Shown here piece by piece: positions 1 to 64,000 of a stretch of 64,000 nucleotides of DNA. A model generated the notes under the pieces. That model made no database searches and was not told where the DNA came from. It saw only the letters and a program-made list of their open reading frames with translations. This DNA is from Candidatus Nitrospinota bacterium M3_3B_026 (GTDB taxonomy: Bacteria > Nitrospinota_A > UBA7883 > JBPRGF01). Where the stretch lies: positions 172,127-236,126 of the forward strand of contig JBPRGF010000023.1 of assembly GCA_051418015.1 (NCBI GenBank), given 5' to 3'. Positions within the stretch are counted from its first letter, which is position 1. Each line of letters opens with the position of its first letter. The translations under genes were made by a program, and so were the position numbers.

Positions 1-107
1 TGGCGGCGGAGACGATCGGGGAAGCCGTCGCGCCCGGCCCGTGGGGATGGCTTTTCGTCGAGAGGCGCGAGGACCTGCCCGCCTTTTTCGCCTCCTATTT
101 CGGGGGT

Positions 108-887
108 ATGGCTCTTTTCTTCATAATCATGGTTCCCATCCTTCTCGTCATCACGGCTGTCCTGTTCATGGTCAGCTTCCGGGCAGGGCTGGCGGCCGCC
201 GGGGCGGCCTACGTCATCCCCTTCGCCGGAGCGCCCGTCCTGCTTGGCAGGCTGGCGGGATCGTTCGTCGCCGCCGAGGAGTCCGGCCCCGTGGAGGCTG
301 GCGGGGCGGCGCCGGGGGGCGCGCTGACGGACATCAAGGACGACTTCTCTATAAAAAGGGCGGTGGAGCAAATCAGCCAAAAGGCCGAGACGGACATCAT
401 CACCGCGATCAGGGAGGCCGAGGAGCTGCGCGCCTCGCACCAGGACAACCCCGTCGTGCTGGCGGAGCTGAGCAGGCTGTACATGAAAAAGGGCGAGGGG
501 GAGAACGCCCTGCTGACCGGGAGGGTCGCCGTCAGCCGCGCCCTGGCGATGGGGTTGAACGACGAGGCGGTCAAAACGTTCCAGGCCCTCGGGAAGCTCC
601 GGGGCAAGCTCAAGCTCGAGGCCAAGGAGTTCGAAAAGCTCGCCAGGAGCTTTGTGCCCCGGGGCATGTTCGACGAGGCGGTCTGGTGTTTCCGCGCCAG
701 CGCCGCCTCGGGAGGGGACAAGATCAGGATACAGAAAGGGATCATCTCCGTTGCGGAGGCGGCCGCCCGGGCGGGGAACGCGAAAAAGGCAATGGCGGTT
801 TACGCCTTTTTCATAAAGAGCTTTCCGGATTCGGAGTTCCTGGGGTATTGCAAAAACGAGTACAAAAAGCTCAACGCCGGCAAGTAG
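108..887 (+). CDS. hypothetical membrane-anchored protein (N-terminal TM helix, Ala/Glu-rich helical C-terminus)
   Basis: ORF of 259 aa with hydrophobic N-terminus MALFFIIMVPILLVITAVLF. The overlapping 41..922 ORF is an Arg/Gly-rich alternative frame. No family recognised. Confidence 0.45.
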   Translation: MALFFIIMVPILLVITAVLFMVSFRAGLAAAGAAYVIPFAGAPVLLGRLAGSFVAAEESGPVEAGGAAPGGALTDIKDDFSIKRAVEQISQKAETDIITAIREAEELRASHQDNPVVLAELSRLYMKKGEGENALLTGRVAVSRALAMGLNDEAVKTFQALGKLRGKLKLEAKEFEKLARSFVPRGMFDEAVWCFRASAASGGDKIRIQKGIISVAEAAARAGNAKKAMAVYAFFIKSFPDSEFLGYCKNEYKKLNAGK

Positions 888-905
888 ACCCCTGCGCCGG
901 ACAGG

Positions 906-1625
906 CTACGAGAAGACCATGACGAACCCCACGGCCAGCAGCAGCGCGTGGACGATCTTCCTGAAGGACTCCTGGTCCACCCTGTCGTAGAGCGCCGCGC
1001 CGGAAAACGCCCCCAGCGCCACAAAGGGGGCCAGGATCAAAAACCACGAGACCGTCTTCATCGACGAGACGCCCGCCATGGCGTGGGCGGCGACGATTAT
1101 CACCTGGTTGATGATGAAAAACCCGGTCAGGGTGGCCTTGAAGCTGTCCCCGCCCCAGCCACGCAGCGAGCCGTAGATGACGACCGGCGGGCCGCCTGTG
1201 TTTATCGCCCCGCTGAAAAAACCCGACAGAAAACCGAAGACATAGCCCGCCCTCTCGTTCATGGCGACTTCCAGATCCTTCGCGAAAAGGGCGAACAGCG
1301 AGTAGACGACAAGGATGAAGCCCAGGATCAGCCTTATGATAGTCTCATCGTGGCTCACGAGGATATACAGCCCCAACGGTATCCCCGGCAGCGCTCCCGC
1401 CGCCAGGCGCAGAATCCGCCCGCCATCCATGTCCCGCCACGTCTTCACCGTCATGAAGACAAGCAGCGCCAGGGCGACAAGCGCTACAAGCGGTATCGCC
1501 TTTTTCACCCCCAGCAGGAGTGTAAGAAGAGGCACGGCGACCATCCCGGCGCCGAACCCCGTCAGACCCTGTATGAGGCCCGCGGCGAAAACCACCAGGA
1601 CGGCGAGCGTGATCTGAGCAGTCAT
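906..1625 (-). CDS. TauE/SafE (TSUP) family sulfite/anion exporter-like membrane protein
   Basis: 239 aa, multi-TM, with the Gly-rich motifs typical of the TSUP family (GLIQGLTGFGAGMVAVPLL ... FLSGFFSGAINTGGP). Confidence 0.75.
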   Translation of the reverse strand: MTAQITLAVLVVFAAGLIQGLTGFGAGMVAVPLLTLLLGVKKAIPLVALVALALLVFMTVKTWRDMDGGRILRLAAGALPGIPLGLYILVSHDETIIRLILGFILVVYSLFALFAKDLEVAMNERAGYVFGFLSGFFSGAINTGGPPVVIYGSLRGWGGDSFKATLTGFFIINQVIIVAAHAMAGVSSMKTVSWFLILAPFVALGAFSGAALYDRVDQESFRKIVHALLLAVGFVMVFS

Positions 1626-1685
1626 GGGCGGAAAAAAAGCGGAGGGGAAGCTCGCCGCGAAGGCGATGTGTGGCGGAGCCGCGCT

Positions 1686-2486
1686 TTACGGCCCATTCAT
1701 CCCTTTCCTGACGGATTTTACGAATCTTTCGAGGCCGCGGACGGCGGCGGCGGTGTTTTTCGCTTCTCTTATCACCCGGATGGCCTGCGAGCCTATGACT
1801 ATGCCGTCGGCCTTCCCCGCAAGCTCCCTGGCCTGCTCCGGCCCGGTGACGCCGAACCCGGCGACGACCGGAAGCCTCGACACCTTTTTAAGCCTCGATA
1901 GCCCCCTGGCCGCCTCCCTGGGGACGGCGGACTGCTTGCCCGTTATGCCGCGGACGTTGATGTAATAGACAAACCCCGTCGACCTGGCGGCGATCTTTTT
2001 AAGACGCCTGTCCGTGGAGGTGGGCGCGGCGAGGATTGTGTAATCGAGCCCCGACCGGCGAGCCGCCGGGCGAAACTGTTCCGCCTCGTCCACGGGGACG
2101 TCAGGCAGGATCAGCCCATCCACACCCGCAGAGGCGCTCTCCTTCATGAACTTTTCAACGCCGCGCCGCAGGACAAGGTTGGCCGACAGCATGAAAACCA
2201 GCGGGACATCGCTCCTTTTTCGTATCGCCCGGACAACCCCGAGGGTTTTATCCAGGTTGGCCCCCTTTTTGATGGCTCTCTGGAAGGACTCCTGGATCAC
2301 GGGCCCGTCCGCCAGCGGGTCGGAGAAGGGGACGCCGATCTCGACTATGTCCGCCCCGGCTTCGTGGGCGGCCACGGCCAGGTCGGCCGTCGCCTTCAGG
2401 CCGGGATCACCGGCGGGGAGGAATATCACCAGCGCCTTGCGCCTGTCCTCCCTCAGCCTCGCGAAGGTTTTTTGGATTCCGCTCAT
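1686..2486 (-). CDS. trpA: tryptophan synthase alpha subunit
   Basis: 266 aa with a TrpA-like N-terminus ([28 protein letters not shown]). Its ATG overlaps the trpB stop (ATGA). Confidence 0.9.
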
Positions 2487-3676
2487 CGATCCCCCTTGCC
2501 GAGGCTCTTTTGAACCACTTCCACGTCCTTGTCGCCCCGCCCGGAGAGGCAGACCACCATCAGGTCGCTCTTTTTCATCTTCGGCGCCTGCCTCATGGCG
2601 TAGGCGATGGCGTGGGCGGACTCCAGCGCGGGCAGTATCCCCTCCAGCCTGGTGAGTTTTTCAAACGCCGCGAGCGCCTGCCTGTCGGTCACGGAGACAT
2701 ACTCGGCCCTGCCCGTCTCCTTGTACCAGGCGTGCTCCGGGCCGACGCCGGGATAGTCCAGCCCCGCGGAGATGGAGTGGGTCTCCATTATCTGCCCGTC
2801 CCTGTCCTGCAGCACGTAGCTTCTTGCCCCGTGCAGGACACCCTCACGCCCGCGGGCTAGCGACGCGCCGTGGCGGCCAGTGGAAAGCCCCTCACCCGCC
2901 GCCTCGACGCCGGCCATGGCCACCTCGCCATCGTCATGGAAGGGATGAAAAAGCCCCATGGCGTTCGACCCTCCCCCCACGCACGCCACCAGCATGTTCG
3001 GGAGCCTGCCCTCCTTGGCGAGTATCTGGAACTTCGTCTCGTGCCCTATGACGGACTGGAACTCCCGCACGATCTTCGGGAAAGGGTGGGGGCCGACGAC
3101 GGAGCCGAGTATGTAGTGCGTGTCGTTGACCGATGCTATCCAGTCGCGGATCGCCTCGCTGGTGGCGTCCTTCAGCGTCTTCGTCCCCGTGTCCACCTTG
3201 ATGACCCGCGCGCCCAGGAGCTCCATGCGGAAGACGTTCAGCCTCTGCCGCTCCATGTCCTTCGCGCCCATGTAGACGTCGCACTCCAGCCCCAGGAGAG
3301 CCGCCGCCGTGGCCGTGGCGACGCCGTGCTGGCCCGCGCCCGTCTCTGCTATGACTCTTTTCTTGCCCATGGCCTCAGCCAGCAGGGCCTGGCCCACGGT
3401 GTTGTTTATCTTGTGCGCGCCGGTGTGGTTCAGGTCCTCCCGTTTCAGGTATATCTTCGCGCCGCCGCAATGGCCGGTGAGCCTTCTGGCGAGGTAAAGC
3501 GGCGTGGGCCTGCCTATGTAGGTGGAGCGGAGGCGGTCCAGCCTCCTGCGAAACCTGGGCGAGCGCATGGCCCGCTCGAACTGCCTGTCCAGCTCCTCCA
3601 GGGCGGGCATGAGCGTCTCTATGACGTACCTGCCGCCAAAAGAGCCGAAATGACCGTGAGAGTCGGGTAAAGCCAT
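2483..3676 (-). CDS. trpB: tryptophan synthase beta subunit (PLP-dependent)
   Basis: TrpB motifs are present ([37 protein letters not shown]). The ORF call runs to 4000 through a spurious N-terminal extension. The true start, [10 protein letters not shown], is at 3676. Confidence 0.9.
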
Positions 3677-3914
3677 CAATTCCTCGCCGCGGGAAAAAAG
3701 AAGTGAGTTTACACCTCTCCCGGAGTAATGTAAAGGATTATGGTTTTTTGCAAATCTCACGGTAATACAGGAAGTTGAAGTTTCACCTGCCGTGGCGGGC
3801 CGCCGTCCCCCACTTTTGCTTTTTTTTCGTTTCGCTTTCCGGCCTTTGGATATATAATAAGTCCCCGGATGCGGGCAAAGGCGGCAATTCAGCCATTTTT
3901 TTTCAGGAGGGCCG

Positions 3915-4967
3915 ATGGCCAGAGCGACAGACGAGAGGCAGAAGGCGTTGGGCAACGCTTTCGCCCAGATAGAAAAACAGTTCGGAAAGGGCGCCATCAT
4001 GCGCCTAGGCGACGGTGGGGATCACGCCCAGCCCCTGAACGTCATCTCCACCGGCTCGCTTTCCATAGACCACGCCCTTGGGATAGGCGGGTTTCCCCGG
4101 GGGAGAGTGGTGGAGGTCTTCGGGCCGGAATCCTCCGGCAAGACGACCCTCACCCTGCACGTTATCGCCCAGGCGCAAAGAAACGGCGGCGCGGCGGCGT
4201 TCATAGACGCCGAGCACGCCTTCGACCCGGTCTACGCGGGCAACCTGGGGGTGGACATCGACAACCTCATCATCTCCCAGCCGGACAACGGCGAGCAGGC
4301 CCTCGAGATCGCCGAGACTCTTGTCCGCTCCGGCGCGGTGGACGTGATAGTCATAGATTCCGTCGCGGCCCTCGTGCCGAAGTCGGAGCTGGAGGGGGAC
4401 ATGGGCGACCCCCAGATGGGGATGCAGGCCCGCCTGATGAGCCAGGCCCTGCGCAAGCTCACGGCGGTGATATCGAAATCCAAGACCAGCCTGGTGTTCA
4501 TCAACCAGATACGGCAGAAGATAGGTGTCACCTTCGGCAACCCGGAGACGACCACCGGCGGCAACGCCCTGAAGTTCTACTCCTCGGTCAGGGTGGACAT
4601 CCGCCGGCTGGCCTCCTTGAAAGACGGCGGGGACGTTATAGGCCACAGGACAAAGGTGAAAGTGGTGAAAAACAAGCTCGCTCCGCCCTTCCGCAACGCC
4701 GAGGTGGACATGGTGTTCGGCGAAGGGATATCGAGAGAAGGCGACATCGTGGACCTTGGCGTGGTCCACGGGATAATACAGAAATCCGGGGCCTGGTTCT
4801 CCTGCGGCGACGAGAGGATAGGACAGGGCAAGGAGAACGCCAAGAAGTTTTTGAGGGAATACCCGGAGATGGCCCTGGAGATAGAGAAAAAGCTGAGGGA
4901 GAAACTGGGCCTGCCCAGCCTGGAGGCCGTCTCCGAGAAGACCGAGGCGGCCGCCGAGGCCGAGTAG
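3915..4967 (+). CDS. recA: recombinase RecA
   Basis: 350 aa with Walker [11 protein letters not shown], and a canonical RecA sequence throughout. AGGAGG RBS sits 6 nt upstream. Confidence 0.95.
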
Positions 4968-4977
4968 TATTTTCAGC

Positions 4978-5484
4978 GTGGCCCGGAGGCGCGCCCCCAG
5001 GTCCTGCATGGACCATGCCCTGGCCCTGCTCGCAAGAAGGCCCCACTCCGTCCGCGAGATCGAGAAAAAGCTCGGGGAGAAGGGGCACGGCCGGGAGGAG
5101 ATAGACGCGGCTGTCAAAAGGCTCCTTGGCCTCGGCTATCTCGACGACGAATCCGTCTGCCGGGACTATGCCTCCTCGCGCGTCCGCAGGGCCCGCGTCG
5201 GGCCGGCGCGGCTGAGGATGGACCTCGCCCGCAAGGGTTTCGAAAAAGGGCTGATCAAAAGGACGCTGGAGGAGGTCTACGGCGAAGAGGGGGCCGAGCT
5301 TGCCATAGCCCGCCGCGCGGCGGCGAGGAAGGCCCGGTCGCTGAAACAGGGTCTTGGCAGGGACGAGATGAAGATAAAAATTTTCGATCACCTGGCGCGC
5401 AGGGGTTTCAGGATGGAGACGGCGCGCAGGCTCGCCCTTGATGAGTTTGACGAGATCCTGAGGCGGGCGGAGGAGAACGGATGA
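4978..5484 (+). CDS. recX: recombination regulator RecX
   Basis: 168 aa directly downstream of recA. Has a RecX-like helical repeat sequence (ALALLARRPHSVREIEKKL). Confidence 0.8.
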   Translation: MARRRAPRSCMDHALALLARRPHSVREIEKKLGEKGHGREEIDAAVKRLLGLGYLDDESVCRDYASSRVRRARVGPARLRMDLARKGFEKGLIKRTLEEVYGEEGAELAIARRAAARKARSLKQGLGRDEMKIKIFDHLARRGFRMETARRLALDEFDEILRRAEENG

Positions 5485-6257
5485 GCGATCTTCCTTCGTG
5501 GTATCTCCATATCTCCGCCTTTATCCTCGGGGCCTGCGTGGGCAGCTTCCTGAACGTGGTGATATACCGCCTGCCCATGGGCAAGTCGCTCGTCCGCCCG
5601 GGGTCCGGCTGCCCGGAGTGCGGCTCGCCGGTCCGGGCGATGGACAACGTGCCCATACTAAGCTGGCTTGTCCTGATGGGGCTGTGCCGCGACTGCGGCG
5701 CGCCGATATCGGCGAGGTACATCCTCGTGGAGCTTCTGACCGGCGTCCTGACGCTGGCCGTTGTCGTCATCCACGGCGCGGGCCCGGAGGCGCTTTTCTA
5801 TCTAGTCCTGGCGTGGTGCCTGGTGGCCGTCACGTTCATCGACCTCGAGTTCCAGATCATCCCCGACGAGCTTAGCGTGGGCGGCGTGGCGGCGGGGTTG
5901 CTGGCTTCGTCCTTTCTTTCGATGGGGCTGAAAGGCGCCCTCCTCGGCGTTCTGGCAGGCGGTGGGATATTCTTCGCCCTGGCCATAGCCTACCCCGGCG
6001 GGATGGGCGGCGGCGATATAAAGCTCATGGCGGCGATCGGCGCGTTCCTGGGCTGGAAACTGGCCCTGCTCACCATCGTGACAGGCTCGGTCCTCGGCGC
6101 CGCCGCGGGGCTTTCGGCGATGGCCTTTTTCGGCAAGGGGAGAAAAAGCAGGATACCCTTCGGCCCGTTCCTGGCTGCGGGAGGGATCGTCTCCATCCTG
6201 TGGGGGGAGCGGATCATCGGGGCCTACCTCGCCGCCTTTGGCCCCGGCACGGGCTGA
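5481..6257 (+). CDS. pilD: type IV prepilin peptidase (A24 family)
   Basis: Has the N-terminal Cys box (CPECGSPV ... CRDCGAPI), polytopic membrane segments and a GGGDIKLMAAIGAFLG motif. Overlaps the recX stop. Confidence 0.85.
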   Translation: MSDLPSWYLHISAFILGACVGSFLNVVIYRLPMGKSLVRPGSGCPECGSPVRAMDNVPILSWLVLMGLCRDCGAPISARYILVELLTGVLTLAVVVIHGAGPEALFYLVLAWCLVAVTFIDLEFQIIPDELSVGGVAAGLLASSFLSMGLKGALLGVLAGGGIFFALAIAYPGGMGGGDIKLMAAIGAFLGWKLALLTIVTGSVLGAAAGLSAMAFFGKGRKSRIPFGPFLAAGGIVSILWGERIIGAYLAAFGPGTG

Positions 6258-6300
6258 CGGACGCCCGGCCCCGTTCGACCGCCCCTGTTGTCATTCTGAG

Positions 6301-6328
6301 GCGCAAGCCGAAGAATCCCGCCGTGCCT
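6301..6328. repeat. partial copy of the same repeat motif
   Basis: GTCATTCTGAGGCGCAAGCCGAAGAATC, between the convergent pilD and cobA-hemD genes. Confidence 0.4.
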
Positions 6329-6343
6329 GACGTGGACGCGGCT

Positions 6344-7882
6344 CTACCTCACCCCGGCGCCGAAATGGCGCTCGATGGCTCCCGCCAGTGCGGCCGTGGT
6401 GAAATCTTTCGGCTCGATCACGGGGTTCAATCCAAGCTTGCGGGCGGTCTCCGAGGTGATCGGCCCGATAGAGGCCACCGTCACGCCTTCCATCAGCCGC
6501 GCCGCCTCATCCTTGCCCCACATCTGGACGAAGTTCTGGACGGTGGAGGAGGAGGTGAACGTCACAACGTCTATCAGGCCCTCCTCGAACATTTTGCGGA
6601 CCTCTTCCTTGCGCTCTTCGGGTTTGATGGTGACGTAGGCCTCGGCGATGGTCACCTCCGCGCCAAGCTCGCCGAGTTTTTCCGGCAGGACCTCCCGGGC
6701 CACTTTCGCGCGGGGGATGAGTATCTTTTTACCCTTGAGGTCCTCGGCGCCCAGCCCTTCTATGATCGCCTCGGCGCGATATTCCGCCGGCAAAAGATCG
6801 ACCCGCACGCCGAGGCTCTCCACCGCCTCCGCGGTCTTCGGCCCGATGCCGCAGACTTTCAGTCCCTTAAGGTCTCGTATGTCCATGCCGCGCTCTTTCA
6901 GCCGCTCGACGAAGAACTTTACGCCGTTGACGGAGGTGAAGATTATCCAGTCATAATCCGCGAGTCTGTCAAGGGCGGCGTCGAGGCTGTCCCAGGACTC
7001 CGGCTTCACGGTCTCTATGGTGGGGAACTCTATGACGTCCGCGCCGCGCTCAGCCAGCATGGCGGCGAAATCCGAGGCCTGCTCGCGCGCCCTGGTCACC
7101 ACTATTTTCCTGCCGAACAATGGTTTTCGCTCGAACCAGTCGAGCTCCTCCTTGAGCTCCACCACGCCGCCGACGACGGTTATGGCGGGGGGTTTTATGT
7201 TCGCCTCCCTGACCTTGTCCACTATATCCGCCAGCGTCCCGGTGACGGTCTTCTGCTCCGGCGTCGTCCCCCAGCGGATGACCGCGGCGGGAGTCTCGGC
7301 CGGGCGGCCGTGTTTGATGAGGTTCTCCACGATGTTCGGCAGGTTCTTGATCCCCATGTAAAAGACGAGGGTGCCCATGCCCGTGGCGATCCTGTCCCAG
7401 TGTATGTTCGACTCTTTTTTCGTGGGGTCCTCGTGCCCTGTTACGAAGGCGACGGTGGCCGTGTGATCGCGATGCGTGAGGGGTATCCCCGCGTAGGCCG
7501 CGCCCGCCGCGCCCGCCGTGACGCCGGGGACGACCTCGTAGCGCAGCCCGGCCCTGACAAGCTCCTGGGCCTCCTCTCCGCCGCGTCCGAAGATGAAAGG
7601 ATCTCCCCCCTTGAGCCGGGCCACGACCTTGCCCGCCCCGCAGCGGTCCACTATGATCTGGTTTATCTCGTCCTGGGTCTTAGTGTGGCTGCCGCCCTGT
7701 TTGCCGACGTATAAAATCTCCGCGTCCGGCCGGGCGCTCTCCAGCAGCTTCGGGCTGGCCAGGTAGTCATACACGATGACATCGGCGCGCTCGATGATCT
7801 CTTTTCCCTTCACCGTTATGAGGCCCGGGTCCCCCGGCCCCGCTCCGATGAGATAGACGATTCCTTTGGACGTTTGGGGCAT
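6344..7882 (-). CDS. cobA-hemD: bifunctional uroporphyrinogen-III C-methyltransferase / uroporphyrinogen-III synthase
   Basis: 512 aa. N-terminal SUMT motifs are present (VYLIGAGPGDPGLITVKG, GGDPFIFGRGGEE). The C-terminal half is HemD-like. Confidence 0.9.
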   Translation of the reverse strand: MPQTSKGIVYLIGAGPGDPGLITVKGKEIIERADVIVYDYLASPKLLESARPDAEILYVGKQGGSHTKTQDEINQIIVDRCGAGKVVARLKGGDPFIFGRGGEEAQELVRAGLRYEVVPGVTAGAAGAAYAGIPLTHRDHTATVAFVTGHEDPTKKESNIHWDRIATGMGTLVFYMGIKNLPNIVENLIKHGRPAETPAAVIRWGTTPEQKTVTGTLADIVDKVREANIKPPAITVVGGVVELKEELDWFERKPLFGRKIVVTRAREQASDFAAMLAERGADVIEFPTIETVKPESWDSLDAALDRLADYDWIIFTSVNGVKFFVERLKERGMDIRDLKGLKVCGIGPKTAEAVESLGVRVDLLPAEYRAEAIIEGLGAEDLKGKKILIPRAKVAREVLPEKLGELGAEVTIAEAYVTIKPEERKEEVRKMFEEGLIDVVTFTSSSTVQNFVQMWGKDEAARLMEGVTVASIGPITSETARKLGLNPVIEPKDFTTAALAGAIERHFGAGVR

Positions 7883-7949
7883 AAAATGTCTTTCCGAATG
7901 AAAATTTTAATTATAACGCACAGGGCCCGCCCGGAGCCTGCCCGCTCAA

Positions 7950-7987
7950 AACAAAAAAACCGGCGCCCGCTCTAAAAGGCGCCGGTT
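7950..7987 (-). terminator. rho-independent terminator downstream of rnpB (minus strand)
   Basis: 9-bp GC stem ACCGGCGCC/GGCGCCGGT with a 10-nt loop, followed on the minus strand by a U-tract (UUUUUUUGUUUUG). Confidence 0.5.
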
Positions 7988-7999
7988 CCCGTCAGTCAA

Positions 8000-8406
8000 T
8001 TTGAAGAGGCCGGCTGTAAGCCGGATCCTGTTCTCATCCCGCAGGATGAGCGACAGCCATTCATCTAGCCGCGCCGTTGCCGGCGCGGTCGAGCGGCCAA
8101 CCCGGAAGCTTTCGGGCGAGCAACCCTATACCCCTCGCGGGGGAACGCTTCCCTATTCGGCCTTGCGCCGGGTAGGGCTTGCCCTGCCGGCGATGTCACC
8201 ACCGCCGCGGTGAGCTCTTACCTCACCTTTTCACCCTTACTGCCGGAGGCCCGAAGGCCGCCGGTTAGCGGTATGTTTTCTGTGGCGCTTTCCCTGGGGT
8301 CGCCCCCGCTCCCCGTTAGGGAGTACCCTGCTCTGCGGCGTCCGGACTTTCCTCCCGCCGGCGATCCTGTGAAGGCGCCGGCCGGCGGCCGTCCACCGGC
8401 CTCTTC
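8000..8406 (-). ncRNA. rnpB: RNase P RNA, bacterial type A
   Basis: The reverse complement reads GAAGAGGCCGG...GGGAGGAAAGUCCGGAC...GGGUGAAAAGGUGAGGUAAGAGCUCACC...AGAUGAAUGGCUGUCGCUC...ACAGGAUCCGGCUUACAGCCGGCCUCUUC. These are the P1 pairing, the P4 GGAAAGUCCGG element and other universally conserved M1 RNA blocks. Confidence 0.9.
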
Positions 8407-8418
8407 ATAACTATTTTA

Positions 8419-9147
8419 CTACGTAACGCCCTTGCCAGTCTTCTCGCGCTCGAAATAGATGAACCTGCTGCAATGGGGGCAGCGGTGTATGTCGTCCGAC
8501 GTGCGGACGAGGTAGTAAAGCTGCGGCGGGATGAGCTGGTGGCATCCCTGGCACAGGTTGTCTCTGACCTGGACGACTCCCAGTCCCTCGCGGCTTTTCG
8601 AGACTCTCTCGTAGTTTTTGAGAACCGACGGGGTTATATTCGAAAGGATCGACTTCCGCTCGGCCAGCAGGGCGTCCAGCTCGGCGCGCTCCCGCGCCAT
8701 GACCGCCTCCTTCTCCGCCTTGACGGAGTTGAACTTCTTCTCCTCCTCCGCAACCTCCCCTTCCAGCGCCGCCCTGGCCGGGGCGCGGCTGTCGGTCTTT
8801 TCCATCAGCTCCAGCTGCTCATCCTCCATCCGCTTGATCCTGTTCTCGTACCCCTCCTGCTCCTTGAGGATGGCGCGGTACTCCACGTTGGTCTTCACCT
8901 GCGGAAGCTTGGCCTTGTCCTTGGCGATCTTCTCTTTAAGGTCGTCCACCTCTCTTTCGAGCTCTTTTCTCTTTTTCCCGTCCGCGTCCGTCTCCGCGTC
9001 GAACTCCGCGAGCCTGGCCCTTGCCTCCTCCAGCGCCGCGGAGGCCTGCTTGAGCTCTTCCGGGATGGATTTCAGGAGAGCCTCTTTTCCGGCGATCTTT
9101 GTGTCCAGTTTCTGGAGGGCTACGAGGCGTTCGAGATCGGCGTTCAT
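8419..9147 (-). CDS. zinc-ribbon domain protein (COG1579-like coiled coil with C-terminal C4 zinc ribbon)
   Basis: 242 aa. Long coiled coil, then CQGCHQLIPP...HRCPHCSRFIY. Confidence 0.65.
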   Translation of the reverse strand: MNADLERLVALQKLDTKIAGKEALLKSIPEELKQASAALEEARARLAEFDAETDADGKKRKELEREVDDLKEKIAKDKAKLPQVKTNVEYRAILKEQEGYENRIKRMEDEQLELMEKTDSRAPARAALEGEVAEEEKKFNSVKAEKEAVMARERAELDALLAERKSILSNITPSVLKNYERVSKSREGLGVVQVRDNLCQGCHQLIPPQLYYLVRTSDDIHRCPHCSRFIYFEREKTGKGVT

Positions 9148-9321
9148 ATATCCCGTTGGCGGTCCGTAATAAGCTTGCTCAGGAGAAAACCCAAAATATA
9201 CCGGATAAACGGAAAATTGTCAAAACATGGGATACCGTCCGCGCGTTTCAGCGCCGTCCCCGCATGGCGGACGAAGGGCTTCGCCCGAAGCCTCGGCCCC
9301 TCTTTGGCCGGGATGGGCGCG

Positions 9322-10449
9322 TCAGGCCGTGGCGCCGATCCCCGTCCCGGCCCTGTTCTTGTAGTCGCCCAGCAGGTATTTCTGGTCGCGGGTGATGAGG
9401 GTTATGGCCACGCCGCTTTTGCCGACGCGGCCGGTGCGGCCTATGCGGTGGACGTAGGTGGTGGGGTCCTCCGGCAGGCGGTAGTTTATGACCGTGGCGA
9501 TGTTGTCCACGTGTATGCCGCGGGCGGCGACATCCGTGGCCACGAGGACTTTTGTCTCGCCCTCCTTGAACTTTTTCATCACCTTGTCGCGCCGGGCCTG
9601 CCGGAAGTCGCCGTGGATCGCCTCAACGGAGAAACCATAGCCCGCCAGGCGCTCGGCGACGCTGTCCACCTCCCGCTTGGTGCGGCAGAAGATGAGGGTC
9701 TGCCCCTGTCCTTCGCGCTCCAGGGCGTCTATGAGAGCCTCGATCCTTTCGGAAGGATGGACCATGTGGAATATCTCCTCTATCCTGCCCCTTTCGGCCA
9801 CGGTGTCCTTTATCCTTATTATCTTCGGGCTGACCATGTGGTTGAAGGCTATGGCCAGGACCCTGTCCTCCATCGTCGCCGAGAGAAGGAAGGTCTGCCG
9901 CTCCTCGGGCAGAAAGCGCATGATCGCCTCCACGTCCTCGATAAAGCCCATGTTGAGCATTTCGTCCGCCTCGTCCAGGACAGCGAACTCCACGTGATCC
10001 AGCGACAATATTCCCCGGTCATGCAGGTCCAGGACGCGGCCCGGCGTCCCCACCACTATGTGCGCGCCCTTGCGGAGCCTGCGCGCCTGGTCCTCGACGG
10101 GCCGCCCCCCGACCACGGCGACGATGCGGCTTTTTCTGAGCTCGCCCAGCCTGCGGGCCTCGTCCCGGATCTGCGTGGCCAGCTCGCGGGTGGGGGCCAG
10201 AACAAGCGCCCTGGGATACCGCGGCCGACGGTCTTTTATGTTGGCGAGTATGGGCAGGGCGAAGGCGGCGGTCTTGCCCGTGCCGGTCCTGGCCTGGCCG
10301 ATCACGTCGCGCCCCTCCAGGGCGGGCGGGATGAACATCGCCTGGATCGGGGTGGGGGTTGCGTAACCCATTTTGGCCAGGGCGCCGTCCAGCTCCCAGC
10401 CCAGTCTGAAGTCGGCGAAGCTTGCGCGACGCTTTGTTGTTTCTGTCAC
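9322..10449 (-). CDS. DEAD-box ATP-dependent RNA helicase
   Basis: Q-motif (PTPIQAMFIP), Walker A (ARTGTGKTAAF), DEAD box (VLDEADEM), SAT motif and HRIGRTGR motif are all present. Confidence 0.9.
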   Translation of the reverse strand: MTETTKRRASFADFRLGWELDGALAKMGYATPTPIQAMFIPPALEGRDVIGQARTGTGKTAAFALPILANIKDRRPRYPRALVLAPTRELATQIRDEARRLGELRKSRIVAVVGGRPVEDQARRLRKGAHIVVGTPGRVLDLHDRGILSLDHVEFAVLDEADEMLNMGFIEDVEAIMRFLPEERQTFLLSATMEDRVLAIAFNHMVSPKIIRIKDTVAERGRIEEIFHMVHPSERIEALIDALEREGQGQTLIFCRTKREVDSVAERLAGYGFSVEAIHGDFRQARRDKVMKKFKEGETKVLVATDVAARGIHVDNIATVINYRLPEDPTTYVHRIGRTGRVGKSGVAITLITRDQKYLLGDYKNRAGTGIGATA

Positions 10450-10568
10450 TTGATAAGTCCGTTGAGTTTGAGATTCATGTAATATGGCGGATGAATAACA
10501 CCGCCTCGCCGGAGCGCCCGCTTGCGGGGCGCGATCCGGATTCTGTCAATGGCGGGGCGTTTCGGCCT

Positions 10569-10755
10569 CTAGGCCATGTTGCGCTGGCTTTTGCGGCGTT
10601 TTTTCAGAGCCTCTTTCTGTTTTCTTTTCCTCTTGGCGGAAGGCTTTTCGTAAGCCCGCCTTTTCTTGAGCTCTTTCCATAGGCCGTCTTTCAGAAGCTG
10701 CCTCTTAAGCACCTTCAAGGCGTGATCCACGCGCTGATTGATGACTCTAACCTGC
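10569..10755 (-). CDS. rpsU: 30S ribosomal protein S21
   Basis: S21-like basic sequence (QVRVINQRVDHALKVLKRQ...KRRAYEKPSAKRKRK). The likely start is TTG at 10755, preceded by an AGGGGAG RBS. The ATG at 10811 adds a non-conserved extension. Confidence 0.7.
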
Positions 10756-10842
10756 AAAAATAATCTCCCCTTTCGTCTTTCTCTTCCGGCGCCGGCCGGA
10801 GCCCGCGCCATGGTCCACGATAAAAATCCTCGCCCTCAAAAT

Positions 10843-10870
10843 AAAAAATCGCCGCGCCCCGGCGGCGTTT
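10843..10870. terminator. GC hairpin flanked by an A-run and a T-run (bidirectional terminator candidate)
   Basis: Stem CGCCGC/GCGGCG with a 6-nt loop. On the minus strand it is followed by UUUUUU, downstream of the 11015..12379 gene. Confidence 0.4.
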
Positions 10871-11014
10871 ATCGCTTGTTTTACTTTTTCCGCGAGGTGA
10901 CGGACGGAATATGTAAAACATGTCCCGTCACACAGTTATACATTCTTATATCATCTATGGCGATAAAATCAAGTTTTTTCAGCGGGGGTTCCGGGCAAGG
11001 ATGCGTGAGAATCC

Positions 11015-12379
11015 TCAGTCGCCGTATTGTATGGATCGCAGCCTTGATCTGACATCCGCGGGCAGGCGCGCCTCGTTTTTCAGCAGGGCGGGGGTGAGCT
11101 TTCCCTTCAGGAAAACGTCCAGTCTGCTCTCGGGGAACCCGAGGGCGCTCATGTAATCCTCGAAATAGGCCGACTCCGGCTCCTGCTCATCCTCCAGCAG
11201 CGCCCCATGGCAGAGGCCGGACACGTGCAGCGCGGCAAGCCCCGGCAGCGCGTCCTTCGGGATTTTCGCCGCCGGGAGGTAAAAGGGAAGGTTCTGAAGC
11301 TCCACCACACTGCCGACCCTCTCCGGCAGCTTCCAGCTTTTCAGCAGGGCTCCGGCGAGCCTGGCGTGGTCAAGGGTGTCGATCAGCTCGGCTATCTTGG
11401 GGTTTTTCCGTTTGAGCAGCAGGATTACGCTTCTCCCCACGTCGCTTAGCATCGCGATGGTGCTGTTCGTCCCGGCGGTCTCCCGGCTCGAAAGCAGGGA
11501 GACCTCGTGGGAGATGACGGAGAGCATGTAGGAGCGCTTCCTCAAGGCGGCGAAGTCCTCCCCCCTGGGCATCAGGTCGTGTATGCCGTGGTAAAGAACG
11601 AGCTGGTAAACCTGCGTGAAGCCGAGGAGCACTATCGCCCGGGAAAAGTCCGACACCTCCTGGGAGAGGCCGAAGTAGGGCGAGTTCACGGTCTTGAGGA
11701 TCATGGTGACAAGCGACGGGTCGAGCTTGACGGACTCGGCCACATCCTTCGGCGACGCGCGCTCGTCCAAAAGCTTCACGGCCAGCTCCCTTGCGCTCAA
11801 GGGGAGCTTGGGGATATTTTTGATGACTTCCGATACGAGCTCGGAGCGGATCACGTTCCCCCCGGTCTCCTCTTTCTCCCGGATGTAGGCCGAGAGCATG
11901 TTCTCCGCCCGCTCGACCCTGTGGAGGACGCCGAGCAGGCTTTCCATTCGCTCCTCGGCCAGCTCGGCAAGGCGCCTGAGCACGCGCAGCTGCACTCGTT
12001 CCGGGAAGTTGTCGAAAGCCTCGGGGGTGAACTCGAGGAGCGCCGACCGCCTGTTCGCGACGACGGTGGCCGTCCTCGGATTTTTGCTTATGAAGGCGAT
12101 CTCCCCCACGACATCGCCCTTGGACAGGGCGCCAAGCTTCCTGCGCGCGCCGTTGAAATCCTTGTGAACGTCCGCGCCGCCCTCGACGATGAGGTAGAAA
12201 GACCGTCTGGGATCCCCTTGTCTTATGATGAGGTCGCCGGAGGAATATTTACGCTCCGAGGCGGCCGAGTATACAAGCTCCAGGTCCCTGTCGCTCAGGC
12301 GTTCGAAGATAGGGGGGCGGAAAAGCTTTTCGGGGGTTTCATCCCCGGAGGCGTTTCTGGTTCTTGAGAAAATGGCCAT
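11015..12379 (-). CDS. cyclic nucleotide-binding domain + HDOD domain signalling protein
   Basis: 454 aa. N-terminal cNMP-binding fold (GDLIIRQGDP...FYLIVEGGADV...GEIAFI). C-terminal HDOD-like region. Confidence 0.7.
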   Translation of the reverse strand: MAIFSRTRNASGDETPEKLFRPPIFERLSDRDLELVYSAASERKYSSGDLIIRQGDPRRSFYLIVEGGADVHKDFNGARRKLGALSKGDVVGEIAFISKNPRTATVVANRRSALLEFTPEAFDNFPERVQLRVLRRLAELAEERMESLLGVLHRVERAENMLSAYIREKEETGGNVIRSELVSEVIKNIPKLPLSARELAVKLLDERASPKDVAESVKLDPSLVTMILKTVNSPYFGLSQEVSDFSRAIVLLGFTQVYQLVLYHGIHDLMPRGEDFAALRKRSYMLSVISHEVSLLSSRETAGTNSTIAMLSDVGRSVILLLKRKNPKIAELIDTLDHARLAGALLKSWKLPERVGSVVELQNLPFYLPAAKIPKDALPGLAALHVSGLCHGALLEDEQEPESAYFEDYMSALGFPESRLDVFLKGKLTPALLKNEARLPADVRSRLRSIQYGD

Positions 12380-12442
12380 GTATCTTGCGGGCCCCGCGCT
12401 TTTTCGTGAATCTTATCACAGAATCATAAAAAACTTCCCTTT

Positions 12443-13903
12443 TCAGCCGCCGTGAGACTCTTTCGCCAGGGCCCCGTTTATCATATTGAAAAGTTTTTCC
12501 TCCACTTGCCCCAGGGCCGACAGGGCGAACTCCTTTTTGAAGGCCTCCAATGGCACGACAGCCTTCGCCATGGACTGGTGCCCCCCCGCGCCTCCAAGCC
12601 TTGAGAAAAGCTCCGTGGCGACGTCACCCGCCCACAGGCCCGACGACGACATGTTCCGCATGGAGACGACGATGTTCCCCTCGTACACGCCCCCCACCGC
12701 CGTCCAGGAGCCCTCGCCTATCTGCAGGGAGAAGTCCGCCAGCCTGGGGATGATGTCCTCCTTTTCGATCTCGCCAAGCCACATGAACACAAGCTCCCCC
12801 TTCTCGCGCCTGTTGTTTATGGCCCGGACGAAATATGAAAGCTCCTTCGGGTCCAGCCTGGGCCGGGACATGCTGGAGAGAAGATGCGTGTTCCCGATAG
12901 GCCACAGCGCCGTGAAAGCCTCGAAATCCCGCCGGGAGGTGTCGCGGGCAAGGGTCATGGTGTCGCTTATTATCCCGTAGAGCAGCGCCGTGGCCAGCCG
13001 TTGCGTGATGGGCGTCCCCGCGGCGGCGAGATACTCGTACAGCATGGTGGAGGTGGCGCCGTAGGAGACATCGACGTCCTTGAACGCGGCGTCGTATTCA
13101 ACGGGGTACGGATGATGGTCCATCACCGCGTCGACACGGCCGAAAAGCCCCTCCTCGAAATAGGGCGGCTGAACGTCCACCATCACGACCCTGTCGAAAC
13201 CCGCCACATCCTTCCGCGAGATGCGCCGCACCCCGGTCCGCAAAAGACGGACCATCGCCTGGTTCTCCTTCCTGGCCACCTCCCCCAGCGAGCATATCGG
13301 GGCGCCCTCGCCGTCTCTGCCCAGGAGCGCCTGAGTGGCCATGCCGCAGGCTATCGCGTCGGGGTCCGGGTCGTTCTGGGTCATGATGAGCACCCTGTCC
13401 GCGCCGGAGAGGACTTTGAGAAGCCTGTGGACTTTCTGGCGGGTGTTTATCATGCTCCACTCGCCGGAAAGGCTTTTCTTGACCAGTTCCACGATGTTCA
13501 CCACAGAGACGTTGGCCAGCTTCTTAAAACGCGCGGGCTCCCCCTGGCTCGTCAGGGCCAGTATGGAGGGGGGGGCGGCGCGGGAGGAGAGAAACTCGAC
13601 AAGCCGCGAAAAGGACGAAAGGTCATCGGCGGCCAGCACCACCCTGTCCGACGAGGTTATGTCGAGCTTCGACACCTCGTCCAGGTAGAACTCGTTCCAC
13701 TCGAAAAGACGGCCGGGGAAGACCGGCGCCTGGCCGCTTTGAAGGGGGCCGATCTTGACCACTATCATGTCGTCGGGTCTTTCCGCCAGGCCGGATATCA
13801 CCGACAGGAGGTCATACCTGTACAGGAAAACAAAATATCTCATCTGAAAATTATAGACCATGCGCCCCAGGCGCGGGAGTCCTGGAGAACCCCCGAGCCC
13901 CAT
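12443..13903 (-). CDS. DHH-family phosphoesterase (NrnA/GdpP-like) with N-terminal extension
   Basis: DHH motifs are present (IMTQNDPDPDAIACG, MVDVQPPYF, VMDHHPYP) plus a DHHA1-like C-terminus (GGAGGHQSMAKA). Confidence 0.7.
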   Translation of the reverse strand: MGLGGSPGLPRLGRMVYNFQMRYFVFLYRYDLLSVISGLAERPDDMIVVKIGPLQSGQAPVFPGRLFEWNEFYLDEVSKLDITSSDRVVLAADDLSSFSRLVEFLSSRAAPPSILALTSQGEPARFKKLANVSVVNIVELVKKSLSGEWSMINTRQKVHRLLKVLSGADRVLIMTQNDPDPDAIACGMATQALLGRDGEGAPICSLGEVARKENQAMVRLLRTGVRRISRKDVAGFDRVVMVDVQPPYFEEGLFGRVDAVMDHHPYPVEYDAAFKDVDVSYGATSTMLYEYLAAAGTPITQRLATALLYGIISDTMTLARDTSRRDFEAFTALWPIGNTHLLSSMSRPRLDPKELSYFVRAINNRREKGELVFMWLGEIEKEDIIPRLADFSLQIGEGSWTAVGGVYEGNIVVSMRNMSSSGLWAGDVATELFSRLGGAGGHQSMAKAVVPLEAFKKEFALSALGQVEEKLFNMINGALAKESHGG

Positions 13904-13990
13904 CCTCGGCCGGTTTGGGCGAACGGGCTTGTTATCGTCTTCTTAAAGTCGTATCTTTATCTATTCGGGTGTTTAGCTCAGGCAAGGAAG

Positions 13991-14641
13991 ATGATAGACC
14001 TGCACACGCACACGCTCTTTTCCGACGGGGAGCTTCTTCCCTCGGAGCTTTTGAGGCGGGCCGAGACGGCCGGGTACCGCGCCATAGCCTTCACCGACCA
14101 CGTGGACGCCTCCAACTATGACTTCACGGCTCCGAGGATCGCCCGGGCCTGCGATGAACTGGCCGGGGGCCCCGTGACCGCCCTGCCGGGGGTGGAGATC
14201 ACCCATGTCCCGCCGGACAGGATAGGCGATCTCGTGAAAAGCTGCAGGGAGGCCGGGGCGAGGATCATAGTCGTCCACGGGGAATCGATCGTGGAGCCCG
14301 TGGCCCCGGGCACGAACAGGGCCGCCATCGAGGCGGGAGTGGACATACTCGCCCATCCGGGCCTCATAACCGGAGAGGACGCGGCGCTGGCGGCGGAAAT
14401 GGGCGTCCTGCTGGAGATAAGCGGCCGGGGAGGGCACAGCTTCACCAACGGCCACGTGGCCGCCACGGCGCGTAAGGCCGGGGCCGGACTGGTTTTCAAC
14501 ACCGACGCACACAGGATCGGCGACCTGATGGACGCCGAGATGGCCTTCAAGGTGGCCCTGGGCGCGGGGATGAGCGAAGGCGAGGTTGAAAGGATGTTCG
14601 AGGCGGCCATGGAGCTTGTCCGGAAGGCCGGGCGCGGATGA
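13991..14641 (+). CDS. PHP-domain (histidinol phosphatase-like) metal-dependent phosphoesterase
   Basis: MIDLHTHTLFSDG is the PHP motif I. Only the C-terminal 216 aa of the 12884..14641 ORF call are real. Upstream it is antisense to the DHH gene. Confidence 0.7.
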   Translation: MIDLHTHTLFSDGELLPSELLRRAETAGYRAIAFTDHVDASNYDFTAPRIARACDELAGGPVTALPGVEITHVPPDRIGDLVKSCREAGARIIVVHGESIVEPVAPGTNRAAIEAGVDILAHPGLITGEDAALAAEMGVLLEISGRGGHSFTNGHVAATARKAGAGLVFNTDAHRIGDLMDAEMAFKVALGAGMSEGEVERMFEAAMELVRKAGRG

Positions 14642-14929
14642 CGCGCCGCTTGCCATCATGGCCGGTTCTCTAATATCCTTGGTACCTTCCCGGTATTGAT
14701 AAGGAGACCTTTTCATAACTCGAAGGATAAGGCGCCGCCGGATATTTTCTCCCCCTGCCAGAGGGGGAGTGGCGCGGTCTTCCGCGGCGAGGGGATGGGA
14801 GTCAGATAAAATATACCCCCTCCCGCCTTACGGTGTCCTCCCCCTTGTGAAGGGGGAGGAAAAAATCGGAGAAGCGCGGTCATTAGGGTGATGCAAGGAT
14901 ATCATTGATAAGGAGAATAATTTTTTCAA

Positions 14930-15718
14930 ATGGGCCGCTATAAAAAGACAGCGAAGAAAAAAACAGGAGCGAAAGAGCCTTCATACGCCGACTCTTCCGT
15001 GACGGCGATGGAATGGGCTCGCGACAACATAGAGAAAGTCCTCGCCATTGCGGGCGTTCTGGTCCTCGCCGCCGCGGGCGTCTCCGGGCTTTTGTACTAC
15101 CGCCACGCCAGCGCGGAACGTGAATACACCACGCTTTACGAGGCCGTGGCCCCCGCTGCGGGCGAAGACGCGGGGGATGCCGCCCTGGACGATGGCCTCT
15201 CCAGCCTCCGGAAATTCCTTGAAAAAGATGTCTCGAAGGGCGTGGAGGCGCAGGCCAGGTTCTGGCTCGGTGATTTCCTGATCCGCAAGGATATGCCCGA
15301 AAAAGCGGCCTCCGAATACGACAGGATGGCGAAGATCACGGAAAGGGGGACCCTTTTCCATGAGCTTGCCCTCGCCAGAAGGGCGGACGCGCTCTGGAGG
15401 GCCGGAGACCCCGCCGCCGCCGCGGAGACGCTGCGGAAGCTTTACGAGTCGGCGGAGCATTACCCGCGTTCGACGGCTCTTTACAACCTGGCCCTGGCCC
15501 TCGCCGCGGCCAACGACAAGGACGAAGCCGCCGACACCATAAACAGGCTCATCGCGGATCACCCCTCTTTTCAATCCTCGGATTTTCTCGAGGCCACGAT
15601 CAGAAGGATCAGGTCCGGCGCCCTCGCCGCCCGTGGGCCCTCGGACGGGAAGATCGAGTCTGAAAAACCGGAGGCCATGCCCGTCGGCGCTTCCGATGTC
15701 CATGGCGGCGCGGGCTGA
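14930..15718 (+). CDS. TPR-like membrane-anchored protein
   Basis: 262 aa. Basic N-terminus, then a TM helix, then helical repeats. Confidence 0.5.
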   Translation: MGRYKKTAKKKTGAKEPSYADSSVTAMEWARDNIEKVLAIAGVLVLAAAGVSGLLYYRHASAEREYTTLYEAVAPAAGEDAGDAALDDGLSSLRKFLEKDVSKGVEAQARFWLGDFLIRKDMPEKAASEYDRMAKITERGTLFHELALARRADALWRAGDPAAAAETLRKLYESAEHYPRSTALYNLALALAAANDKDEAADTINRLIADHPSFQSSDFLEATIRRIRSGALAARGPSDGKIESEKPEAMPVGASDVHGGAG

Positions 15719-15763
15719 AGCCTTCGGCGTTCCGGCCCGCCGCCCGGAGTTGGAGGCCATTGA

Positions 15764-16465
15764 ATGACTCCCCACTGGTTCGACGTCTTTGTCGCCCTGT
15801 TTCTGCTGGCCTCGGCGGTCTGGTCATACTTCCGCGGGTTCATAAAGGAGGTCTTCTCCATAGCCTCCATCGCCGCGGGAGTGTTCGCCGGCTCCATGTA
15901 CCACGAGAAAGCGGCGCCCTGGTTTGAAATCATCACAGGCGATGAGTTCTACCGGAGACTCGCGGCGTTCGTCACGCTCTTCGTTCTCGCCGCCGCGGCG
16001 GTCGCGTTCATCGGGAGCCTGATACGGCGCGTCCTCCATGTCTCCTGGGCGATAAACTTCGCCGACAGCGTGGCCGGCGTCTTCCTCGGCGTTTTGAAAG
16101 GCTTTCTTATCCTTGTTATCATCACGCTTCCGCTGGCGCTCGCGCCCACGCTGAACAAGGAGGTTGTGAGAGGCTCCAGGAGCGCGCCGCTCCTGGCCGA
16201 AGCGGGGAGGCGGATCATCGAGATCACCGCGCCGGGCCTCGCGCCGGAGGCCCGCAAGTCCGAGAAATCCGACCCGGACACTGCGGCCGTGAAGCGCTAC
16301 ATGGAGGCGCTGAAAGAGAAGGCCGCGGTCATCGGGGGAAAGCTCGGTCTCGATGACAAAAAGAGCGGACGCGGGGACAAGATAACGGAAGAGGATAAAA
16401 AAGAGCTGGACAAGCTCATAGAGAGACTGAACAAAAACGCGGACAGCGAAACAGGGAGAGAGTAG
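15764..16465 (+). CDS. cvpA: CvpA family membrane protein
   Basis: N-terminal MxxxDxxxxxxLxxSAxxxYxRGF signature. Four TM helices. Confidence 0.75.
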   Translation: MTPHWFDVFVALFLLASAVWSYFRGFIKEVFSIASIAAGVFAGSMYHEKAAPWFEIITGDEFYRRLAAFVTLFVLAAAAVAFIGSLIRRVLHVSWAINFADSVAGVFLGVLKGFLILVIITLPLALAPTLNKEVVRGSRSAPLLAEAGRRIIEITAPGLAPEARKSEKSDPDTAAVKRYMEALKEKAAVIGGKLGLDDKKSGRGDKITEEDKKELDKLIERLNKNADSETGRE

Positions 16466-16468
16466 CCG

Positions 16469-17512
16469 ATGTTCAAGACCGTGGAATGGAAAGGCGATAA
16501 AGTCCGGCTCATAGACCAGCGCAAGCTGCCGCTGGAGGAGACCTATATCGACCTCGAGACGAGCGGCGAGGCGGCGGCGGCGATAAAAGACATGGCCGTC
16601 CGCGGCGCCCCGGCCATCGGCGTCACCGCCGCCATGGGCGCGGCGCTGGCGGCGAAGTCGATAAACGCCCCGGACGCCGACGGCTTCATGGCCGAGTTCG
16701 AAAAAGCGCTCGAAACCCTCGCCGCGTCGCGCCCCACGGCGGTGAACCTTTTCTGGGCGGTGGAGAGGATGCGCGCGAGAGCGCTGGCGGAAAAACCGAA
16801 CGGCGTCGAGGCGGTCAAAACGGCGCTGGAGGAGGAGGCGCTGCGGATATACCGCGAGGACCTTGCCATAAACAGGACGATGGGGGAGAACGGCGCCGCG
16901 CTGCTGGACGACGGCGATACCGTCCTGACCCATTGCAACGCCGGGGCGCTGGCGACGGCGGGCGATTACGGCACGGCCCTCGGCGTGATAAAGGCCGCCC
17001 ACCTCGCCGGGAAGAATGTGAAAGTCTTCGCCGACGAGACGCGGCCCTGGCTGCAGGGGGCGAGGCTGACCACCTGGGAGCTGATGAAGGAGGGGATACC
17101 GGTGACCCTGATCTGCGACAACATGGCGGGGAGCCTCATGAAGCGCGGCATGATAAACAAGGTCGTGGTGGGCGCGGACAGGATCGCGGCGAACGGCGAC
17201 GCGGCGAACAAGATAGGGACGTACACCGCCGCCGTCCTGGCGGCGCGGCATGGAGTCCCTTTCTACGTGGCGGCCCCCATGTCCACCATCGATTTCGACA
17301 CGCCGGACGGGGATGGAATACCCATAGAGGAGCGCGACTCCTCGGAGATCACAAAAGTCATGGGCGGCCAGAGGATAGCCCCGGAAGGGGTGGACGTGTA
17401 CAATCCCGCCTTCGACGTGACGCCGAACGAGCTTATCACGGCGATAATCACGGAGAAGGGAGTGGCCAGGCCGCCTTTCACCGAGTCGCTGGAAAAACTG
17501 CGGCGAGGATGA
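16469..17512 (+). CDS. mtnA: S-methyl-5-thioribose-1-phosphate isomerase
   Basis: 347 aa of the eIF-2B/MtnA family ([24 protein letters not shown]). Confidence 0.8.
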
Positions 17513-17587
17513 ACGCAACCGCCAATACGCCGAGACGGCGTCCAACGGCCCCGTTTCGCGCCGGCGCGGCGCAACGTTGACGGCGCA

Positions 17588-17721
17588 GTCCTGAGGCGAA
17601 AGCCCTGATTCCCCTTTCCCGGACGGCAAAGGCAAGGTCCTTCACTTCGCTGACGCTTCGTTCAGGACGCCGGGTTGAAGCGAAGATGCCAGCTTTCTCG
17701 TCCTGAGCAACGCGAAGGGCC
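17588..17721. repeat. short inverted-repeat intergenic element (GTCCTGA...TCAGGAC) plus a partial extra copy
   Basis: GTCCTGAGGCGAAAG...CAAGGTCCTTCAC...CGTTCAGGACGCCGG, then CGTCCTGAGCAACGCGAAGGGCC. It is a homologue of the 49647..49739 element. Confidence 0.6.
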
Positions 17722-17762
17722 TTGGCTTTCAAACCGAAACACCCCGCCCCTTTCCTGTACAA

Positions 17763-20726
17763 TTGACAGGTAAAACGCAGGGCGGGAAGATGAGAAACGA
17801 CGCGCTGGAAAGAGCCACGGGCGAGATCGGCCGGGAGATATTCTCCCGGATGGAAAAAGAAAAGCCGCGTTTCTGGGAGACCTCCTGGTGGGAGCGGCGA
17901 GTCGTGGAATGGCTCACCTCGGACCCGGAAGTGAAAAGCCGCGTCCTGCGCTTCGTGGACGTCTACCCTTCGCTTAAAAGCGACAGGGCCGTCGCGCGCC
18001 ACATAAAGGAATACCTGCCTGACGCCGCCGCGCGCCTGCCGGAGGGGCTTCGCGTGGGCGGCGCCATAATGAAATCCGCCCTCCACGCGCCCGCCGCCGC
18101 CTCCGCTGCCACCAGGGCGGCCATGTCGAGGATGGCGAAAAAGTTCATCGCCGGCTCGAGCATGGAGGAGATGACGGAGCGGCTGGACATTCTGCTCGAG
18201 GCGGGGATGAGCTACACCGTGGACATCCTCGGCGAGGCGACGCTTTCCGACAGGGAGGCGGACTTCTACGCGGACAGCTACCTGAAGCTCATAACCTATC
18301 TGGCCGCGGGGCGCGCTCCGGGCGACCCGGCGGCGAGCGTCTCCCTGAAGCTTTCATCCCTCGCGCCGCGTTTCGACCCGGCCGCGCCGGAATACGCCAA
18401 GACCGAGGCGCTGCGCCGTCTCCGCCCCATATTGAAAGCCGCCGCAAAGACAGGATCCGGCGTCAACATAGACATGGAGAGTTTCGAGCTTCGCGATCTT
18501 GCGCTGGAAGTTTTCCGGGAAATTCTGAACGACAGCTCCCTTGACGGGTGGGACGGCCTTGGAACGGTGGCCCAGGCGTACCTGAAAGACTCTGAAGAGT
18601 CGCTCGACGGCCTTCTCGGCATGATACGAGACAGCGGCCGCCGCGCCGCCGTCCGGCTCGTCAAGGGCGCATACTGGGACATGGAGGCCGTCATCGCCAG
18701 CCAGAGGCGCTGGCCCCTCCCCACACGGGAGAGCAAGGCCGCCACGGACGCAGCCTTCGAGCGGATGACGCTCAAGCTGCTCGAAAACACCGATCACGTG
18801 ACCGCGGCGGTAGCCTCGCACAACGTCCGCTCCATAGCCCGCGCCGTCGCCGCGGCGCGATGGATGGGAGCGCCCGAGGGGCGGTTCGAGATACAGACCC
18901 TCTACGGCATGGCCGATCCCGTGAAAAAGGCGCTGGTGGAGATGGGCGTCCCCGTCCGGGTGTACGCCCCCTTCGGCGAGATGATCCCCGGCATGGCCTA
19001 CCTTGTAAGGAGGCTTCTCGAAAACTCCTCGAACGAGTCCTTCCTGCGCCGCTCCCTGCTGGAGGAGGCTTCGCCGGAGGAGCTTTTGAGAGATCCGGCG
19101 GAGACCCCGGAGCAAACGGCGGAAAAGGCCGAGGAGGAAAACGAGTCAAAAATATTCGTCAACGAGCCCGCGCCCATGTTCCATGAAAAAAGCTTCAGGG
19201 ACGCCCTTGATGAAACCGTGGAGAAGACCCGCGCCGGGCTGGGAAAGCGTTACCATCCCATCATAGACGGCGAAAGAATCGAAGCGAACGTCTCCTTTTC
19301 CTCCACGGATCCTTCCAATCCTTCCCGGATCGTGGGGATCATATCGAAAGCCGGGGCGGATCTTGCCGAAAGGGCGATGAACACGGCCCTGGCCGCTTTC
19401 GGCTCCTGGGCGGCGCTGCCTGCGGAGAGCCGCTCGGAAAAGCTATTCAAAGCCGCGGCGATCATGAGAGAGCGCAAGCTCGGACTCGCCGCGCTTCAGA
19501 TGTTCGAGGTCGGCAAGACCAGGCAGGAGGCCGTGGCGGACGTGGACGAGGCCATCGACCACGTGATGTTCAACGCGGCCCATGCTCCCGCCCTGTCCAA
19601 GCGGGAGAGGACAAATGACGTCCTGGGCGAGGTGAACACCCTGCGTCACCGTCCCCGCGGCCCGGGAGTGGTGATCGCGCCGTGGAACTTCCCGCTGGCC
19701 ATCCTGGCGGGGATGGCCAGCGCCGCGCTGGCCGCCGGGAACACGGTGGTGGTGAAACCGTCGTCGAACTCCGCGGCGCTGGCTGCTGTGTTCATGGATA
19801 TCCTGCTGGAGGCCGGGGTCAGCCCAGGCGCGGCGGGTTTTCTGCCCGGCCCCGGCCCGATACTCGGCAAGGCGCTGATCTCCCATCCGGCGACATCCTT
19901 CGTCATGTTCACCGGGTCGTGGGAGACGGGCTCGGCCATCGTGGAGGCGGCGGCGGTAAAAAGGGCAGGCAGGCGCGGCTTCATCAAGACCTTCGCAGAG
20001 ATGGGAGGTAAAAACGCCGTAATCGTGGACGGGTCGGCCGACCTGGACGAGGCCGTCGCGGGGGTTGTATCGTCCGCCTTCGGGTTCGGAGGGCAGAAAT
20101 GCTCCGCCTGCTCGAGGGTGATCGCGCTGAATGATGTGTACGGCGATTTCGTGGAAAGACTCGTCGCCGCCGCGGAGAGCCTCGTCGTAGGCCCCCCATC
20201 AGACCCCGCGTCCTTCTACGGGCCGCTGATCGACGAGGCGGCGGTGGAGAAAGCCGGAAAGTACATCAGGATGGGGGAGAAAGAGGCCACGCCCCTGCTG
20301 GTCCGCAAGGATGTTTTCGAGAAGGGGCGCTTTGTCCCCCCCGCCCTGTTCGGCGACGTGGACCCCGCTTCGAGCCTTGCCAGGGACGAAATATTCGGCC
20401 CCGTGCTCTCCGTCATGAGGGCGAAGGATATGAGCCGGGCGATAGAGATCGTCAACGGCTCCGATTACGCCCTTACAGCGGGCCTTTACTCGCGCACGCC
20501 TTCGAGCGTGGAGAAGCTCATGGAAGGAATAGAGGCGGGCAACGTCTACATCAACAGGGGGATCACCGGCGCCGTCGTGGGAAGACAGCCTTTCGGCGGT
20601 TTCAAGAAATCCGGCGCGGGCTCGGCTAAGGCCGGGTCGCTCGCTCTTTTAAAGGAGCTTTCCATCCCCGTGGCGGAGACGGAGAACATCGTCCGCCACG
20701 GCTTTTCGCCGGACATCGGGAGCTGA
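17763..20726 (+). CDS. putA: bifunctional proline dehydrogenase / L-glutamate gamma-semialdehyde (P5C) dehydrogenase, PutA-like
   Basis: 987 aa. N-terminal proline dehydrogenase barrel. C-terminal ALDH domain with catalytic Cys context (FGFGGQKCSACSR) and EMGGKN. Confidence 0.8.
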   Translation: MTGKTQGGKMRNDALERATGEIGREIFSRMEKEKPRFWETSWWERRVVEWLTSDPEVKSRVLRFVDVYPSLKSDRAVARHIKEYLPDAAARLPEGLRVGGAIMKSALHAPAAASAATRAAMSRMAKKFIAGSSMEEMTERLDILLEAGMSYTVDILGEATLSDREADFYADSYLKLITYLAAGRAPGDPAASVSLKLSSLAPRFDPAAPEYAKTEALRRLRPILKAAAKTGSGVNIDMESFELRDLALEVFREILNDSSLDGWDGLGTVAQAYLKDSEESLDGLLGMIRDSGRRAAVRLVKGAYWDMEAVIASQRRWPLPTRESKAATDAAFERMTLKLLENTDHVTAAVASHNVRSIARAVAAARWMGAPEGRFEIQTLYGMADPVKKALVEMGVPVRVYAPFGEMIPGMAYLVRRLLENSSNESFLRRSLLEEASPEELLRDPAETPEQTAEKAEEENESKIFVNEPAPMFHEKSFRDALDETVEKTRAGLGKRYHPIIDGERIEANVSFSSTDPSNPSRIVGIISKAGADLAERAMNTALAAFGSWAALPAESRSEKLFKAAAIMRERKLGLAALQMFEVGKTRQEAVADVDEAIDHVMFNAAHAPALSKRERTNDVLGEVNTLRHRPRGPGVVIAPWNFPLAILAGMASAALAAGNTVVVKPSSNSAALAAVFMDILLEAGVSPGAAGFLPGPGPILGKALISHPATSFVMFTGSWETGSAIVEAAAVKRAGRRGFIKTFAEMGGKNAVIVDGSADLDEAVAGVVSSAFGFGGQKCSACSRVIALNDVYGDFVERLVAAAESLVVGPPSDPASFYGPLIDEAAVEKAGKYIRMGEKEATPLLVRKDVFEKGRFVPPALFGDVDPASSLARDEIFGPVLSVMRAKDMSRAIEIVNGSDYALTAGLYSRTPSSVEKLMEGIEAGNVYINRGITGAVVGRQPFGGFKKSGAGSAKAGSLALLKELSIPVAETENIVRHGFSPDIGS

Positions 20727-20749
20727 CCCCCATCCTTCGGAGAGGACGC

Positions 20750-22012
20750 TCAGGCCTTCTCCAGAACACCGCCCACGGAGACGAAAAGCTCCGGGAATGT
20801 GGGGAAGGTTATGTTCACCGCCTCGGCGGTGTCTATCACCGTCTCCCCCCCCGCCGCCGAGGCGAGAAGCGCAAGGCTCATCACCACCCTGTGGTCGCCG
20901 TGGCCTGTGACCTGCGCGCCGCTCGGCTCGCCGCCGTGTATGATGAGCGCGTCCGGCTCCTCCTCGCATCTGATCCCCATCTTCGCAAGCTCCCCGGCCA
21001 TGACGGCTATGCGATCGGTCTCCTTTATCCTCGCCTGGGGGACGGCGCCGAGCCTCGTCGTCCCCTCCGCCAGCGCCGCCAGGGCGGCCATGGCGGGAAG
21101 GGCGTCCGGCGTGGCGTTCAGGTCAAGCTCCACCCCGGCTAGCTCCGCGCCCGTCACCGTGACGCGGTCATCCCCAACCGTGACACGCGCCCCCATCTGT
21201 TCAAGATAGCCGAAGACGGCCTTGTCGCCCTGCGGGTCGTTCATATCAAGCCCCAGCAATGTCACCTCGTTGCCCGGGATCGCGCCCATGCAGGCGAAGA
21301 AGGTCGCCGAGGAAAAATCGCCCGGAATCGTCTCCTCGAAGGGCCTGTAGCCCTGCCCTCCGCGGGTTCTGAAAAGCTCGTAGCCCTCTCTTTCGTACTC
21401 GATCCCCATCTTGTCAAGCCACGCCAGGGTCATGTCCGCGTAGGGTTTTTCGTTGAGGCGGGCGAGCATCAGGGTTGTGTCTTCCGGCGCGAGGGGGGTA
21501 TGGACAAGGAGGCTTGAAAGATACTGAGACGTGGCGCCGTCCACCTTCGTCTTCCCGCCTTTTAGCGGCCCCGTGACCGTGGCCGGCAACTTTCCGTTCG
21601 CGCTCTCGGTCCTCGCGCCCAGATTTGACAGCGCCTCCAGCAACGGCCCCATCGGGCGGGCGCTGGTGCTCCTGTCACCGGTGATGGTTATGGGTACGCT
21701 GCCAAGCGACGCCATGGAAAGGATGAACCGGGCCGTCGTGCCGGAGTTGCCGACGTCCACCGGCGCGCCGGGCGCCGTGATCCTGCCTCCCGTCCCCCGT
21801 ATCCTCCAGGCGTCCGCGGCCGCCTCCGCCTCCGCCCCGAGAGCGGACACAGCCGTCAGGGCCGACCGGCCGTCGCTGGATTCCAGCGGGTTCCTTATCG
21901 TGGAGACGCCCCCGGCCAGCGCGGCTATGAAGACGGCGCGGATCGTGTGCGACTTCGACGCCGGTATACGCGCCTCGCCACGGATACGCGAAGGTTTTAC
22001 AGCGAATCTCAT
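20750..22012 (-). CDS. aroA: 3-phosphoshikimate 1-carboxyvinyltransferase (EPSP synthase)
   Basis: PASKSHTIRA motif. The likely start is MRFAVKPS at 22012. The ORF call extends to 22042. Confidence 0.85.
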   Translation of the reverse strand: MRFAVKPSRIRGEARIPASKSHTIRAVFIAALAGGVSTIRNPLESSDGRSALTAVSALGAEAEAAADAWRIRGTGGRITAPGAPVDVGNSGTTARFILSMASLGSVPITITGDRSTSARPMGPLLEALSNLGARTESANGKLPATVTGPLKGGKTKVDGATSQYLSSLLVHTPLAPEDTTLMLARLNEKPYADMTLAWLDKMGIEYEREGYELFRTRGGQGYRPFEETIPGDFSSATFFACMGAIPGNEVTLLGLDMNDPQGDKAVFGYLEQMGARVTVGDDRVTVTGAELAGVELDLNATPDALPAMAALAALAEGTTRLGAVPQARIKETDRIAVMAGELAKMGIRCEEEPDALIIHGGEPSGAQVTGHGDHRVVMSLALLASAAGGETVIDTAEAVNITFPTFPELFVSVGGVLEKA

Positions 22013-22029
22013 CCCGCCGCCCTTCCGCG

Positions 22030-22800
22030 TCAGAGCCCCCATCCCCGGATATCGTCGAGAAGGTCGTAACGGGTGAGGTCGAAGTGTATCGGCGTGACGG
22101 TGACGTACCCCTGCTCCAGCAGGACGATGTCCGCGTCGTTGTCCTCGTCGTCCACGACCATGTCGCCGCCCTGCCAGTAGTAGTCATGCTGGCGCAGGTC
22201 CACTCTCTTTTCGAACACCTCCAGGAACTTGCTCGACCCCATGCGGCAGACGGCGACGCCCTTGATCTCGTCCGCGCCGAGGGGGGGGACGTTGACGTTG
22301 AGCAGGACCCCTTTCGGCAGGCCCTTCTCCGCGACTTTCCGGGCTATCCGCGCGCCGTAGTCCGCCGCGGTTGAAAAATCCCCGCTGGAAAAGGAGGCCA
22401 GGGAGACGGCGACCGACGGGATACCGAGGATCATCCCCTCCGTTGCGGCGGAGACGGTGCCCGAGTATATGACGTTCGTGGCCACGTTGGGGCCCTGGTT
22501 CACTCCGGAGACCACCACGTCCGGCCTGTGTTTCAATATGGCGCGGACGGCGATCTTCACGCAGTCGGCCGGGGTGCCGTTCACGGCTATACCGAAAAGC
22601 GACCCGTTCCTGTTCACGTTCCGAACGCGCAGCGGGTCCGTGATGGTGATGGCGTGCCCCACGGCGGACATCTCCATCTCCGGCGCCACGACGTCCACCT
22701 GGGTCTCTTCAGCGAAGGCGCCGCGCATCGCCTTCAGGCCCCTGGCGTTTATTCCATCGTCGTTCGTAAGCAGTACTTTCAAATCACTCTCCACGTTCAA
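22030..22800 (-). CDS. surE: 5'/3'-nucleotidase SurE
   Basis: VLLTNDDGINARGL N-terminal motif. Confidence 0.9.
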   Translation of the reverse strand: MNVESDLKVLLTNDDGINARGLKAMRGAFAEETQVDVVAPEMEMSAVGHAITITDPLRVRNVNRNGSLFGIAVNGTPADCVKIAVRAILKHRPDVVVSGVNQGPNVATNVIYSGTVSAATEGMILGIPSVAVSLASFSSGDFSTAADYGARIARKVAEKGLPKGVLLNVNVPPLGADEIKGVAVCRMGSSKFLEVFEKRVDLRQHDYYWQGGDMVVDDEDNDADIVLLEQGYVTVTPIHFDLTRYDLLDDIRGWGL

Positions 22801-22834
22801 AAAAAGGCTCCAGCCTCGAGGTGAATTTTAGAGT

Positions 22835-23686
22835 TTATCGCAAAGCGGCGGACCCTATCCACAACACGCCGGATTTCCCGTCCGTCAAGTCATGCGGACG
22901 CAGGTAGAAATTCATCGCCTCGATCTTCTCCGGGTACGCCCATTTCTCCGGGAAGACATACCCTTTCCCGGCCAGGTTGTAAAACCACATCTCGAAATCC
23001 GTGAAGGGGATGGTTATCCGGCTCCACTCACCCTTCGGATCAAGGCCGTTGACGGTCCAACCGACGGTCCCCTTTCCCCTGGACGTCATGACGCTCAGGC
23101 TGAAACTTTCCAGGCCCTCGCTTTTCACGGCCAGCTCCATGCCCTTCATGCCAGCGGCGCTGACGGGCTCCGGAAACTCGACAAGCCCCGCCGCGAACCT
23201 CTCGCCTCCCCCGCCAAGGCCGGCCACGGAGAGCCTGGCGGAGACCGGGACGGGTTCTTCCTCCGTCTTCACTATCTCGAAGGCCGCCTTTGCGCCGGGG
23301 GAGCTTTTGAGTCTTGTCATGGAGGCCTGCCGCTCGGACGAGAAGTCCAGAAAGATCACCGGCGTGTCCGAAAGAGGGGGCGGCTCAGGCTTGGAGGCGC
23401 GTTGCCTGGCCCTTGCGAGCCTGGCCTCCCGCTCGCGCTCCATGGCCTTTTCTTTTTCCGACAGGCCGCTGAAAAGACCGCCCGAGCCTTCCAGCTCCTT
23501 CAATAGCATCTTCGCGGCCTTTTTCGTCTCCTCGATCACCCTCGTCGCCGCTCCCATCCCGCGGCCTGTCTCGATAGACGCGACGAAGGAATAGACCCCA
23601 AACAGAAACACGGCCACGAAGACAAAAAAGGCTATGGGGATGTAATTCAGATAAGCGGGTGGGCCTTGTTTTTTCACCGCTTTCAA
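22835..23686 (-). CDS. hypothetical membrane-anchored protein
   Basis: 283 aa. N-terminal TM helix, a charged coiled segment, and a C-terminal beta-rich domain. No family recognised. Confidence 0.45.
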   Translation of the reverse strand: MKAVKKQGPPAYLNYIPIAFFVFVAVFLFGVYSFVASIETGRGMGAATRVIEETKKAAKMLLKELEGSGGLFSGLSEKEKAMEREREARLARARQRASKPEPPPLSDTPVIFLDFSSERQASMTRLKSSPGAKAAFEIVKTEEEPVPVSARLSVAGLGGGGERFAAGLVEFPEPVSAAGMKGMELAVKSEGLESFSLSVMTSRGKGTVGWTVNGLDPKGEWSRITIPFTDFEMWFYNLAGKGYVFPEKWAYPEKIEAMNFYLRPHDLTDGKSGVLWIGSAALR

Positions 23687-23757
23687 CGATCTTCAGGTTT
23701 TCGTCCCGCCATGGCGGCGGATCCGGCGGCAGGGCCGCGCGGCGCTCCGTGAAAACT

Positions 23758-25677
23758 TCAGGACCCGCCGACGCTCTCCCTGGAGCCGCGCTCCCCGCGC
23801 TCCAGCGCCACGCCCTCGTCCTCCTTCTCGCCTTTGCCGGAAGAGGCCGCGGCGCGCGCGGCTTCATCCCCGGTCTTCTCTTTGGAGGTTTTGCGCTCGT
23901 CCACCATCTTCTGGATTTCCGATCCGTCGACGACCTCGTTCTCCAGCAGAAGCTCCATCACCTCGTCCAGGACGTCCCTGTACTCGATGAGCAGGCTTTT
24001 GGCCGTGTTGTAGGCCTCATAGACGAGCTTTTTGACCTCCTTGTCTATCTCGATGGCCGTGTGTTCGCTGTAGTCGCGGTGCTGGGCGATCTCGCGGCCG
24101 AGGAAAATCTGCTCCTCCTTCTGGCCGAAGGCTATGGGCCCGAGCTTGTCGCTCATCCCCCACTCGCACACCATCTTGCGCGCGAGGTTGCTCACCCGCT
24201 CGATGTCATTGGTGGCGCCAGTCGTGAGCTGGTCCAGCACAAGCTCCTCAGCCGCGCGGCCGCCCATCAGTATCTTCAGCTGGTTGACCAGGTAGCTTTT
24301 GGGGTGCGTGTGCTTTTCGTCCACCGGCAGCTGCTGGGTCACGCCGAGAGCCCTGCCACGGGGGATTATGCTCACCTTGTGTATGGGGTCCGTCCCCGGC
24401 AGCAGGGACGCCACCAGGGCATGGCCGGCCTCGTGGACGGCGGTGGTTTTCTTCTCCTCGTCGCTTATTATCATGGAGCGGCGCTCCGCCCCCATCATCA
24501 CCTTGTCCTTGGCCTGCTCGAAATGGCGCATACCGACCTTGTCCGCGTCCTCCCTGGCCGCCAGCAGCGCCGCCTCGTTGGTCAGGTTGGCAAGGTCCGC
24601 CCCCGTGAAGCCGGGAGTGCCGCGGGCGAGGACGCGGATATTCACGTCGTCCTCGAGGGGCAGGTTGCGGGTGTGCACCTTGAGTATCGCCTCCCGGCCG
24701 CCTATGTCCGGCCGGGGGACGACTATCTGCCTGTCGAACCTGCCGGGGCGCAGAAGCGCCGGGTCCAGCACGTCGGGCCTGTTCGTGGCGGCGATGACGA
24801 TGGCGCCCTCGTTGCCCTCGAACCCGTCCATCTCCACCAGCAGGGCGTTCAGCGTTTGCTCCCGCTCATCGTGGCCGCCTCCGAGGCCCGCGCCGCGATG
24901 CCGCCCCACGGCGTCTATCTCATCGACGAAGATAATGCACGGGGCGCTCTTTTTAGCCTGCTCGAAAAGGTCTCGCACGCGGGAGGCGCCGACGCCGACG
25001 AACATCTCCACGAAGTCAGAGCCGGATATGGAAAAGAACGGCACGCCGGCCTCGCCGGCTATGGCGCGGGCCAGCAGGGTCTTGCCGGTCCCCGGAGGGC
25101 CCATCAGCAGAACGCCTTTGGGTATCTTGCCGCCGAGTTTCTGGAACTTCTGGGGGTCCTTCAGAAACTCGATAATCTCCTGCAGGTCGTCCTTGGCCTC
25201 CTCCACGCCGGCCACGTCTTTGAAAGTGGCTTTCTGGTTCGTGTCAGAGACGAGCCTGGCCTTGCTCTTGCCGAAAGACAGCGCCCGCGTCCCGCCGTTT
25301 TGCATCTGGCGCATGAAAAATATCCAGATGGCTATCAGCAGGATCATCGGGAACCAGGAGATCAGGACGCTGAGGTACCACGGCGTCTGCTCCTGGGGGC
25401 GGACGGTCACCTTGACCTCGGCCTCCCGGAGGTCCTGGAAAAGCTCCGGGTAATCCATGATGTAGACCCGGAAATTCCTGCCGTCCACGAACTTTCCGAG
25501 GGCCGTGTTGCCCTGGATGATTACTTCGCCTATCTTTCCGTTCTCCACCGAGTTTATGAACTCGGTGAAAGTTATCTCGGAACCCGCCGGCCTGGTCTGG
25601 CTGAACATGTTGAACAGGGCTATCATCACGAGCCCCACGACCAGCCAGAGGGCTATGTTTTTGTAAAACTGGTTCAA
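23758..25677 (-). CDS. ftsH: ATP-dependent zinc metalloprotease FtsH
   Basis: Two N-terminal TM helices. AAA Walker A GPPGTGKT and the SRH motif. Zn site HEAGHA. Confidence 0.95.
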
Positions 25678-25832
25678 ACCTGCTCTCCCGGTTGGATCAA
25701 CGATCTAATGGGTCTTACTTGAGACTCAATGCATCTACATTAACATGCGTGGCGGCGCGCCTCAATCTATTTCAAGCCCGCGGCGGCGTGTCCCTCAGGG
25801 GCTGGATGAGACGAACGGGGAAATCCCGGCCG

Positions 25833-26249
25833 CTACCGTTTTTCAGCCCCGGCGCCCTCCTCCGTGGAGGGCGGAGCGGGGGGCAGGGTCCTGGAGAAAG
25901 TCTCCGCGGCGATGGGAAGAGAGGCCGCGGGCTCTTCCCCGGGAACGGGGTAGACGCCGGGCTCATCCGGGAGGGGTTTTTGTTTCAGCTCGGTAAGCTC
26001 TTTTTCCAGACGGGAGACCTTCCTTGAAAGCCTCCAGTTTCTGCCCTTTTCCCTCAACGAAGAGACAGCCCACCCCAGCCCCGCAAGCAGAGCCCCCGCG
26101 CCGAAGGAAGCCAGGATGGCGACCCACAGCCTGACGGTGTACTCGTACCCGAAAAAGTAGGATATATCCACCATCCCCTGGTTCTTTACGGCGAAGGTGA
26201 CCAGGAAGAAAACGATTATAAGGCCGAGTACAAGTTTGACCGCCAACAT
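25833..26249 (-). CDS. LapA/DUF1049-like small inner-membrane protein
   Basis: 138 aa. Two N-terminal TM helices, then a coiled segment (RLEKELTELKQ). Lies immediately upstream of ftsH. Confidence 0.4.
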   Translation of the reverse strand: MLAVKLVLGLIIVFFLVTFAVKNQGMVDISYFFGYEYTVRLWVAILASFGAGALLAGLGWAVSSLREKGRNWRLSRKVSRLEKELTELKQKPLPDEPGVYPVPGEEPAASLPIAAETFSRTLPPAPPSTEEGAGAEKR

Positions 26250-26255
26250 GGGCTT

Positions 26256-26759
26256 TTACTCTTCCCCCCGCGGTTTGTCATCATCGCCCCGGCCGCTCTC
26301 CCCGCCGGACCGGGGAGAGGGTTCGCCGCCCGCCGCGGCTTCGTCCGCCTTTTTCCCTTCACCGCCCGCCGGCTTCTGAAAAGAGCTGGCGCCGCTGGCC
26401 CCGGCGGATGACGCGGCGGCCTTCTCTCGCCTGGCGGACCTGAGCTTTTGCCGGTATTCTTCCCTTTCGCGCCGGGCCTCGGCTTTCCGCTGGTCGATGG
26501 CCTCCTCGGCCTTCGATATCTCATCCCCGGCCGAGCGCGTCTCCTCGACAAGTCTTTTGACCTTTTCGTCCTCCCAGGCGGGTTTCCCTTCAGCGATGTT
26601 CCTGTATACGGCCTCCCCAAGCTTGGTCAGCAGGCCGTTTCTTTTGTTGGAGAAGCCTATTATCCTGAGTTTCAGCCTCATGATCTCGATGAAGTGGGAC
26701 GTCTGCCGCCATGCGGCCCTCAGGGTATCCTTCAAAACCTCAAGAAAGCTCATATACAA
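26256..26759 (-). CDS. hypothetical coiled-coil protein
   Basis: 167 aa, charged helical protein with a Gly/Glu-rich tail. Confidence 0.4.
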   Translation of the reverse strand: MYMSFLEVLKDTLRAAWRQTSHFIEIMRLKLRIIGFSNKRNGLLTKLGEAVYRNIAEGKPAWEDEKVKRLVEETRSAGDEISKAEEAIDQRKAEARREREEYRQKLRSARREKAAASSAGASGASSFQKPAGGEGKKADEAAAGGEPSPRSGGESGRGDDDKPRGEE

Positions 26760-26774
26760 AAATCCCCGCCTCGT

Positions 26775-27686
26775 TTAAAGCCCCGTTCCCCTCTCTTCGG
26801 ACTCGATCGGCTGAGTCTCTATGTCAAGCGGGGAAAGGGGCTCCATGATGTCCCCGTCGCTTTCTCCCTCCTCGGGCGTCCCGGCCTCCGCGTCCATCGG
26901 CTCTTCCATTCCGGCCGGGCTCTGCTCTTCCTCCAGCCCCGTAACGGGCTCATCCACACCGATCTCCTCTTCTTCGGGAAGGTATTCTCCCACGTCCCCG
27001 GGCTCGGGGGCGCCGGGCCCTTCCTCCATGACCACGGCTGGCTCTTCGGTCTCCACGGGCTCCTCCATCAGCGGCGATTCTTCTTCGGCTCCAGGGGCCA
27101 GGGCGTCGGCGCCAGGCGCCACGAATATCCCCGCCCTTCCCTCTTCCGGGGCTCGCTTCCCGGCGTCCGACCCGAGGACAGCGAGAAGCCCGAGCGTCTC
27201 ATCCTTCAACTCGCGGGCCCTTTCGGCCGCCTCCGGCCCCCCCAGCGCGATCGCCTCGTCAAGGGCGTTCAGGGTTTGCCTCAGCTCGGCCCGGGCGGCG
27301 GCGGCGCTGGCCGCCCTGCCCTCCTCCCGTTGCGCTCGAAGCTGGCCGGACAGTTTCCTCACGGCGGCGTTCAGCCTCTCCATCTCGCCGGACACGTCAC
27401 CCGCGACCTTCCACGCCATGAAACCCACGGCAAGGACCGCCGCCAGCGAGACAACGGCCGCCACGTTGGCCAATGAGAGAATGGCCCTCGAAGAGCGTTC
27501 CCGGCCCCTATCTTCCTCCTCGAAGCCGTAGTCATATGGTGAACGGCCGCTTTCCACGTAGTCGGCCATTCTCCTCCTGGCGTCGCCTGCGCGCCCGGCG
27601 CTTTCCCTGGACTCCGGCGGCGCCGGGGCGTCCGGATTGGGAGGACGGTCTTCCCCGGACGAGGAGCCTTCGTTTTTCTCCGTCAT
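26775..27686 (-). CDS. hypothetical acidic membrane-anchored protein
   Basis: 303 aa. A central TM helix, with a very acidic Glu/Pro-rich C-terminus. Confidence 0.4.
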   Translation of the reverse strand: MTEKNEGSSSGEDRPPNPDAPAPPESRESAGRAGDARRRMADYVESGRSPYDYGFEEEDRGRERSSRAILSLANVAAVVSLAAVLAVGFMAWKVAGDVSGEMERLNAAVRKLSGQLRAQREEGRAASAAAARAELRQTLNALDEAIALGGPEAAERARELKDETLGLLAVLGSDAGKRAPEEGRAGIFVAPGADALAPGAEEESPLMEEPVETEEPAVVMEEGPGAPEPGDVGEYLPEEEEIGVDEPVTGLEEEQSPAGMEEPMDAEAGTPEEGESDGDIMEPLSPLDIETQPIESEERGTGL

Positions 27687-27726
27687 CTAAATAGCCCCGT
27701 AGGATTCAACAGAAAATTTGACCTCG

Positions 27727-27756
27727 CGCCCGTTATCCGCATAATATCTTCTCTCG
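27727..27756 (+). promoter_or_regulatory. candidate sigma70-type promoter upstream of folD
   Basis: TTGACC, then an 18-nt spacer, then TAATAT. Lies about 140 nt upstream of the folD ATG in a divergent intergenic region. Confidence 0.3.
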
Positions 27757-27895
27757 GCGGGGACATTTGCAAATCTTCCCGGCTTTTGCGCGCGCGGCCG
27801 TGGCTTTTTAATTATGGAAAAATCGTACTTGAGCTTCCCTTGAGCGTCAAGACCAATTAAGGTTCCAGGTTTTACAAGAGGAGATTGAACGAGTA

Positions 27896-28753
27896 ATGAC
27901 GGTAAAGATAGACGGCAGGGAGGTGGCGGCCTCCATTCGCGAAGAGATCAAAAAGGAGACCTGGCACATAGAGAAGGAGAAGGGCGAGCGCCCCGGCCTC
28001 GCCGTCATCCTCGTGGGCGACGACCCGGCCTCGCAGGTCTACGTCCGCCTGAAGAAAAAGGGATGCGAGGAGGTGGGGATCACATCCTACCAGCATATCC
28101 TCCCGGCGGACACGGGGATGGAGGAGCTGCTAGCCCTGATCGACAGGCTGAACACGGATCCCAAGGTGAACGGGATACTGGTCCAGTTGCCGTTGCCGGA
28201 TCATATGGATAAAAGCGTCGTCCTGGACAGGATCCACCCGGACAAGGACGTGGACGGCTTTCATCCGGTGAACGTGGGGCTGCTGTCGCACAAGCTGGCC
28301 AAACTCATGCCCTGTACGCCGTCGGGCTGCATGGAGCTTCTCGACCGGAGCCACATCCCCATCGAGGGCGCCCACGCGGTGGTGGCGGGCAGGTCTGACA
28401 TCGTGGGCAAGCCGGTGGCCATGATGCTGTTGCACAGGAACGCCACGGTCACCATCTGCCACTCCAGAACAAAAGACCTCAAGGCGATAACCTCCCAGGC
28501 GGACATACTCGTCGCCGCCATCGGCAGGCCGGGGACGATCACCGCGGACATGGTGAAGGAGGGGGCGGCCGTAATAGACGTCGGCGTCAACAAGGTGGAC
28601 AACAAGATAGTGGGCGACGTGGACTATGACGGCGTCTTCGGCAAGGCTGGGTGGATAACCCCCGTGCCCGGCGGCGTCGGGCCGATGACTATCGCCATGC
28701 TGCTTTACAACACGATGCTCGCCTACAAAATCCAGCGCGGGCTGGTGGTCTAG
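27896..28753 (+). CDS. folD: bifunctional methylene-THF dehydrogenase / methenyl-THF cyclohydrolase
   Basis: 285 aa with FolD motifs (LAVILVGDDPASQVYV, GILVQLPLP, GGVGPMT). Confidence 0.9.
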   Translation: MTVKIDGREVAASIREEIKKETWHIEKEKGERPGLAVILVGDDPASQVYVRLKKKGCEEVGITSYQHILPADTGMEELLALIDRLNTDPKVNGILVQLPLPDHMDKSVVLDRIHPDKDVDGFHPVNVGLLSHKLAKLMPCTPSGCMELLDRSHIPIEGAHAVVAGRSDIVGKPVAMMLLHRNATVTICHSRTKDLKAITSQADILVAAIGRPGTITADMVKEGAAVIDVGVNKVDNKIVGDVDYDGVFGKAGWITPVPGGVGPMTIAMLLYNTMLAYKIQRGLVV

Positions 28754-28766
28754 AAACCAGCGAGCC

Positions 28767-30203
28767 ATGCCTGAGGACGAAGGCCGCAAAATATACACCG
28801 TCGCGGAGCTTTCCCGCGACATCAAGACCATCCTGGAGGGCGCTTTTTCGAGCGTCTGGGTCGAGGGCGAAGTCTCCAAGTTTTTCGTTCAGCCCGTCTC
28901 CGGGCACGCCTACATAACCATCAAGGACGAACAGGCCGTTCTCAACGCGGTCATGTGGAAGAGCAAGAGAGCCTACCTCAAGTTCGAGCCCAAAATGGGC
29001 GACCTTATCGTCTGCCGCGGCAGGGTGTCGGCCTACGGTAAGCGCAGCGAGTACCAGCTCGTCGTGGAGGCGATGGAGCCAAAGGGGCTGGGGGCGCTTC
29101 AGGCGGCTTTCGAGCAGCTGAAAAAAAAGCTGGCCGCCGAGGGGCTCTTCGACGAGAAACATAAAAAACCGCTTCCCGACATCCCATGGTCCGTCGGCCT
29201 GGTCACGGCTCCGAAGGGCGCGGCCGTCCGCGACATGGCGCGGACGATCAATCGCAGGTTTCCCGGCCTGCGGATAGTTCTCGCCCCGGTTAGAGTGCAG
29301 GGCGAAGGGGCGGCCGAGGAAATCGCGGCGGCGATAAAAGATTTCAATGAGTATGGGAAGGTGGACGTCATCATAGCCGGGCGCGGCGGCGGCTCGCTGG
29401 AGGACCTCTGGGCGTTCAACGAGGAGGTGGTGGCGCGGGCCATATTCGCGTCGAAAATCCCGGTCGTCTCCGCCGTGGGGCACGAGACGGACTTTACGAT
29501 AGCCGACTTCACGGCGGACGTGAGAGCCTCCACGCCCACCGCCGCGGCGGAGCTTGTCGCGCCGGAGAAGGAGACAGTCTACAGGCAGATCGACGATCAC
29601 GCCAGGCGGCTGACCGTGGCCCTTCGCGACATGACGGAGAAATATATTAGAGACGTCGACGAGCTTTACGCAAGGGGGCGACGGGCCGTCGAATCCTCGA
29701 ACCGGGAACTTAAAGAGCGCCTGAACGGCGCCGCGCGCCACCTTGGGGCGCTCAGCCCGATGGCAAGGCTGAAAGAGAGAAAAACCATCGCCGCGACTCT
29801 TTCAAGGCGGCTCGGGAGGTCCGCCGAAAAGGCGACAAAGGAAAAACGAAAAGAGGCGCGGGCGTTCGCCTCAAGACTTTTCGCCTTCAGGCCGGAGCGG
29901 GTGGCGGCCCAGCTTCGCGGCGTACTCGATAAAAACCTCGCCACCCTCGTGGACAGGACGCGGGCGCTCGCCTCCATCAGGCGCGGACGGCTGGAGACGG
30001 CCGCGGGCAGGCTCAACGCCGTCAGCCCCCTGGCGGTGCTCGAGCGCGGGTACAGCATCGTCTCATCGCCCGACGGCAAGAGGGTTTACAGATCGATCAA
30101 AACCCTGAAACCGGGCGACAGGGTCAGGATCCGCATGGCCGACGGCCACACCGGCGCCACGATCAGCGGCGACAGGTCTGAACGGCAGGAAAAACTTTTT
30201 TGA
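28767..30203 (+). CDS. xseA: exodeoxyribonuclease VII large subunit
   Basis: 478 aa. OB-fold N-terminus plus a catalytic domain (GRGGGSLEDLWAFNEE). Confidence 0.9.
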   Translation: MPEDEGRKIYTVAELSRDIKTILEGAFSSVWVEGEVSKFFVQPVSGHAYITIKDEQAVLNAVMWKSKRAYLKFEPKMGDLIVCRGRVSAYGKRSEYQLVVEAMEPKGLGALQAAFEQLKKKLAAEGLFDEKHKKPLPDIPWSVGLVTAPKGAAVRDMARTINRRFPGLRIVLAPVRVQGEGAAEEIAAAIKDFNEYGKVDVIIAGRGGGSLEDLWAFNEEVVARAIFASKIPVVSAVGHETDFTIADFTADVRASTPTAAAELVAPEKETVYRQIDDHARRLTVALRDMTEKYIRDVDELYARGRRAVESSNRELKERLNGAARHLGALSPMARLKERKTIAATLSRRLGRSAEKATKEKRKEARAFASRLFAFRPERVAAQLRGVLDKNLATLVDRTRALASIRRGRLETAAGRLNAVSPLAVLERGYSIVSSPDGKRVYRSIKTLKPGDRVRIRMADGHTGATISGDRSERQEKLF

Positions 30204-30220
30204 TGTGTTAAACTGCGCTC

Positions 30221-30487
30221 ATGGCCGAAAAGGAAAAACCTGAAAAAGAGATGAAGTTCGAGGCGGCTCTGAAACGCCTCGAGGAGATAGTCGGCAAGCT
30301 CGAGGACGGAGACCTCGAGCTCGAAAAATCCATAGAGCTTTTCGAGGAAGGGATCAAGATGGCCAAGACCTGCCAGAAGAAGCTCGACGAAGCGGAAAAG
30401 AAAATAGAGAAACTGGTCAAAGAGCGCGGCGGGGAGCTTGGCGCCGAGCCTCTGGAAGAGATCGGCGAGGAGGACGCGCCGTTCTAG
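30221..30487 (+). CDS. xseB: exodeoxyribonuclease VII small subunit
   Basis: 88 aa (FEAALKRLEEIVGKLEDGDLELE). Confidence 0.85.
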   Translation: MAEKEKPEKEMKFEAALKRLEEIVGKLEDGDLELEKSIELFEEGIKMAKTCQKKLDEAEKKIEKLVKERGGELGAEPLEEIGEEDAPF

Positions 30488-30537
30488 CCCATGCCCGCGT
30501 CATATAACCATCCGTCCGGCCGGCTCTTCCAGCGCGA

Positions 30538-31431
30538 TTGATGCCTCTTACAAGGTATTTCGCTGAAATAAAAGAACAGGTTGACGTCGAGCTTGACCGC
30601 CTCGTCCCGGACGAGACGACGCGCCCAGCCGCGCTGATAAAAGCCATGCGCCACTCCCTTTTCGCCGGGGGCAAGCGCCTGCGCCCAATACTGGCCGTGG
30701 CGGCGGCGGAGGCCGTCGACGGCTCCCGCGAAGCCGTCATGCCCTTCGCGGCGGCGGTGGAGATCATCCACACCTACACCCTCATCCACGACGACCTTCC
30801 CGCCCTGGACGACGACGACACCAGGCGCGGCGCGGCGACATGCCATGTCAAGTTCGGCGAGGCCACGGCCATACTGGCCGGCGACGCTCTCCTGACGCTG
30901 GCCTTCGAAGTGATGACAGACTCTAAAAATTTTCCCGGCGCGGAGGCGGCCATGCTTCTCGACGTGGCCAGGGAGACGGCGGAGGCCATCGGCTCCACAG
31001 GCACGATCGGCGGGCAGGTGGTGGACCTCGAGATGGAGGGCAAGGAAGCGGACATGGCCGCGCTCGAGTATATCCATACGCACAAGACCGGAAAACTCAT
31101 CGTGGCGTCTATCAGAGGCGGCGCAAGGCTCGGCGGCGCGGAGGAGGACAGGCTGGAGGCGCTGACCGTCTACGGCAAGAACGTTGGGCTGGCCTTCCAG
31201 GTGGTGGATGACATCCTGGACGTTGAGGGAGACGCGGAAAAGCTCGGAAAGGCGGCGGGAGCGGACGCGAAAAAGAAGAAGGCGACATACCCTTCGCTCA
31301 TGGGCGTCGAGGAGTCCCGCAAGCTCGCCGCAAGGCTCATCGACAGGGCGATAGCGGCCTTGGATATGCTGGGAGACAGCGGGGAGAAGCTCTCGGACCT
31401 GGCGCGATACGTTATAGCCCGCGCCTTCTAG
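30538..31431 (+). CDS. ispA: polyprenyl (farnesyl/geranylgeranyl) diphosphate synthase
   Basis: FARM motif LIHDDLPALDDDDTRRG and SARM motif VVDDILD. Follows xseAB, the conserved gene order. Confidence 0.85.
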   Translation: MMPLTRYFAEIKEQVDVELDRLVPDETTRPAALIKAMRHSLFAGGKRLRPILAVAAAEAVDGSREAVMPFAAAVEIIHTYTLIHDDLPALDDDDTRRGAATCHVKFGEATAILAGDALLTLAFEVMTDSKNFPGAEAAMLLDVARETAEAIGSTGTIGGQVVDLEMEGKEADMAALEYIHTHKTGKLIVASIRGGARLGGAEEDRLEALTVYGKNVGLAFQVVDDILDVEGDAEKLGKAAGADAKKKKATYPSLMGVEESRKLAARLIDRAIAALDMLGDSGEKLSDLARYVIARAF

Positions 31432-31530
31432 GGCCGCCCGGCGCGCCGCGGAAACCGGGCGGCGTGGAAAGCGAAAAGGAGCTTATATTAAGCTATGTGA
31501 CTATCACCAAACGACGCTGCGGCTTCCGGC

Positions 31531-32676
31531 ATGAATGAACACCACGGACAGAACAACGGCGCCAGGCTGATGGACTCGTCCGGTCTGGACGCGCTCATCG
31601 CCGCCCTTGTCCGTGAGGGCCGCCGGGTCGTGGGGCCGGTGATCCGGGACGGGGCCATACTCCTCGACGAGATCAACGGCGTCGAAGACCTGCCGCGCGG
31701 CGTGTCGGACGAGCAGGACGCCGCATTCTACCGGCTCCGCGAGACCGGTGGGAATACCCTTTTCGGATATAACGCAGGCCCCCAACTCTGGAAAAAGTTT
31801 CTGTTTCCCCCGAGGCTTACTTTGTGGACGGCGAAGCGGAACGGCCAAGGCTTCGAGATCGAGCCGGACGGGGGGGAACCTGAGAAACTCGCCCTCCTCG
31901 GCGTCCGGCCCTGCGATCTGGCGGCGATAAGGATACAGGACAGGGTCTTCGCGGATGGCGAATTCAAGGACCTCTCATATGCGACGCGAAGGCGAAATAT
32001 TTTCGCCATCGCCGTGAACTGCTCCCGCGCCGGGGGGACGTGCTTTTGCGCCTCCATGGGGACGGGACCGAAAGCTTCCGGTGAGTTCGACATCGCGCTC
32101 ACGGAGATAGAAGACGAAGTGGGCCATCGTTTCCTGCTTGAAACAGGCTCGGCCGAAGGCGAAAGAGTTCTCGAAAACACATCCACCACGAAAGCCAGCG
32201 AGAACGACCTCATCGCCGCGAAGGCGATTCTCGAAAAGACCTCCCGGAGCATGGGCAGGAGGCTTGAAACGGAGGGCCTGAAAGAGATTTTGTACGAGTC
32301 CGCCGAAGGCAGGATTTGGGAGGACGCGGCTGAAAGATGCCTCGCCTGCGCTAATTGTACGATGGTGTGCCCCACCTGTTTTTGCTCCACGGTGGAGGAC
32401 ATGACGGATCTTTCCGGCGATTTCACGAGGCGGGAGCGGCGCTGGGACTCGTGCTTCACGCTGGATTTTTCCTACATCCACGGCGGGCCCGTCAGGAGGA
32501 CGCGCGCGGCCCGGTACCGCCACTGGATAACCCATAAGCTAGCGTCGTGGATGGACCAGTTCGGGACGGCCGGGTGCACAGGGTGCGGGCGCTGCATCAC
32601 ATGGTGCCCCGCGGCGATAGACATTACGAAAGAGGCCCGGGCGGCGCGGGACGCGGCGGCCCGGGAGAAAGTATGA
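31531..32676 (+). CDS. NiFe hydrogenase (group 3b-like) beta subunit, AsrA-like Fe-S protein
   Basis: 381 aa with two C-terminal 4Fe-4S motifs (CLACANCTMVCPTCFC, CTGCGRCITWCP). First gene of a beta-gamma-small-large gene order. Confidence 0.7.
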   Translation: MNEHHGQNNGARLMDSSGLDALIAALVREGRRVVGPVIRDGAILLDEINGVEDLPRGVSDEQDAAFYRLRETGGNTLFGYNAGPQLWKKFLFPPRLTLWTAKRNGQGFEIEPDGGEPEKLALLGVRPCDLAAIRIQDRVFADGEFKDLSYATRRRNIFAIAVNCSRAGGTCFCASMGTGPKASGEFDIALTEIEDEVGHRFLLETGSAEGERVLENTSTTKASENDLIAAKAILEKTSRSMGRRLETEGLKEILYESAEGRIWEDAAERCLACANCTMVCPTCFCSTVEDMTDLSGDFTRRERRWDSCFTLDFSYIHGGPVRRTRAARYRHWITHKLASWMDQFGTAGCTGCGRCITWCPAAIDITKEARAARDAAAREKV

Positions 32677-32698
32677 TTTTTCAAGGGGAGACGAGGCG

Positions 32699-33166
32699 AT
32701 GAGACCAAAATCCCTTGCGCCGGTACTGGAGGGGCACCCGTTCCTTGAGGGGATGGAGAAAAAGCACATCGACCTGATCGTGGGATGCGCCAAAAACGTC
32801 CGCTTCAACGCCGGGGACTACATCTTCCGCGAAGGCGAAGCGGCGAACGATTTCTACATCATCCGCCGGGGCCTCGTCTCGGTGGAGCTTTACAGCCCCC
32901 GGAAAGGCCCCATCTCCATCCAGACCCTTCGCGACGGCGACATACTCGGCTGGTCGTGGCTCATACCGCCACACCAGTGGCGGTTCGACGCGCGGGCGGT
33001 GGAGACAACGAGGGCCATAGCGCTGGACGGCGGATGCCTGCGCGGGAAGCTGGAGGACGACCACGGCCTCGGCTACCAGCTGCTGAAAAGATTCTCCCGG
33101 GTCATGGCAAAGACGCTCGAGGGCACGAGGCTCCAGCTGCTGGACCTTTACGGCGAAGGCGCATGA
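32699..33166 (+). CDS. stand-alone cyclic nucleotide-binding domain protein (no DNA-binding domain)
   Basis: 155 aa with a cNMP-binding fold (GDYIFREGEAANDFYIIRRGLVSVEL, GDILGWSWL). GGGGAG RBS. Its stop overlaps the ATG of the next gene (ATGA). Confidence 0.65.
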   Translation: MRPKSLAPVLEGHPFLEGMEKKHIDLIVGCAKNVRFNAGDYIFREGEAANDFYIIRRGLVSVELYSPRKGPISIQTLRDGDILGWSWLIPPHQWRFDARAVETTRAIALDGGCLRGKLEDDHGLGYQLLKRFSRVMAKTLEGTRLQLLDLYGEGA

Positions 33167-34017
33167 CGACGCCCGTTTCCATCAATCCCGGAGCGGACGC
33201 GGCGATCCCCGTTCCCTGGATGGTGACGGCCAGGAGGGAGCAGACGCGCGACGTCTTCACCCTCGAGCTTGCCCCGCCCGCCGGGATGGACGGTCTCCGG
33301 TTCGCGCCGGGCCAGTTCAACATGCTGTACCAGTTCGGCGCGGGCGAGGCGCCGATCTCCATCAGCGGCGACCCAGCGAGGACCGGCGCGCTGGAGCACA
33401 CGATCCGGGCCGTCGGCGGCGTGACAAGGCTTATGGCCAGCCTTAGGGAAGGAGACGCCATCGGCGTCCGGGGCCCATACGGGCGTGGATGGCCGATGCC
33501 TGAGGCGGAGGGGAAAGACGTCGTCATCGCCGCGGGCGGGATCGGGCTGGCCCCGCTGCGCCCGGCGGTTCTTGGCATACTGGCGGAGCGGGAAAAATTT
33601 GGAAGAGTCGTCCTGTTTTACGGCGCGCGATCCGACGAGGACATAGTCTTCGAAGACGACCTGCGGGAATGGCGGTCGAGGTTCGACATGGAGATCGAGG
33701 TGACCGTCGACCGGGGGTCCGGCGGATGGCGCGGACCCGTCGGCGTCGTCACACAGCTTATTCCGCGGGCCGCCTTTGATCCCGCGAAAACGCTGGCCAT
33801 GATATGCGGGCCGGAGGTGATGGCGAAGTTCACCGTGTCGGAGTTTTTAAGGCTCGGCGTTGAGCCGGGGAGGATATACGTCTCCATGGAACGGAGCATG
33901 AAATGCGGAGTCGGCCTTTGCGGGCATTGCCAGATGGGCCCGCTTTTCGTCTGCAAGGACGGGCCGGTTTTCACCTATGACAGCATCCGCCGCCTCATGG
34001 CTCTGCGGGAGATATAG
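33163..34017 (+). CDS. NiFe hydrogenase gamma subunit, AsrB-like FAD/NAD(P)-binding 2Fe-2S oxidoreductase
   Basis: 284 aa. FAD-binding barrel (RDVFTLEL...GQFNMLY), an NAD-binding region (VVIAAGGIGLAPL), and a C-terminal 2Fe-2S Cys cluster (CGVGLCGHCQMGPLFVCKDGPVF). The ORF call at 32785 is a spurious extension. Confidence 0.75.
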   Translation: MTTPVSINPGADAAIPVPWMVTARREQTRDVFTLELAPPAGMDGLRFAPGQFNMLYQFGAGEAPISISGDPARTGALEHTIRAVGGVTRLMASLREGDAIGVRGPYGRGWPMPEAEGKDVVIAAGGIGLAPLRPAVLGILAEREKFGRVVLFYGARSDEDIVFEDDLREWRSRFDMEIEVTVDRGSGGWRGPVGVVTQLIPRAAFDPAKTLAMICGPEVMAKFTVSEFLRLGVEPGRIYVSMERSMKCGVGLCGHCQMGPLFVCKDGPVFTYDSIRRLMALREI

Positions 34018-34782
34018 ATGAAAAAGAAACTGGCCGTCTTCAAGTTCGCCTCATGCGACGGCTGCCAGCTTTCGCTTCTCAACCTGGAGGACGAGCTTCT
34101 GGCCATCGCCGGCGCCATCGACATCGCCTATTTCCCCGAGGCGTCGCGGGAGTACGTCAAGGGGCCTTACGACCTTTCCCTGGTGGAAGGCTCCATAACC
34201 ACCTCCCACGACGCGGAGCGGATCCAGAAGGTGAGGGAAAACTCGAAATTCCTCGTGACCATCGGCGCCTGCGCGACGGCGGGGGGCATCCAGGCGCTCC
34301 GGAATTTTCAGGACGTAAACGAGTTCATATCCGTGGTCTATGCCTCGCCGGAGTATATCAGCGCGCTCGGCGAGTCCACGCCCATCGCCGATCACGTCGC
34401 CGTGGACTTCGAGCTTCGCGGCTGCCCCGTGAACAAAGGGCAGCTGCTGGAGGTCGTAACGGCCTTCATCCACGGGAGAGCGCCAAAAGTCCCGGCCCAC
34501 AGCGTCTGCCTGGACTGCAAGCTGGCGGGGAACGTCTGCGTGATGGTGGCCCGGAGTGAGCCGTGTCTTGGGCCCGTGACCCACACAGGCTGCGGCGCGC
34601 TCTGCCCGGCGTATCATCGCGGCTGCTACGGCTGTTTCGGGCCGATGGAGACGCCGAACACGCGCTCCATGGGCGGGCGGCTGAAGGCGCTGGGGCTTTC
34701 GGGGGAGGACGTCGTCCGCTCTTTCCGGGGCTTCAACGCCTGGGCGGAGGATTTCAGGGAGGCCGGCGGGGAGGATGAGTGA
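34018..34782 (+). CDS. NiFe hydrogenase small (delta) subunit
   Basis: 254 aa. Proximal-cluster Cys pattern [27 protein letters not shown]. Confidence 0.8.
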
Positions 34783-36070
34783 AACCAGGAAGATAAGGGT
34801 GGACTACCTCGCCCGCGTCGAGGGAGAGGGGGCTATGACATTGAAGATAAAGGACGGCGCCGTCTCCGGCGTGGCCCTTGAGATATTCGAGCCGCCACGC
34901 TTTTTCGAGGCTTTTTTGAGGGGGCGGAGATTCCAGGAAGCGCCGGACATCACCGCCCGGATATGCGGCATATGCCCCATCGCCTACCAGATGAGCGCCG
35001 TCCACGCCATGGAGGACGCGCTGGGGGTCGCCGTCGACGGGGCCACGAGGGATCTTCGCAGGCTGATCTACTGCGGCGAGTGGATAGAAAGCCACGCCCT
35101 CCACGTCTACATGCTCCATGCCCCCGATTTCCTCGGGTACGAAAGCGCCATCCACATGGCAAAAGACCACCCGGAAATAGTAAAACGCGGTCTTTTTATA
35201 AAGAAGGCGGGCAACGCCATCGTCTCGCTTCTTGGCGGCAGGGAGGTTCACCCCATAAACGTCCGGGTGGGGGGTTTTTACAGGTTGCCGCGAGCTGGCG
35301 AGCTTTCCGGCCTGGAGGAGACTCTCAAAAGAGCCAGGGACGAGGCCGTGGAAACCGTGAAATGGGCCGCCGCCCTCCCCTTCCCCGAGTTTGAGAGGGA
35401 TTATGTCTTCGTGGCGTTGTCTCATGAAAGAGAGTATCCCTTCAACGAGGGAAGAATCACCTCCACCGGCGGGCTCGACATCCCTGTCAGCGACTACGAA
35501 AAACATTTCGAGGAGGAGCACGCCGCCCATTCCACGGCCCTGCGCTCGAAGATAAAGGGAGGCGGCGCGTACATGACCGGGCCGATGGCGCGGTATAGCA
35601 TCAACTTCGGGAAGCTGCGGCCGATAGCGGTGGAAACGGCGCGGGCGGCGGGCCTTGCGCCGTACATCACGAACCCGTACAAGAGCATAGCCGTCCGCGC
35701 CGTGGAGATTCTCCACGCCATAGACGAGGCGCTGCGGATCATCGGGGACGGAAAGCTTCCCGAAAAGCCGTTCGTGGAGGCGGAGCCCTCCGAGTCCACG
35801 GGATACGGCGCGACGGAGGCGCCGCGGGGGCTTCTCTACCACAGGTACACGCTTGACGAGAGCGGGCTGATAACGAGCGCCAGGATCGTCCCCCCCACGT
35901 CGCAGAACCAGCGGATAATCGAGGAGGACCTTTTCAAGGCCGCCTCCGAAAACCTCCGCCTGCCCGACGATGAGCTTACGTTACGGCTGGAACAGACGAT
36001 AAGGAACTATGACCCGTGCATATCCTGCTCCACGCATTTTCTGAAGCTGAAAATAGAACATGAACGGTAA
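34775..36070 (+). CDS. NiFe hydrogenase large (alpha) subunit
   Basis: N-terminal L1 motif RICGICP. C-terminal L2 motif DPCISCSTH followed by a 10-aa cleavable tail. Confidence 0.9.
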
Positions 36071-36536
36071 GGTCCTCATAGGCGTCGGGTCCGAGGATCG
36101 CGGCGACGACGCCGCAGGGCTCAGGATCGTCCGCGCCCTCAGGGACATGGTTCCCAGGAGCGTCGAGGTGGTGGAGGCGCCGGGCGAGGGAGCGCGTATA
36201 ATGGAGGCTTGGCAGGGTTTTCATTTCACGCGGGTGTTCGACGCCGTCTCCTCCGGCGCGCCGCCGGGGACGATCGTAAAGCTCGACCCGCGTAAGGACC
36301 CCTTTCCCGCGGCCTTTTTTCGCAGTTCCTCCCACACTTTCGGCCTGGCGGAGGCGGTGGAGCTTGCGCGGTCGCTCGGCGCTCTTCCGCCGTCTCTCAT
36401 GATCTACGGGGTGGAGGGGAAGGACTACGGGCTGGGGCGGGGGCTCTCGGCGGAGGTGTCCGCCGCCGTGGATGAGATCGTGGAGATGGTCAAAAAGGAG
36501 ATGCTCTCTTCGCCATCCATGGGAGATGATGGCTAG
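36060..36536 (+). CDS. hydrogenase maturation endopeptidase (HycI/HoxW family)
   Basis: 158 aa ([17 protein letters not shown]). Overlaps the large-subunit stop. Confidence 0.8.
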
Positions 36537-37054
36537 GACTTGGAGAACCGCTCCGACACGGAGTCGAAGCCTATGACCACCTTGTCGCGGCTTTCGAGGG
36601 TGACCGTCCCTTCGAAAGAGTGGCCGAACGTCTCGTCCCCGTCCCTGGTGTCCTTTATGGCCACTTTTATCGCATGCGAGCCGAGGGGCAGGATGAACTT
36701 CTCGTAGACATACGTGGCGCTGTCCTGCCTTATGCCCGATGGGACGATCTGCTTGTCCAGGGCGGTTTCGCCGTCGATCCACACCTTGAGCCGCAGGGGG
36801 ACGCGTTCCCGGCTGCCGCAAACCCTGTCCGCCCGCTGCATGTGCGGGCGTCTCAGCTTGGCCTCCTTTTTGAACTCTTCGAGCTCCTCCTCGTCGCACA
36901 GGCTCCTGCGCTCGGTCACTCTCTTGAACGATATGATGACCCCCCCCACGTCGTCGCTGTAATAGCTGTAGGACGGCGAGTCGGAAAGAAAATACACCAG
37001 CGGCGCGGGGGACAAAAGCAGGATCACGGCCCAGACCGTCAGTCTATCCTTCAT
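36533..37054 (-). CDS. hypothetical secreted protein
   Basis: 173 aa with an N-terminal signal-like helix. Last gene of the minus-strand oxidase operon. Its stop overlaps the protease stop (convergent). Confidence 0.4.
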   Translation of the reverse strand: MKDRLTVWAVILLLSPAPLVYFLSDSPSYSYYSDDVGGVIISFKRVTERRSLCDEEELEEFKKEAKLRRPHMQRADRVCGSRERVPLRLKVWIDGETALDKQIVPSGIRQDSATYVYEKFILPLGSHAIKVAIKDTRDGDETFGHSFEGTVTLESRDKVVIGFDSVSERFSKS

Positions 37055-38730
37055 TTCAGCGCGCCCTCCATGTCGTTGGCGGCGGTCTTTCCGCCGGATG
37101 GTTTTCTGACGATCTCCAGGAACTTCTTTATGTCCGCCACCACTTCCTCGTCCTCAAACCTCGACACCAGCATGACTTTTATCCGCTCCCCCGCGCTCTC
37201 GTCCACTCCGGTGATGTTCGCCGGGTCCGTCGCCTCCTCGATCCGCTCGTTGCCTTCCCTGTAATGGCAGTCCAGCGGCCTGCAGCCCACGACCACGACC
37301 CCCTTCGCGCCGTCCTTGAACGCCGCTCCCACAAGGTCCGGCTCCAGGACGCCGGCGCAGGGGATGACCATCACGGCCGCCGCGGGCTCGCCGGCAAGGC
37401 TTCTCTCGTCGTCCGACAGGACGTTCGAGAGGGTCATGCTCCGCTCGCACATGAAGCAGAGGATGACCGGCTTCTCCCCCTCCGCGGGCGCCATAAGGGA
37501 CTTTATGTCCTCCAGCATCGAATCCCGCGTCATCTCCCCCATGGATATCCCGGACGTGGGGCACGCCGTCACGCAGAACCCGCATCCCTCGCACCGCGCC
37601 GGGAATATTTCCACCTGTGTGTCGTATGGTCTTCCGTCCGTTCTGGGAGTTATGCTCACCGCCTCGAAAGGGCAGACCGGCTGGCAGAGGTTGCATCCTT
37701 TGCATTTTTCAAGGTCTACCAGCGCGAACTGTTTTCGGGCTTTTTTTTTTGCCGCCGCCTTTCGCTTCTCACGCTCCAGCGCCGGCGCGGGGATGAGCCA
37801 TGGCAGGGCCGTGAAAAGCGCGAGGGCCGCGGAGCCGGCGATCCACATCGCGCCGGGGGCGACCCTGAAGGCGTCCATGAAGGGGAACGGGATCAGGTAG
37901 AACCAGTCTATCTCCACTCTTCCTAAAAGCTTCGAAAGGTCCGCGGGTCCCATACTGACGGCCGGTTTCACGAGGGAGAGGCCCAGCAGGCCCGCCAGTA
38001 TGACCAACGCCACCGGCCGCGGCGGGGAGATCAGGGGCCTGGAAAGGCGCATGTAGTGGATCCAGGCCATTATCAACAGGAAACAGGGGATCATGAGATG
38101 CAGGTAGTTGGTCACGAAAAAGAGCACGCTCGTGACCGTCTCGTTGGTCAGGAACGTCCTGGAGACGGGCTCCACGGTGATGGGGAGGGCGTCCAGCAGG
38201 CGGGCGAACTCCACGGCCACCATCTTCCCCTTCTCGTCCCACACCAGCACGTAGCCGGATATCCCCTCGAACCAGACCCAGAACAGGATCACCGAGCCGG
38301 AGACCCACGCCACCCATCTAGCGCGCCTGAACCGGTCGGAGAAAAAGACCTGGGCCACGTGCAGAAGGATGGATATGGCCAGCCCGTCGGCGGCGTAGCG
38401 GTGCATGGAGCGCATTATGCCGCCGTAATATTTCTGCTCCTTGGTGATGTATTGTACGGACTCGTAGGCCCCTTCCACGCTCATATCGTAAAAGAGGAAC
38501 AGGTATGACCCGGTGATGATGAGGATCCAGAACAGGAACAGGGATATGGCCCCGAGGAAGTACATGGGGTTCAGCCTCGGCGGGAAGATCTTGTTCAGCT
38601 GCTCCTGGATGAAGACCAGCGTCGTGTTGCCGGGCCGCAATATCCAGGGGATAAGCTCATTCTGGTACGTCTTGGAGGCCCTTTTCAGGGACCTTTCGAG
38701 TTCTCTCTCCTTGTCCGTGTCTTGTCTCAT
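37051..38730 (-). CDS. fusion protein: di-haem cytochrome b6-like membrane domain + 2x[4Fe-4S] ferredoxin + MvhD-like (FlpD) domain
   Basis: Cytochrome b His pairs 14 residues apart (MHRYAADGLAISILLH and YLHLMIPCFLLIMAWIH) and a b6-like GYVLVWD motif. Two CxxCxxCxxxCP motifs (CKGCNLCQPVCP, CEGCGFCVTACP). MvhD signature GCRPLDCHYREGN. Confidence 0.7.
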   Translation of the reverse strand: MRQDTDKERELERSLKRASKTYQNELIPWILRPGNTTLVFIQEQLNKIFPPRLNPMYFLGAISLFLFWILIITGSYLFLFYDMSVEGAYESVQYITKEQKYYGGIMRSMHRYAADGLAISILLHVAQVFFSDRFRRARWVAWVSGSVILFWVWFEGISGYVLVWDEKGKMVAVEFARLLDALPITVEPVSRTFLTNETVTSVLFFVTNYLHLMIPCFLLIMAWIHYMRLSRPLISPPRPVALVILAGLLGLSLVKPAVSMGPADLSKLLGRVEIDWFYLIPFPFMDAFRVAPGAMWIAGSAALALFTALPWLIPAPALEREKRKAAAKKKARKQFALVDLEKCKGCNLCQPVCPFEAVSITPRTDGRPYDTQVEIFPARCEGCGFCVTACPTSGISMGEMTRDSMLEDIKSLMAPAEGEKPVILCFMCERSMTLSNVLSDDERSLAGEPAAAVMVIPCAGVLEPDLVGAAFKDGAKGVVVVGCRPLDCHYREGNERIEEATDPANITGVDESAGERIKVMLVSRFEDEEVVADIKKFLEIVRKPSGGKTAANDMEGALK

Positions 38731-38779
38731 GTCAAGTGTAGATTCGATAACTGCGTGGCGGATTCGGCGCTGGTCTCAC

Positions 38780-39595
38780 TTAGGAGGCTTGCGCGCCCCT
38801 CGCGCGGCCTGAGTGGCGGGAGAAAAGATGGGCTATCCTGCCCCGCAACAGGTAAACGACAGTGGCCACTATCAGGATGTACTGCAAAATGACTGCGAAG
38901 ACAAACGTGTAATCGACCTTGTAGGTCTTGGTGACGGGATCGTAGTTCGAGCAGTAGATCAACAGCTTTGACAGGGCGCTGGTCATCCTCCCCTGCGCCG
39001 TGCGGCCGGCGAGGACATCCCGGACGGCGTTCTCCACTTCCGCGGGATCGTAGTCCACTCCGTAGAAATGCCTGGCGACGGAGCCGTCGGGCGCGACGAG
39101 GGTGAGGCGGTTCAGGTGATCGAGGCTGTCCGCCTTCTTCTCGTAGGAAAAGCCGAGGTCCGACACCATCATCCCCAGCGTCTCGTCGTCGGTGGTCGTG
39201 AATATCCATCTTTCGAAATTGTCCGCGAAAGCCGCGCCGTACTCCCTGAGCCTGGCGGGGTTGTCGTTATGGTTGTCGATGCTTATCGACAGCGTCATCA
39301 GCTTCCCGGCGACGGCCGGGTCGATGGCCGCCAACATGTTTTTAAGGCTCTCGTTTATGAGCCAGCAAGGGCCGTGGCAGTCCACGTACATGAAGCTTAC
39401 GAGGACGGGCCTGCCTTTCAGGCTGTGGAACGGGAGGTAGTCCCCGTCCTGCGTAATAAGCCTGTAGTTTCGCACCTTCCGCCCCACCGCCAGCTCCGAG
39501 CGCTCCAGGACCGAAGCCCCAGGCGCGGCCGGCGCCGTGGCGGAAAGCGGCGAAACGATCAGAACAACCGCTAATACCAGCGCACGTTTCAGCAT
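38780..39595 (-). CDS. SCO1/SenC family copper chaperone (thioredoxin-like)
   Basis: 271 aa. Signal peptide, CHGPC (CxxxC) motif, and a C-terminal TM segment. Confidence 0.7.
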   Translation of the reverse strand: MLKRALVLAVVLIVSPLSATAPAAPGASVLERSELAVGRKVRNYRLITQDGDYLPFHSLKGRPVLVSFMYVDCHGPCWLINESLKNMLAAIDPAVAGKLMTLSISIDNHNDNPARLREYGAAFADNFERWIFTTTDDETLGMMVSDLGFSYEKKADSLDHLNRLTLVAPDGSVARHFYGVDYDPAEVENAVRDVLAGRTAQGRMTSALSKLLIYCSNYDPVTKTYKVDYTFVFAVILQYILIVATVVYLLRGRIAHLFSRHSGRARGAQAS

Positions 39596-39685
39596 GGGGT
39601 AAAGGCCGCTCCCCTTAAAAACCGCCGCGGCTCCGGGCCGGTGGTGTTACCCCCGCCGGAGCCGCGGCTCCCCTCTCTAAGCGCG

Positions 39686-39814
39686 TCAACCCACCTTCCA
39701 TACTCCTACAAGATACTTCCAGTTGAGGAAGTAGAAGGCCACGAACGTAATGAAAAATATGATGATGATGGCGAACGAGCCTTTCGGCCTGTGTTCGTCT
39801 CTCTCTTCAACCAT
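39686..39814 (-). CDS. small single-TM membrane peptide (42 aa), candidate oxidase accessory subunit
   Basis: Not in the ORF track. ATG is preceded by AGGAGG at -5. MVEERDEHRPKGSFAIIIIFFITFVAFYFLNWKYLVGVWKVG. Lies between SCO1 and subunit I. Confidence 0.45.
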   Translation of the reverse strand: MVEERDEHRPKGSFAIIIIFFITFVAFYFLNWKYLVGVWKVG

Positions 39815-39844
39815 GATGACACCTCCTATGCTAAAAAGGCCCTG

Positions 39845-41365
39845 TCAAGCCTCGATCTTTTTGCCGACTAGCAGCGTCCCGACGGCCACCAACACATACA
39901 TGGCGCCGCCCAGCACCGCTATGACGCCGCCGATGCCCACGATCGCCATCGAAAGGTCCACGATGGGCCCGAAGTTGACGGCGAAGGGCGAATCCGCCCC
40001 GGTCATGTCCCAGCTTCTCCTGGGCACGCCGAACACCCCGGCGAACATCATGAAGATGCACAGCAGGTACATCCCTATGCCATAGACGTAGGGCTGGGCC
40101 TTGGCTATGCCCTTGAAGGCCACCTCGCGCCTGAATATGAGAGGCAGCACGTAGTAGGTCACGCCCATGAAGGCCATCGTCGTGCCCGCCACCACTGTGG
40201 CGTGGAAATGGCCGGGGACGCGGATGGTGTTGTGGACGACTATGTTCAGCTGCTCCGTGCCGTATATGACGCCGGAGATGCCTCCCAGGAAGCCGAAGCC
40301 CACCATCGAGAACCACAGCGAGGACCATCCCGGATCGCCCCACGGGGCCTTCTTGAGCCACTCGAAAAGACCGGCGGTGTAGCCCTTCTTCCTGAGCGCC
40401 ACCTCCGTCGCCGCCGGCACGGAGAAGGCGTGGATCATCGAGGCCAGCACAGCAAGGTGCATGAAGTACCCCGTGTTCCACGACTTGTGCGCCGCCGAGA
40501 GGCCCGGGTCGACCAGCAGGTGGTGCTCCGAGGCTATCAGGATGAACAAGATGTAAAGGCCGAAAGCGATGCGGCTGACCTTCTCGTTGATCGGCGTGGA
40601 GCCGACCGTCAATGTCCCCAGAAGGTACCAGACAGCCACCATGGCGCAGACGTTTATCTGCTGCGACGAGTGGCCGAAGCCCCAGAACAGCAGCCTGTAG
40701 ACCTCCGCGTCCATCATGGGGATGAGCCCCAGGGCCCACAGCCACGTGGGGATAAAAGTGGCCGCTCCATGCGCCAGGGTCAGTATGGCGATGATCGCCG
40801 CCGCCATGGCCCCGAAGGTCACAAGCGGGACGGAGCCTTCGTAGGTCTTGTCCCTCTTGGCCACCGCCAGCGTGGCGAAAAAGACCACGCAACCCACGAT
40901 GGCGCCCACGGCGAAGAGTATCACGCCGAGGTAGTACCAATGGTCGGCCTTCAAGGGGATGTACGAGGTGAACATCACGTCCGCCTTGCCGAGCAGTATC
41001 TCCACCGCCGCTATTGCGGCTCCGCCCAGCATCAGCAGATACGCCAGCCACCCGGCCCATGGCGCGGCCAGCCTGGTGTTCAGCAACACCGCGGACGCGA
41101 AGTAGAGCACAGCTATCTCGAAGAAGATGATCCACGCCACCAGCATGGCGATCCCGTGCAGGGTCAGCAGCCGGTAGAACCACTCGTCATTGAGTATGTG
41201 CACGGCCTGCCACCTGGTGAGGACCATGAACAGCCCGATTATCCCCCCCACGAGGAGGAACACGATCGAAGTCACCGCGTTGACCTGTATCAGGGTCTGC
41301 GCGGGAAGGTGTATCTTGAAACCGGTTGTCGGACAGGTTCTGAACCGTCCTTCTTGCTCCGCCAT
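39845..41365 (-). CDS. heme-copper oxidoreductase superfamily subunit I (12+ TM), possibly a nitric oxide reductase
   Basis: All six canonical His are present: helix II (LTLHGIAM), helix VI (GFGHSSQQ), helix VII (SEHH) and helix X (GHFHATV). There is no Tyr at H+4 in helix VI. Confidence 0.85.
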   Translation of the reverse strand: MAEQEGRFRTCPTTGFKIHLPAQTLIQVNAVTSIVFLLVGGIIGLFMVLTRWQAVHILNDEWFYRLLTLHGIAMLVAWIIFFEIAVLYFASAVLLNTRLAAPWAGWLAYLLMLGGAAIAAVEILLGKADVMFTSYIPLKADHWYYLGVILFAVGAIVGCVVFFATLAVAKRDKTYEGSVPLVTFGAMAAAIIAILTLAHGAATFIPTWLWALGLIPMMDAEVYRLLFWGFGHSSQQINVCAMVAVWYLLGTLTVGSTPINEKVSRIAFGLYILFILIASEHHLLVDPGLSAAHKSWNTGYFMHLAVLASMIHAFSVPAATEVALRKKGYTAGLFEWLKKAPWGDPGWSSLWFSMVGFGFLGGISGVIYGTEQLNIVVHNTIRVPGHFHATVVAGTTMAFMGVTYYVLPLIFRREVAFKGIAKAQPYVYGIGMYLLCIFMMFAGVFGVPRRSWDMTGADSPFAVNFGPIVDLSMAIVGIGGVIAVLGGAMYVLVAVGTLLVGKKIEA

Positions 41366-41378
41366 AAGCCCCCCCTAC

Positions 41379-41906
41379 CTATTCAACGTATATCTTGCCG
41401 AACATCAGGTGATGCCCGATGCCGCAGAACTCGTTGCAGATTATGGTGTACTCCCCGGCTTTCGTCGGCGTGATGGTCAGCACCGAGTCCCACCCGGGGA
41501 CGGCCTGGAAGTTCATGTTCAAAGGATAGATCGAAAAACCGTGGTTCACGTCCACGGAGGACAGATGCAGCCTGTAGGTCTGGCCCGCCTTGAGCTTCAG
41601 GATGGGGTCCCACGACCACTGGGCGGCTCTCATGAAGGCGTCGCTGTTGGGAGGAGGCTCCACGACCGGGATTCCTTCCTCCTCGCCCACCTTGTACTTC
41701 TCTATGAACTTATCGGTCAGGTTGTAGAAATCGTCGGTGGTGAGCTTGTAGTACTCCTGCGGCGGGTTCTGCTCCCCGATTATATGCCAGGCCGGCATAA
41801 TAAGTGTTATCAATATGCACCATATCAGCGCGATGGTGATCCATATCTTCTCCTCCGCATGGAGAGGACTGCGCCACCAGTGCCGCGCGGGCGAATGAAT
41901 GCTCAT
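41379..41906 (-). CDS. heme-copper oxidase subunit II with CuA site (cupredoxin), no cytochrome c domain
   Basis: N-terminal TM helices. CuA motif VNHGF...ICNEFCGIGHHLM (H-x35-CxExCGxxHxxM). Confidence 0.8.
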   Translation of the reverse strand: MSIHSPARHWWRSPLHAEEKIWITIALIWCILITLIMPAWHIIGEQNPPQEYYKLTTDDFYNLTDKFIEKYKVGEEEGIPVVEPPPNSDAFMRAAQWSWDPILKLKAGQTYRLHLSSVDVNHGFSIYPLNMNFQAVPGWDSVLTITPTKAGEYTIICNEFCGIGHHLMFGKIYVE

Positions 41907-41928
41907 GTCTTCCCCCCTTATTTAGTTT

Positions 41929-42132
41929 TCACCCTTTGACCAAAGGAGACGTGGCGACGCTGCCCAACTCCACAAGTCCCCAGACGGTGTACAACAGCAG
42001 GAAAATCGCCGCCCCGAGGAAAAACAGCAGATACACGTCATCGAAAAACACCTGCCAGAAAGATACCGGCTCCTCTTCCCGCGCCTCTTCTTGTTCCATA
42101 TGACTTCCCCCCTTTAATCTAAGGTTCGCCAA
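41929..42132 (-). CDS. small membrane protein (first gene of oxidase operon)
   Basis: 67 aa with one TM helix. Possibly starts at the internal MEQEE. Confidence 0.35.
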   Translation of the reverse strand: MANLRLKGGSHMEQEEAREEEPVSFWQVFFDDVYLLFFLGAAIFLLLYTVWGLVELGSVATSPLVKG

Positions 42133-42263
42133 AGATGAGGATCACGCCTGTAGCGCCGGCTCCGTCGCCGGGTACCGCGCCGCGCGCCGCGATCACGCTC
42201 AAACCGGCGCTCATGCGCCACGCTCTTACCGCGTTTTTATATCGGCAACCATCGGTAAAAGCT

Positions 42264-42277
42264 ATGATAAAAGTCAT
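42264..42277. promoter_or_regulatory. FNR/Dnr(Crp-Fnr family)-type palindrome
   Basis: ATGATaaaagTCAT, versus the consensus TTGAT-N4-ATCAA. Lies in the divergent intergenic region, about 130 nt upstream of the oxidase operon. Confidence 0.35.
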
Positions 42278-42529
42278 AAACAACAGACGCATTTCATTAC
42301 CATCCGCGACGCTCTGGCTATATGCCTGCGGCGCCCCGTAAGCGCCGGGACGCTCTGGCGAACACCCTGGAAAACCGTCGGCGCCAAGGAAAGCAAAACG
42401 CTTCGCCCGAAGAAAATAATTTCGCGCGGAGGGCGCAATTTTTTTCCAGGCCACCGCGGAATCTTCAGCAACCGCCGAGAATCCAAAAAGTTACATCATG
42501 AAAAATTCCGCAAGATACTTTTCAAATGT

Positions 42530-42543
42530 ATGACTTTAATCAT
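42530..42543. promoter_or_regulatory. FNR/Dnr-type palindrome upstream of nirS
   Basis: ATGACtttaATCAT, centred 77 nt upstream of the nirS ATG. This is consistent with a -41.5 class II site. Confidence 0.45.
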
Positions 42544-42613
42544 ATCGTCCGGCCGGAGTCCCGTTTATAAACGGTATTAAGCAGCGAATAAGACTTTTTT
42601 TTGGGGGGGACAC

Positions 42614-44218
42614 ATGAAAAGATATTTCTTTCTGTTCGCGCTGAGTCTTGCGTTAATCACCACGTTTTACACGCCACAAGCCCTGGCGGAGCCCGAAGCG
42701 CCACCGTTGAACCAGGATGAATGGCACATCGCCAAGAGCATCTACTTCAACAGGTGCGCCGGCTGCCACGGCACCCTGAGGAAAGGCGCCACGGGGCCCA
42801 ACCTCCTTCCGGAGAAGACCCTCGAATTCGGCACGGAGACCATCAGGAGCTTCATTATGGAGGGGACCGAGGGGGGCATGCCGGCCTTCGGCAGGGGCGG
42901 AATCCTGACGCCGGAGGAGGTCGACATCATGGCCAGGTTCGTCCAGCATGACCCCGTGGCCCCGCCGGAGATGTCGCTGGCGGACATGATGGAAAGCTGG
43001 AACCTTGTCGTGCCGCCGAACAAGAGGCCGAAAAAGCCGGCCCACAACAGGAACTGGCAGAACTTCTTCGGCGTGGTCCTGCGCGACGCTGGCCAGGTGG
43101 CCATCATCGACGGCGACACCAAGGAGAAGGTATCCACCGTCAACACAGGCTTCGCGGTGCACATCCTGCGCGCCTCGGCGTCGGGCCGGTATATCTTCTC
43201 AATCGGCCGCGACGGCAAGGCGACCATGATCGACACCTGGATGAAAAAGCCGTCCATCGTGGCCGAGGTCAAGACCTGCTCCGAGGCCCGCTCCATCGAC
43301 ACCAGCAAATACGAAGGCTACGAGGACAAGTACGCCGTGGTGGGCTGCTACTGGCCGCCGCACTTCGTCGTCCTGAACGGCGCCACGCTGGAGCCGATGA
43401 AAATCGTCAGCACCAGAAGCTACACCTACGACTCGTATGAGTACCATCCCGAGCCCCGCGTGGCGGCGATCGTCTCCTCGCACTACAGCCCGGAGTGGGT
43501 CCTGAACGTCAAGGAGACGGGCTACGTCTGGCTGGTCGATTACTCCGATATCGAGAACATGAAGATCACCCAGATCGAGTCTGAGCGCTTCCTTCACGAC
43601 GGGGGCTGGGACGCCAAGCACCGCTACTTCATGGCGGCGGCGAACATGCGCGACACCATGGTTGTCATAGACACCAAGACCAGGAAGAAGGTGGCGCAGT
43701 TCAAGGTCGGCACCAAGCCGCACCCGGGCCGCGGCGGAAACTGGGTCGACCCGAAATACGGCCCCGTCTCGGGCACGGTGCACCTCGGCGAGGGACTGCT
43801 CTCGGTGTGGGGGTCCGACCCTGAGGGTCACCCGGAACACGCCTGGAAGGTCGTGAGAAGCATCGAGCTTCCCGGCGGCGCCGGCAGCCTGTTCATGAAG
43901 ACCCACCCCAAGAGCAAACACATGTGGATGGACTTCACCCTGAACCCGGACCCGAAGAACCATCGCAGCGTATGCGTGATGGACATCAACAAGCCTAACA
44001 CCAAGGACCTGAACTGTTTCCAGGTGACCGACCACGGACGCGTCGTGCACATGGAGTACAACAAGAAAGGGGACGAGGTGTGGCTGAGCGTCTGGGACAA
44101 GGAGGGCGAGCTGGTCATCTACGACGACAGGACCCTGAAGGTCAAGAAGAGGATCAAGGGTCTTCGCACTCCCACGGGCAAGTTCAACGTGTACAACACG
44201 CAGCACGACATCTACTGA
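42614..44218 (+). CDS. nirS: cytochrome cd1 nitrite reductase
   Basis: 534 aa. Signal peptide, haem c site IYFNRCAGCHGTLRKGATG, a d1 beta-propeller, and a C-terminus FNVYNTQHDIY near-identical to Pseudomonas NirS. Confidence 0.92.
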   Translation: MKRYFFLFALSLALITTFYTPQALAEPEAPPLNQDEWHIAKSIYFNRCAGCHGTLRKGATGPNLLPEKTLEFGTETIRSFIMEGTEGGMPAFGRGGILTPEEVDIMARFVQHDPVAPPEMSLADMMESWNLVVPPNKRPKKPAHNRNWQNFFGVVLRDAGQVAIIDGDTKEKVSTVNTGFAVHILRASASGRYIFSIGRDGKATMIDTWMKKPSIVAEVKTCSEARSIDTSKYEGYEDKYAVVGCYWPPHFVVLNGATLEPMKIVSTRSYTYDSYEYHPEPRVAAIVSSHYSPEWVLNVKETGYVWLVDYSDIENMKITQIESERFLHDGGWDAKHRYFMAAANMRDTMVVIDTKTRKKVAQFKVGTKPHPGRGGNWVDPKYGPVSGTVHLGEGLLSVWGSDPEGHPEHAWKVVRSIELPGGAGSLFMKTHPKSKHMWMDFTLNPDPKNHRSVCVMDINKPNTKDLNCFQVTDHGRVVHMEYNKKGDEVWLSVWDKEGELVIYDDRTLKVKKRIKGLRTPTGKFNVYNTQHDIY

Positions 44219-44301
44219 TGGCAAGCGCGCGGTAACACCGTTGAGGGCGCCCCGGCGCGGCGGCAAGCCCCCGGGGCGCCCCGAATTAAAAGAGGCGCAT
44301 T

Positions 44302-46017
44302 ATGACCTCGCCATCCATGACGCGGATCGCGGCTCTCATCCTTGCGCCGGTGTTTATCTCCGGCCCCGGATCGGCCTTCGCCGAAACTTCCGCGAAGAAC
44401 CTCTATGGGGAGCATTGCGCGAGCTGCCATCACCCGAAAAGGCTGGGGCTCACGGCCCCTCCCTTGATACCGGGTCTTTTTTCAAGAAGCGCCAAGGGCC
44501 GCCTGCCCCAAATAATCCGCGACGGGCTTCCGGCCACGCGGATGCCGGCTTTCGGCGGCGAGCTTTCTGATGAACAGATAAAACTTCTGGCGGAACTCAT
44601 ACAAGAACCGGCGAAGGAGTTGGACTGGACTTTTGAGGACATACGGTCTAGCAAGATTGACATTGACGAGCCTGGAAAAGTTTTAAGAGCCGACATCGAG
44701 AATATAACGCTGGTCATGGAGCGCGGGACGCAGAGCCTCGTCGTTCTGGACGGCGCGGATTTCAGCGAGCTCGGCAGGTTCCACGTGGGCGCCGTCCACG
44801 GCGGGCCGAAGTTTTCGTATTCCCTGGATCGTGTGTACGCCCTTGCCAGGGACGGGATACTGACAAGCTATAATCTGAGAGCCCTTTCCGCCGAGACCAG
44901 GCTCAAGGCGGGGATAAACTCCCGCTCCGTCGCCGTATCAAGCGGCGACAAAACGGTGGCCGTGGCCAATTACCTTCCGTCCAACGTCGTCCTTTTCGAC
45001 AAAGACCTGGAGCCCGTCGGCGAGATACCACTGCCCGGAAAGGCGGGGGGGTTCTACTCGCTGCCGTCCCTGAAAAGCTTCGCCCTGTCGTTCAGGGAGA
45101 TTCCGGAACTCTGGATAATCGGCGAGAGCCCGCCTTTCGAGATCGAAAAACGAAAGCTGCCCGAGGCTTTCCAGGATTTTTCGGTCAGTCCCGTCAAGCC
45201 TTACATAATCGGGACGAAACGGGGCGGCGATCATATGTACATCTACGACTACATGGAGGACAGGATACTCAAAAAGATCCCCACCAGCGGCCTGCCGCAC
45301 CTGGCCTCGGCCGCGTTCTACATACACAAGGGCGAGCTTTTCGCCGGGGTCAACCACATAAAAAAGCCAGCGGCCACGATCATATCCCTCGACCGGCTCG
45401 ACAAGGTGGCCGAGATACCCCTTCCCGGCGCGGGCTTTTTCGTCCGGACGCATCATGCCACGCCGTACCTGTGGATAGATACCGAGACGGAGCGGATCGC
45501 CCTCGTGAACAAGGACGACTTCTCCGATATCCGCTACCTGACGCCCCACGAGGGGCGCAAGGCGATGCACGTGGAATTCACCAAGGAGGGCGCCCGCGCC
45601 CTGGTCACCATCCCGGGCAGGGGCGGCGAGGTGGTCATATACGACGCGAAGACCCTGGAAAAGATCAACGCCATCCCCTTCGAACGGCCCGTCGGCAAGT
45701 ACAACGCCACGAACAAGACGTACCCGGGCAGATCGCTCGCGGCGCGGAAGGCGGATGGGGCCAGCGCGGGCAAACAGGTCTTCGACAAATACTGCATGGG
45801 GTGCCACCACCAGGTCTACGAGGCGTTCGGGCCATCCTTCACCCGGATAGCCAGGGAGAGGGGCGCGGCAAGGATAAAGTTTCACATCCTGTCGCCCGAG
45901 GCCAGCGCAAAGACCCTGGGGTACAAGAGAAACTCCATGCCCAGGATAAAACTTTCGCCGGAGCAGCTGGAGGCGATAGTCAGATACATAAAAAGCTTCG
46001 GCCAGACGGGGGGATAA
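44302..46017 (+). CDS. nirN: cd1-family beta-propeller protein with N- and C-terminal c-type cytochrome domains (NirN-like fused to a NirC-like cytochrome c)
   Basis: 571 aa. Signal peptide. CASCHH at the N-terminus, a d1-type propeller, and a second CMGCHH motif in a C-terminal domain of about 90 aa. Confidence 0.65.
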   Translation: MTSPSMTRIAALILAPVFISGPGSAFAETSAKNLYGEHCASCHHPKRLGLTAPPLIPGLFSRSAKGRLPQIIRDGLPATRMPAFGGELSDEQIKLLAELIQEPAKELDWTFEDIRSSKIDIDEPGKVLRADIENITLVMERGTQSLVVLDGADFSELGRFHVGAVHGGPKFSYSLDRVYALARDGILTSYNLRALSAETRLKAGINSRSVAVSSGDKTVAVANYLPSNVVLFDKDLEPVGEIPLPGKAGGFYSLPSLKSFALSFREIPELWIIGESPPFEIEKRKLPEAFQDFSVSPVKPYIIGTKRGGDHMYIYDYMEDRILKKIPTSGLPHLASAAFYIHKGELFAGVNHIKKPAATIISLDRLDKVAEIPLPGAGFFVRTHHATPYLWIDTETERIALVNKDDFSDIRYLTPHEGRKAMHVEFTKEGARALVTIPGRGGEVVIYDAKTLEKINAIPFERPVGKYNATNKTYPGRSLAARKADGASAGKQVFDKYCMGCHHQVYEAFGPSFTRIARERGAARIKFHILSPEASAKTLGYKRNSMPRIKLSPEQLEAIVRYIKSFGQTGG

Positions 46018-46018
46018 G

Positions 46019-47188
46019 ATGTTCAGACTAAGCCATTATTACAACATAGCTGAAGGGCGCGCGGGCCGCGGCGGAAAGTCCCATGGCGCCAGATGCGGCG
46101 GGAAGCCGATCGTGATATGGAACCTCACGAGGACATGCAACCTCTCGTGCGTCCATTGCTACGCCTCGTCGAAGGCGCGCGGCTACAGCAGGGAGCTTTC
46201 CACGGAGCAGGCCGTCTCGGTCATGGACGGCCTTTACGCCGCCGGGGTGAGAACGGTCATCCTCTCCGGCGGCGAGCCGATGATCCGCGGGGATATCCTT
46301 AACCTTGCCGCAAGCGCTAAAGAAAAAGGCTTCATGACCTCCATCTCCACCAACGGCACACTTATAGGAGAGAAGGAGGCGGACAGGATAGCCGCCGCGG
46401 GGCTGGACTACGTCGGCGTGAGCCTGGACGGCATCGGCGAGACCCACGACCGCGTCCGGGGCGTCGAAGGCTCTTTCGAGCAGGCCGTGGCGGGGCTTTT
46501 CAGGCTGGCGGAGCGGGGGGTAAAATGCGGCGTGCGTTTCACGCTGACGAGGATGAACATGAACGACCTGCCGGCGATCTTCGAGTTCGCCGAGAAGAAC
46601 GGGATAGGGAAAATATATTTATCACACCTCGTCTACTCCGGCAGGGGTGGCGTCAATCGGGGGGAGGACGTCACCCCGGCTGAGACGAGGGAAGCGATGG
46701 ATTACGTTTTCAGCAAGGCGCGGGAGTACACGCGGCGCGGGCGCGGGCCGCAGATCGTCACCGGGAACAACGACGCCGACGCCGCGTACCTGCTCCTGCG
46801 TCTCATGGAGGGGAGCCCGGAGGGGGCCGAGCGGCTCCTGCCGGTGATGGAGAGGTTCGGCGGGGCCAACGCCGGGGTGGGGGTCGCGAACATAGACCCC
46901 ACCGGTGAGGTCCACCCCGATCCTCTCATGTCCTCCGTGAACCTGGGGAACGTCACCGAAAAATCTTTCGGTGAGATATGGCATGACTCCGAAAACCCCG
47001 TCCTGAAAAGGCTCCGGGCGAGGCCCCGCGTCTTCAACGGCCGGTGCGGACGGTGCGCCTGGCTGAAGGTGTGCGGCGGCTCCTGCCGCGTCCGGGCTCT
47101 GCGGATGACGGGGGACATGTGGGGTCACGACCCCGCCTGCTACCTTACCGACGAGGAAACCCAGGTTGAGCTTGCGCAGGCTGTATAG
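46019..47188 (+). CDS. nirJ: haem d1 biosynthesis radical SAM protein
   Basis: 389 aa. CNLSCVHCY radical SAM cluster plus a C-terminal SPASM-like Cys cluster (CGRCAWLKVCGGSC). Lies in the nir context. Confidence 0.8.
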   Translation: MFRLSHYYNIAEGRAGRGGKSHGARCGGKPIVIWNLTRTCNLSCVHCYASSKARGYSRELSTEQAVSVMDGLYAAGVRTVILSGGEPMIRGDILNLAASAKEKGFMTSISTNGTLIGEKEADRIAAAGLDYVGVSLDGIGETHDRVRGVEGSFEQAVAGLFRLAERGVKCGVRFTLTRMNMNDLPAIFEFAEKNGIGKIYLSHLVYSGRGGVNRGEDVTPAETREAMDYVFSKAREYTRRGRGPQIVTGNNDADAAYLLLRLMEGSPEGAERLLPVMERFGGANAGVGVANIDPTGEVHPDPLMSSVNLGNVTEKSFGEIWHDSENPVLKRLRARPRVFNGRCGRCAWLKVCGGSCRVRALRMTGDMWGHDPACYLTDEETQVELAQAV

Positions 47189-48338
47189 CGCTGTTATCCC
47201 GGCCGTTCTCGCGCTCGCGGCAGCAGCGGCGACAGCGGGCGAGTGGGGCACGGGGGCGCTCATGGTGGTCATCGAGCGCGAAAGCGGCTCCGTCCTGGTC
47301 ATAGACTCCGCCCAGGACCACAAAGTCCTGGGCAGGATAGAGGGTCTCGGCGTACTGCATCACGCATCGGTCTCCTTCTCCCGCGGCGGGCGCTACGGCT
47401 ACGTCGTCAGCCGCGACGGCTTTTTGAGCAAGATCGACCTTCTGAGGCTCGAAGTCACCGCCAGGGTGAAGGTGGGAGAGAGCGCCATCGGGCTGGCTGT
47501 CACGCAGGACGGGAAACATATCGCCATCAGCAATTACAAGCCGGGGAACATCGTCATCGTCTCCGATGAGACTTTTGAGATCGTAAAGACCATAGACGCC
47601 GACGAGTCGAAGACCGTCGGCCTCGTGGACGCCCCGGAGAACAGGCTGGTGGTCTCTTTAATGGACGCGAACGAGATATGGGTAATAGACGCGAACGATC
47701 CGGATTTCCCCGTCATCAAAAAGTTCAAGGACGTCGGCGAGAAGCCATACGACGGCCTGCTGACTCCCGACGGGCGGTATTACATCGCCGGGCTTTTCCA
47801 TTCCCCGTGGGCGGCGATGGTGGACCTCTGGAGCATGGACGGGGTTGAAAAAATCCCGCTGCCCGTCCCGCCCGAAAAAAAGGACAAACCGCCGGTCCTG
47901 AAGATCCCCCACCTGGAGGGGTGGATCATGGCCGGGCAGGGCCTTTTCGCGCCGGTGATAGGCGGCTCCGGGCTGGCGCTGATCGACATGGAGACATGGA
48001 AGGTAAAGAAGGTGATAGACCTGCTGGCATACCCCGTCTTCGCCATGGCCCAGCCGGACATGAGGAGGATATGGACCAACTACGTCCTGGGCGAACACCA
48101 CGACACCGTGCAGGTCGTGGACGTGAAAACCCTCGAGGTGGTCAAAACCCTCAAACCCGGCGACAAAATTTTCCACATGCAGTTCACGCCCAAGGGCGGC
48201 GCCGTCTACCTCTCCTCCAACGGCGACGACAAGGTCCTGATCTACGACACGAAGACTTTTGGGCTTGTCAGGGAGATATCAGCCAGAAAACCATCCGGGA
48301 TATTCTCAAGCGCCCGCTCCGCCACCTTCGGGCTGTGA
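47166..48338 (+). CDS. nirF: haem d1 biosynthesis protein NirF (d1-type propeller without haem c)
   Basis: 390 aa. Signal peptide. cd1-propeller-like repeats. No CxxCH. Confidence 0.7.
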   Translation: MSLRRLYSAVIPAVLALAAAAATAGEWGTGALMVVIERESGSVLVIDSAQDHKVLGRIEGLGVLHHASVSFSRGGRYGYVVSRDGFLSKIDLLRLEVTARVKVGESAIGLAVTQDGKHIAISNYKPGNIVIVSDETFEIVKTIDADESKTVGLVDAPENRLVVSLMDANEIWVIDANDPDFPVIKKFKDVGEKPYDGLLTPDGRYYIAGLFHSPWAAMVDLWSMDGVEKIPLPVPPEKKDKPPVLKIPHLEGWIMAGQGLFAPVIGGSGLALIDMETWKVKKVIDLLAYPVFAMAQPDMRRIWTNYVLGEHHDTVQVVDVKTLEVVKTLKPGDKIFHMQFTPKGGAVYLSSNGDDKVLIYDTKTFGLVREISARKPSGIFSSARSATFGL

Positions 48339-48488
48339 TCCCTCCGAAACGCGCCGGCCGGGGAGCGGAGTGACAAAAAACATGGCGGACTGGTCTCGGT
48401 AATGTAGAATATCTCGCATGTTTTTTCGGCTGTAACCCAGGGCGGGCCGCAGCGGCGCCTCCCGCATCATCCAGCGGCAGCATACGCA

Positions 48489-49592
48489 ATGAGCACGATC
48501 CTTATCGTGGACGACAACGAGGACAGCATTGTCCTTTACGAGTCCATCATCTCGTCGCGCGGCTACAGGGTCATCACCGCCGGCGACGGCGAGGAAGCCC
48601 TGGAGAAGCTTAAAGCCGCCGAAGGGGGCGTGGACCTCGTCCTCTCCGACATCATGATGCCGAAAATAGACGGGCTGGGCCTTGCCAGGAGGATAAAGAG
48701 CGACCCCGACGCGCGCCACATCCCGGTGATCCTGCTCACCGCCGGGAAACGTGAGCGCGAGGACATGGCGGGCGGACTGGACGTCGGCGCGGACGACTAT
48801 CTCGTAAAGCCCGTGGACACCGTGGAGCTGATGGCGAGGCTGCGCTCACACCTGAGGGTGAAAAAGCTCCAGGACGAGCTGACGCTGGCGAACCGCCGCC
48901 TGGCGGAGATGAACGACAACCTGGAGCAGTTGGTCGAGGAGCGGACGGTCGAGATCATGCTGACCAGGAACGCGGCCATATTCGGCCTCGCCAAGATCGC
49001 CGAGCGCCGCGACCCGGAGACCGGCGGGCATCTTGAGAGGATACGCGAATACACCAGGGCGCTGGCCATCCAGATGCGGAAGGCGCCGCGTTTCAGGGAC
49101 GTGATCGACGACGACTTCATCGTCAATATCTACCAGTCCAGCCCCCTGCACGACGTGGGCAAGGTGGGCATCCCGGACAGCATATTGCTCAAGCCCGGCA
49201 AGCTGACGCCCGAGGAGTTCGAGATCATGAAAACCCATTCAACGATCGGCGGGGACTCCCTCGCGGCGGCGGAGCGCTCCTTCGCGGGTGACAGCTTTCT
49301 TTCCATGGGAAGAGACATCGCCTACTACCACCATGAACGGTGGAACGGGAAGGGATACCCGAAAGGTTTGGAGGGGGATGAAATCCCTCTCGCCGCCCGG
49401 ATAATGGCCCTGGCCGACGTCTACGACGCCCTGGTCAGCAAACGGGTCTACAAGGAGGCCATGTCCCACGAAGAGGCCAGGAAAATCATCCTGGGCGAAG
49501 AGGGGGAGCATTTCGACCCGGACATCGTGGCGGCTTTCCGGGAGATAGACCAGTTGTTCCTGGAGACAAGAAGAAAACACTCGGACGAGTGA
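48489..49592 (+). CDS. response regulator with HD-GYP phosphodiesterase domain (RpfG-like)
   Basis: REC domain (VDDNED...DLVLSDIMMP...DYLVKP). HD motif HDVGKVGIP. GYP motif WNGKGYPKGL. Confidence 0.85.
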   Translation: MSTILIVDDNEDSIVLYESIISSRGYRVITAGDGEEALEKLKAAEGGVDLVLSDIMMPKIDGLGLARRIKSDPDARHIPVILLTAGKREREDMAGGLDVGADDYLVKPVDTVELMARLRSHLRVKKLQDELTLANRRLAEMNDNLEQLVEERTVEIMLTRNAAIFGLAKIAERRDPETGGHLERIREYTRALAIQMRKAPRFRDVIDDDFIVNIYQSSPLHDVGKVGIPDSILLKPGKLTPEEFEIMKTHSTIGGDSLAAAERSFAGDSFLSMGRDIAYYHHERWNGKGYPKGLEGDEIPLAARIMALADVYDALVSKRVYKEAMSHEEARKIILGEEGEHFDPDIVAAFREIDQLFLETRRKHSDE

Positions 49593-49646
49593 ACGGAGGG
49601 TAAAAAGAAGACCTTTGCCTAACCTGGATGCTCCGGTGTTTTGAAG

Positions 49647-49739
49647 TCCTGAGCCGCAAGGCGAAGGATCTTGCCTTTGCCGTCCCATGATGAAATCAAG
49701 GTCCTTCACGTCACGGCGAAGACTCCGCTCGTTCAGGAC
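49647..49739. repeat. short inverted-repeat intergenic element (GTCCTGA...TCAGGAC)
   Basis: GTCCTGAGCCGCAAGGCGAAGG...CAAGGTCCTTCACGTCACGGCGAAG...CGTTCAGGAC. Lies between the convergent HD-GYP and CheY genes. Spurious + strand ORFs are called over it. Confidence 0.6.
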
Positions 49740-49787
49740 GGCGGCAACGGGCGGCAAGGCCGGTTGCGAAGGTATCGGAAAAGGCCC

Positions 49788-50174
49788 TCAAGCCCCCTGT
49801 CCCGGCTCCGGGGTCAGGACCTCCGCCACCGCCTCCAGCATCTCCTGCTGGTTGATCGGCTTCCTGAACACCTTTGCCGCTCCCAGGATGCTGGCCATCC
49901 TGAGCATGTCGGACATGTCATCCTTCGAGCCGCCGGAAATGACGATTATTTTGACGCCGGGGAAATCCTTCCGCAGCTTCTCCAGGACCTCTATCCCGCT
50001 CCTGCCGGGCATCATGACGTCGGTGACGATAAGGTCGGGCTTGTTCTCCTTGAAAAGACGCATCCCCTCCCCGCCGTCGGCGGCCTCCACCACGTTGTGC
50101 CCCCTCGGCTCAAGAAGATAGCGCAACGTCATGCGCATCAACTCGTCGTCGTCTATTACCAGTATGTCAGCCAT
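49788..50174 (-). CDS. single-domain CheY-like response regulator
   Basis: The true start is MADILVIDDDELM at 50174. DLIVTDVMMP and a conserved K are present. The ORF call to 50255 is a spurious extension. Confidence 0.75.
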   Translation of the reverse strand: MADILVIDDDELMRMTLRYLLEPRGHNVVEAADGGEGMRLFKENKPDLIVTDVMMPGRSGIEVLEKLRKDFPGVKIIVISGGSKDDMSDMLRMASILGAAKVFRKPINQQEMLEAVAEVLTPEPGQGA

Positions 50175-50451
50175 TACAGACCCCTGACAGATCAGGCGGA
50201 CGCGCGAAAAAACCTGGCCGCCCCCACTCGTTGAAAGCCTCAGCTTCGGCCGCAAGTTTACACAGATTCTACACCATGCCCGGTGTTTTTGACATTATAA
50301 CTTATCCATACAGCTTTCGAGCAGAAAAAACAAAGACTCCTCCCGCAGAACCCCGCGAGAGGTAAAATGATTTTTTACTATCCCCGGCGCCTCCGCGCGA
50401 TTGAGCGCGCTATTGATGAAATCTTTATAACCTGTTATTATTAATGGAATT

Positions 50452-51336
50452 ATGAAAAGCTTTGACCTGCGCCCGGCGAGATTCCTCCTGCTCTTCGCGG
50501 CGTTCGTTCTCGCCGCCTGCGGCGCCGAGCCCGGCGGGACGGCGCCAGACAGCGCGTCGGATGGCGCGGAAAACAGGCGCGCTTTCGGCCGCGGCGCCCC
50601 GGATAACACCCTCGCCCGGGAGCGGGAATTAAGGGAAAACCCGGCCTGCGGCAGGGCTGGCGAAGAGTTCGTCTTGCCGATCCTGTACATAGTGGACAGG
50701 TTCAACGAGTTCGTCTCCAAAACCGGCGGGGAAAAGGGGATGGCGCTCCTGCCCGCCGGACATCCGGACTCCCCCGATGGCGTCTCCGTCCTTGTCTGCC
50801 GCGATGAGGGAGTCGCCGCCTACGCTTACGGCAGGACGGTGGTTCTCGGCGGAGGTCTTCTGGCCGTCCTGAGGGACGCGGCCCGAAGCGCCGTGGTCTA
50901 CAACGGCGACGATGCGGCGATCAGGGCGAGGCTCGACCACATCGCCGCCAGGGCGAGGATGGGCGATTTCTCCGGCATTGCGTTCCCGGAGACGCGGGAG
51001 CGGACGCAAGACGACGACGGCGCGCGCGAGGCCGAGGAGCTTTTCACCTCCGCCACGGCGTTCGTGCTGTTCCACGAGCTCGCCCACACCCAGGCCGGCC
51101 AGGAGGCGGCAAAGATGGATTACCCAGACCCTTACGCCGAGCTCAAGGCGGATATCTTCGCCGCCGAGGTCATGCGCCCGACCGGCTTCAGCATGGAGGG
51201 AGTGGACCTCGTTTTCGAGGTGCTGGAGAGGCTGGCCCCCGGCGAGTCCATAGGGCACCTGCCGCCATGGGAGAGGGCCAGGGCGGTTAAAGAGGCCGAA
51301 GGGGATTACGGCCCCCTCGCCTTCGCCCGGGAATAG
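50452..51336 (+). CDS. lipoprotein with HExxH zinc-metallopeptidase-like motif
   Basis: Lipobox LAAC. FVLFHELAHTQ motif. 294 aa. Confidence 0.45.
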   Translation: MKSFDLRPARFLLLFAAFVLAACGAEPGGTAPDSASDGAENRRAFGRGAPDNTLARERELRENPACGRAGEEFVLPILYIVDRFNEFVSKTGGEKGMALLPAGHPDSPDGVSVLVCRDEGVAAYAYGRTVVLGGGLLAVLRDAARSAVVYNGDDAAIRARLDHIAARARMGDFSGIAFPETRERTQDDDGAREAEELFTSATAFVLFHELAHTQAGQEAAKMDYPDPYAELKADIFAAEVMRPTGFSMEGVDLVFEVLERLAPGESIGHLPPWERARAVKEAEGDYGPLAFARE

Positions 51337-51355
51337 CCGCCGCCCCAGGCTTTCC

Positions 51356-53596
51356 CTACTTGGCGAGGTCGTACACCCCCTCCCAGTCATCCGTCGGCAG
51401 CTCCCGCATGAGCCGCGATATCCTCTCCAGGTAAAGCGACACAGCCTTGTCCTCGCCGCCCGCCGCGGCGTCGAGGTTTTTGAATATCTCTAAGGCGCGG
51501 GAGAGGGCGCGTCCCTGGAACGCCTTCACCGCCTCCTGGAACTCGTGGGCGAAGCGCCGCTGCTCCTCCGTCGCGGCGTCTTTCTCCTCGATGACCTCGT
51601 AAACCCTGATAGGCTCCTTCTTCCCGGCCACCCGCACCCTGTCCAATTCCCTGAGCAGGAACCTGTCGGCCACCTCGGCGCGGGTGAACTCCGATATCAT
51701 TATCTTCGACCCGTAATACTTGTTCGCTCCCTCCAGGCGGGAGGCCAGGTTCACGGCGTCGCCCATCATGGTGTAGTCCATCCTGTCCTTGGACCCCATG
51801 TTGCCCACCACCATCGGGCCGGTGTTGATCCCCATCCTGACGTTTATGTCGGCCTTCGCCCCGCGCCGCCACCTTTCCCTGTCCGCGGCTATCCTTCGCT
51901 GCATCATCACCGCCGCGAGAACGCAAAGCTCGGCGTGATTCTTCACGTCGAGGGGCGCGCCCCAGAAGGCGATGATCGCGTCGCCCTCGTACTTGTCCAC
52001 TGTCCCGTCGAGCTCCAGGATTATGTCCGTCATGGCGGAGAGGTAGTCGTTCAACAGCGCCACCAGCTCGTTCGGCTGGAGTTTCTCGCTTATGCTGGTG
52101 AACCCGGCTATGTCCGAAAAAAAGGCGGTCATCTCCCTCTTCTCCCCGCCGAGTTTCAGCAGACCGGGGTCTTCTATAATCTTCGCGATCACCTTGGGGG
52201 AAAGGTAATGCCCGAACGCCTCCTGGATGAACTTCTTGGACTTGCGCTCGGCGACGAACTGGTAAACCGTGATCGTCAGGTAGCCGAGCCCGATCGTCCC
52301 GGAGGGGATAACGCTGTTGAACCAGACCAGCTTCTCCCTGAACATCCAGTAGTTGAACCACCCCAGCGCCCCGAACAGAAGCAGGGCAAATACAAGCCCT
52401 ATGTATATGTTGACCCTTGGGATGACCAGCAGCAGGACCAGCCCGATGACAACCGCCAGGGCCGCGTCGTAGGCGCTCTGGTATCCGAACTTGGTGACGG
52501 ACAGGTTATTGAGCGCGGCGGCCATGGCGTTCGCCTGGACCTCGACGCCGTTCGTCTGGCCGTAGGGGGTCGTCCGCACATCCTTGATCTCCGTAGCCGT
52601 GGCCCCCACCAGCGCCAGCCGCCCGGCCAGCATCCCGCGCAGCCTCTCGTCGTCCGGCGGCGCTTCCATGAGCGTCTTGACGGAGACGCTGTTGAAAATC
52701 CCCTCCGGCCCGAGAAAGCGCAGGAGAACCATCCCGTGCTCGTCCGTGTCCACGAAATGGCTTCCCAGTCCCACACCGTGAAAGACGCCGTGCTTGAAAT
52801 AGACGTAGGTGTCGTTCAACACCCCGCCGTAGAGCGCCACCGAAGCAAGAGCCAGCGAGGGATAGAAGTCTCCCTTGTGCTCCATGACCATGGGATATGA
52901 GCGGAAAACCCCGTCCGGGCCCGACGCGACGTTCAAAAACCCCGACGCCGCGGAGACCTTCTGTATGACCGGGATGTTGGGCGCCACGCTGGTCATCCCG
53001 GCGTCTATCGACACCTCGCGGCTGTCCTTGGTCCTTCGAACGAGCTTGATCCTGAAGGGCCTTATCTGTTTTCGCTTCTCCTCCCGCGCTTCGGCGGTGA
53101 ACTCGTCGCCCTTGTGGAACAAAAAGCCCGTGACGACGTTCCCCGCCTTCCTGAGCGACCCGGCCAGCGCGTCGTCTCTGGACACCTCCCCGCGCAAAGC
53201 CAGAAGCTCGCTGTAGAACCCAGGATGCGCCCTGTCCACCCCCTCTTCCTTCGCCGCTTCGCCGATCCTCTCCACGACCTCCCCGGTCAGCTTGTTAGCC
53301 TCGGTCGTGAAAGTCATGTCCAGAGCCGTCACCACGGCGCCGTATCCGGCCAGCTTCTCCACTATCTCGCCGATGAAGCTCCTGGGCCATGGCCACCTGC
53401 CGAAGGCGTCCAGAGAGCTTTCGTCCACGCCGACTATCACTATCCTGGGGTCCGGCTCGTTGGGGGCGGTCTGCTTGATAAGAAGATCGTATATCTTCAG
53501 CTCGAACTCCTCGATGAAACCCGGCGGACGAAAGGCGAGGAGAGCCAGCACGGCCAGCAGCGGAAGGTATATCCTGCCAAGGGAGATCATCGCCAA
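51356..53596 (-). CDS. CHASE2 sensor domain - class III adenylate/guanylate cyclase
   Basis: 746 aa. N-terminal TM plus a periplasmic CHASE2 domain and TM bundle. C-terminal cyclase homology domain (FFSDIAGFTSISEKL ... GDAIIAFWGAP ... GINTGPMVVGNMG). Confidence 0.85.
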   Translation of the reverse strand: MAMISLGRIYLPLLAVLALLAFRPPGFIEEFELKIYDLLIKQTAPNEPDPRIVIVGVDESSLDAFGRWPWPRSFIGEIVEKLAGYGAVVTALDMTFTTEANKLTGEVVERIGEAAKEEGVDRAHPGFYSELLALRGEVSRDDALAGSLRKAGNVVTGFLFHKGDEFTAEAREEKRKQIRPFRIKLVRRTKDSREVSIDAGMTSVAPNIPVIQKVSAASGFLNVASGPDGVFRSYPMVMEHKGDFYPSLALASVALYGGVLNDTYVYFKHGVFHGVGLGSHFVDTDEHGMVLLRFLGPEGIFNSVSVKTLMEAPPDDERLRGMLAGRLALVGATATEIKDVRTTPYGQTNGVEVQANAMAAALNNLSVTKFGYQSAYDAALAVVIGLVLLLVIPRVNIYIGLVFALLLFGALGWFNYWMFREKLVWFNSVIPSGTIGLGYLTITVYQFVAERKSKKFIQEAFGHYLSPKVIAKIIEDPGLLKLGGEKREMTAFFSDIAGFTSISEKLQPNELVALLNDYLSAMTDIILELDGTVDKYEGDAIIAFWGAPLDVKNHAELCVLAAVMMQRRIAADRERWRRGAKADINVRMGINTGPMVVGNMGSKDRMDYTMMGDAVNLASRLEGANKYYGSKIMISEFTRAEVADRFLLRELDRVRVAGKKEPIRVYEVIEEKDAATEEQRRFAHEFQEAVKAFQGRALSRALEIFKNLDAAAGGEDKAVSLYLERISRLMRELPTDDWEGVYDLAK

Positions 53597-53641
53597 CCTC
53601 TAAAAAAACCGCCGCCGGGCGGCGCGCCCCGGCGGCCGCCG

Positions 53642-54811
53642 TCAGAAACTGTACACCAGCCCGGCGTCCACGTTAAAGACGTCGTAGGCGGCGTCCTCGG
53701 ACGACGCGGCGTCCTTTTTGTCCAGAACGCGGGAATAGCGCGCCCGCAGCGTCGCGTAGACGCTGGAGCTGAAGCTCCAGGTCATCCCCGGCTCGATGTA
53801 CGCCTTGCTCCGGCCGGCGTCGTAGTAATCGTCCTCCTCGTGATAGCCGTTCGCGCCCACCTCCTTGTAGCCGAGAAGGCCCGTTGCGGAAAGCCTGCCG
53901 GAGAATTTGTACGAGCCGCTGACATATGCCTCCAGGGAGTTGTTGTTGGAGTTGGCCCGCTCGCTCTCCAGGGTGTCGCCGTCGCCTATGACCTCGTTTT
54001 TCCGCTGTGTGGAATACGTGACCCCCGCCACGCTGGTGAAAGACCCGCCCCACTTGCGAATGTAGCGGGCGGTGGCGATGATGACATCCCCCTGCCGGAA
54101 AACGCCGCGCCCGCTCTGCTTGTCCTCTCCGTACCGGCTGTAGGCAAGTGAGAAAAGGGCGTAGTCCTCCCCCACGGTCCGCGCCACCGTGTTCAGGACG
54201 AGAAGAAGCCTGTCCCCTGGGTCGAACTCGTCGCCCGCGGTCTCGGTGGCGGGGTCGTATTCCCCCGTGAACTCGTACCGCGCTCCCAGCCCCGCGGCGC
54301 CCCATTTGAACCTGTATACCGCCATCAGGTGCGGCGCGACGTTGAGCCCGGCGCCGTAGGTGTTTATCAGCATCAGGTCCTGGCTCAGGTCGTCCACCAT
54401 CACTTTCTTGAGCTCGTCCTCCGAGTACGAGCTTTTCCCGGTGGGCGCGCCCACGTCCACCCCGCCGCGAAGGGTGAGCCCGCCTCTTTTGATGGAGTAG
54501 TACGTGGATATGTCCGTGTCCGCCAGCGTCGTGACATCGAACCTGTCCTCGGCGTGGGAGGCTTTGTACGAGGTGCTCACGAAAACGCCGTTTATCGCCG
54601 CGCCCCAGCTTTTCCCCTCGTAGGAGACTTGCGCGAAGCTCAAAGCCTGCGTCCCGTCGCTGTCGAGGTCGCCGGTCCTCCATGAGCCGTAATTCAGGGA
54701 AAGCGAGACAAGCCACGGCCGCTTTTCGTCTTCGCCGTGGGCGACGCCGGCCGTCCCCGCGAGAAGGGCCGCCAACAGCGCGAAACCGGACAACCACGGG
54801 CGGCGTTTCAT
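53642..54811 (-). CDS. outer-membrane beta-barrel protein
   Basis: Signal peptide and alternating amphipathic strands. C-terminal ...GLVYSF with a terminal Phe. Confidence 0.5.
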   Translation of the reverse strand: MKRRPWLSGFALLAALLAGTAGVAHGEDEKRPWLVSLSLNYGSWRTGDLDSDGTQALSFAQVSYEGKSWGAAINGVFVSTSYKASHAEDRFDVTTLADTDISTYYSIKRGGLTLRGGVDVGAPTGKSSYSEDELKKVMVDDLSQDLMLINTYGAGLNVAPHLMAVYRFKWGAAGLGARYEFTGEYDPATETAGDEFDPGDRLLLVLNTVARTVGEDYALFSLAYSRYGEDKQSGRGVFRQGDVIIATARYIRKWGGSFTSVAGVTYSTQRKNEVIGDGDTLESERANSNNNSLEAYVSGSYKFSGRLSATGLLGYKEVGANGYHEEDDYYDAGRSKAYIEPGMTWSFSSSVYATLRARYSRVLDKKDAASSEDAAYDVFNVDAGLVYSF

Positions 54812-55890
54812 CTGAGGTCGATGATAATGTCGAAGGTTGTCTTGCTGACGGGTGGGGCGGCTTCTCCCCCGCTCTTCGTCTTCTGCTCCACTATCCCCTG
54901 CTCGCCGGTATTCTGGCCCTCGACCCCCTCGTCGGTTCCCACCTTGTCAGGCGCGATTTGCTTGGGGATGGAGACGCTCCTGGTCATGTTGTTTATGGCC
55001 ATGCTCTCCGCGGCGTCCTGGGGAGGGGGCGGCGGCGGAGAAGACGGCTCAGGAGGAGCGGGAGCCCCGGCCTTTTCCTGAGCTTTCTCAGGCTCTTTGC
55101 CGGGCTTTTCCTCGGGGGGCGCCTCCGGCTCTTCTTTCTTCTCCTCCTCTGGCGCCTTCGGGGCGGGCTTTGGCTTTTCGGCCGGGGGACGCTCCTTTTT
55201 CGGCGTCGTTTTAAAGGGGATCGTCCTGTTGAGATTCCTCAGGCGCGCGGGCGAGATGGGGAACGGCTTGAGAGGCGGCGCCCCGGGCGTGACGGCGGTG
55301 CGGCGTCCGGCTGTCAGGTTCACGACGGTCGCCGCCGGGTCGAACCCGCGGACATAGACCTGGCCCTTCTCCCCGGCCCTTCCGAGCAGGTCTATCGACG
55401 TCCTTTCCTTCTTGTGCTCCACGACGAAGGGGGGGGTTCCAGCGACGCCGCATATCGCCGCCTTGGTGTGGTATTCGAACTTGGAATCCGGCGTGGTCAG
55501 CTTCGTCACGGAGGCTTTCACCCTCCCCACCATCAGTCCGAACACGGAGGATGTGGCCCCCTTCTCGTCCCTGCTCAGCGATTTTATGACCATGTCCGTG
55601 TCACGGTCCACGCGCATCAGGTCGCCGGTGTCGAACTCTATCTCAATGATTCCGTCGGCGGCGGTCCTGATCCTGTCCCCCTCGCTGAACACCATTCCGA
55701 TGGACACCTCGCTCTCCCTGGAGTCGGCCGCCGATATGACCATGACCTTCCCTTCCACGTAGACGGCTTCGGCGATTATCGGCGTGGAAGACGCAAAAGT
55801 TGGTGACCCAACGGATAAAACCAGCGCGAAGACGAAGACGGAAAAAAAACCCGCGCCAAAGTTGCTGGGGATCGACCCGGGGATTCTCAT
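54808..55890 (-). CDS. FecR-domain protein with Pro/Glu/Lys-rich linker
   Basis: Likely start MRIPGS at 55890. N-terminal TM, then a FecR-like beta domain (DRIRTAADGIIEIEF...), then a PEPK-rich low-complexity tail. Overlaps the start of the downstream barrel gene. Confidence 0.6.
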   Translation of the reverse strand: MRIPGSIPSNFGAGFFSVFVFALVLSVGSPTFASSTPIIAEAVYVEGKVMVISAADSRESEVSIGMVFSEGDRIRTAADGIIEIEFDTGDLMRVDRDTDMVIKSLSRDEKGATSSVFGLMVGRVKASVTKLTTPDSKFEYHTKAAICGVAGTPPFVVEHKKERTSIDLLGRAGEKGQVYVRGFDPAATVVNLTAGRRTAVTPGAPPLKPFPISPARLRNLNRTIPFKTTPKKERPPAEKPKPAPKAPEEEKKEEPEAPPEEKPGKEPEKAQEKAGAPAPPEPSSPPPPPPQDAAESMAINNMTRSVSIPKQIAPDKVGTDEGVEGQNTGEQGIVEQKTKSGGEAAPPVSKTTFDIIIDLR

Positions 55891-56085
55891 CCGGATCAAC
55901 CGGAAAAGCTTGTTGAGTGAAACATGACGCCGCTTTCGCGCCTCCGCCGATATGAAAGCTTTGGCTTTTTGAATCAGTATTTTACAAGGGAGTCGCGATG
56001 TTGTCAACGAAAGCGCGGCTCTTTTTTCAAAGCGGCGGGCCTCCGCCTGCTTGACAATTTCCAGGCGCGAGGGGCGGTGGTATAA

Positions 56086-56766
56086 TTGAGAATGCTCAAA
56101 CTCGGGAGATTTTCAGGTTTTTCGGTACTGCTGATCCTGCTCCTTTCCGGCGCGCTTCCCGACGCCGCCCGCGCCGATATCTACAAGTGGGTTGACGACG
56201 CGGGGAAAGTACATTTCACCGACGACCCATACGAAGCTGAGCGCAAAGGCGTCAAGCCCGCCGAAACCGGCGAGGTCCGCAAGCCGGAAGATGAGGCCCC
56301 GGAGCAGGCCGAGCCAGCCGCCGAGGTCGGCGGCGCCGACGAAGAGAAAAAAGAAGAAGCCCAGCGAAAAGGCTCCGTGGAGCTGGTGGGGGATATCGAG
56401 TTCAAGCCTTCCGCGGGCGGGCGGGCCATATTGAGCGCGGCGATAAAAAACGGCTCCTCCCTGCCCGTTCGCGACATATGGCTGGACGTTTTCCTTTTCA
56501 CCCGCGAGGGGGAGCGTTTCGACTATTCCGTCAAGCTCACCAGCGGAAAGACCGCTCCGGACAGGCTCGCGCCGGGCGAGACGGGGATCATGGAACAGGA
56601 GACGGATCTTGCCCCCGAGGAGATATTCGCCCACAAGTACAGGCTCTCCTGGCGGGAGTTCGACATCGTCTCTCCTCCACCGGGCGACAAAGAGCTTCCC
56701 GAGGGGGTCATCCACAAGGTCATAAAAAAGAGCCCCGAAAAAGCGTCCGAGGGCGCGCCGCAGTAA
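56086..56766 (+). CDS. DUF4124-like secreted protein
   Basis: Signal peptide, then a DIYKWVDDAGKVHFTDDP motif. Confidence 0.55.
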   Translation: MRMLKLGRFSGFSVLLILLLSGALPDAARADIYKWVDDAGKVHFTDDPYEAERKGVKPAETGEVRKPEDEAPEQAEPAAEVGGADEEKKEEAQRKGSVELVGDIEFKPSAGGRAILSAAIKNGSSLPVRDIWLDVFLFTREGERFDYSVKLTSGKTAPDRLAPGETGIMEQETDLAPEEIFAHKYRLSWREFDIVSPPPGDKELPEGVIHKVIKKSPEKASEGAPQ

Positions 56767-56768
56767 CC

Positions 56769-58136
56769 GTGGCGAAATCCTCCACAGTTTTCATCTGCCA
56801 GTCCTGCGGCTACCAGAGCGCCAAGTGGATGGGCAAATGCCCCTCCTGTGACAAATGGGACACCTTCAGCGAGGAGCTCTCAGTCCCCACGGCCCGCTCC
56901 CACGAAAAGCGAAGATGGGTCGAAACCGACGGACGAAACGATCCCGTTCCCATAACCGAAGTGAAGTCCGACGCCGCCGAGCGCGTATCCACCGGGATAG
57001 GCGAGCTGGACAGGACGCTCGGCGGAGGGGTCGTCTCCGGCTCGCTGACGCTCGTGGGGGGCGACCCGGGGATAGGCAAGTCAACCCTTCTTCTGCAGGT
57101 GGCGGGAGCGCTCGCGAAAACCGCGCCGGTCCTTTACGTCTCCGGAGAGGAGTCGCCCAGCCAGATCAGGATGAGGGGCGAGCGGCTGGGGCTCATGTCC
57201 GAGGCGCTAATGGTCCTGCCGGAGACGCAGGTGGAGATGATCGAGAGGCGAATCCTCGAGATACGCCCCGCCCTCGCCGTGGTGGACTCCATCCAGACCA
57301 TATTCACATCCGAGCTGCCCTCGGCGCCGGGGACGGTGGGGCAGGTCCGCGAGTCCGCCGGGAGGCTCCTTGCGTTGTCCAAGCGGACCGGCATCCCGCT
57401 GTTCCTGATCGGACACGTCACGAAGGACGGGGCCATAGCAGGCCCGAGGCTGCTTGAGCACATGGTGGACACGGTGCTCTACTTCGAGGGGGACAAGGGC
57501 GGCCCGTACAGGATATTGCGCGGGGTGAAAAACAGGTTCGGCTCCACAAACGAGATAGGCGTTTTCGAGATGAAAGGCGACGGGCTGGCCTGCGTGGACA
57601 ACCCGTCGGAGATATTCATCTCCGAGCGGCCCGGCGGCGTCTCAGGCTCGGTGGTGGTGGCCTGCGTCCACGGCGCGCGGCCGCTGCTTGTGGAGACACA
57701 GGCCCTCGTCGCCTCGTCGCATTATCCCACGCCGCGCAGGACGAGCGTCGGCGTGGACCCGAACAGGGTGGCGATACTGCTTGCGATCGTGGAAAAACGG
57801 GCGGGCTACCACATCATGGGAGAGGACGTCTTCGTCAACGCCGCCGGAGGCGTCCGCGTCGACGAGCCGGCGACGGACCTGGGCGTGGTGACCGCCATGG
57901 TCTCCAGCTTCCGCGACGCGCCGGTGGACTCCCGAACCGTCGTCATCGGCGAGGTGGGCCTGAGCGGGGAGATACGCTCCGTGCCGATGATGGACCTGCG
58001 GCTGAACGAGGCGGCCAAGCTCGGGTTCCGCCGCGCCGTCATCCCGAAAGCGAGGAAGACCGCGCCGTTGCCGGACAGCATCGAGCTTATCGAAGTGGCA
58101 GACGTCGGCGAGGCGCTGGAAGTGTTGCTGGACTAA
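56769..58136 (+). CDS. radA: DNA repair protein RadA
   Basis: GTG start. Zinc finger CQSCGYQSAKWMGKCPSC. Walker A GDPGIGKST. KNRFG motif. Lon-like C-terminus. The ORF call from 56478 is a spurious N-terminal extension. Confidence 0.9.
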   Translation: MAKSSTVFICQSCGYQSAKWMGKCPSCDKWDTFSEELSVPTARSHEKRRWVETDGRNDPVPITEVKSDAAERVSTGIGELDRTLGGGVVSGSLTLVGGDPGIGKSTLLLQVAGALAKTAPVLYVSGEESPSQIRMRGERLGLMSEALMVLPETQVEMIERRILEIRPALAVVDSIQTIFTSELPSAPGTVGQVRESAGRLLALSKRTGIPLFLIGHVTKDGAIAGPRLLEHMVDTVLYFEGDKGGPYRILRGVKNRFGSTNEIGVFEMKGDGLACVDNPSEIFISERPGGVSGSVVVACVHGARPLLVETQALVASSHYPTPRRTSVGVDPNRVAILLAIVEKRAGYHIMGEDVFVNAAGGVRVDEPATDLGVVTAMVSSFRDAPVDSRTVVIGEVGLSGEIRSVPMMDLRLNEAAKLGFRRAVIPKARKTAPLPDSIELIEVADVGEALEVLLD

Positions 58137-58151
58137 AATGGCGCGGCGGCG

Positions 58152-58652
58152 TCAACCGTCGACCTCCGTCAGCTTTCCCGTCCCGACGTCGTACACGAAG
58201 CCGCGAGCTGTGACGGGGGCGGGTATCCATGGGTGTTTTTTAATCTTCCGTACCTGCTCGCGAACGTTCTCCTCAAGGCCGGAGAAGGCGTGGAACGCGC
58301 GCGGAGCGTCCGCCTCGGCGCCGGTGTCCTTTATCAACCTGCCCCGCAGCTCTTCGTCCGTGAAGGTCAGCATCCCGCAATCGGTGTGGTTGACGACCAT
58401 GACCTCCTCCACGCCGAGCAGCTCGCAGGCTATGACAAGCGACCGGATAGCGTCATCGGAGACGATCCCGCCCGCGTTGCGGATCACGCACGCGTCGCCT
58501 TTTTCGAGTCCCATGACGCTGAACACGTCGAGGCGCGCGTCCATGCATGTGATCACGGCCAGTTTTTTACCAGGCCGCCGGGCAAGCCCGCCGTCCCTGA
58601 AATCGGCTGAAAACTCCTCGTTGGCCTCCAACACCTCATCGATCGCGCTCAT
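58152..58652 (-). CDS. beta-class carbonic anhydrase
   Basis: CMDARLD and HTDCGM zinc-ligand motifs. Confidence 0.8.
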   Translation of the reverse strand: MSAIDEVLEANEEFSADFRDGGLARRPGKKLAVITCMDARLDVFSVMGLEKGDACVIRNAGGIVSDDAIRSLVIACELLGVEEVMVVNHTDCGMLTFTDEELRGRLIKDTGAEADAPRAFHAFSGLEENVREQVRKIKKHPWIPAPVTARGFVYDVGTGKLTEVDG

Positions 58653-60618
58653 GCCCTCCCCCCATGCTTCGCATCACCCCCATCATCTCGTCCACGCGGT
58701 GGGCGTAGGTGTGCTTTTCCAGGACCGCCCGCCTGCCCGCCGCGGCGATCCGCTCACGCTCCTTTTCATGTTCGATGTAATACTCGGCCAGCTCGGCCGC
58801 GTTCTCGTCGTCGTAGATGACAAGGCTCTCGCGGTCGGTGAAAAAGTCGCGCAGACCGTCGGCGTCGTCGGTCAGCAGCATGGAGCCCGAACAGAGAGCC
58901 TCGAAGACGCGCATGTTCAGATCGTTTTTTATCGCGTTGTTGAAAACGATGCGCGACTGGCAGAAAAACCTGGCCATGTCCTCGAGGAACAGCCGGTCGT
59001 AGCGCGTCCGCGTCCTCTCGGCGATCCGCATGAGAAGCCGCGTCCGCCGCTCGTCGGTCAGCGATCCGACGAACCCCACGTCGTGTTTTTTCTCCACGTC
59101 GATTTTGCCGTGTATCTCGGGGTCGCAGGCCAGCGGGAGCCAGTGGACGTTCTCGACCCCGGCTTCACTGAAGTTTGGAATATAAGCCCGCTGGGCGAGG
59201 AAAACCACGTCGAACATCTTCGCCGTCTGGATATGCTTTTCAAGGTGTATGTGCGTGTCGATGAGGTAGGCCGCCTTCGGGACGGAAAGCGCCTCCAGCG
59301 CGGCGGGAGGGCCGCCGATCCCCGTCTCCACCCAGACGAAAAAGTCCGGCGCGAACCCCTCCGGCAGCCTTTCGATGACGGAGCGCATGTCCAGAACCGC
59401 CTTCTGGTCGTCGATATCGTGCGTCCACGCGGGAGTTTTCATGTTCCCAAGGTCCCATTTCGCGATGGCCTCTCGCGGCAGCTTCGCGCCTGCCGTCACC
59501 ACGTTCAGCTTTTTACGCATAGCCCTTTCCAGGTACGCGCCTGTCGTGGCTGGGTAGGAGGTGTACGAGAGAAGGACGTTCTCGGCGCCTTCGAAGGAGG
59601 GTTTGAACACCTTCTTTTTCGCCGCTTTCGGAAAGGCCGCGCGCGGCTTTGCGGGGCGCCACTCCACGGCGCGCCTTATGGCGGCGCTCCATTTTTCCAG
59701 GAACGCGCTCAGCGGGAAGAGTCTTTCAACGGTTTTGCGCCCTTCGGCGCCGATCTTTTTCGCAAGGTCTGCGTCATCGAGCAGCGCCAGAACCTTTTCG
59801 CGCAACTCCTCGGCCGTCGCGCCGATGAACCCATCCACGCCGCCGGTTATCGGGCAGGTGGGGTTCTCCACGGCGGCCACCGGCATACCCGTGGCCATCG
59901 CCTCCAGAACGGCGAGGTTGTAGCCGTCCTCCCAGGGCGGCATGGCCGTGCTCAAAAGCAGCCTGTTCTCCCGGTACGCCTTTTTCAAGCCCTCCCATCC
60001 GGCGGAGACCCGCGACTCCGGGATGTCCGGGTTCTCGCCCACTATGACGTTGGGAAGACCGTCCTTCAGAACCTCCTCCTGGAGCGAGAAGCCGGTCATC
60101 AGGTCCCGCGCCTTTATGCTGTTGCCGACCCTCAGGACGCGCCGCTGCTCGCCGGTGTAGCCGCCGTATTGCGAAACATCCACGCCGGGGAGGATGATCT
60201 CGCCCGGCATGTCCCAGTCGGCCCGCTTCGTCTCGGAGATAAAGACGCGGTAGACGAGGCTGGTCAGGGTCTTCACCTGTTCTCTGTGACCGTCCGCCGC
60301 CTCCGGCCTGCCGCCGAGCGCCGCCTCGGTGGAGAGCCTGTTGTGGAACACCAGGAGCTTCGGAAGGCGCGCCTCCTTCGCCATCACGATGTCTTTCACG
60401 TTGTGGGCGAGCAGCAGATCGTAATGACCCTCCTTTAATAGCCGCTCGCTGGCCTGCGCCGTCGTGATTTCCTTCACGTTCGGCGGCATGGGGCGCATGG
60501 CGTGGTCCCACGATTTCAACGGCGCGCCTATGTTCGGCGGGGCCACCTCGAACTCATGATCGAGCCGGACGAGAAGCGACAGGTAGGGCGTGTGCCAGTT
60601 GAAGGTTAAAATTCTCAT
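58636..60618 (-). CDS. two-domain glycosyltransferase with CgeB-like (DUF3880/GT1-type) C-terminal domain
   Basis: 660 aa. The C-terminal block (VFEALCSGSMLLTD...AAGRRAVLEKHT) is shared with the next gene. Confidence 0.55.
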   Translation of the reverse strand: MRILTFNWHTPYLSLLVRLDHEFEVAPPNIGAPLKSWDHAMRPMPPNVKEITTAQASERLLKEGHYDLLLAHNVKDIVMAKEARLPKLLVFHNRLSTEAALGGRPEAADGHREQVKTLTSLVYRVFISETKRADWDMPGEIILPGVDVSQYGGYTGEQRRVLRVGNSIKARDLMTGFSLQEEVLKDGLPNVIVGENPDIPESRVSAGWEGLKKAYRENRLLLSTAMPPWEDGYNLAVLEAMATGMPVAAVENPTCPITGGVDGFIGATAEELREKVLALLDDADLAKKIGAEGRKTVERLFPLSAFLEKWSAAIRRAVEWRPAKPRAAFPKAAKKKVFKPSFEGAENVLLSYTSYPATTGAYLERAMRKKLNVVTAGAKLPREAIAKWDLGNMKTPAWTHDIDDQKAVLDMRSVIERLPEGFAPDFFVWVETGIGGPPAALEALSVPKAAYLIDTHIHLEKHIQTAKMFDVVFLAQRAYIPNFSEAGVENVHWLPLACDPEIHGKIDVEKKHDVGFVGSLTDERRTRLLMRIAERTRTRYDRLFLEDMARFFCQSRIVFNNAIKNDLNMRVFEALCSGSMLLTDDADGLRDFFTDRESLVIYDDENAAELAEYYIEHEKERERIAAAGRRAVLEKHTYAHRVDEMMGVMRSMGGGHERDR

Positions 60619-62984
60619 GACCCCAAAACCCCCGCCTCGCCAAGCGTTTTGAAAATCTCCTGGAAGCGTTTTTCGAGGGTATGGTTTTCGATTACCTTTC
60701 TATATCCCGCCTCCGCCACGCGCTCCCGCTCTTCCGGGTGGTCAAGGTAATACCGCGCCTTCTCCCGCGCCTCCTCCGGCGTCGAGTAACAGGCGAAGTC
60801 CTCCCCCTCCGCAAGGACACCCTCCCAGGCCGCGCGCCGCTCGGCCAGGGCGAACCCGCCGCAGGCCATGATCTCCAGCGCCCTCAGGGGGGCGGCGTCC
60901 CACGGGGCGGCGGCGTCATGGGCGAGGTTTACCTTCGCATTGAAGTAGATATCGGGGTATGACTCCGGGTCAAACGGGCGCCAGTAATCCCCGGCGCTCC
61001 CGGAGGCGGCGGAGAATAAATCGCCCAGCCCTTCGGCGACGGCTCCCAGAATTCTCGCGGAAACCTCCTCGCCCAGGATGGCCTGGATATCCTCCTCCGA
61101 AAAAACCCCGCCGAGAGGCGGCGCGCCTTGCGCCTCCTCCTCCCACAGCCTTGGTATTATCCAGTCCCCGTAGTTTTCAAGCTGCCGCTCCATTATCCGC
61201 CGGAACCCGCGAAGCCACCCGAAAAGCGCGTCCTTGCTCTCCACCGGAAGGCCGCGTCCCGTAAGTTCTTTCTTTATCCGCTCCATAAAGCCGGGGTACC
61301 TGTTTTCCCACTCCGGCCGTTCGAGATAGAGAACAGCCGCCTCCCGTTTCGAGTTCAGCGCGCCGCGTTTTACCACGCCAGTGTCCACTCCGGGGGGGAG
61401 AACGTGGACGTTCTCAGCGCCAAGCCTCTTGTAGCGCGCAAGCTCCGAAGGCGACGAGCTGAATATGAAGATAGTTTTGTCCATAAGGCCGCGCCGCCAC
61501 TCGATCTTTCCCCGCCGCCTGCCGTACTCCCACGCCGCGTATGGTATCCCCATCAGCGCCATCCTTTCGGCGACTCTGAAATCGTAGACCGGCGTGATGA
61601 AAACCTCCGGCGCGAAGTCCCGCAAGACCAGCTCCTGGGACCACGTGACCCCGCCCTTCTCCGCCATGGGGATCTCGATCACGGAGTTTCCGATCCGCTC
61701 CAGGACGTCGAGCCAGCCGAAGGAGGAGGCATGGCCGCAGGCCAGCGCCACGCGGCGGCCGCCGCGCTCACGCGAGACGTGGAAGGGGGGCTCCCCGGGA
61801 AAGGGGAAAGGATGGAGTTCGTCCGGATCAGCGGGAAGCTCGGCGTCTGGATCAAGCTCCCTCGCCTTGCGCAGGGCCGCGGCGGCGGTGTCGTTCATGC
61901 CCGCCATAACGGCCAGCTCGGCGCGCTTCAAGACACCCGCGGCGATCATCCGGTTGAGCTTTTTCCTGTAAGGATACGACGCCTTCGCGCCCGGCGCGGT
62001 TTTCTCCGCCACGAGGTATATCGACCATTCGTTCTGGCACGTCCCCTGCTCCACAATGGACAGGCCGGGGATGAGAGAGACCAGGGAACAGAGTGATGCG
62101 CGGGTGAAGGCGCTCTTGTGGGCCGGGTCTGCGCGCAGGGTGTCGAACGCCTCGTCGTCGGGCAGGACCAGCCCCAGGACGCCGCCGGGTTTCAACACGC
62201 GCGTCCATTCCGAGAGCGCCCTGACGGGGTCGGCATAATGCTCCAGGTTGTGGCGGGCGATAACGTAGTCCAACGAGTCATCGGCGAACATGTAAAGATT
62301 GTCCCCGCTGGCCTGGACGTCCGCCTGGGAGGTCATCTGTCTCTGGCTGGTCTCGGCCCCGCTCTTCCCCGGCGGTGTGATGTCAACCCCTATGGCCTCC
62401 GGGCTCGTCTTCGCCCCGCCGCATCCCACGTCGATCCCCCTGCCCTCGACCAGGGGCAGCATCGGCTCGGCCTCGGGATTAAGATGGCGGTGGGTGTTTT
62501 TCATCATCGTGTTGGCCAGGTTCAGGACGATCCTGGCGTCCTTGTGGTTCGCGTTGACCTTCACGGCCTCGGTCCACTTCATGAACGCCCGGCCCCAGGC
62601 GCCCATGACGTAGTCCGCCACGCCCGCCAGGAACCACAGCTCGCCATAGCCCTCGAAGCGGGTCAGCGCCTTCTCGAAATATTTCGACGCCTCGTGGTAG
62701 CTCTTGTGATAGAAGAGGATTTTTCCCAGCAGGTAGTCCAGCTCGAAAGAGCGGGTCAGGAAGTCGCGCTCCGCCTCGGTTTCGGCGACCGACTCGAAAA
62801 CGACGTCCGTGTTCCCCTGCGCCGCCTCCCTGACAAGATACTCAAAAGCCTTCCTCTCCACCTCGCCGAGGTCTTCCGGGACGACGGGGATGTCCGCGTA
62901 GTCCGGCGGCCCGGAAAGGATCTCGTCGATGAGCTTGGCGAGCATGTCCGGCGCGTCGCCGGGCCTGATGTAAAGATCGGTCAT
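60615..62984 (-). CDS. multidomain TPR - class I SAM methyltransferase - CgeB-like glycosyltransferase protein
   Basis: 789 aa. SAM motif GIDVGCGGAKT. C-terminal block (ALEIMACGGFALAER...AEAGYRKVIENHT) paralogous to 58636..60618. Confidence 0.55.
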   Translation of the reverse strand: MTDLYIRPGDAPDMLAKLIDEILSGPPDYADIPVVPEDLGEVERKAFEYLVREAAQGNTDVVFESVAETEAERDFLTRSFELDYLLGKILFYHKSYHEASKYFEKALTRFEGYGELWFLAGVADYVMGAWGRAFMKWTEAVKVNANHKDARIVLNLANTMMKNTHRHLNPEAEPMLPLVEGRGIDVGCGGAKTSPEAIGVDITPPGKSGAETSQRQMTSQADVQASGDNLYMFADDSLDYVIARHNLEHYADPVRALSEWTRVLKPGGVLGLVLPDDEAFDTLRADPAHKSAFTRASLCSLVSLIPGLSIVEQGTCQNEWSIYLVAEKTAPGAKASYPYRKKLNRMIAAGVLKRAELAVMAGMNDTAAAALRKARELDPDAELPADPDELHPFPFPGEPPFHVSRERGGRRVALACGHASSFGWLDVLERIGNSVIEIPMAEKGGVTWSQELVLRDFAPEVFITPVYDFRVAERMALMGIPYAAWEYGRRRGKIEWRRGLMDKTIFIFSSSPSELARYKRLGAENVHVLPPGVDTGVVKRGALNSKREAAVLYLERPEWENRYPGFMERIKKELTGRGLPVESKDALFGWLRGFRRIMERQLENYGDWIIPRLWEEEAQGAPPLGGVFSEEDIQAILGEEVSARILGAVAEGLGDLFSAASGSAGDYWRPFDPESYPDIYFNAKVNLAHDAAAPWDAAPLRALEIMACGGFALAERRAAWEGVLAEGEDFACYSTPEEAREKARYYLDHPEERERVAEAGYRKVIENHTLEKRFQEIFKTLGEAGVLGS

Positions 62985-63031
62985 GGCTCCTTCAGGCGGG
63001 CTCTTCGGCCCGCCCCCCGGCGCGCCCCCTG

Positions 63032-64000
63032 TCAGCTCCAGCTCGCAAGGCCCGGCTCGATCCTGTTGAACATGCTCGGGTGGGTGGGGAGAACGCGGAT
63101 TGAAAAGCCGTGGCGGCCGCTTTCAGTAAGCGGTATGGCGCCCTTGAACATCGCCCTGTGGCTGTCCAGCTCCTCGAAGACCATCGGGGCGGGTTTGCCC
63201 TCCACCAGCCGATCGTTGTAGTCCAGCGCGCCGTAGTACAGCTCCACCCTCAGGTCCTCCGGCTTCAGGCGGCCGAGACGGATGAACGCCGCCACCTCCA
63301 GCATCCTGCCCACGTACAGGTCCCCGTCACCGTCCTTCTGCCTCACTTCTTCTATGGCCACCTGCGCCCACTGGTCGTAAAGCTCCCTTTTCCACGCGGC
63401 CAGTTCCTTGAGCTTTTTTCTGTCTTCCCCTTTAAGCTCCCTGATCCTGCTGACGCAGGGCAGGTAGAAATACGTGGTGTAGTTTCTTACCATCCTGTTG
63501 GTGTTGAAGACCGCGTTGAGCTTCGATATCGAGGATTTCACCATTTTTATCCAGCCCCGGGGCATGTCATCCCTTCCGCGGCCGTAAAACAGCGGCACGA
63601 TCTCTTTTTCCAGCATGTCGTAGAGCGCCCTGGACTCTATCTGGTCCTGCTCGGCGGTGTCGGTGTACTCCTCGCCGCGGCCGATGGCCCAGCCCGTGTC
63701 CACGCTGTAGCCCTCGCACCACCAGCCGTCCAGCACCGAGAAGTTCAGGGCTCCGTTTGCGGCGGCTTTCATGCCCGACGTGCCCGAGGCCTCCATTGGC
63801 CGGCGAGGGTTGTTCAGCCAGACGTCGACGCCCTGGACCATGTACCTTGCGACGTTGATGTCGTAGTTTTCCAGGAAGACCACCTTGTCGCGCAGGTCCT
63901 CGTCGCGGGCCCAGTGGACTATGTTCTTGATGAGGGTTTTCCCTTCGTGGTCGCGGGGATGGGCCTTGCCGGCGAAGATGATCTGGACGGGCCTGTCCTT
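63032..64000 (-). CDS. glgP: alpha-glucan (glycogen/maltodextrin) phosphorylase, GT35 family; 5' end beyond window
   Basis: PLP-site motif EASGTSGMKAAANGALN. Upstream frame-continuous sequence QIIFAGKAHPRD runs to the window edge. Confidence 0.8.
   Translation of the reverse strand, partial: KDRPVQIIFAGKAHPRDHEGKTLIKNIVHWARDEDLRDKVVFLENYDINVARYMVQGVDVWLNNPRRPMEASGTSGMKAAANGALNFSVLDGWWCEGYSVDTGWAIGRGEEYTDTAEQDQIESRALYDMLEKEIVPLFYGRGRDDMPRGWIKMVKSSISKLNAVFNTNRMVRNYTTYFYLPCVSRIRELKGEDRKKLKELAAWKRELYDQWAQVAIEEVRQKDGDGDLYVGRMLEVAAFIRLGRLKPEDLRVELYYGALDYNDRLVEGKPAPMVFEELDSHRAMFKGAIPLTESGRHGFSIRVLPTHPSMFNRIEPGLASWS

Follow-up and report, generated by a model that had tools for sequence, protein, structure and literature searches.

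A FecR-domain protein, an outer-membrane β-barrel and a CHASE2 adenylate cyclase encoded in series in a Nitrospinota genome: a possible envelope-spanning sensor

Genes and features of the locus

The window considered in the current analysis is the whole stretch of 64,000 nucleotides taken from contig JBPRGF010000023.1 of Candidatus Nitrospinota bacterium M3_3B_026. The genes named in a preliminary description of this DNA are all present at the positions given there, both in the list of open reading frames and in independent gene calls made on an identical metagenome contig, and their domain assignments are confirmed. Three start codons, those of the FecR, cyclase and CheY genes, have been corrected in the following list.

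55979..56007, minus strand: promoter-like site upstream of the FecR gene, TTGACA-17-TAAAAT, 11/12 matches (a consensus match only)
54808..55890, minus strand: FecR-domain protein, 360 aa, secreted (Pfam and gene call)
53642..54811, minus strand: outer-membrane β-barrel, 389 aa, with signal peptide and C-terminal VYSF
53602..53636, minus strand: terminator-like hairpin of 9 G-C pairs with an 8-nt loop, then GGTTTTTTT
51356..53590, minus strand: predicted CHASE2 class IIIb adenylate cyclase, 744 aa (Pfam, PDB match, residues located)
50452..51336, plus strand: HELAH lipoprotein, membership of the system uncertain
49788..50174, minus strand: CheY-like single-domain receiver, 128 aa, neighbour only
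48489..49592, plus strand: REC-HD-GYP response regulator, 367 aa, neighbour only

The FecR gene, first read as 54808-56007(-), scores 29.8 bits with the Pfam FecR profile, for which the cut-off is 24. Its likely start is the ATG at 55890, and the promoter-like site falls within the longer reading frame. The product carries a Sec signal peptide (...SPTFA/SS). Its FecR β-domain occupies approximately residues 36-225, a linker rich in Pro, Glu and Lys runs from about 230 to 290, and the conserved C-terminal tail finishes in TFDIIIDLR. When the protein is modelled alone by AF2, the pLDDT exceeds 90 over residues 36-225 and is about 50 in the tail. The C-terminal motif is kept in 29 FecR homologues, among which the linker varies. 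The best Foldseek match of the domain is the C-terminal cell-surface signalling domain of PupR (6OVK), the periplasmic domain by which PupR and FecR bind outer-membrane transducers, and the fold is the same.

The stop codon of this gene overlaps the start of the next in an ATGA at 54808-54811, as had been described. The product of this unannotated middle gene, previously taken to be an outer-membrane β-barrel, is modelled confidently as a barrel of 16 strands. In fold it is most like PgaA, BcsC and PelB, with CdiB also among the matches, and these are channels of exopolysaccharide export and two-partner secretion. PgaA, BcsC and PelB share only 7-11% sequence identity with it; their barrels come after a periplasmic TPR domain that the window barrel does not have at its N-terminus, and no Pga, Bcs or Pel synthase genes adjoin it. 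The likeness of the barrel to polymer-export channels is at least as close as that to any receptor.

The third gene was rightly recognised as a CHASE2-containing class III cyclase (Pfam CHASE2, 164 bits; Guanylate_cyc, 83 bits). Its start is the ATG at 53590, preceded by a GAGG Shine-Dalgarno sequence, within an open reading frame of 51356-53596(-). The protein is comprised of an N-terminal transmembrane helix, a periplasmic CHASE2 domain, a hydrophobic block at about 370-417, the cyclase domain and a helical C-terminal extension; further hydrophobic stretches are seen up to about residue 450, and the hydropathy agrees with a topology of transmembrane helix, periplasmic CHASE2 and transmembrane block. 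The best PDB match is CyaB of P. aeruginosa (3R5G, E-value 3e-41), which has the CHASE2-TM-cyclase layout and catalytic motifs in common with the window cyclase: FSD(493)IAGFT, DK(533)YEGD(537), DYT(607)MMGD and N(614)LASR(618)LE. The cyaB gene is not reported to have an adjoining FecR or barrel partner.

All six catalytic residues (D493, K533, D537, T607, N614 and R618) are present. The choice between adenylate and guanylate specificity had been left to such residues, and they are of the adenylate type: the Lys533/Thr607 substrate pair marks the protein as a predicted class IIIb adenylate cyclase, indicates ATP as the substrate and leaves a cGMP output unsupported. The Pfam family concerned (PF00211) spans adenylate and guanylate cyclases and by itself would allow a guanylate cyclase. 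That reading, like that of a sensor without catalytic activity, is highly improbable given the complete set of canonical residues, a substrate pair unlike the Glu/Cys type found in guanylate cyclases, and nearest solved relatives that are adenylate cyclases (CyaB, Cya2-type and CyaC).

Arrangement and conservation of the three genes

The three genes had been described as one minus-strand operon. They do lie on the same strand, with the FecR and barrel genes overlapping, but the 51-nt spacer between barrel and cyclase carries the terminator-like hairpin of 9 GC base pairs followed by T7, placed after the barrel stop codon and ahead of the Shine-Dalgarno sequence and ATG of the cyclase, so that a single operon is not a given. 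The minimum free energy of the hairpin is -27.7 kcal/mol, with a z-score of only -0.69 against shuffled sequences. A promoter scan of the region gave 7 promoter-like sites where 1.7 were expected, and found none for the cyclase in the stretch from the hairpin to the ATG. In the related locus L002 the hairpin is weaker; L003 and L010 lack it, and in L023 the FecR and barrel genes are themselves set apart by a 294-nt spacer with a hairpin. Transcriptional coupling thus appears to be variable.

The order FecR, barrel, CHASE2 cyclase has been identified in five loci of related Nitrospinota/Nitrospirae (the window, L002, L003, L010 and L023), with identities of the three proteins falling to 40, 36 and 47% in L023. 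The FecR gene stands ahead of the barrel gene in each of the 16 independent loci examined. Taken together, these occurrences place the arrangement beyond chance. The cyclase is absent in 11 of the independent loci, and in at least six of the 16 a member of a set of homologous PKD-repeat proteins is found instead, so the FecR-barrel pair does not need an adjoining cyclase. For one locus of this PKD type, L016, the sequencing run is the same one (SRR28149505), and the FecR protein there carries the name of the same MAG. In about nine cases the longest contig recorded for a FecR homologue equals in length that recorded for an orthologue of the cyclase, which suggests that the two genes share one contig. 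RadA and DUF4124 flank the genes in all five cyclase-linked loci, so their conservation could reflect vertical synteny within one lineage rather than selection for linkage. The downstream flank differs among these loci while the order of the three genes persists.

Comparison with known systems and proposed mechanism

NsrA of S. meliloti is a FecR-domain outer-membrane β-barrel protein needed for signal perception, and signal-dependent cAMP signalling via CyaK and CyaD1/D2 requires it (PMC7529298, PMC13001267). The nsrA gene (FecR, TPR and barrel, 1197 aa) lies directly upstream of cyaK, overlapping its start, and the cyaK product is made up of CHASE2 and cyclase domains. As in the window, the FecR domain and the outer-membrane β-barrel are encoded upstream, and a CHASE2 class III adenylate cyclase comes directly after them. 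The two systems differ in that NsrA is one polypeptide with TPR between its FecR domain and barrel, whereas the window encodes FecR and barrel in separate overlapping genes without TPR, to be joined functionally, if at all, by the linker and C-terminal tail. They differ also in host, a rhizobium in one case and a Nitrospinota MAG in the other, and comparison of the two barrels gave no detectable homology (hhalign probability 0.15%). The locus looks like the NsrA-CyaK relay with the FecR and barrel parts divided over two genes, and so counts as a variant of a known system rather than a new kind. The barrel had been presented as a novel element, and NsrA-CyaK already pairs FecR and barrel with a CHASE2 cyclase.

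That FecR and CHASE2 proteins are known partners, as had been stated, is borne out by the literature, where the pairing is recurrent: FecR genes precede those of CHASE2 proteins in Burkholderia and P. aeruginosa (PMC5192318) and in Campylobacterota (PMC9239204). The same gene order is found in Ruegeria and Shinella, and the pairing also occurs on S. meliloti plasmids. The Burkholderia 'BiofilmReg' operon and the PA4035-like pair of P. aeruginosa have a secreted FecR-domain protein gene directly upstream of a CHASE2 sensor (PMC5192318), as here, but their output is a histidine kinase with a response regulator, the partner carries LysM in the absence of a barrel, and the gene that comes next encodes a DUF4136 lipoprotein. 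The Campylobacterota cluster of CHASE2-AC, FecR-OMP, TPR and PDE genes, which its authors propose to have been passed on by horizontal transfer as a single pathway (PMC9239204), likewise places a CHASE2 cyclase beside a FecR-domain outer-membrane component and is known from comparative genomics alone; its TPR protein and cAMP phosphodiesterase have no counterpart in the window cluster, where FecR and barrel are split. The FecR/PupR-FecA/PupB systems resemble the proposed one in that a FecR-fold domain in the periplasm and an outer-membrane barrel would together convey information through the periplasm. The window FecR protein, in contrast, has no cytoplasmic anti-sigma domain and, with its cleavable signal peptide, no transmembrane anchor; the locus has no ECF sigma factor or TonB-dependent transducer with a plug or signalling domain, and the output would be cAMP instead of the release of a sigma factor.

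The favoured reading, to which we give somewhat better than an even chance, is that the three genes encode a sensor that spans the envelope and produces cAMP. The conserved tail, disordered when the FecR protein is modelled alone, may bind the barrel and thereby keep the protein at the outer membrane, which would rebuild from two polypeptides what NsrA holds in one. By way of the linker the FecR domain could extend over the periplasm and touch the CHASE2 domain, and a cue from the surface or envelope, sensed at the barrel, would then alter cyclase activity and the level of cAMP. The hairpin ahead of the cyclase gene may reduce expression of the cyclase compared with that of FecR and barrel. 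The earlier proposal that the barrel makes a trans-envelope device feeding cAMP or cGMP production is plausible in its first part, with an intact cyclase and a precedent already tested in S. meliloti; the cGMP part is unsupported, given the Lys/Thr pair.

A possible though rather unlikely alternative is that the FecR-barrel pair forms a self-contained unit for export or anchoring at the outer membrane, for example of a polymer or of PKD/fn3 surface proteins, and that the adjacent cyclase is inherited synteny. The fold matches of the barrel and the PKD-type loci point to such a role, as does the joining of the barrel to fn3, or to inverse-autotransporter and β-helix segments, in some library entries (P0087, P0195); glycosyltransferase genes lie about 3 kb off in the window, L002 and L003. 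The hairpin before the cyclase and the identical flanks of every cyclase-linked locus are also consistent with it. Against this, the gene order survives to 36-47% identity over a varying downstream flank, and the cyclase has no promoter-like site of its own beyond the hairpin in the scan. Moreover, FecR proteins recur beside CHASE2 sensors in several unrelated phyla and NsrA is genetically required (PMC7529298, PMC5192318, PMC9239204), which makes a chance combination here less likely.

Neighbouring response regulators and lipoprotein

The REC-HD-GYP gene (48489-49592(+); Pfam Response_reg and HD_5/HD) encodes readable HDVGK and HHERWNGKGYP motifs and, as described earlier, is convergent with the CheY gene, first read as 49788-50255(-), which has a Pfam Response_reg domain only. 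These two genes and the lipoprotein gene are considered as neighbours, not as demonstrated components of the sensor.

The whole 7.5-kb stretch had been viewed as an integrated second-messenger neighbourhood, with cNMP-binding proteins elsewhere in the window hinting at control of denitrification and hydrogenase genes. Some observations fit a single circuit of this kind. The HD-GYP gene directly follows nirN/nirJ/nirF, and among NCBIfam models its product scores best with a 'NosR family' response regulator that is a c-di-GMP phosphodiesterase, although the 176 bits reached fall short of the 400-bit cut-off; L002 retains both genes, the HD-GYP homologue being 76% identical, and adds a REC-GGDEF gene; and a cNMP_binding-HDOD protein at 11015-12379 has the canonical GE...RTA cassette. 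Such a circuit is nonetheless very unlikely. The HD-GYP and CheY genes belong to transcription units separate from the three genes, and the pair is found only in L002, the nearest relative, being absent from L003 and L023. Domains of the HD-GYP family are established hydrolases of c-di-GMP or cGAMP rather than of cAMP. No histidine kinase is encoded nearby, the 155-aa cNMP-like protein of the hydrogenase cluster shows by eye no canonical phosphate-binding cassette, and nothing ties together loci that lie 20-40 kb apart.

The lipoprotein has a lipobox (LAAC) and, as noted earlier, an HExxH motif, here HELAH. Its Pfam matches to the peptidase families M78, U49 and M48 are all below threshold; Peptidase_U49 (PF10463) appears in the precomputed annotation of the lipoprotein and its L002 homologue, with 12.4 bits against a cut-off of 23.9 in a direct Pfam scan. 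The NCBIfam Lit match scores 30 bits against a cut-off of 274. The gene is convergent with that of the cyclase, with 19 nt between the stop codons, and its homologues adjoin the cyclase in L002 and L003, not in L023.

Genes of the locus and the predicted cyclase activity

The genes and domains reported for this locus in the preliminary description are real. Each of the named domains is supported by Pfam, and the ORF list of the window agrees with independent gene calls made on the identical public contig (Logan SRR28149505). The FecR protein matches one of 'Candidatus Nitrospinota bacterium M3_3B_026' at 100% identity.

Genes of the locus, with window coordinates, strand and basis of the assignment
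48489-49592, plus strand: REC-HD-GYP response regulator (Pfam)
49788-50174, minus strand: CheY-like receiver of 128 aa (gene calls)
50452-51336, plus strand: lipoprotein with lipobox LAAC and a HELAH motif (ORF translation)
51356-53590, minus strand: CHASE2-cyclase of 744 aa (Pfam)
53642-54811, minus strand: outer-membrane barrel of 389 aa, no family match (ORF list and gene calls)
54808-55890, minus strand: FecR-domain protein of 360 aa (Pfam and gene calls)

Three of the start codons have been corrected. The FecR protein is taken to start at 55890, since no earlier ATG leads into a signal peptide; its ORF reaches 56007, and a promoter-like TTGACA-17-TAAAAT is situated at 56007-55979, inside the longer ORF. 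The cyclase begins at the ATG at 53590 with a GAGG Shine-Dalgarno sequence in front of it, and the independent gene calls place the start of the CheY-like receiver at 50174. The FecR stop codon and the barrel start codon overlap in the sequence ATGA.

The cyclase has a CHASE2 domain (PF05226, 164.4 bits against a cut-off of 26.3), spanning residues 15-389 in the numbering of a 746-aa ORF, and a cyclase homology domain (PF00211, 82.9 bits against a cut-off of 21.9). Hydropathy analysis reveals hydrophobic segments at 1-26 and 370-417, with more readable to about residue 450. CHASE2 is thus set between an N-terminal trans-membrane helix and the hydrophobic block at about 370-417, and is therefore expected to be periplasmic.

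The catalytic domain is closest to CyaB of P. aeruginosa (PDB 3R5G, E 3e-41), and the close relatives of known structure are all adenylate cyclases. The preliminary description had named a cyclase devoid of catalytic residues as a point against its reading; the six canonical class III residues are all present in motifs aligned to CyaB. They comprise the metal-binding Asp pair D493 and D537, the transition-state residues N614 and R618, and K533 (in DKYEGD) with T607 (in DYTMMGD), which, by the positions established for class III cyclases, are the substrate-specifying pair. Lys with Thr (or Ser) is the signature of class IIIb adenylate cyclases, whereas guanylate cyclases have a Glu/Cys pair. 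The enzyme should therefore belong to subclass IIIb of class III, with cAMP as its predicted product; cGMP, which had been considered as another output, does not fit the ATP-type Lys/Thr pair.

The FecR protein and the outer-membrane barrel

The FecR protein has a cleavable signal peptide with the FecR domain (PF04773, 29.8 bits against a cut-off of 24) directly after it. In the AF2 model, residues 36-225 form a beta-domain with pLDDT above 90, and confidence is low past about residue 230. Foldseek matches the folded part to the CCSSD of PupR (6OVK), a periplasmic domain for cell-surface signalling, and to BDI_1681, a Bacteroidetes anti-sigma factor (E about 4e-5, target-normalised TM 0.53). 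Anti-sigma factors of the FecR type are characterised by an N-terminal anti-sigma domain, a single trans-membrane anchor, an ECF sigma factor and a TonB-dependent transducer. The protein has neither a cytoplasmic anti-sigma domain nor a trans-membrane anchor and is therefore not an anti-sigma factor of this type; the ORF list and the gene calls reveal no sigma-factor gene and no TonB-receptor gene in the cluster.

Alignment of 29 homologues shows a conserved FecR domain, a linker of highly variable length, which is rich in Pro, Glu and Lys in the window copy, and a C-terminal tail in which about 65 residues are conserved. The end of this tail is an alternating hydrophobic strand with Lys/Arg (TFDIIIDLR in the window). 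Conservation of a segment that is predicted to be disordered alone would be expected if it folds against a partner.

The barrel protein, for which no match is found in Pfam or NCBIfam, begins with a signal peptide and ends with VYSF. Its predicted model (pLDDT 80, 12 homologues in the alignment) has 16 strands as counted from the pattern of strands, loops and turns. A profile search of 1.8 billion representatives has identified 910 clusters at E<=1e-3 and 67 at E<=1e-30, so the barrel belongs to a sizeable but uncharacterised family of outer-membrane proteins. The best fold matches are PgaA, BcsC and PelB, whose barrels come after periplasmic TPR domains. Export porins of that type combine 16 strands with a preceding TPR domain and polymer synthase genes, a combination that the window barrel does not display.

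Distant barrel relatives with N-terminal extensions were searched for fusions to FecR; none has a FecR domain, the extensions being of low complexity. Two long entries among the distant relatives from the profile search combine the barrel with other segments, namely fn3 repeats in P0087 and an inverse-autotransporter beta-domain plus a beta-helix in P0195. Whether they are genuine fusions or result from the merging of gene calls, they again tie the barrel family to surface proteins.

Gene order in related loci and a possible relay across the envelope

FecR is situated immediately upstream of the barrel in all 16 independent loci with a barrel homologue, often with overlapping stop and start codons. 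The neighbourhood statistics are confined to these 16, as genome and metagenome scans with the barrel profile, run with one peptide pattern, yielded just 4 and 3 loci. In the window and in the related loci L002 (the closest relative), L003, L010 and L023, the gene after the pair is a CHASE2 cyclase; in L023 identities drop to 40% for FecR, 36% for the barrel and 47% for the cyclase. Matching longest-contig values suggest that about nine further FecR/cyclase pairs share a contig. The conservation of the trio of FecR, barrel and cyclase genes may have its source in vertical synteny, since a RadA/DUF4124 flank is common to all five trio loci. Of the other neighbours, the HD-GYP and CheY genes recur only in L002; for the HExxH lipoprotein, L002 and L003 have a counterpart and L023 does not.

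At least six other loci (L006, L007, L008, L016, L019 and L022) encode the FecR-barrel pair with a PKD-repeat protein and without a cyclase, and their PKD proteins are mutually homologous (37-58% identity). One of them, L016:3771-7263, comes from the same sequencing run as the window (SRR28149505), and the MAG in the name of its FecR protein is that of the window FecR protein. The paralogous cassettes lack a CHASE2 cyclase and consist of a PKD/fn3-repeat protein, a shorter FecR protein of about 289 aa with a C-terminal tail as in the window, and a barrel with 47% identity (hhalign 100%). The occurrence of the pair with PKD proteins indicates that FecR-barrel is a reusable cassette with two or more alternative kinds of partner, the cyclase among them.

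The barrel had been put forward as the unusual element of the system, for which a direct precedent exists in Sinorhizobium meliloti. In the pSymB record a 1197-aa 'FecR domain-containing protein' (NsrA) ends where cyaK begins; a Pfam scan assigns FecR (66-160), TPR (417-531) and a C-terminal barrel to NsrA, and CHASE2 and cyclase domains to CyaK. NsrA has been described as a beta-barrel receptor of the outer membrane, without which CyaK and CyaD1/D2 do not make cAMP in response to the plant signal (PMC7529298, PMC13001267). CyaD1/D2, which NsrA serves too, lie at a distance from it. In the window, L002, L003, L010 and L023, as in NsrA-CyaK, the gene for a CHASE2 adenylate cyclase comes directly after those for FecR and a barrel. 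NsrA is however a single polypeptide with a TPR region between FecR and barrel, whereas the window has two genes and no TPR, and the barrels have no detectable homology (hhalign probability 0.15% for the barrel family profile against the C-terminal 697 aa of NsrA). The fold matches of the window barrel follow TPR domains as the NsrA barrel does, which is a resemblance and not evidence of homology.

Related pairings are known from other bacteria. In Campylobacterota a CHASE2 cyclase is clustered with a FecR-domain outer-membrane protein, a TPR protein and a phosphodiesterase (PMC9239204), and in Burkholderia and P. aeruginosa a LysM/FecR protein is paired with a CHASE2 histidine kinase (PMC5192318). 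Plasmids of Ruegeria and Shinella also carry FecR genes directly upstream of CHASE2 cyclases. On the Shinella plasmid (L014:3882-10052) a protein of 469 aa with TPR and an OMP-barrel-like region precedes an 849-aa FecR protein with a C-terminal domain like factor-H-binding protein, then the CHASE2 cyclase, after which come NHLP bacteriocin export genes and a cNMP-binding protein. No homology of the window barrel and FecR to the 849-aa Shinella protein or to NsrA could be detected. The window trio is a split, non-orthologous variant of the known FecR/OM-barrel/CHASE2-cyclase design, and its core interpretation is sensible without being novel in kind. A search of the papers available to this analysis for adenylate cyclases of Nitrospinota returned nothing relevant, and the design is not known to have been described in this phylum.

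What is observed are the genes themselves, their assigned folds, a catalytic site that is intact and of ATP type, and the conservation of gene order. The protein contacts and the signal of a trans-envelope relay are inferred, and we give this relay slightly better than even chances. The barrel would tether the secreted FecR protein through its C-terminal tail, the FecR linker would span the periplasm and the FecR domain would contact CHASE2, such that a cue at the outer membrane would modulate cAMP synthesis. The main rival, which we consider unlikely, is that the FecR-barrel cassette is an export or anchoring unit functionally unconnected to the cyclase; the PKD-linked paralogues of the pair and the export-porin fold of the barrel both speak for it. 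A further proposal, doubtful at present though somewhat less so than this rival, is that in Nitrospinota and their relatives the pair forms a modular tether or sensor at the outer membrane of a type not yet described. The beta-strand-like C-terminal tail would dock into or onto a PgaA-like 16-stranded barrel, and the cassette would be wired to different partners, a CHASE2 adenylate cyclase in this locus and PKD-repeat surface proteins in the paralogues, the window being then an independent two-polypeptide reinvention of NsrA-CyaK.

Little is established about what CHASE2 domains sense, and the sole pathway known to be genetically worked out, that of NsrA with CyaK/CyaD in S. meliloti, depends on one large multidomain outer-membrane protein. 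If the relay is true, its division into two small proteins, a secreted FecR protein and a barrel, would offer simpler parts for testing how a signal crosses the periplasm to a CHASE2 cyclase, and could serve to test whether CHASE2 sensors generally use FecR domains as their periplasmic adaptors. Nitrospinota, an environmentally important and mostly uncultured phylum, would then also be among the bacteria with regulated cAMP signalling. If the adjacency reflects synteny only, the finding shrinks to a routine annotation of signalling genes.

Transcription of the cyclase and the neighbouring genes

In the 51-nt spacer between barrel and cyclase, a G-C hairpin of 9 bp with no mismatch precedes a run of seven T's (53602-53636), the T-run ending about 10 nt ahead of the cyclase start codon. 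A promoter scan reveals no promoter-like site from the hairpin to the cyclase start, so expression of the cyclase would need read-through, at a reduced level. Transcription of the cyclase may hence be attenuated at this terminator-like hairpin. The hairpin is suggestive only, since its folding energy is unexceptional for the G+C-rich composition (z -0.69) and it is not conserved: L002 has a weaker version, and L003 and L010 have none. The position of the terminator-like element also differs between loci: in L023 it occurs at the FecR/barrel junction, where 294 nt (L023:5283-5577) contain a long G+C hairpin and then a T-run, against the barrel/cyclase junction in the window. An Rfam search of the whole window reveals no riboswitch or other RNA near the locus, its sole match being a bacterial RNase P RNA of class A at 8001-8404 on the minus strand (296 bits).

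The HExxH lipoprotein gene is convergent to the cyclase in the window (50452-51336, plus strand), L002:11442-12362 and L003:11469-12176. Precomputed contig annotations still assign PF10463 to it; direct profile scores for Peptidase U49/Lit or a zincin all fall below threshold (Pfam U49 12.4 against 23.9, M78 15.7 against 22, M48 12 against 20.3; NCBIfam Lit 30 bits against 274), so the peptidase assignment is rejected, and the HExxH motif (HELAH) is the only feature of such enzymes present. A role as a protease in the envelope, with the FecR protein or a protein signal as its substrate, is conceivable.

The preliminary description had also proposed cyclic-nucleotide control of denitrification and hydrogenase genes. 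Its two ORFs with cNMP_binding domains are indeed present in the window, but nothing ties them to the trio or to the regulation of nir or hydrogenase genes. The cNMP_binding and HDOD protein at 11015-12379 (minus strand) has the canonical phosphate-binding cassette GEIAF...RTA and is a reasonable candidate cAMP receptor; a DHH/DHHA1 phosphoesterase adjoins it, and the two (together 11015-13903, minus strand, 40 kb from the cyclase) possibly constitute a cyclic-nucleotide receptor/hydrolase pair. In the 155-aa protein at 32699-33166 (plus strand), encoded between a 4Fe-4S protein and the NiFe-hydrogenase genes, the cassette as read by eye is GWSWL...RFDA. Binding of cyclic nucleotides by this protein is doubtful, since the canonical Gly-Glu...Arg-Thr/Ser-Ala is missing.

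The HD-GYP regulator (PF00072 93.9 bits, PF13487 111.4 bits) has readable motifs LSD(54)IMMP, HDVGK and HHERWNGKGYP, comprising the acceptor Asp of the receiver and the HD and GYP signatures. In NCBIfam it scores best against a 'NosR family' response-regulator c-di-GMP phosphodiesterase, though with 176 bits it stays under the threshold of 400. The gene directly follows, on the plus strand, genes for a cytochrome cd1 nitrite reductase (NirS-like) and for nirN-like, radical-SAM nirJ-like and nirF-like proteins at 42614-48338.
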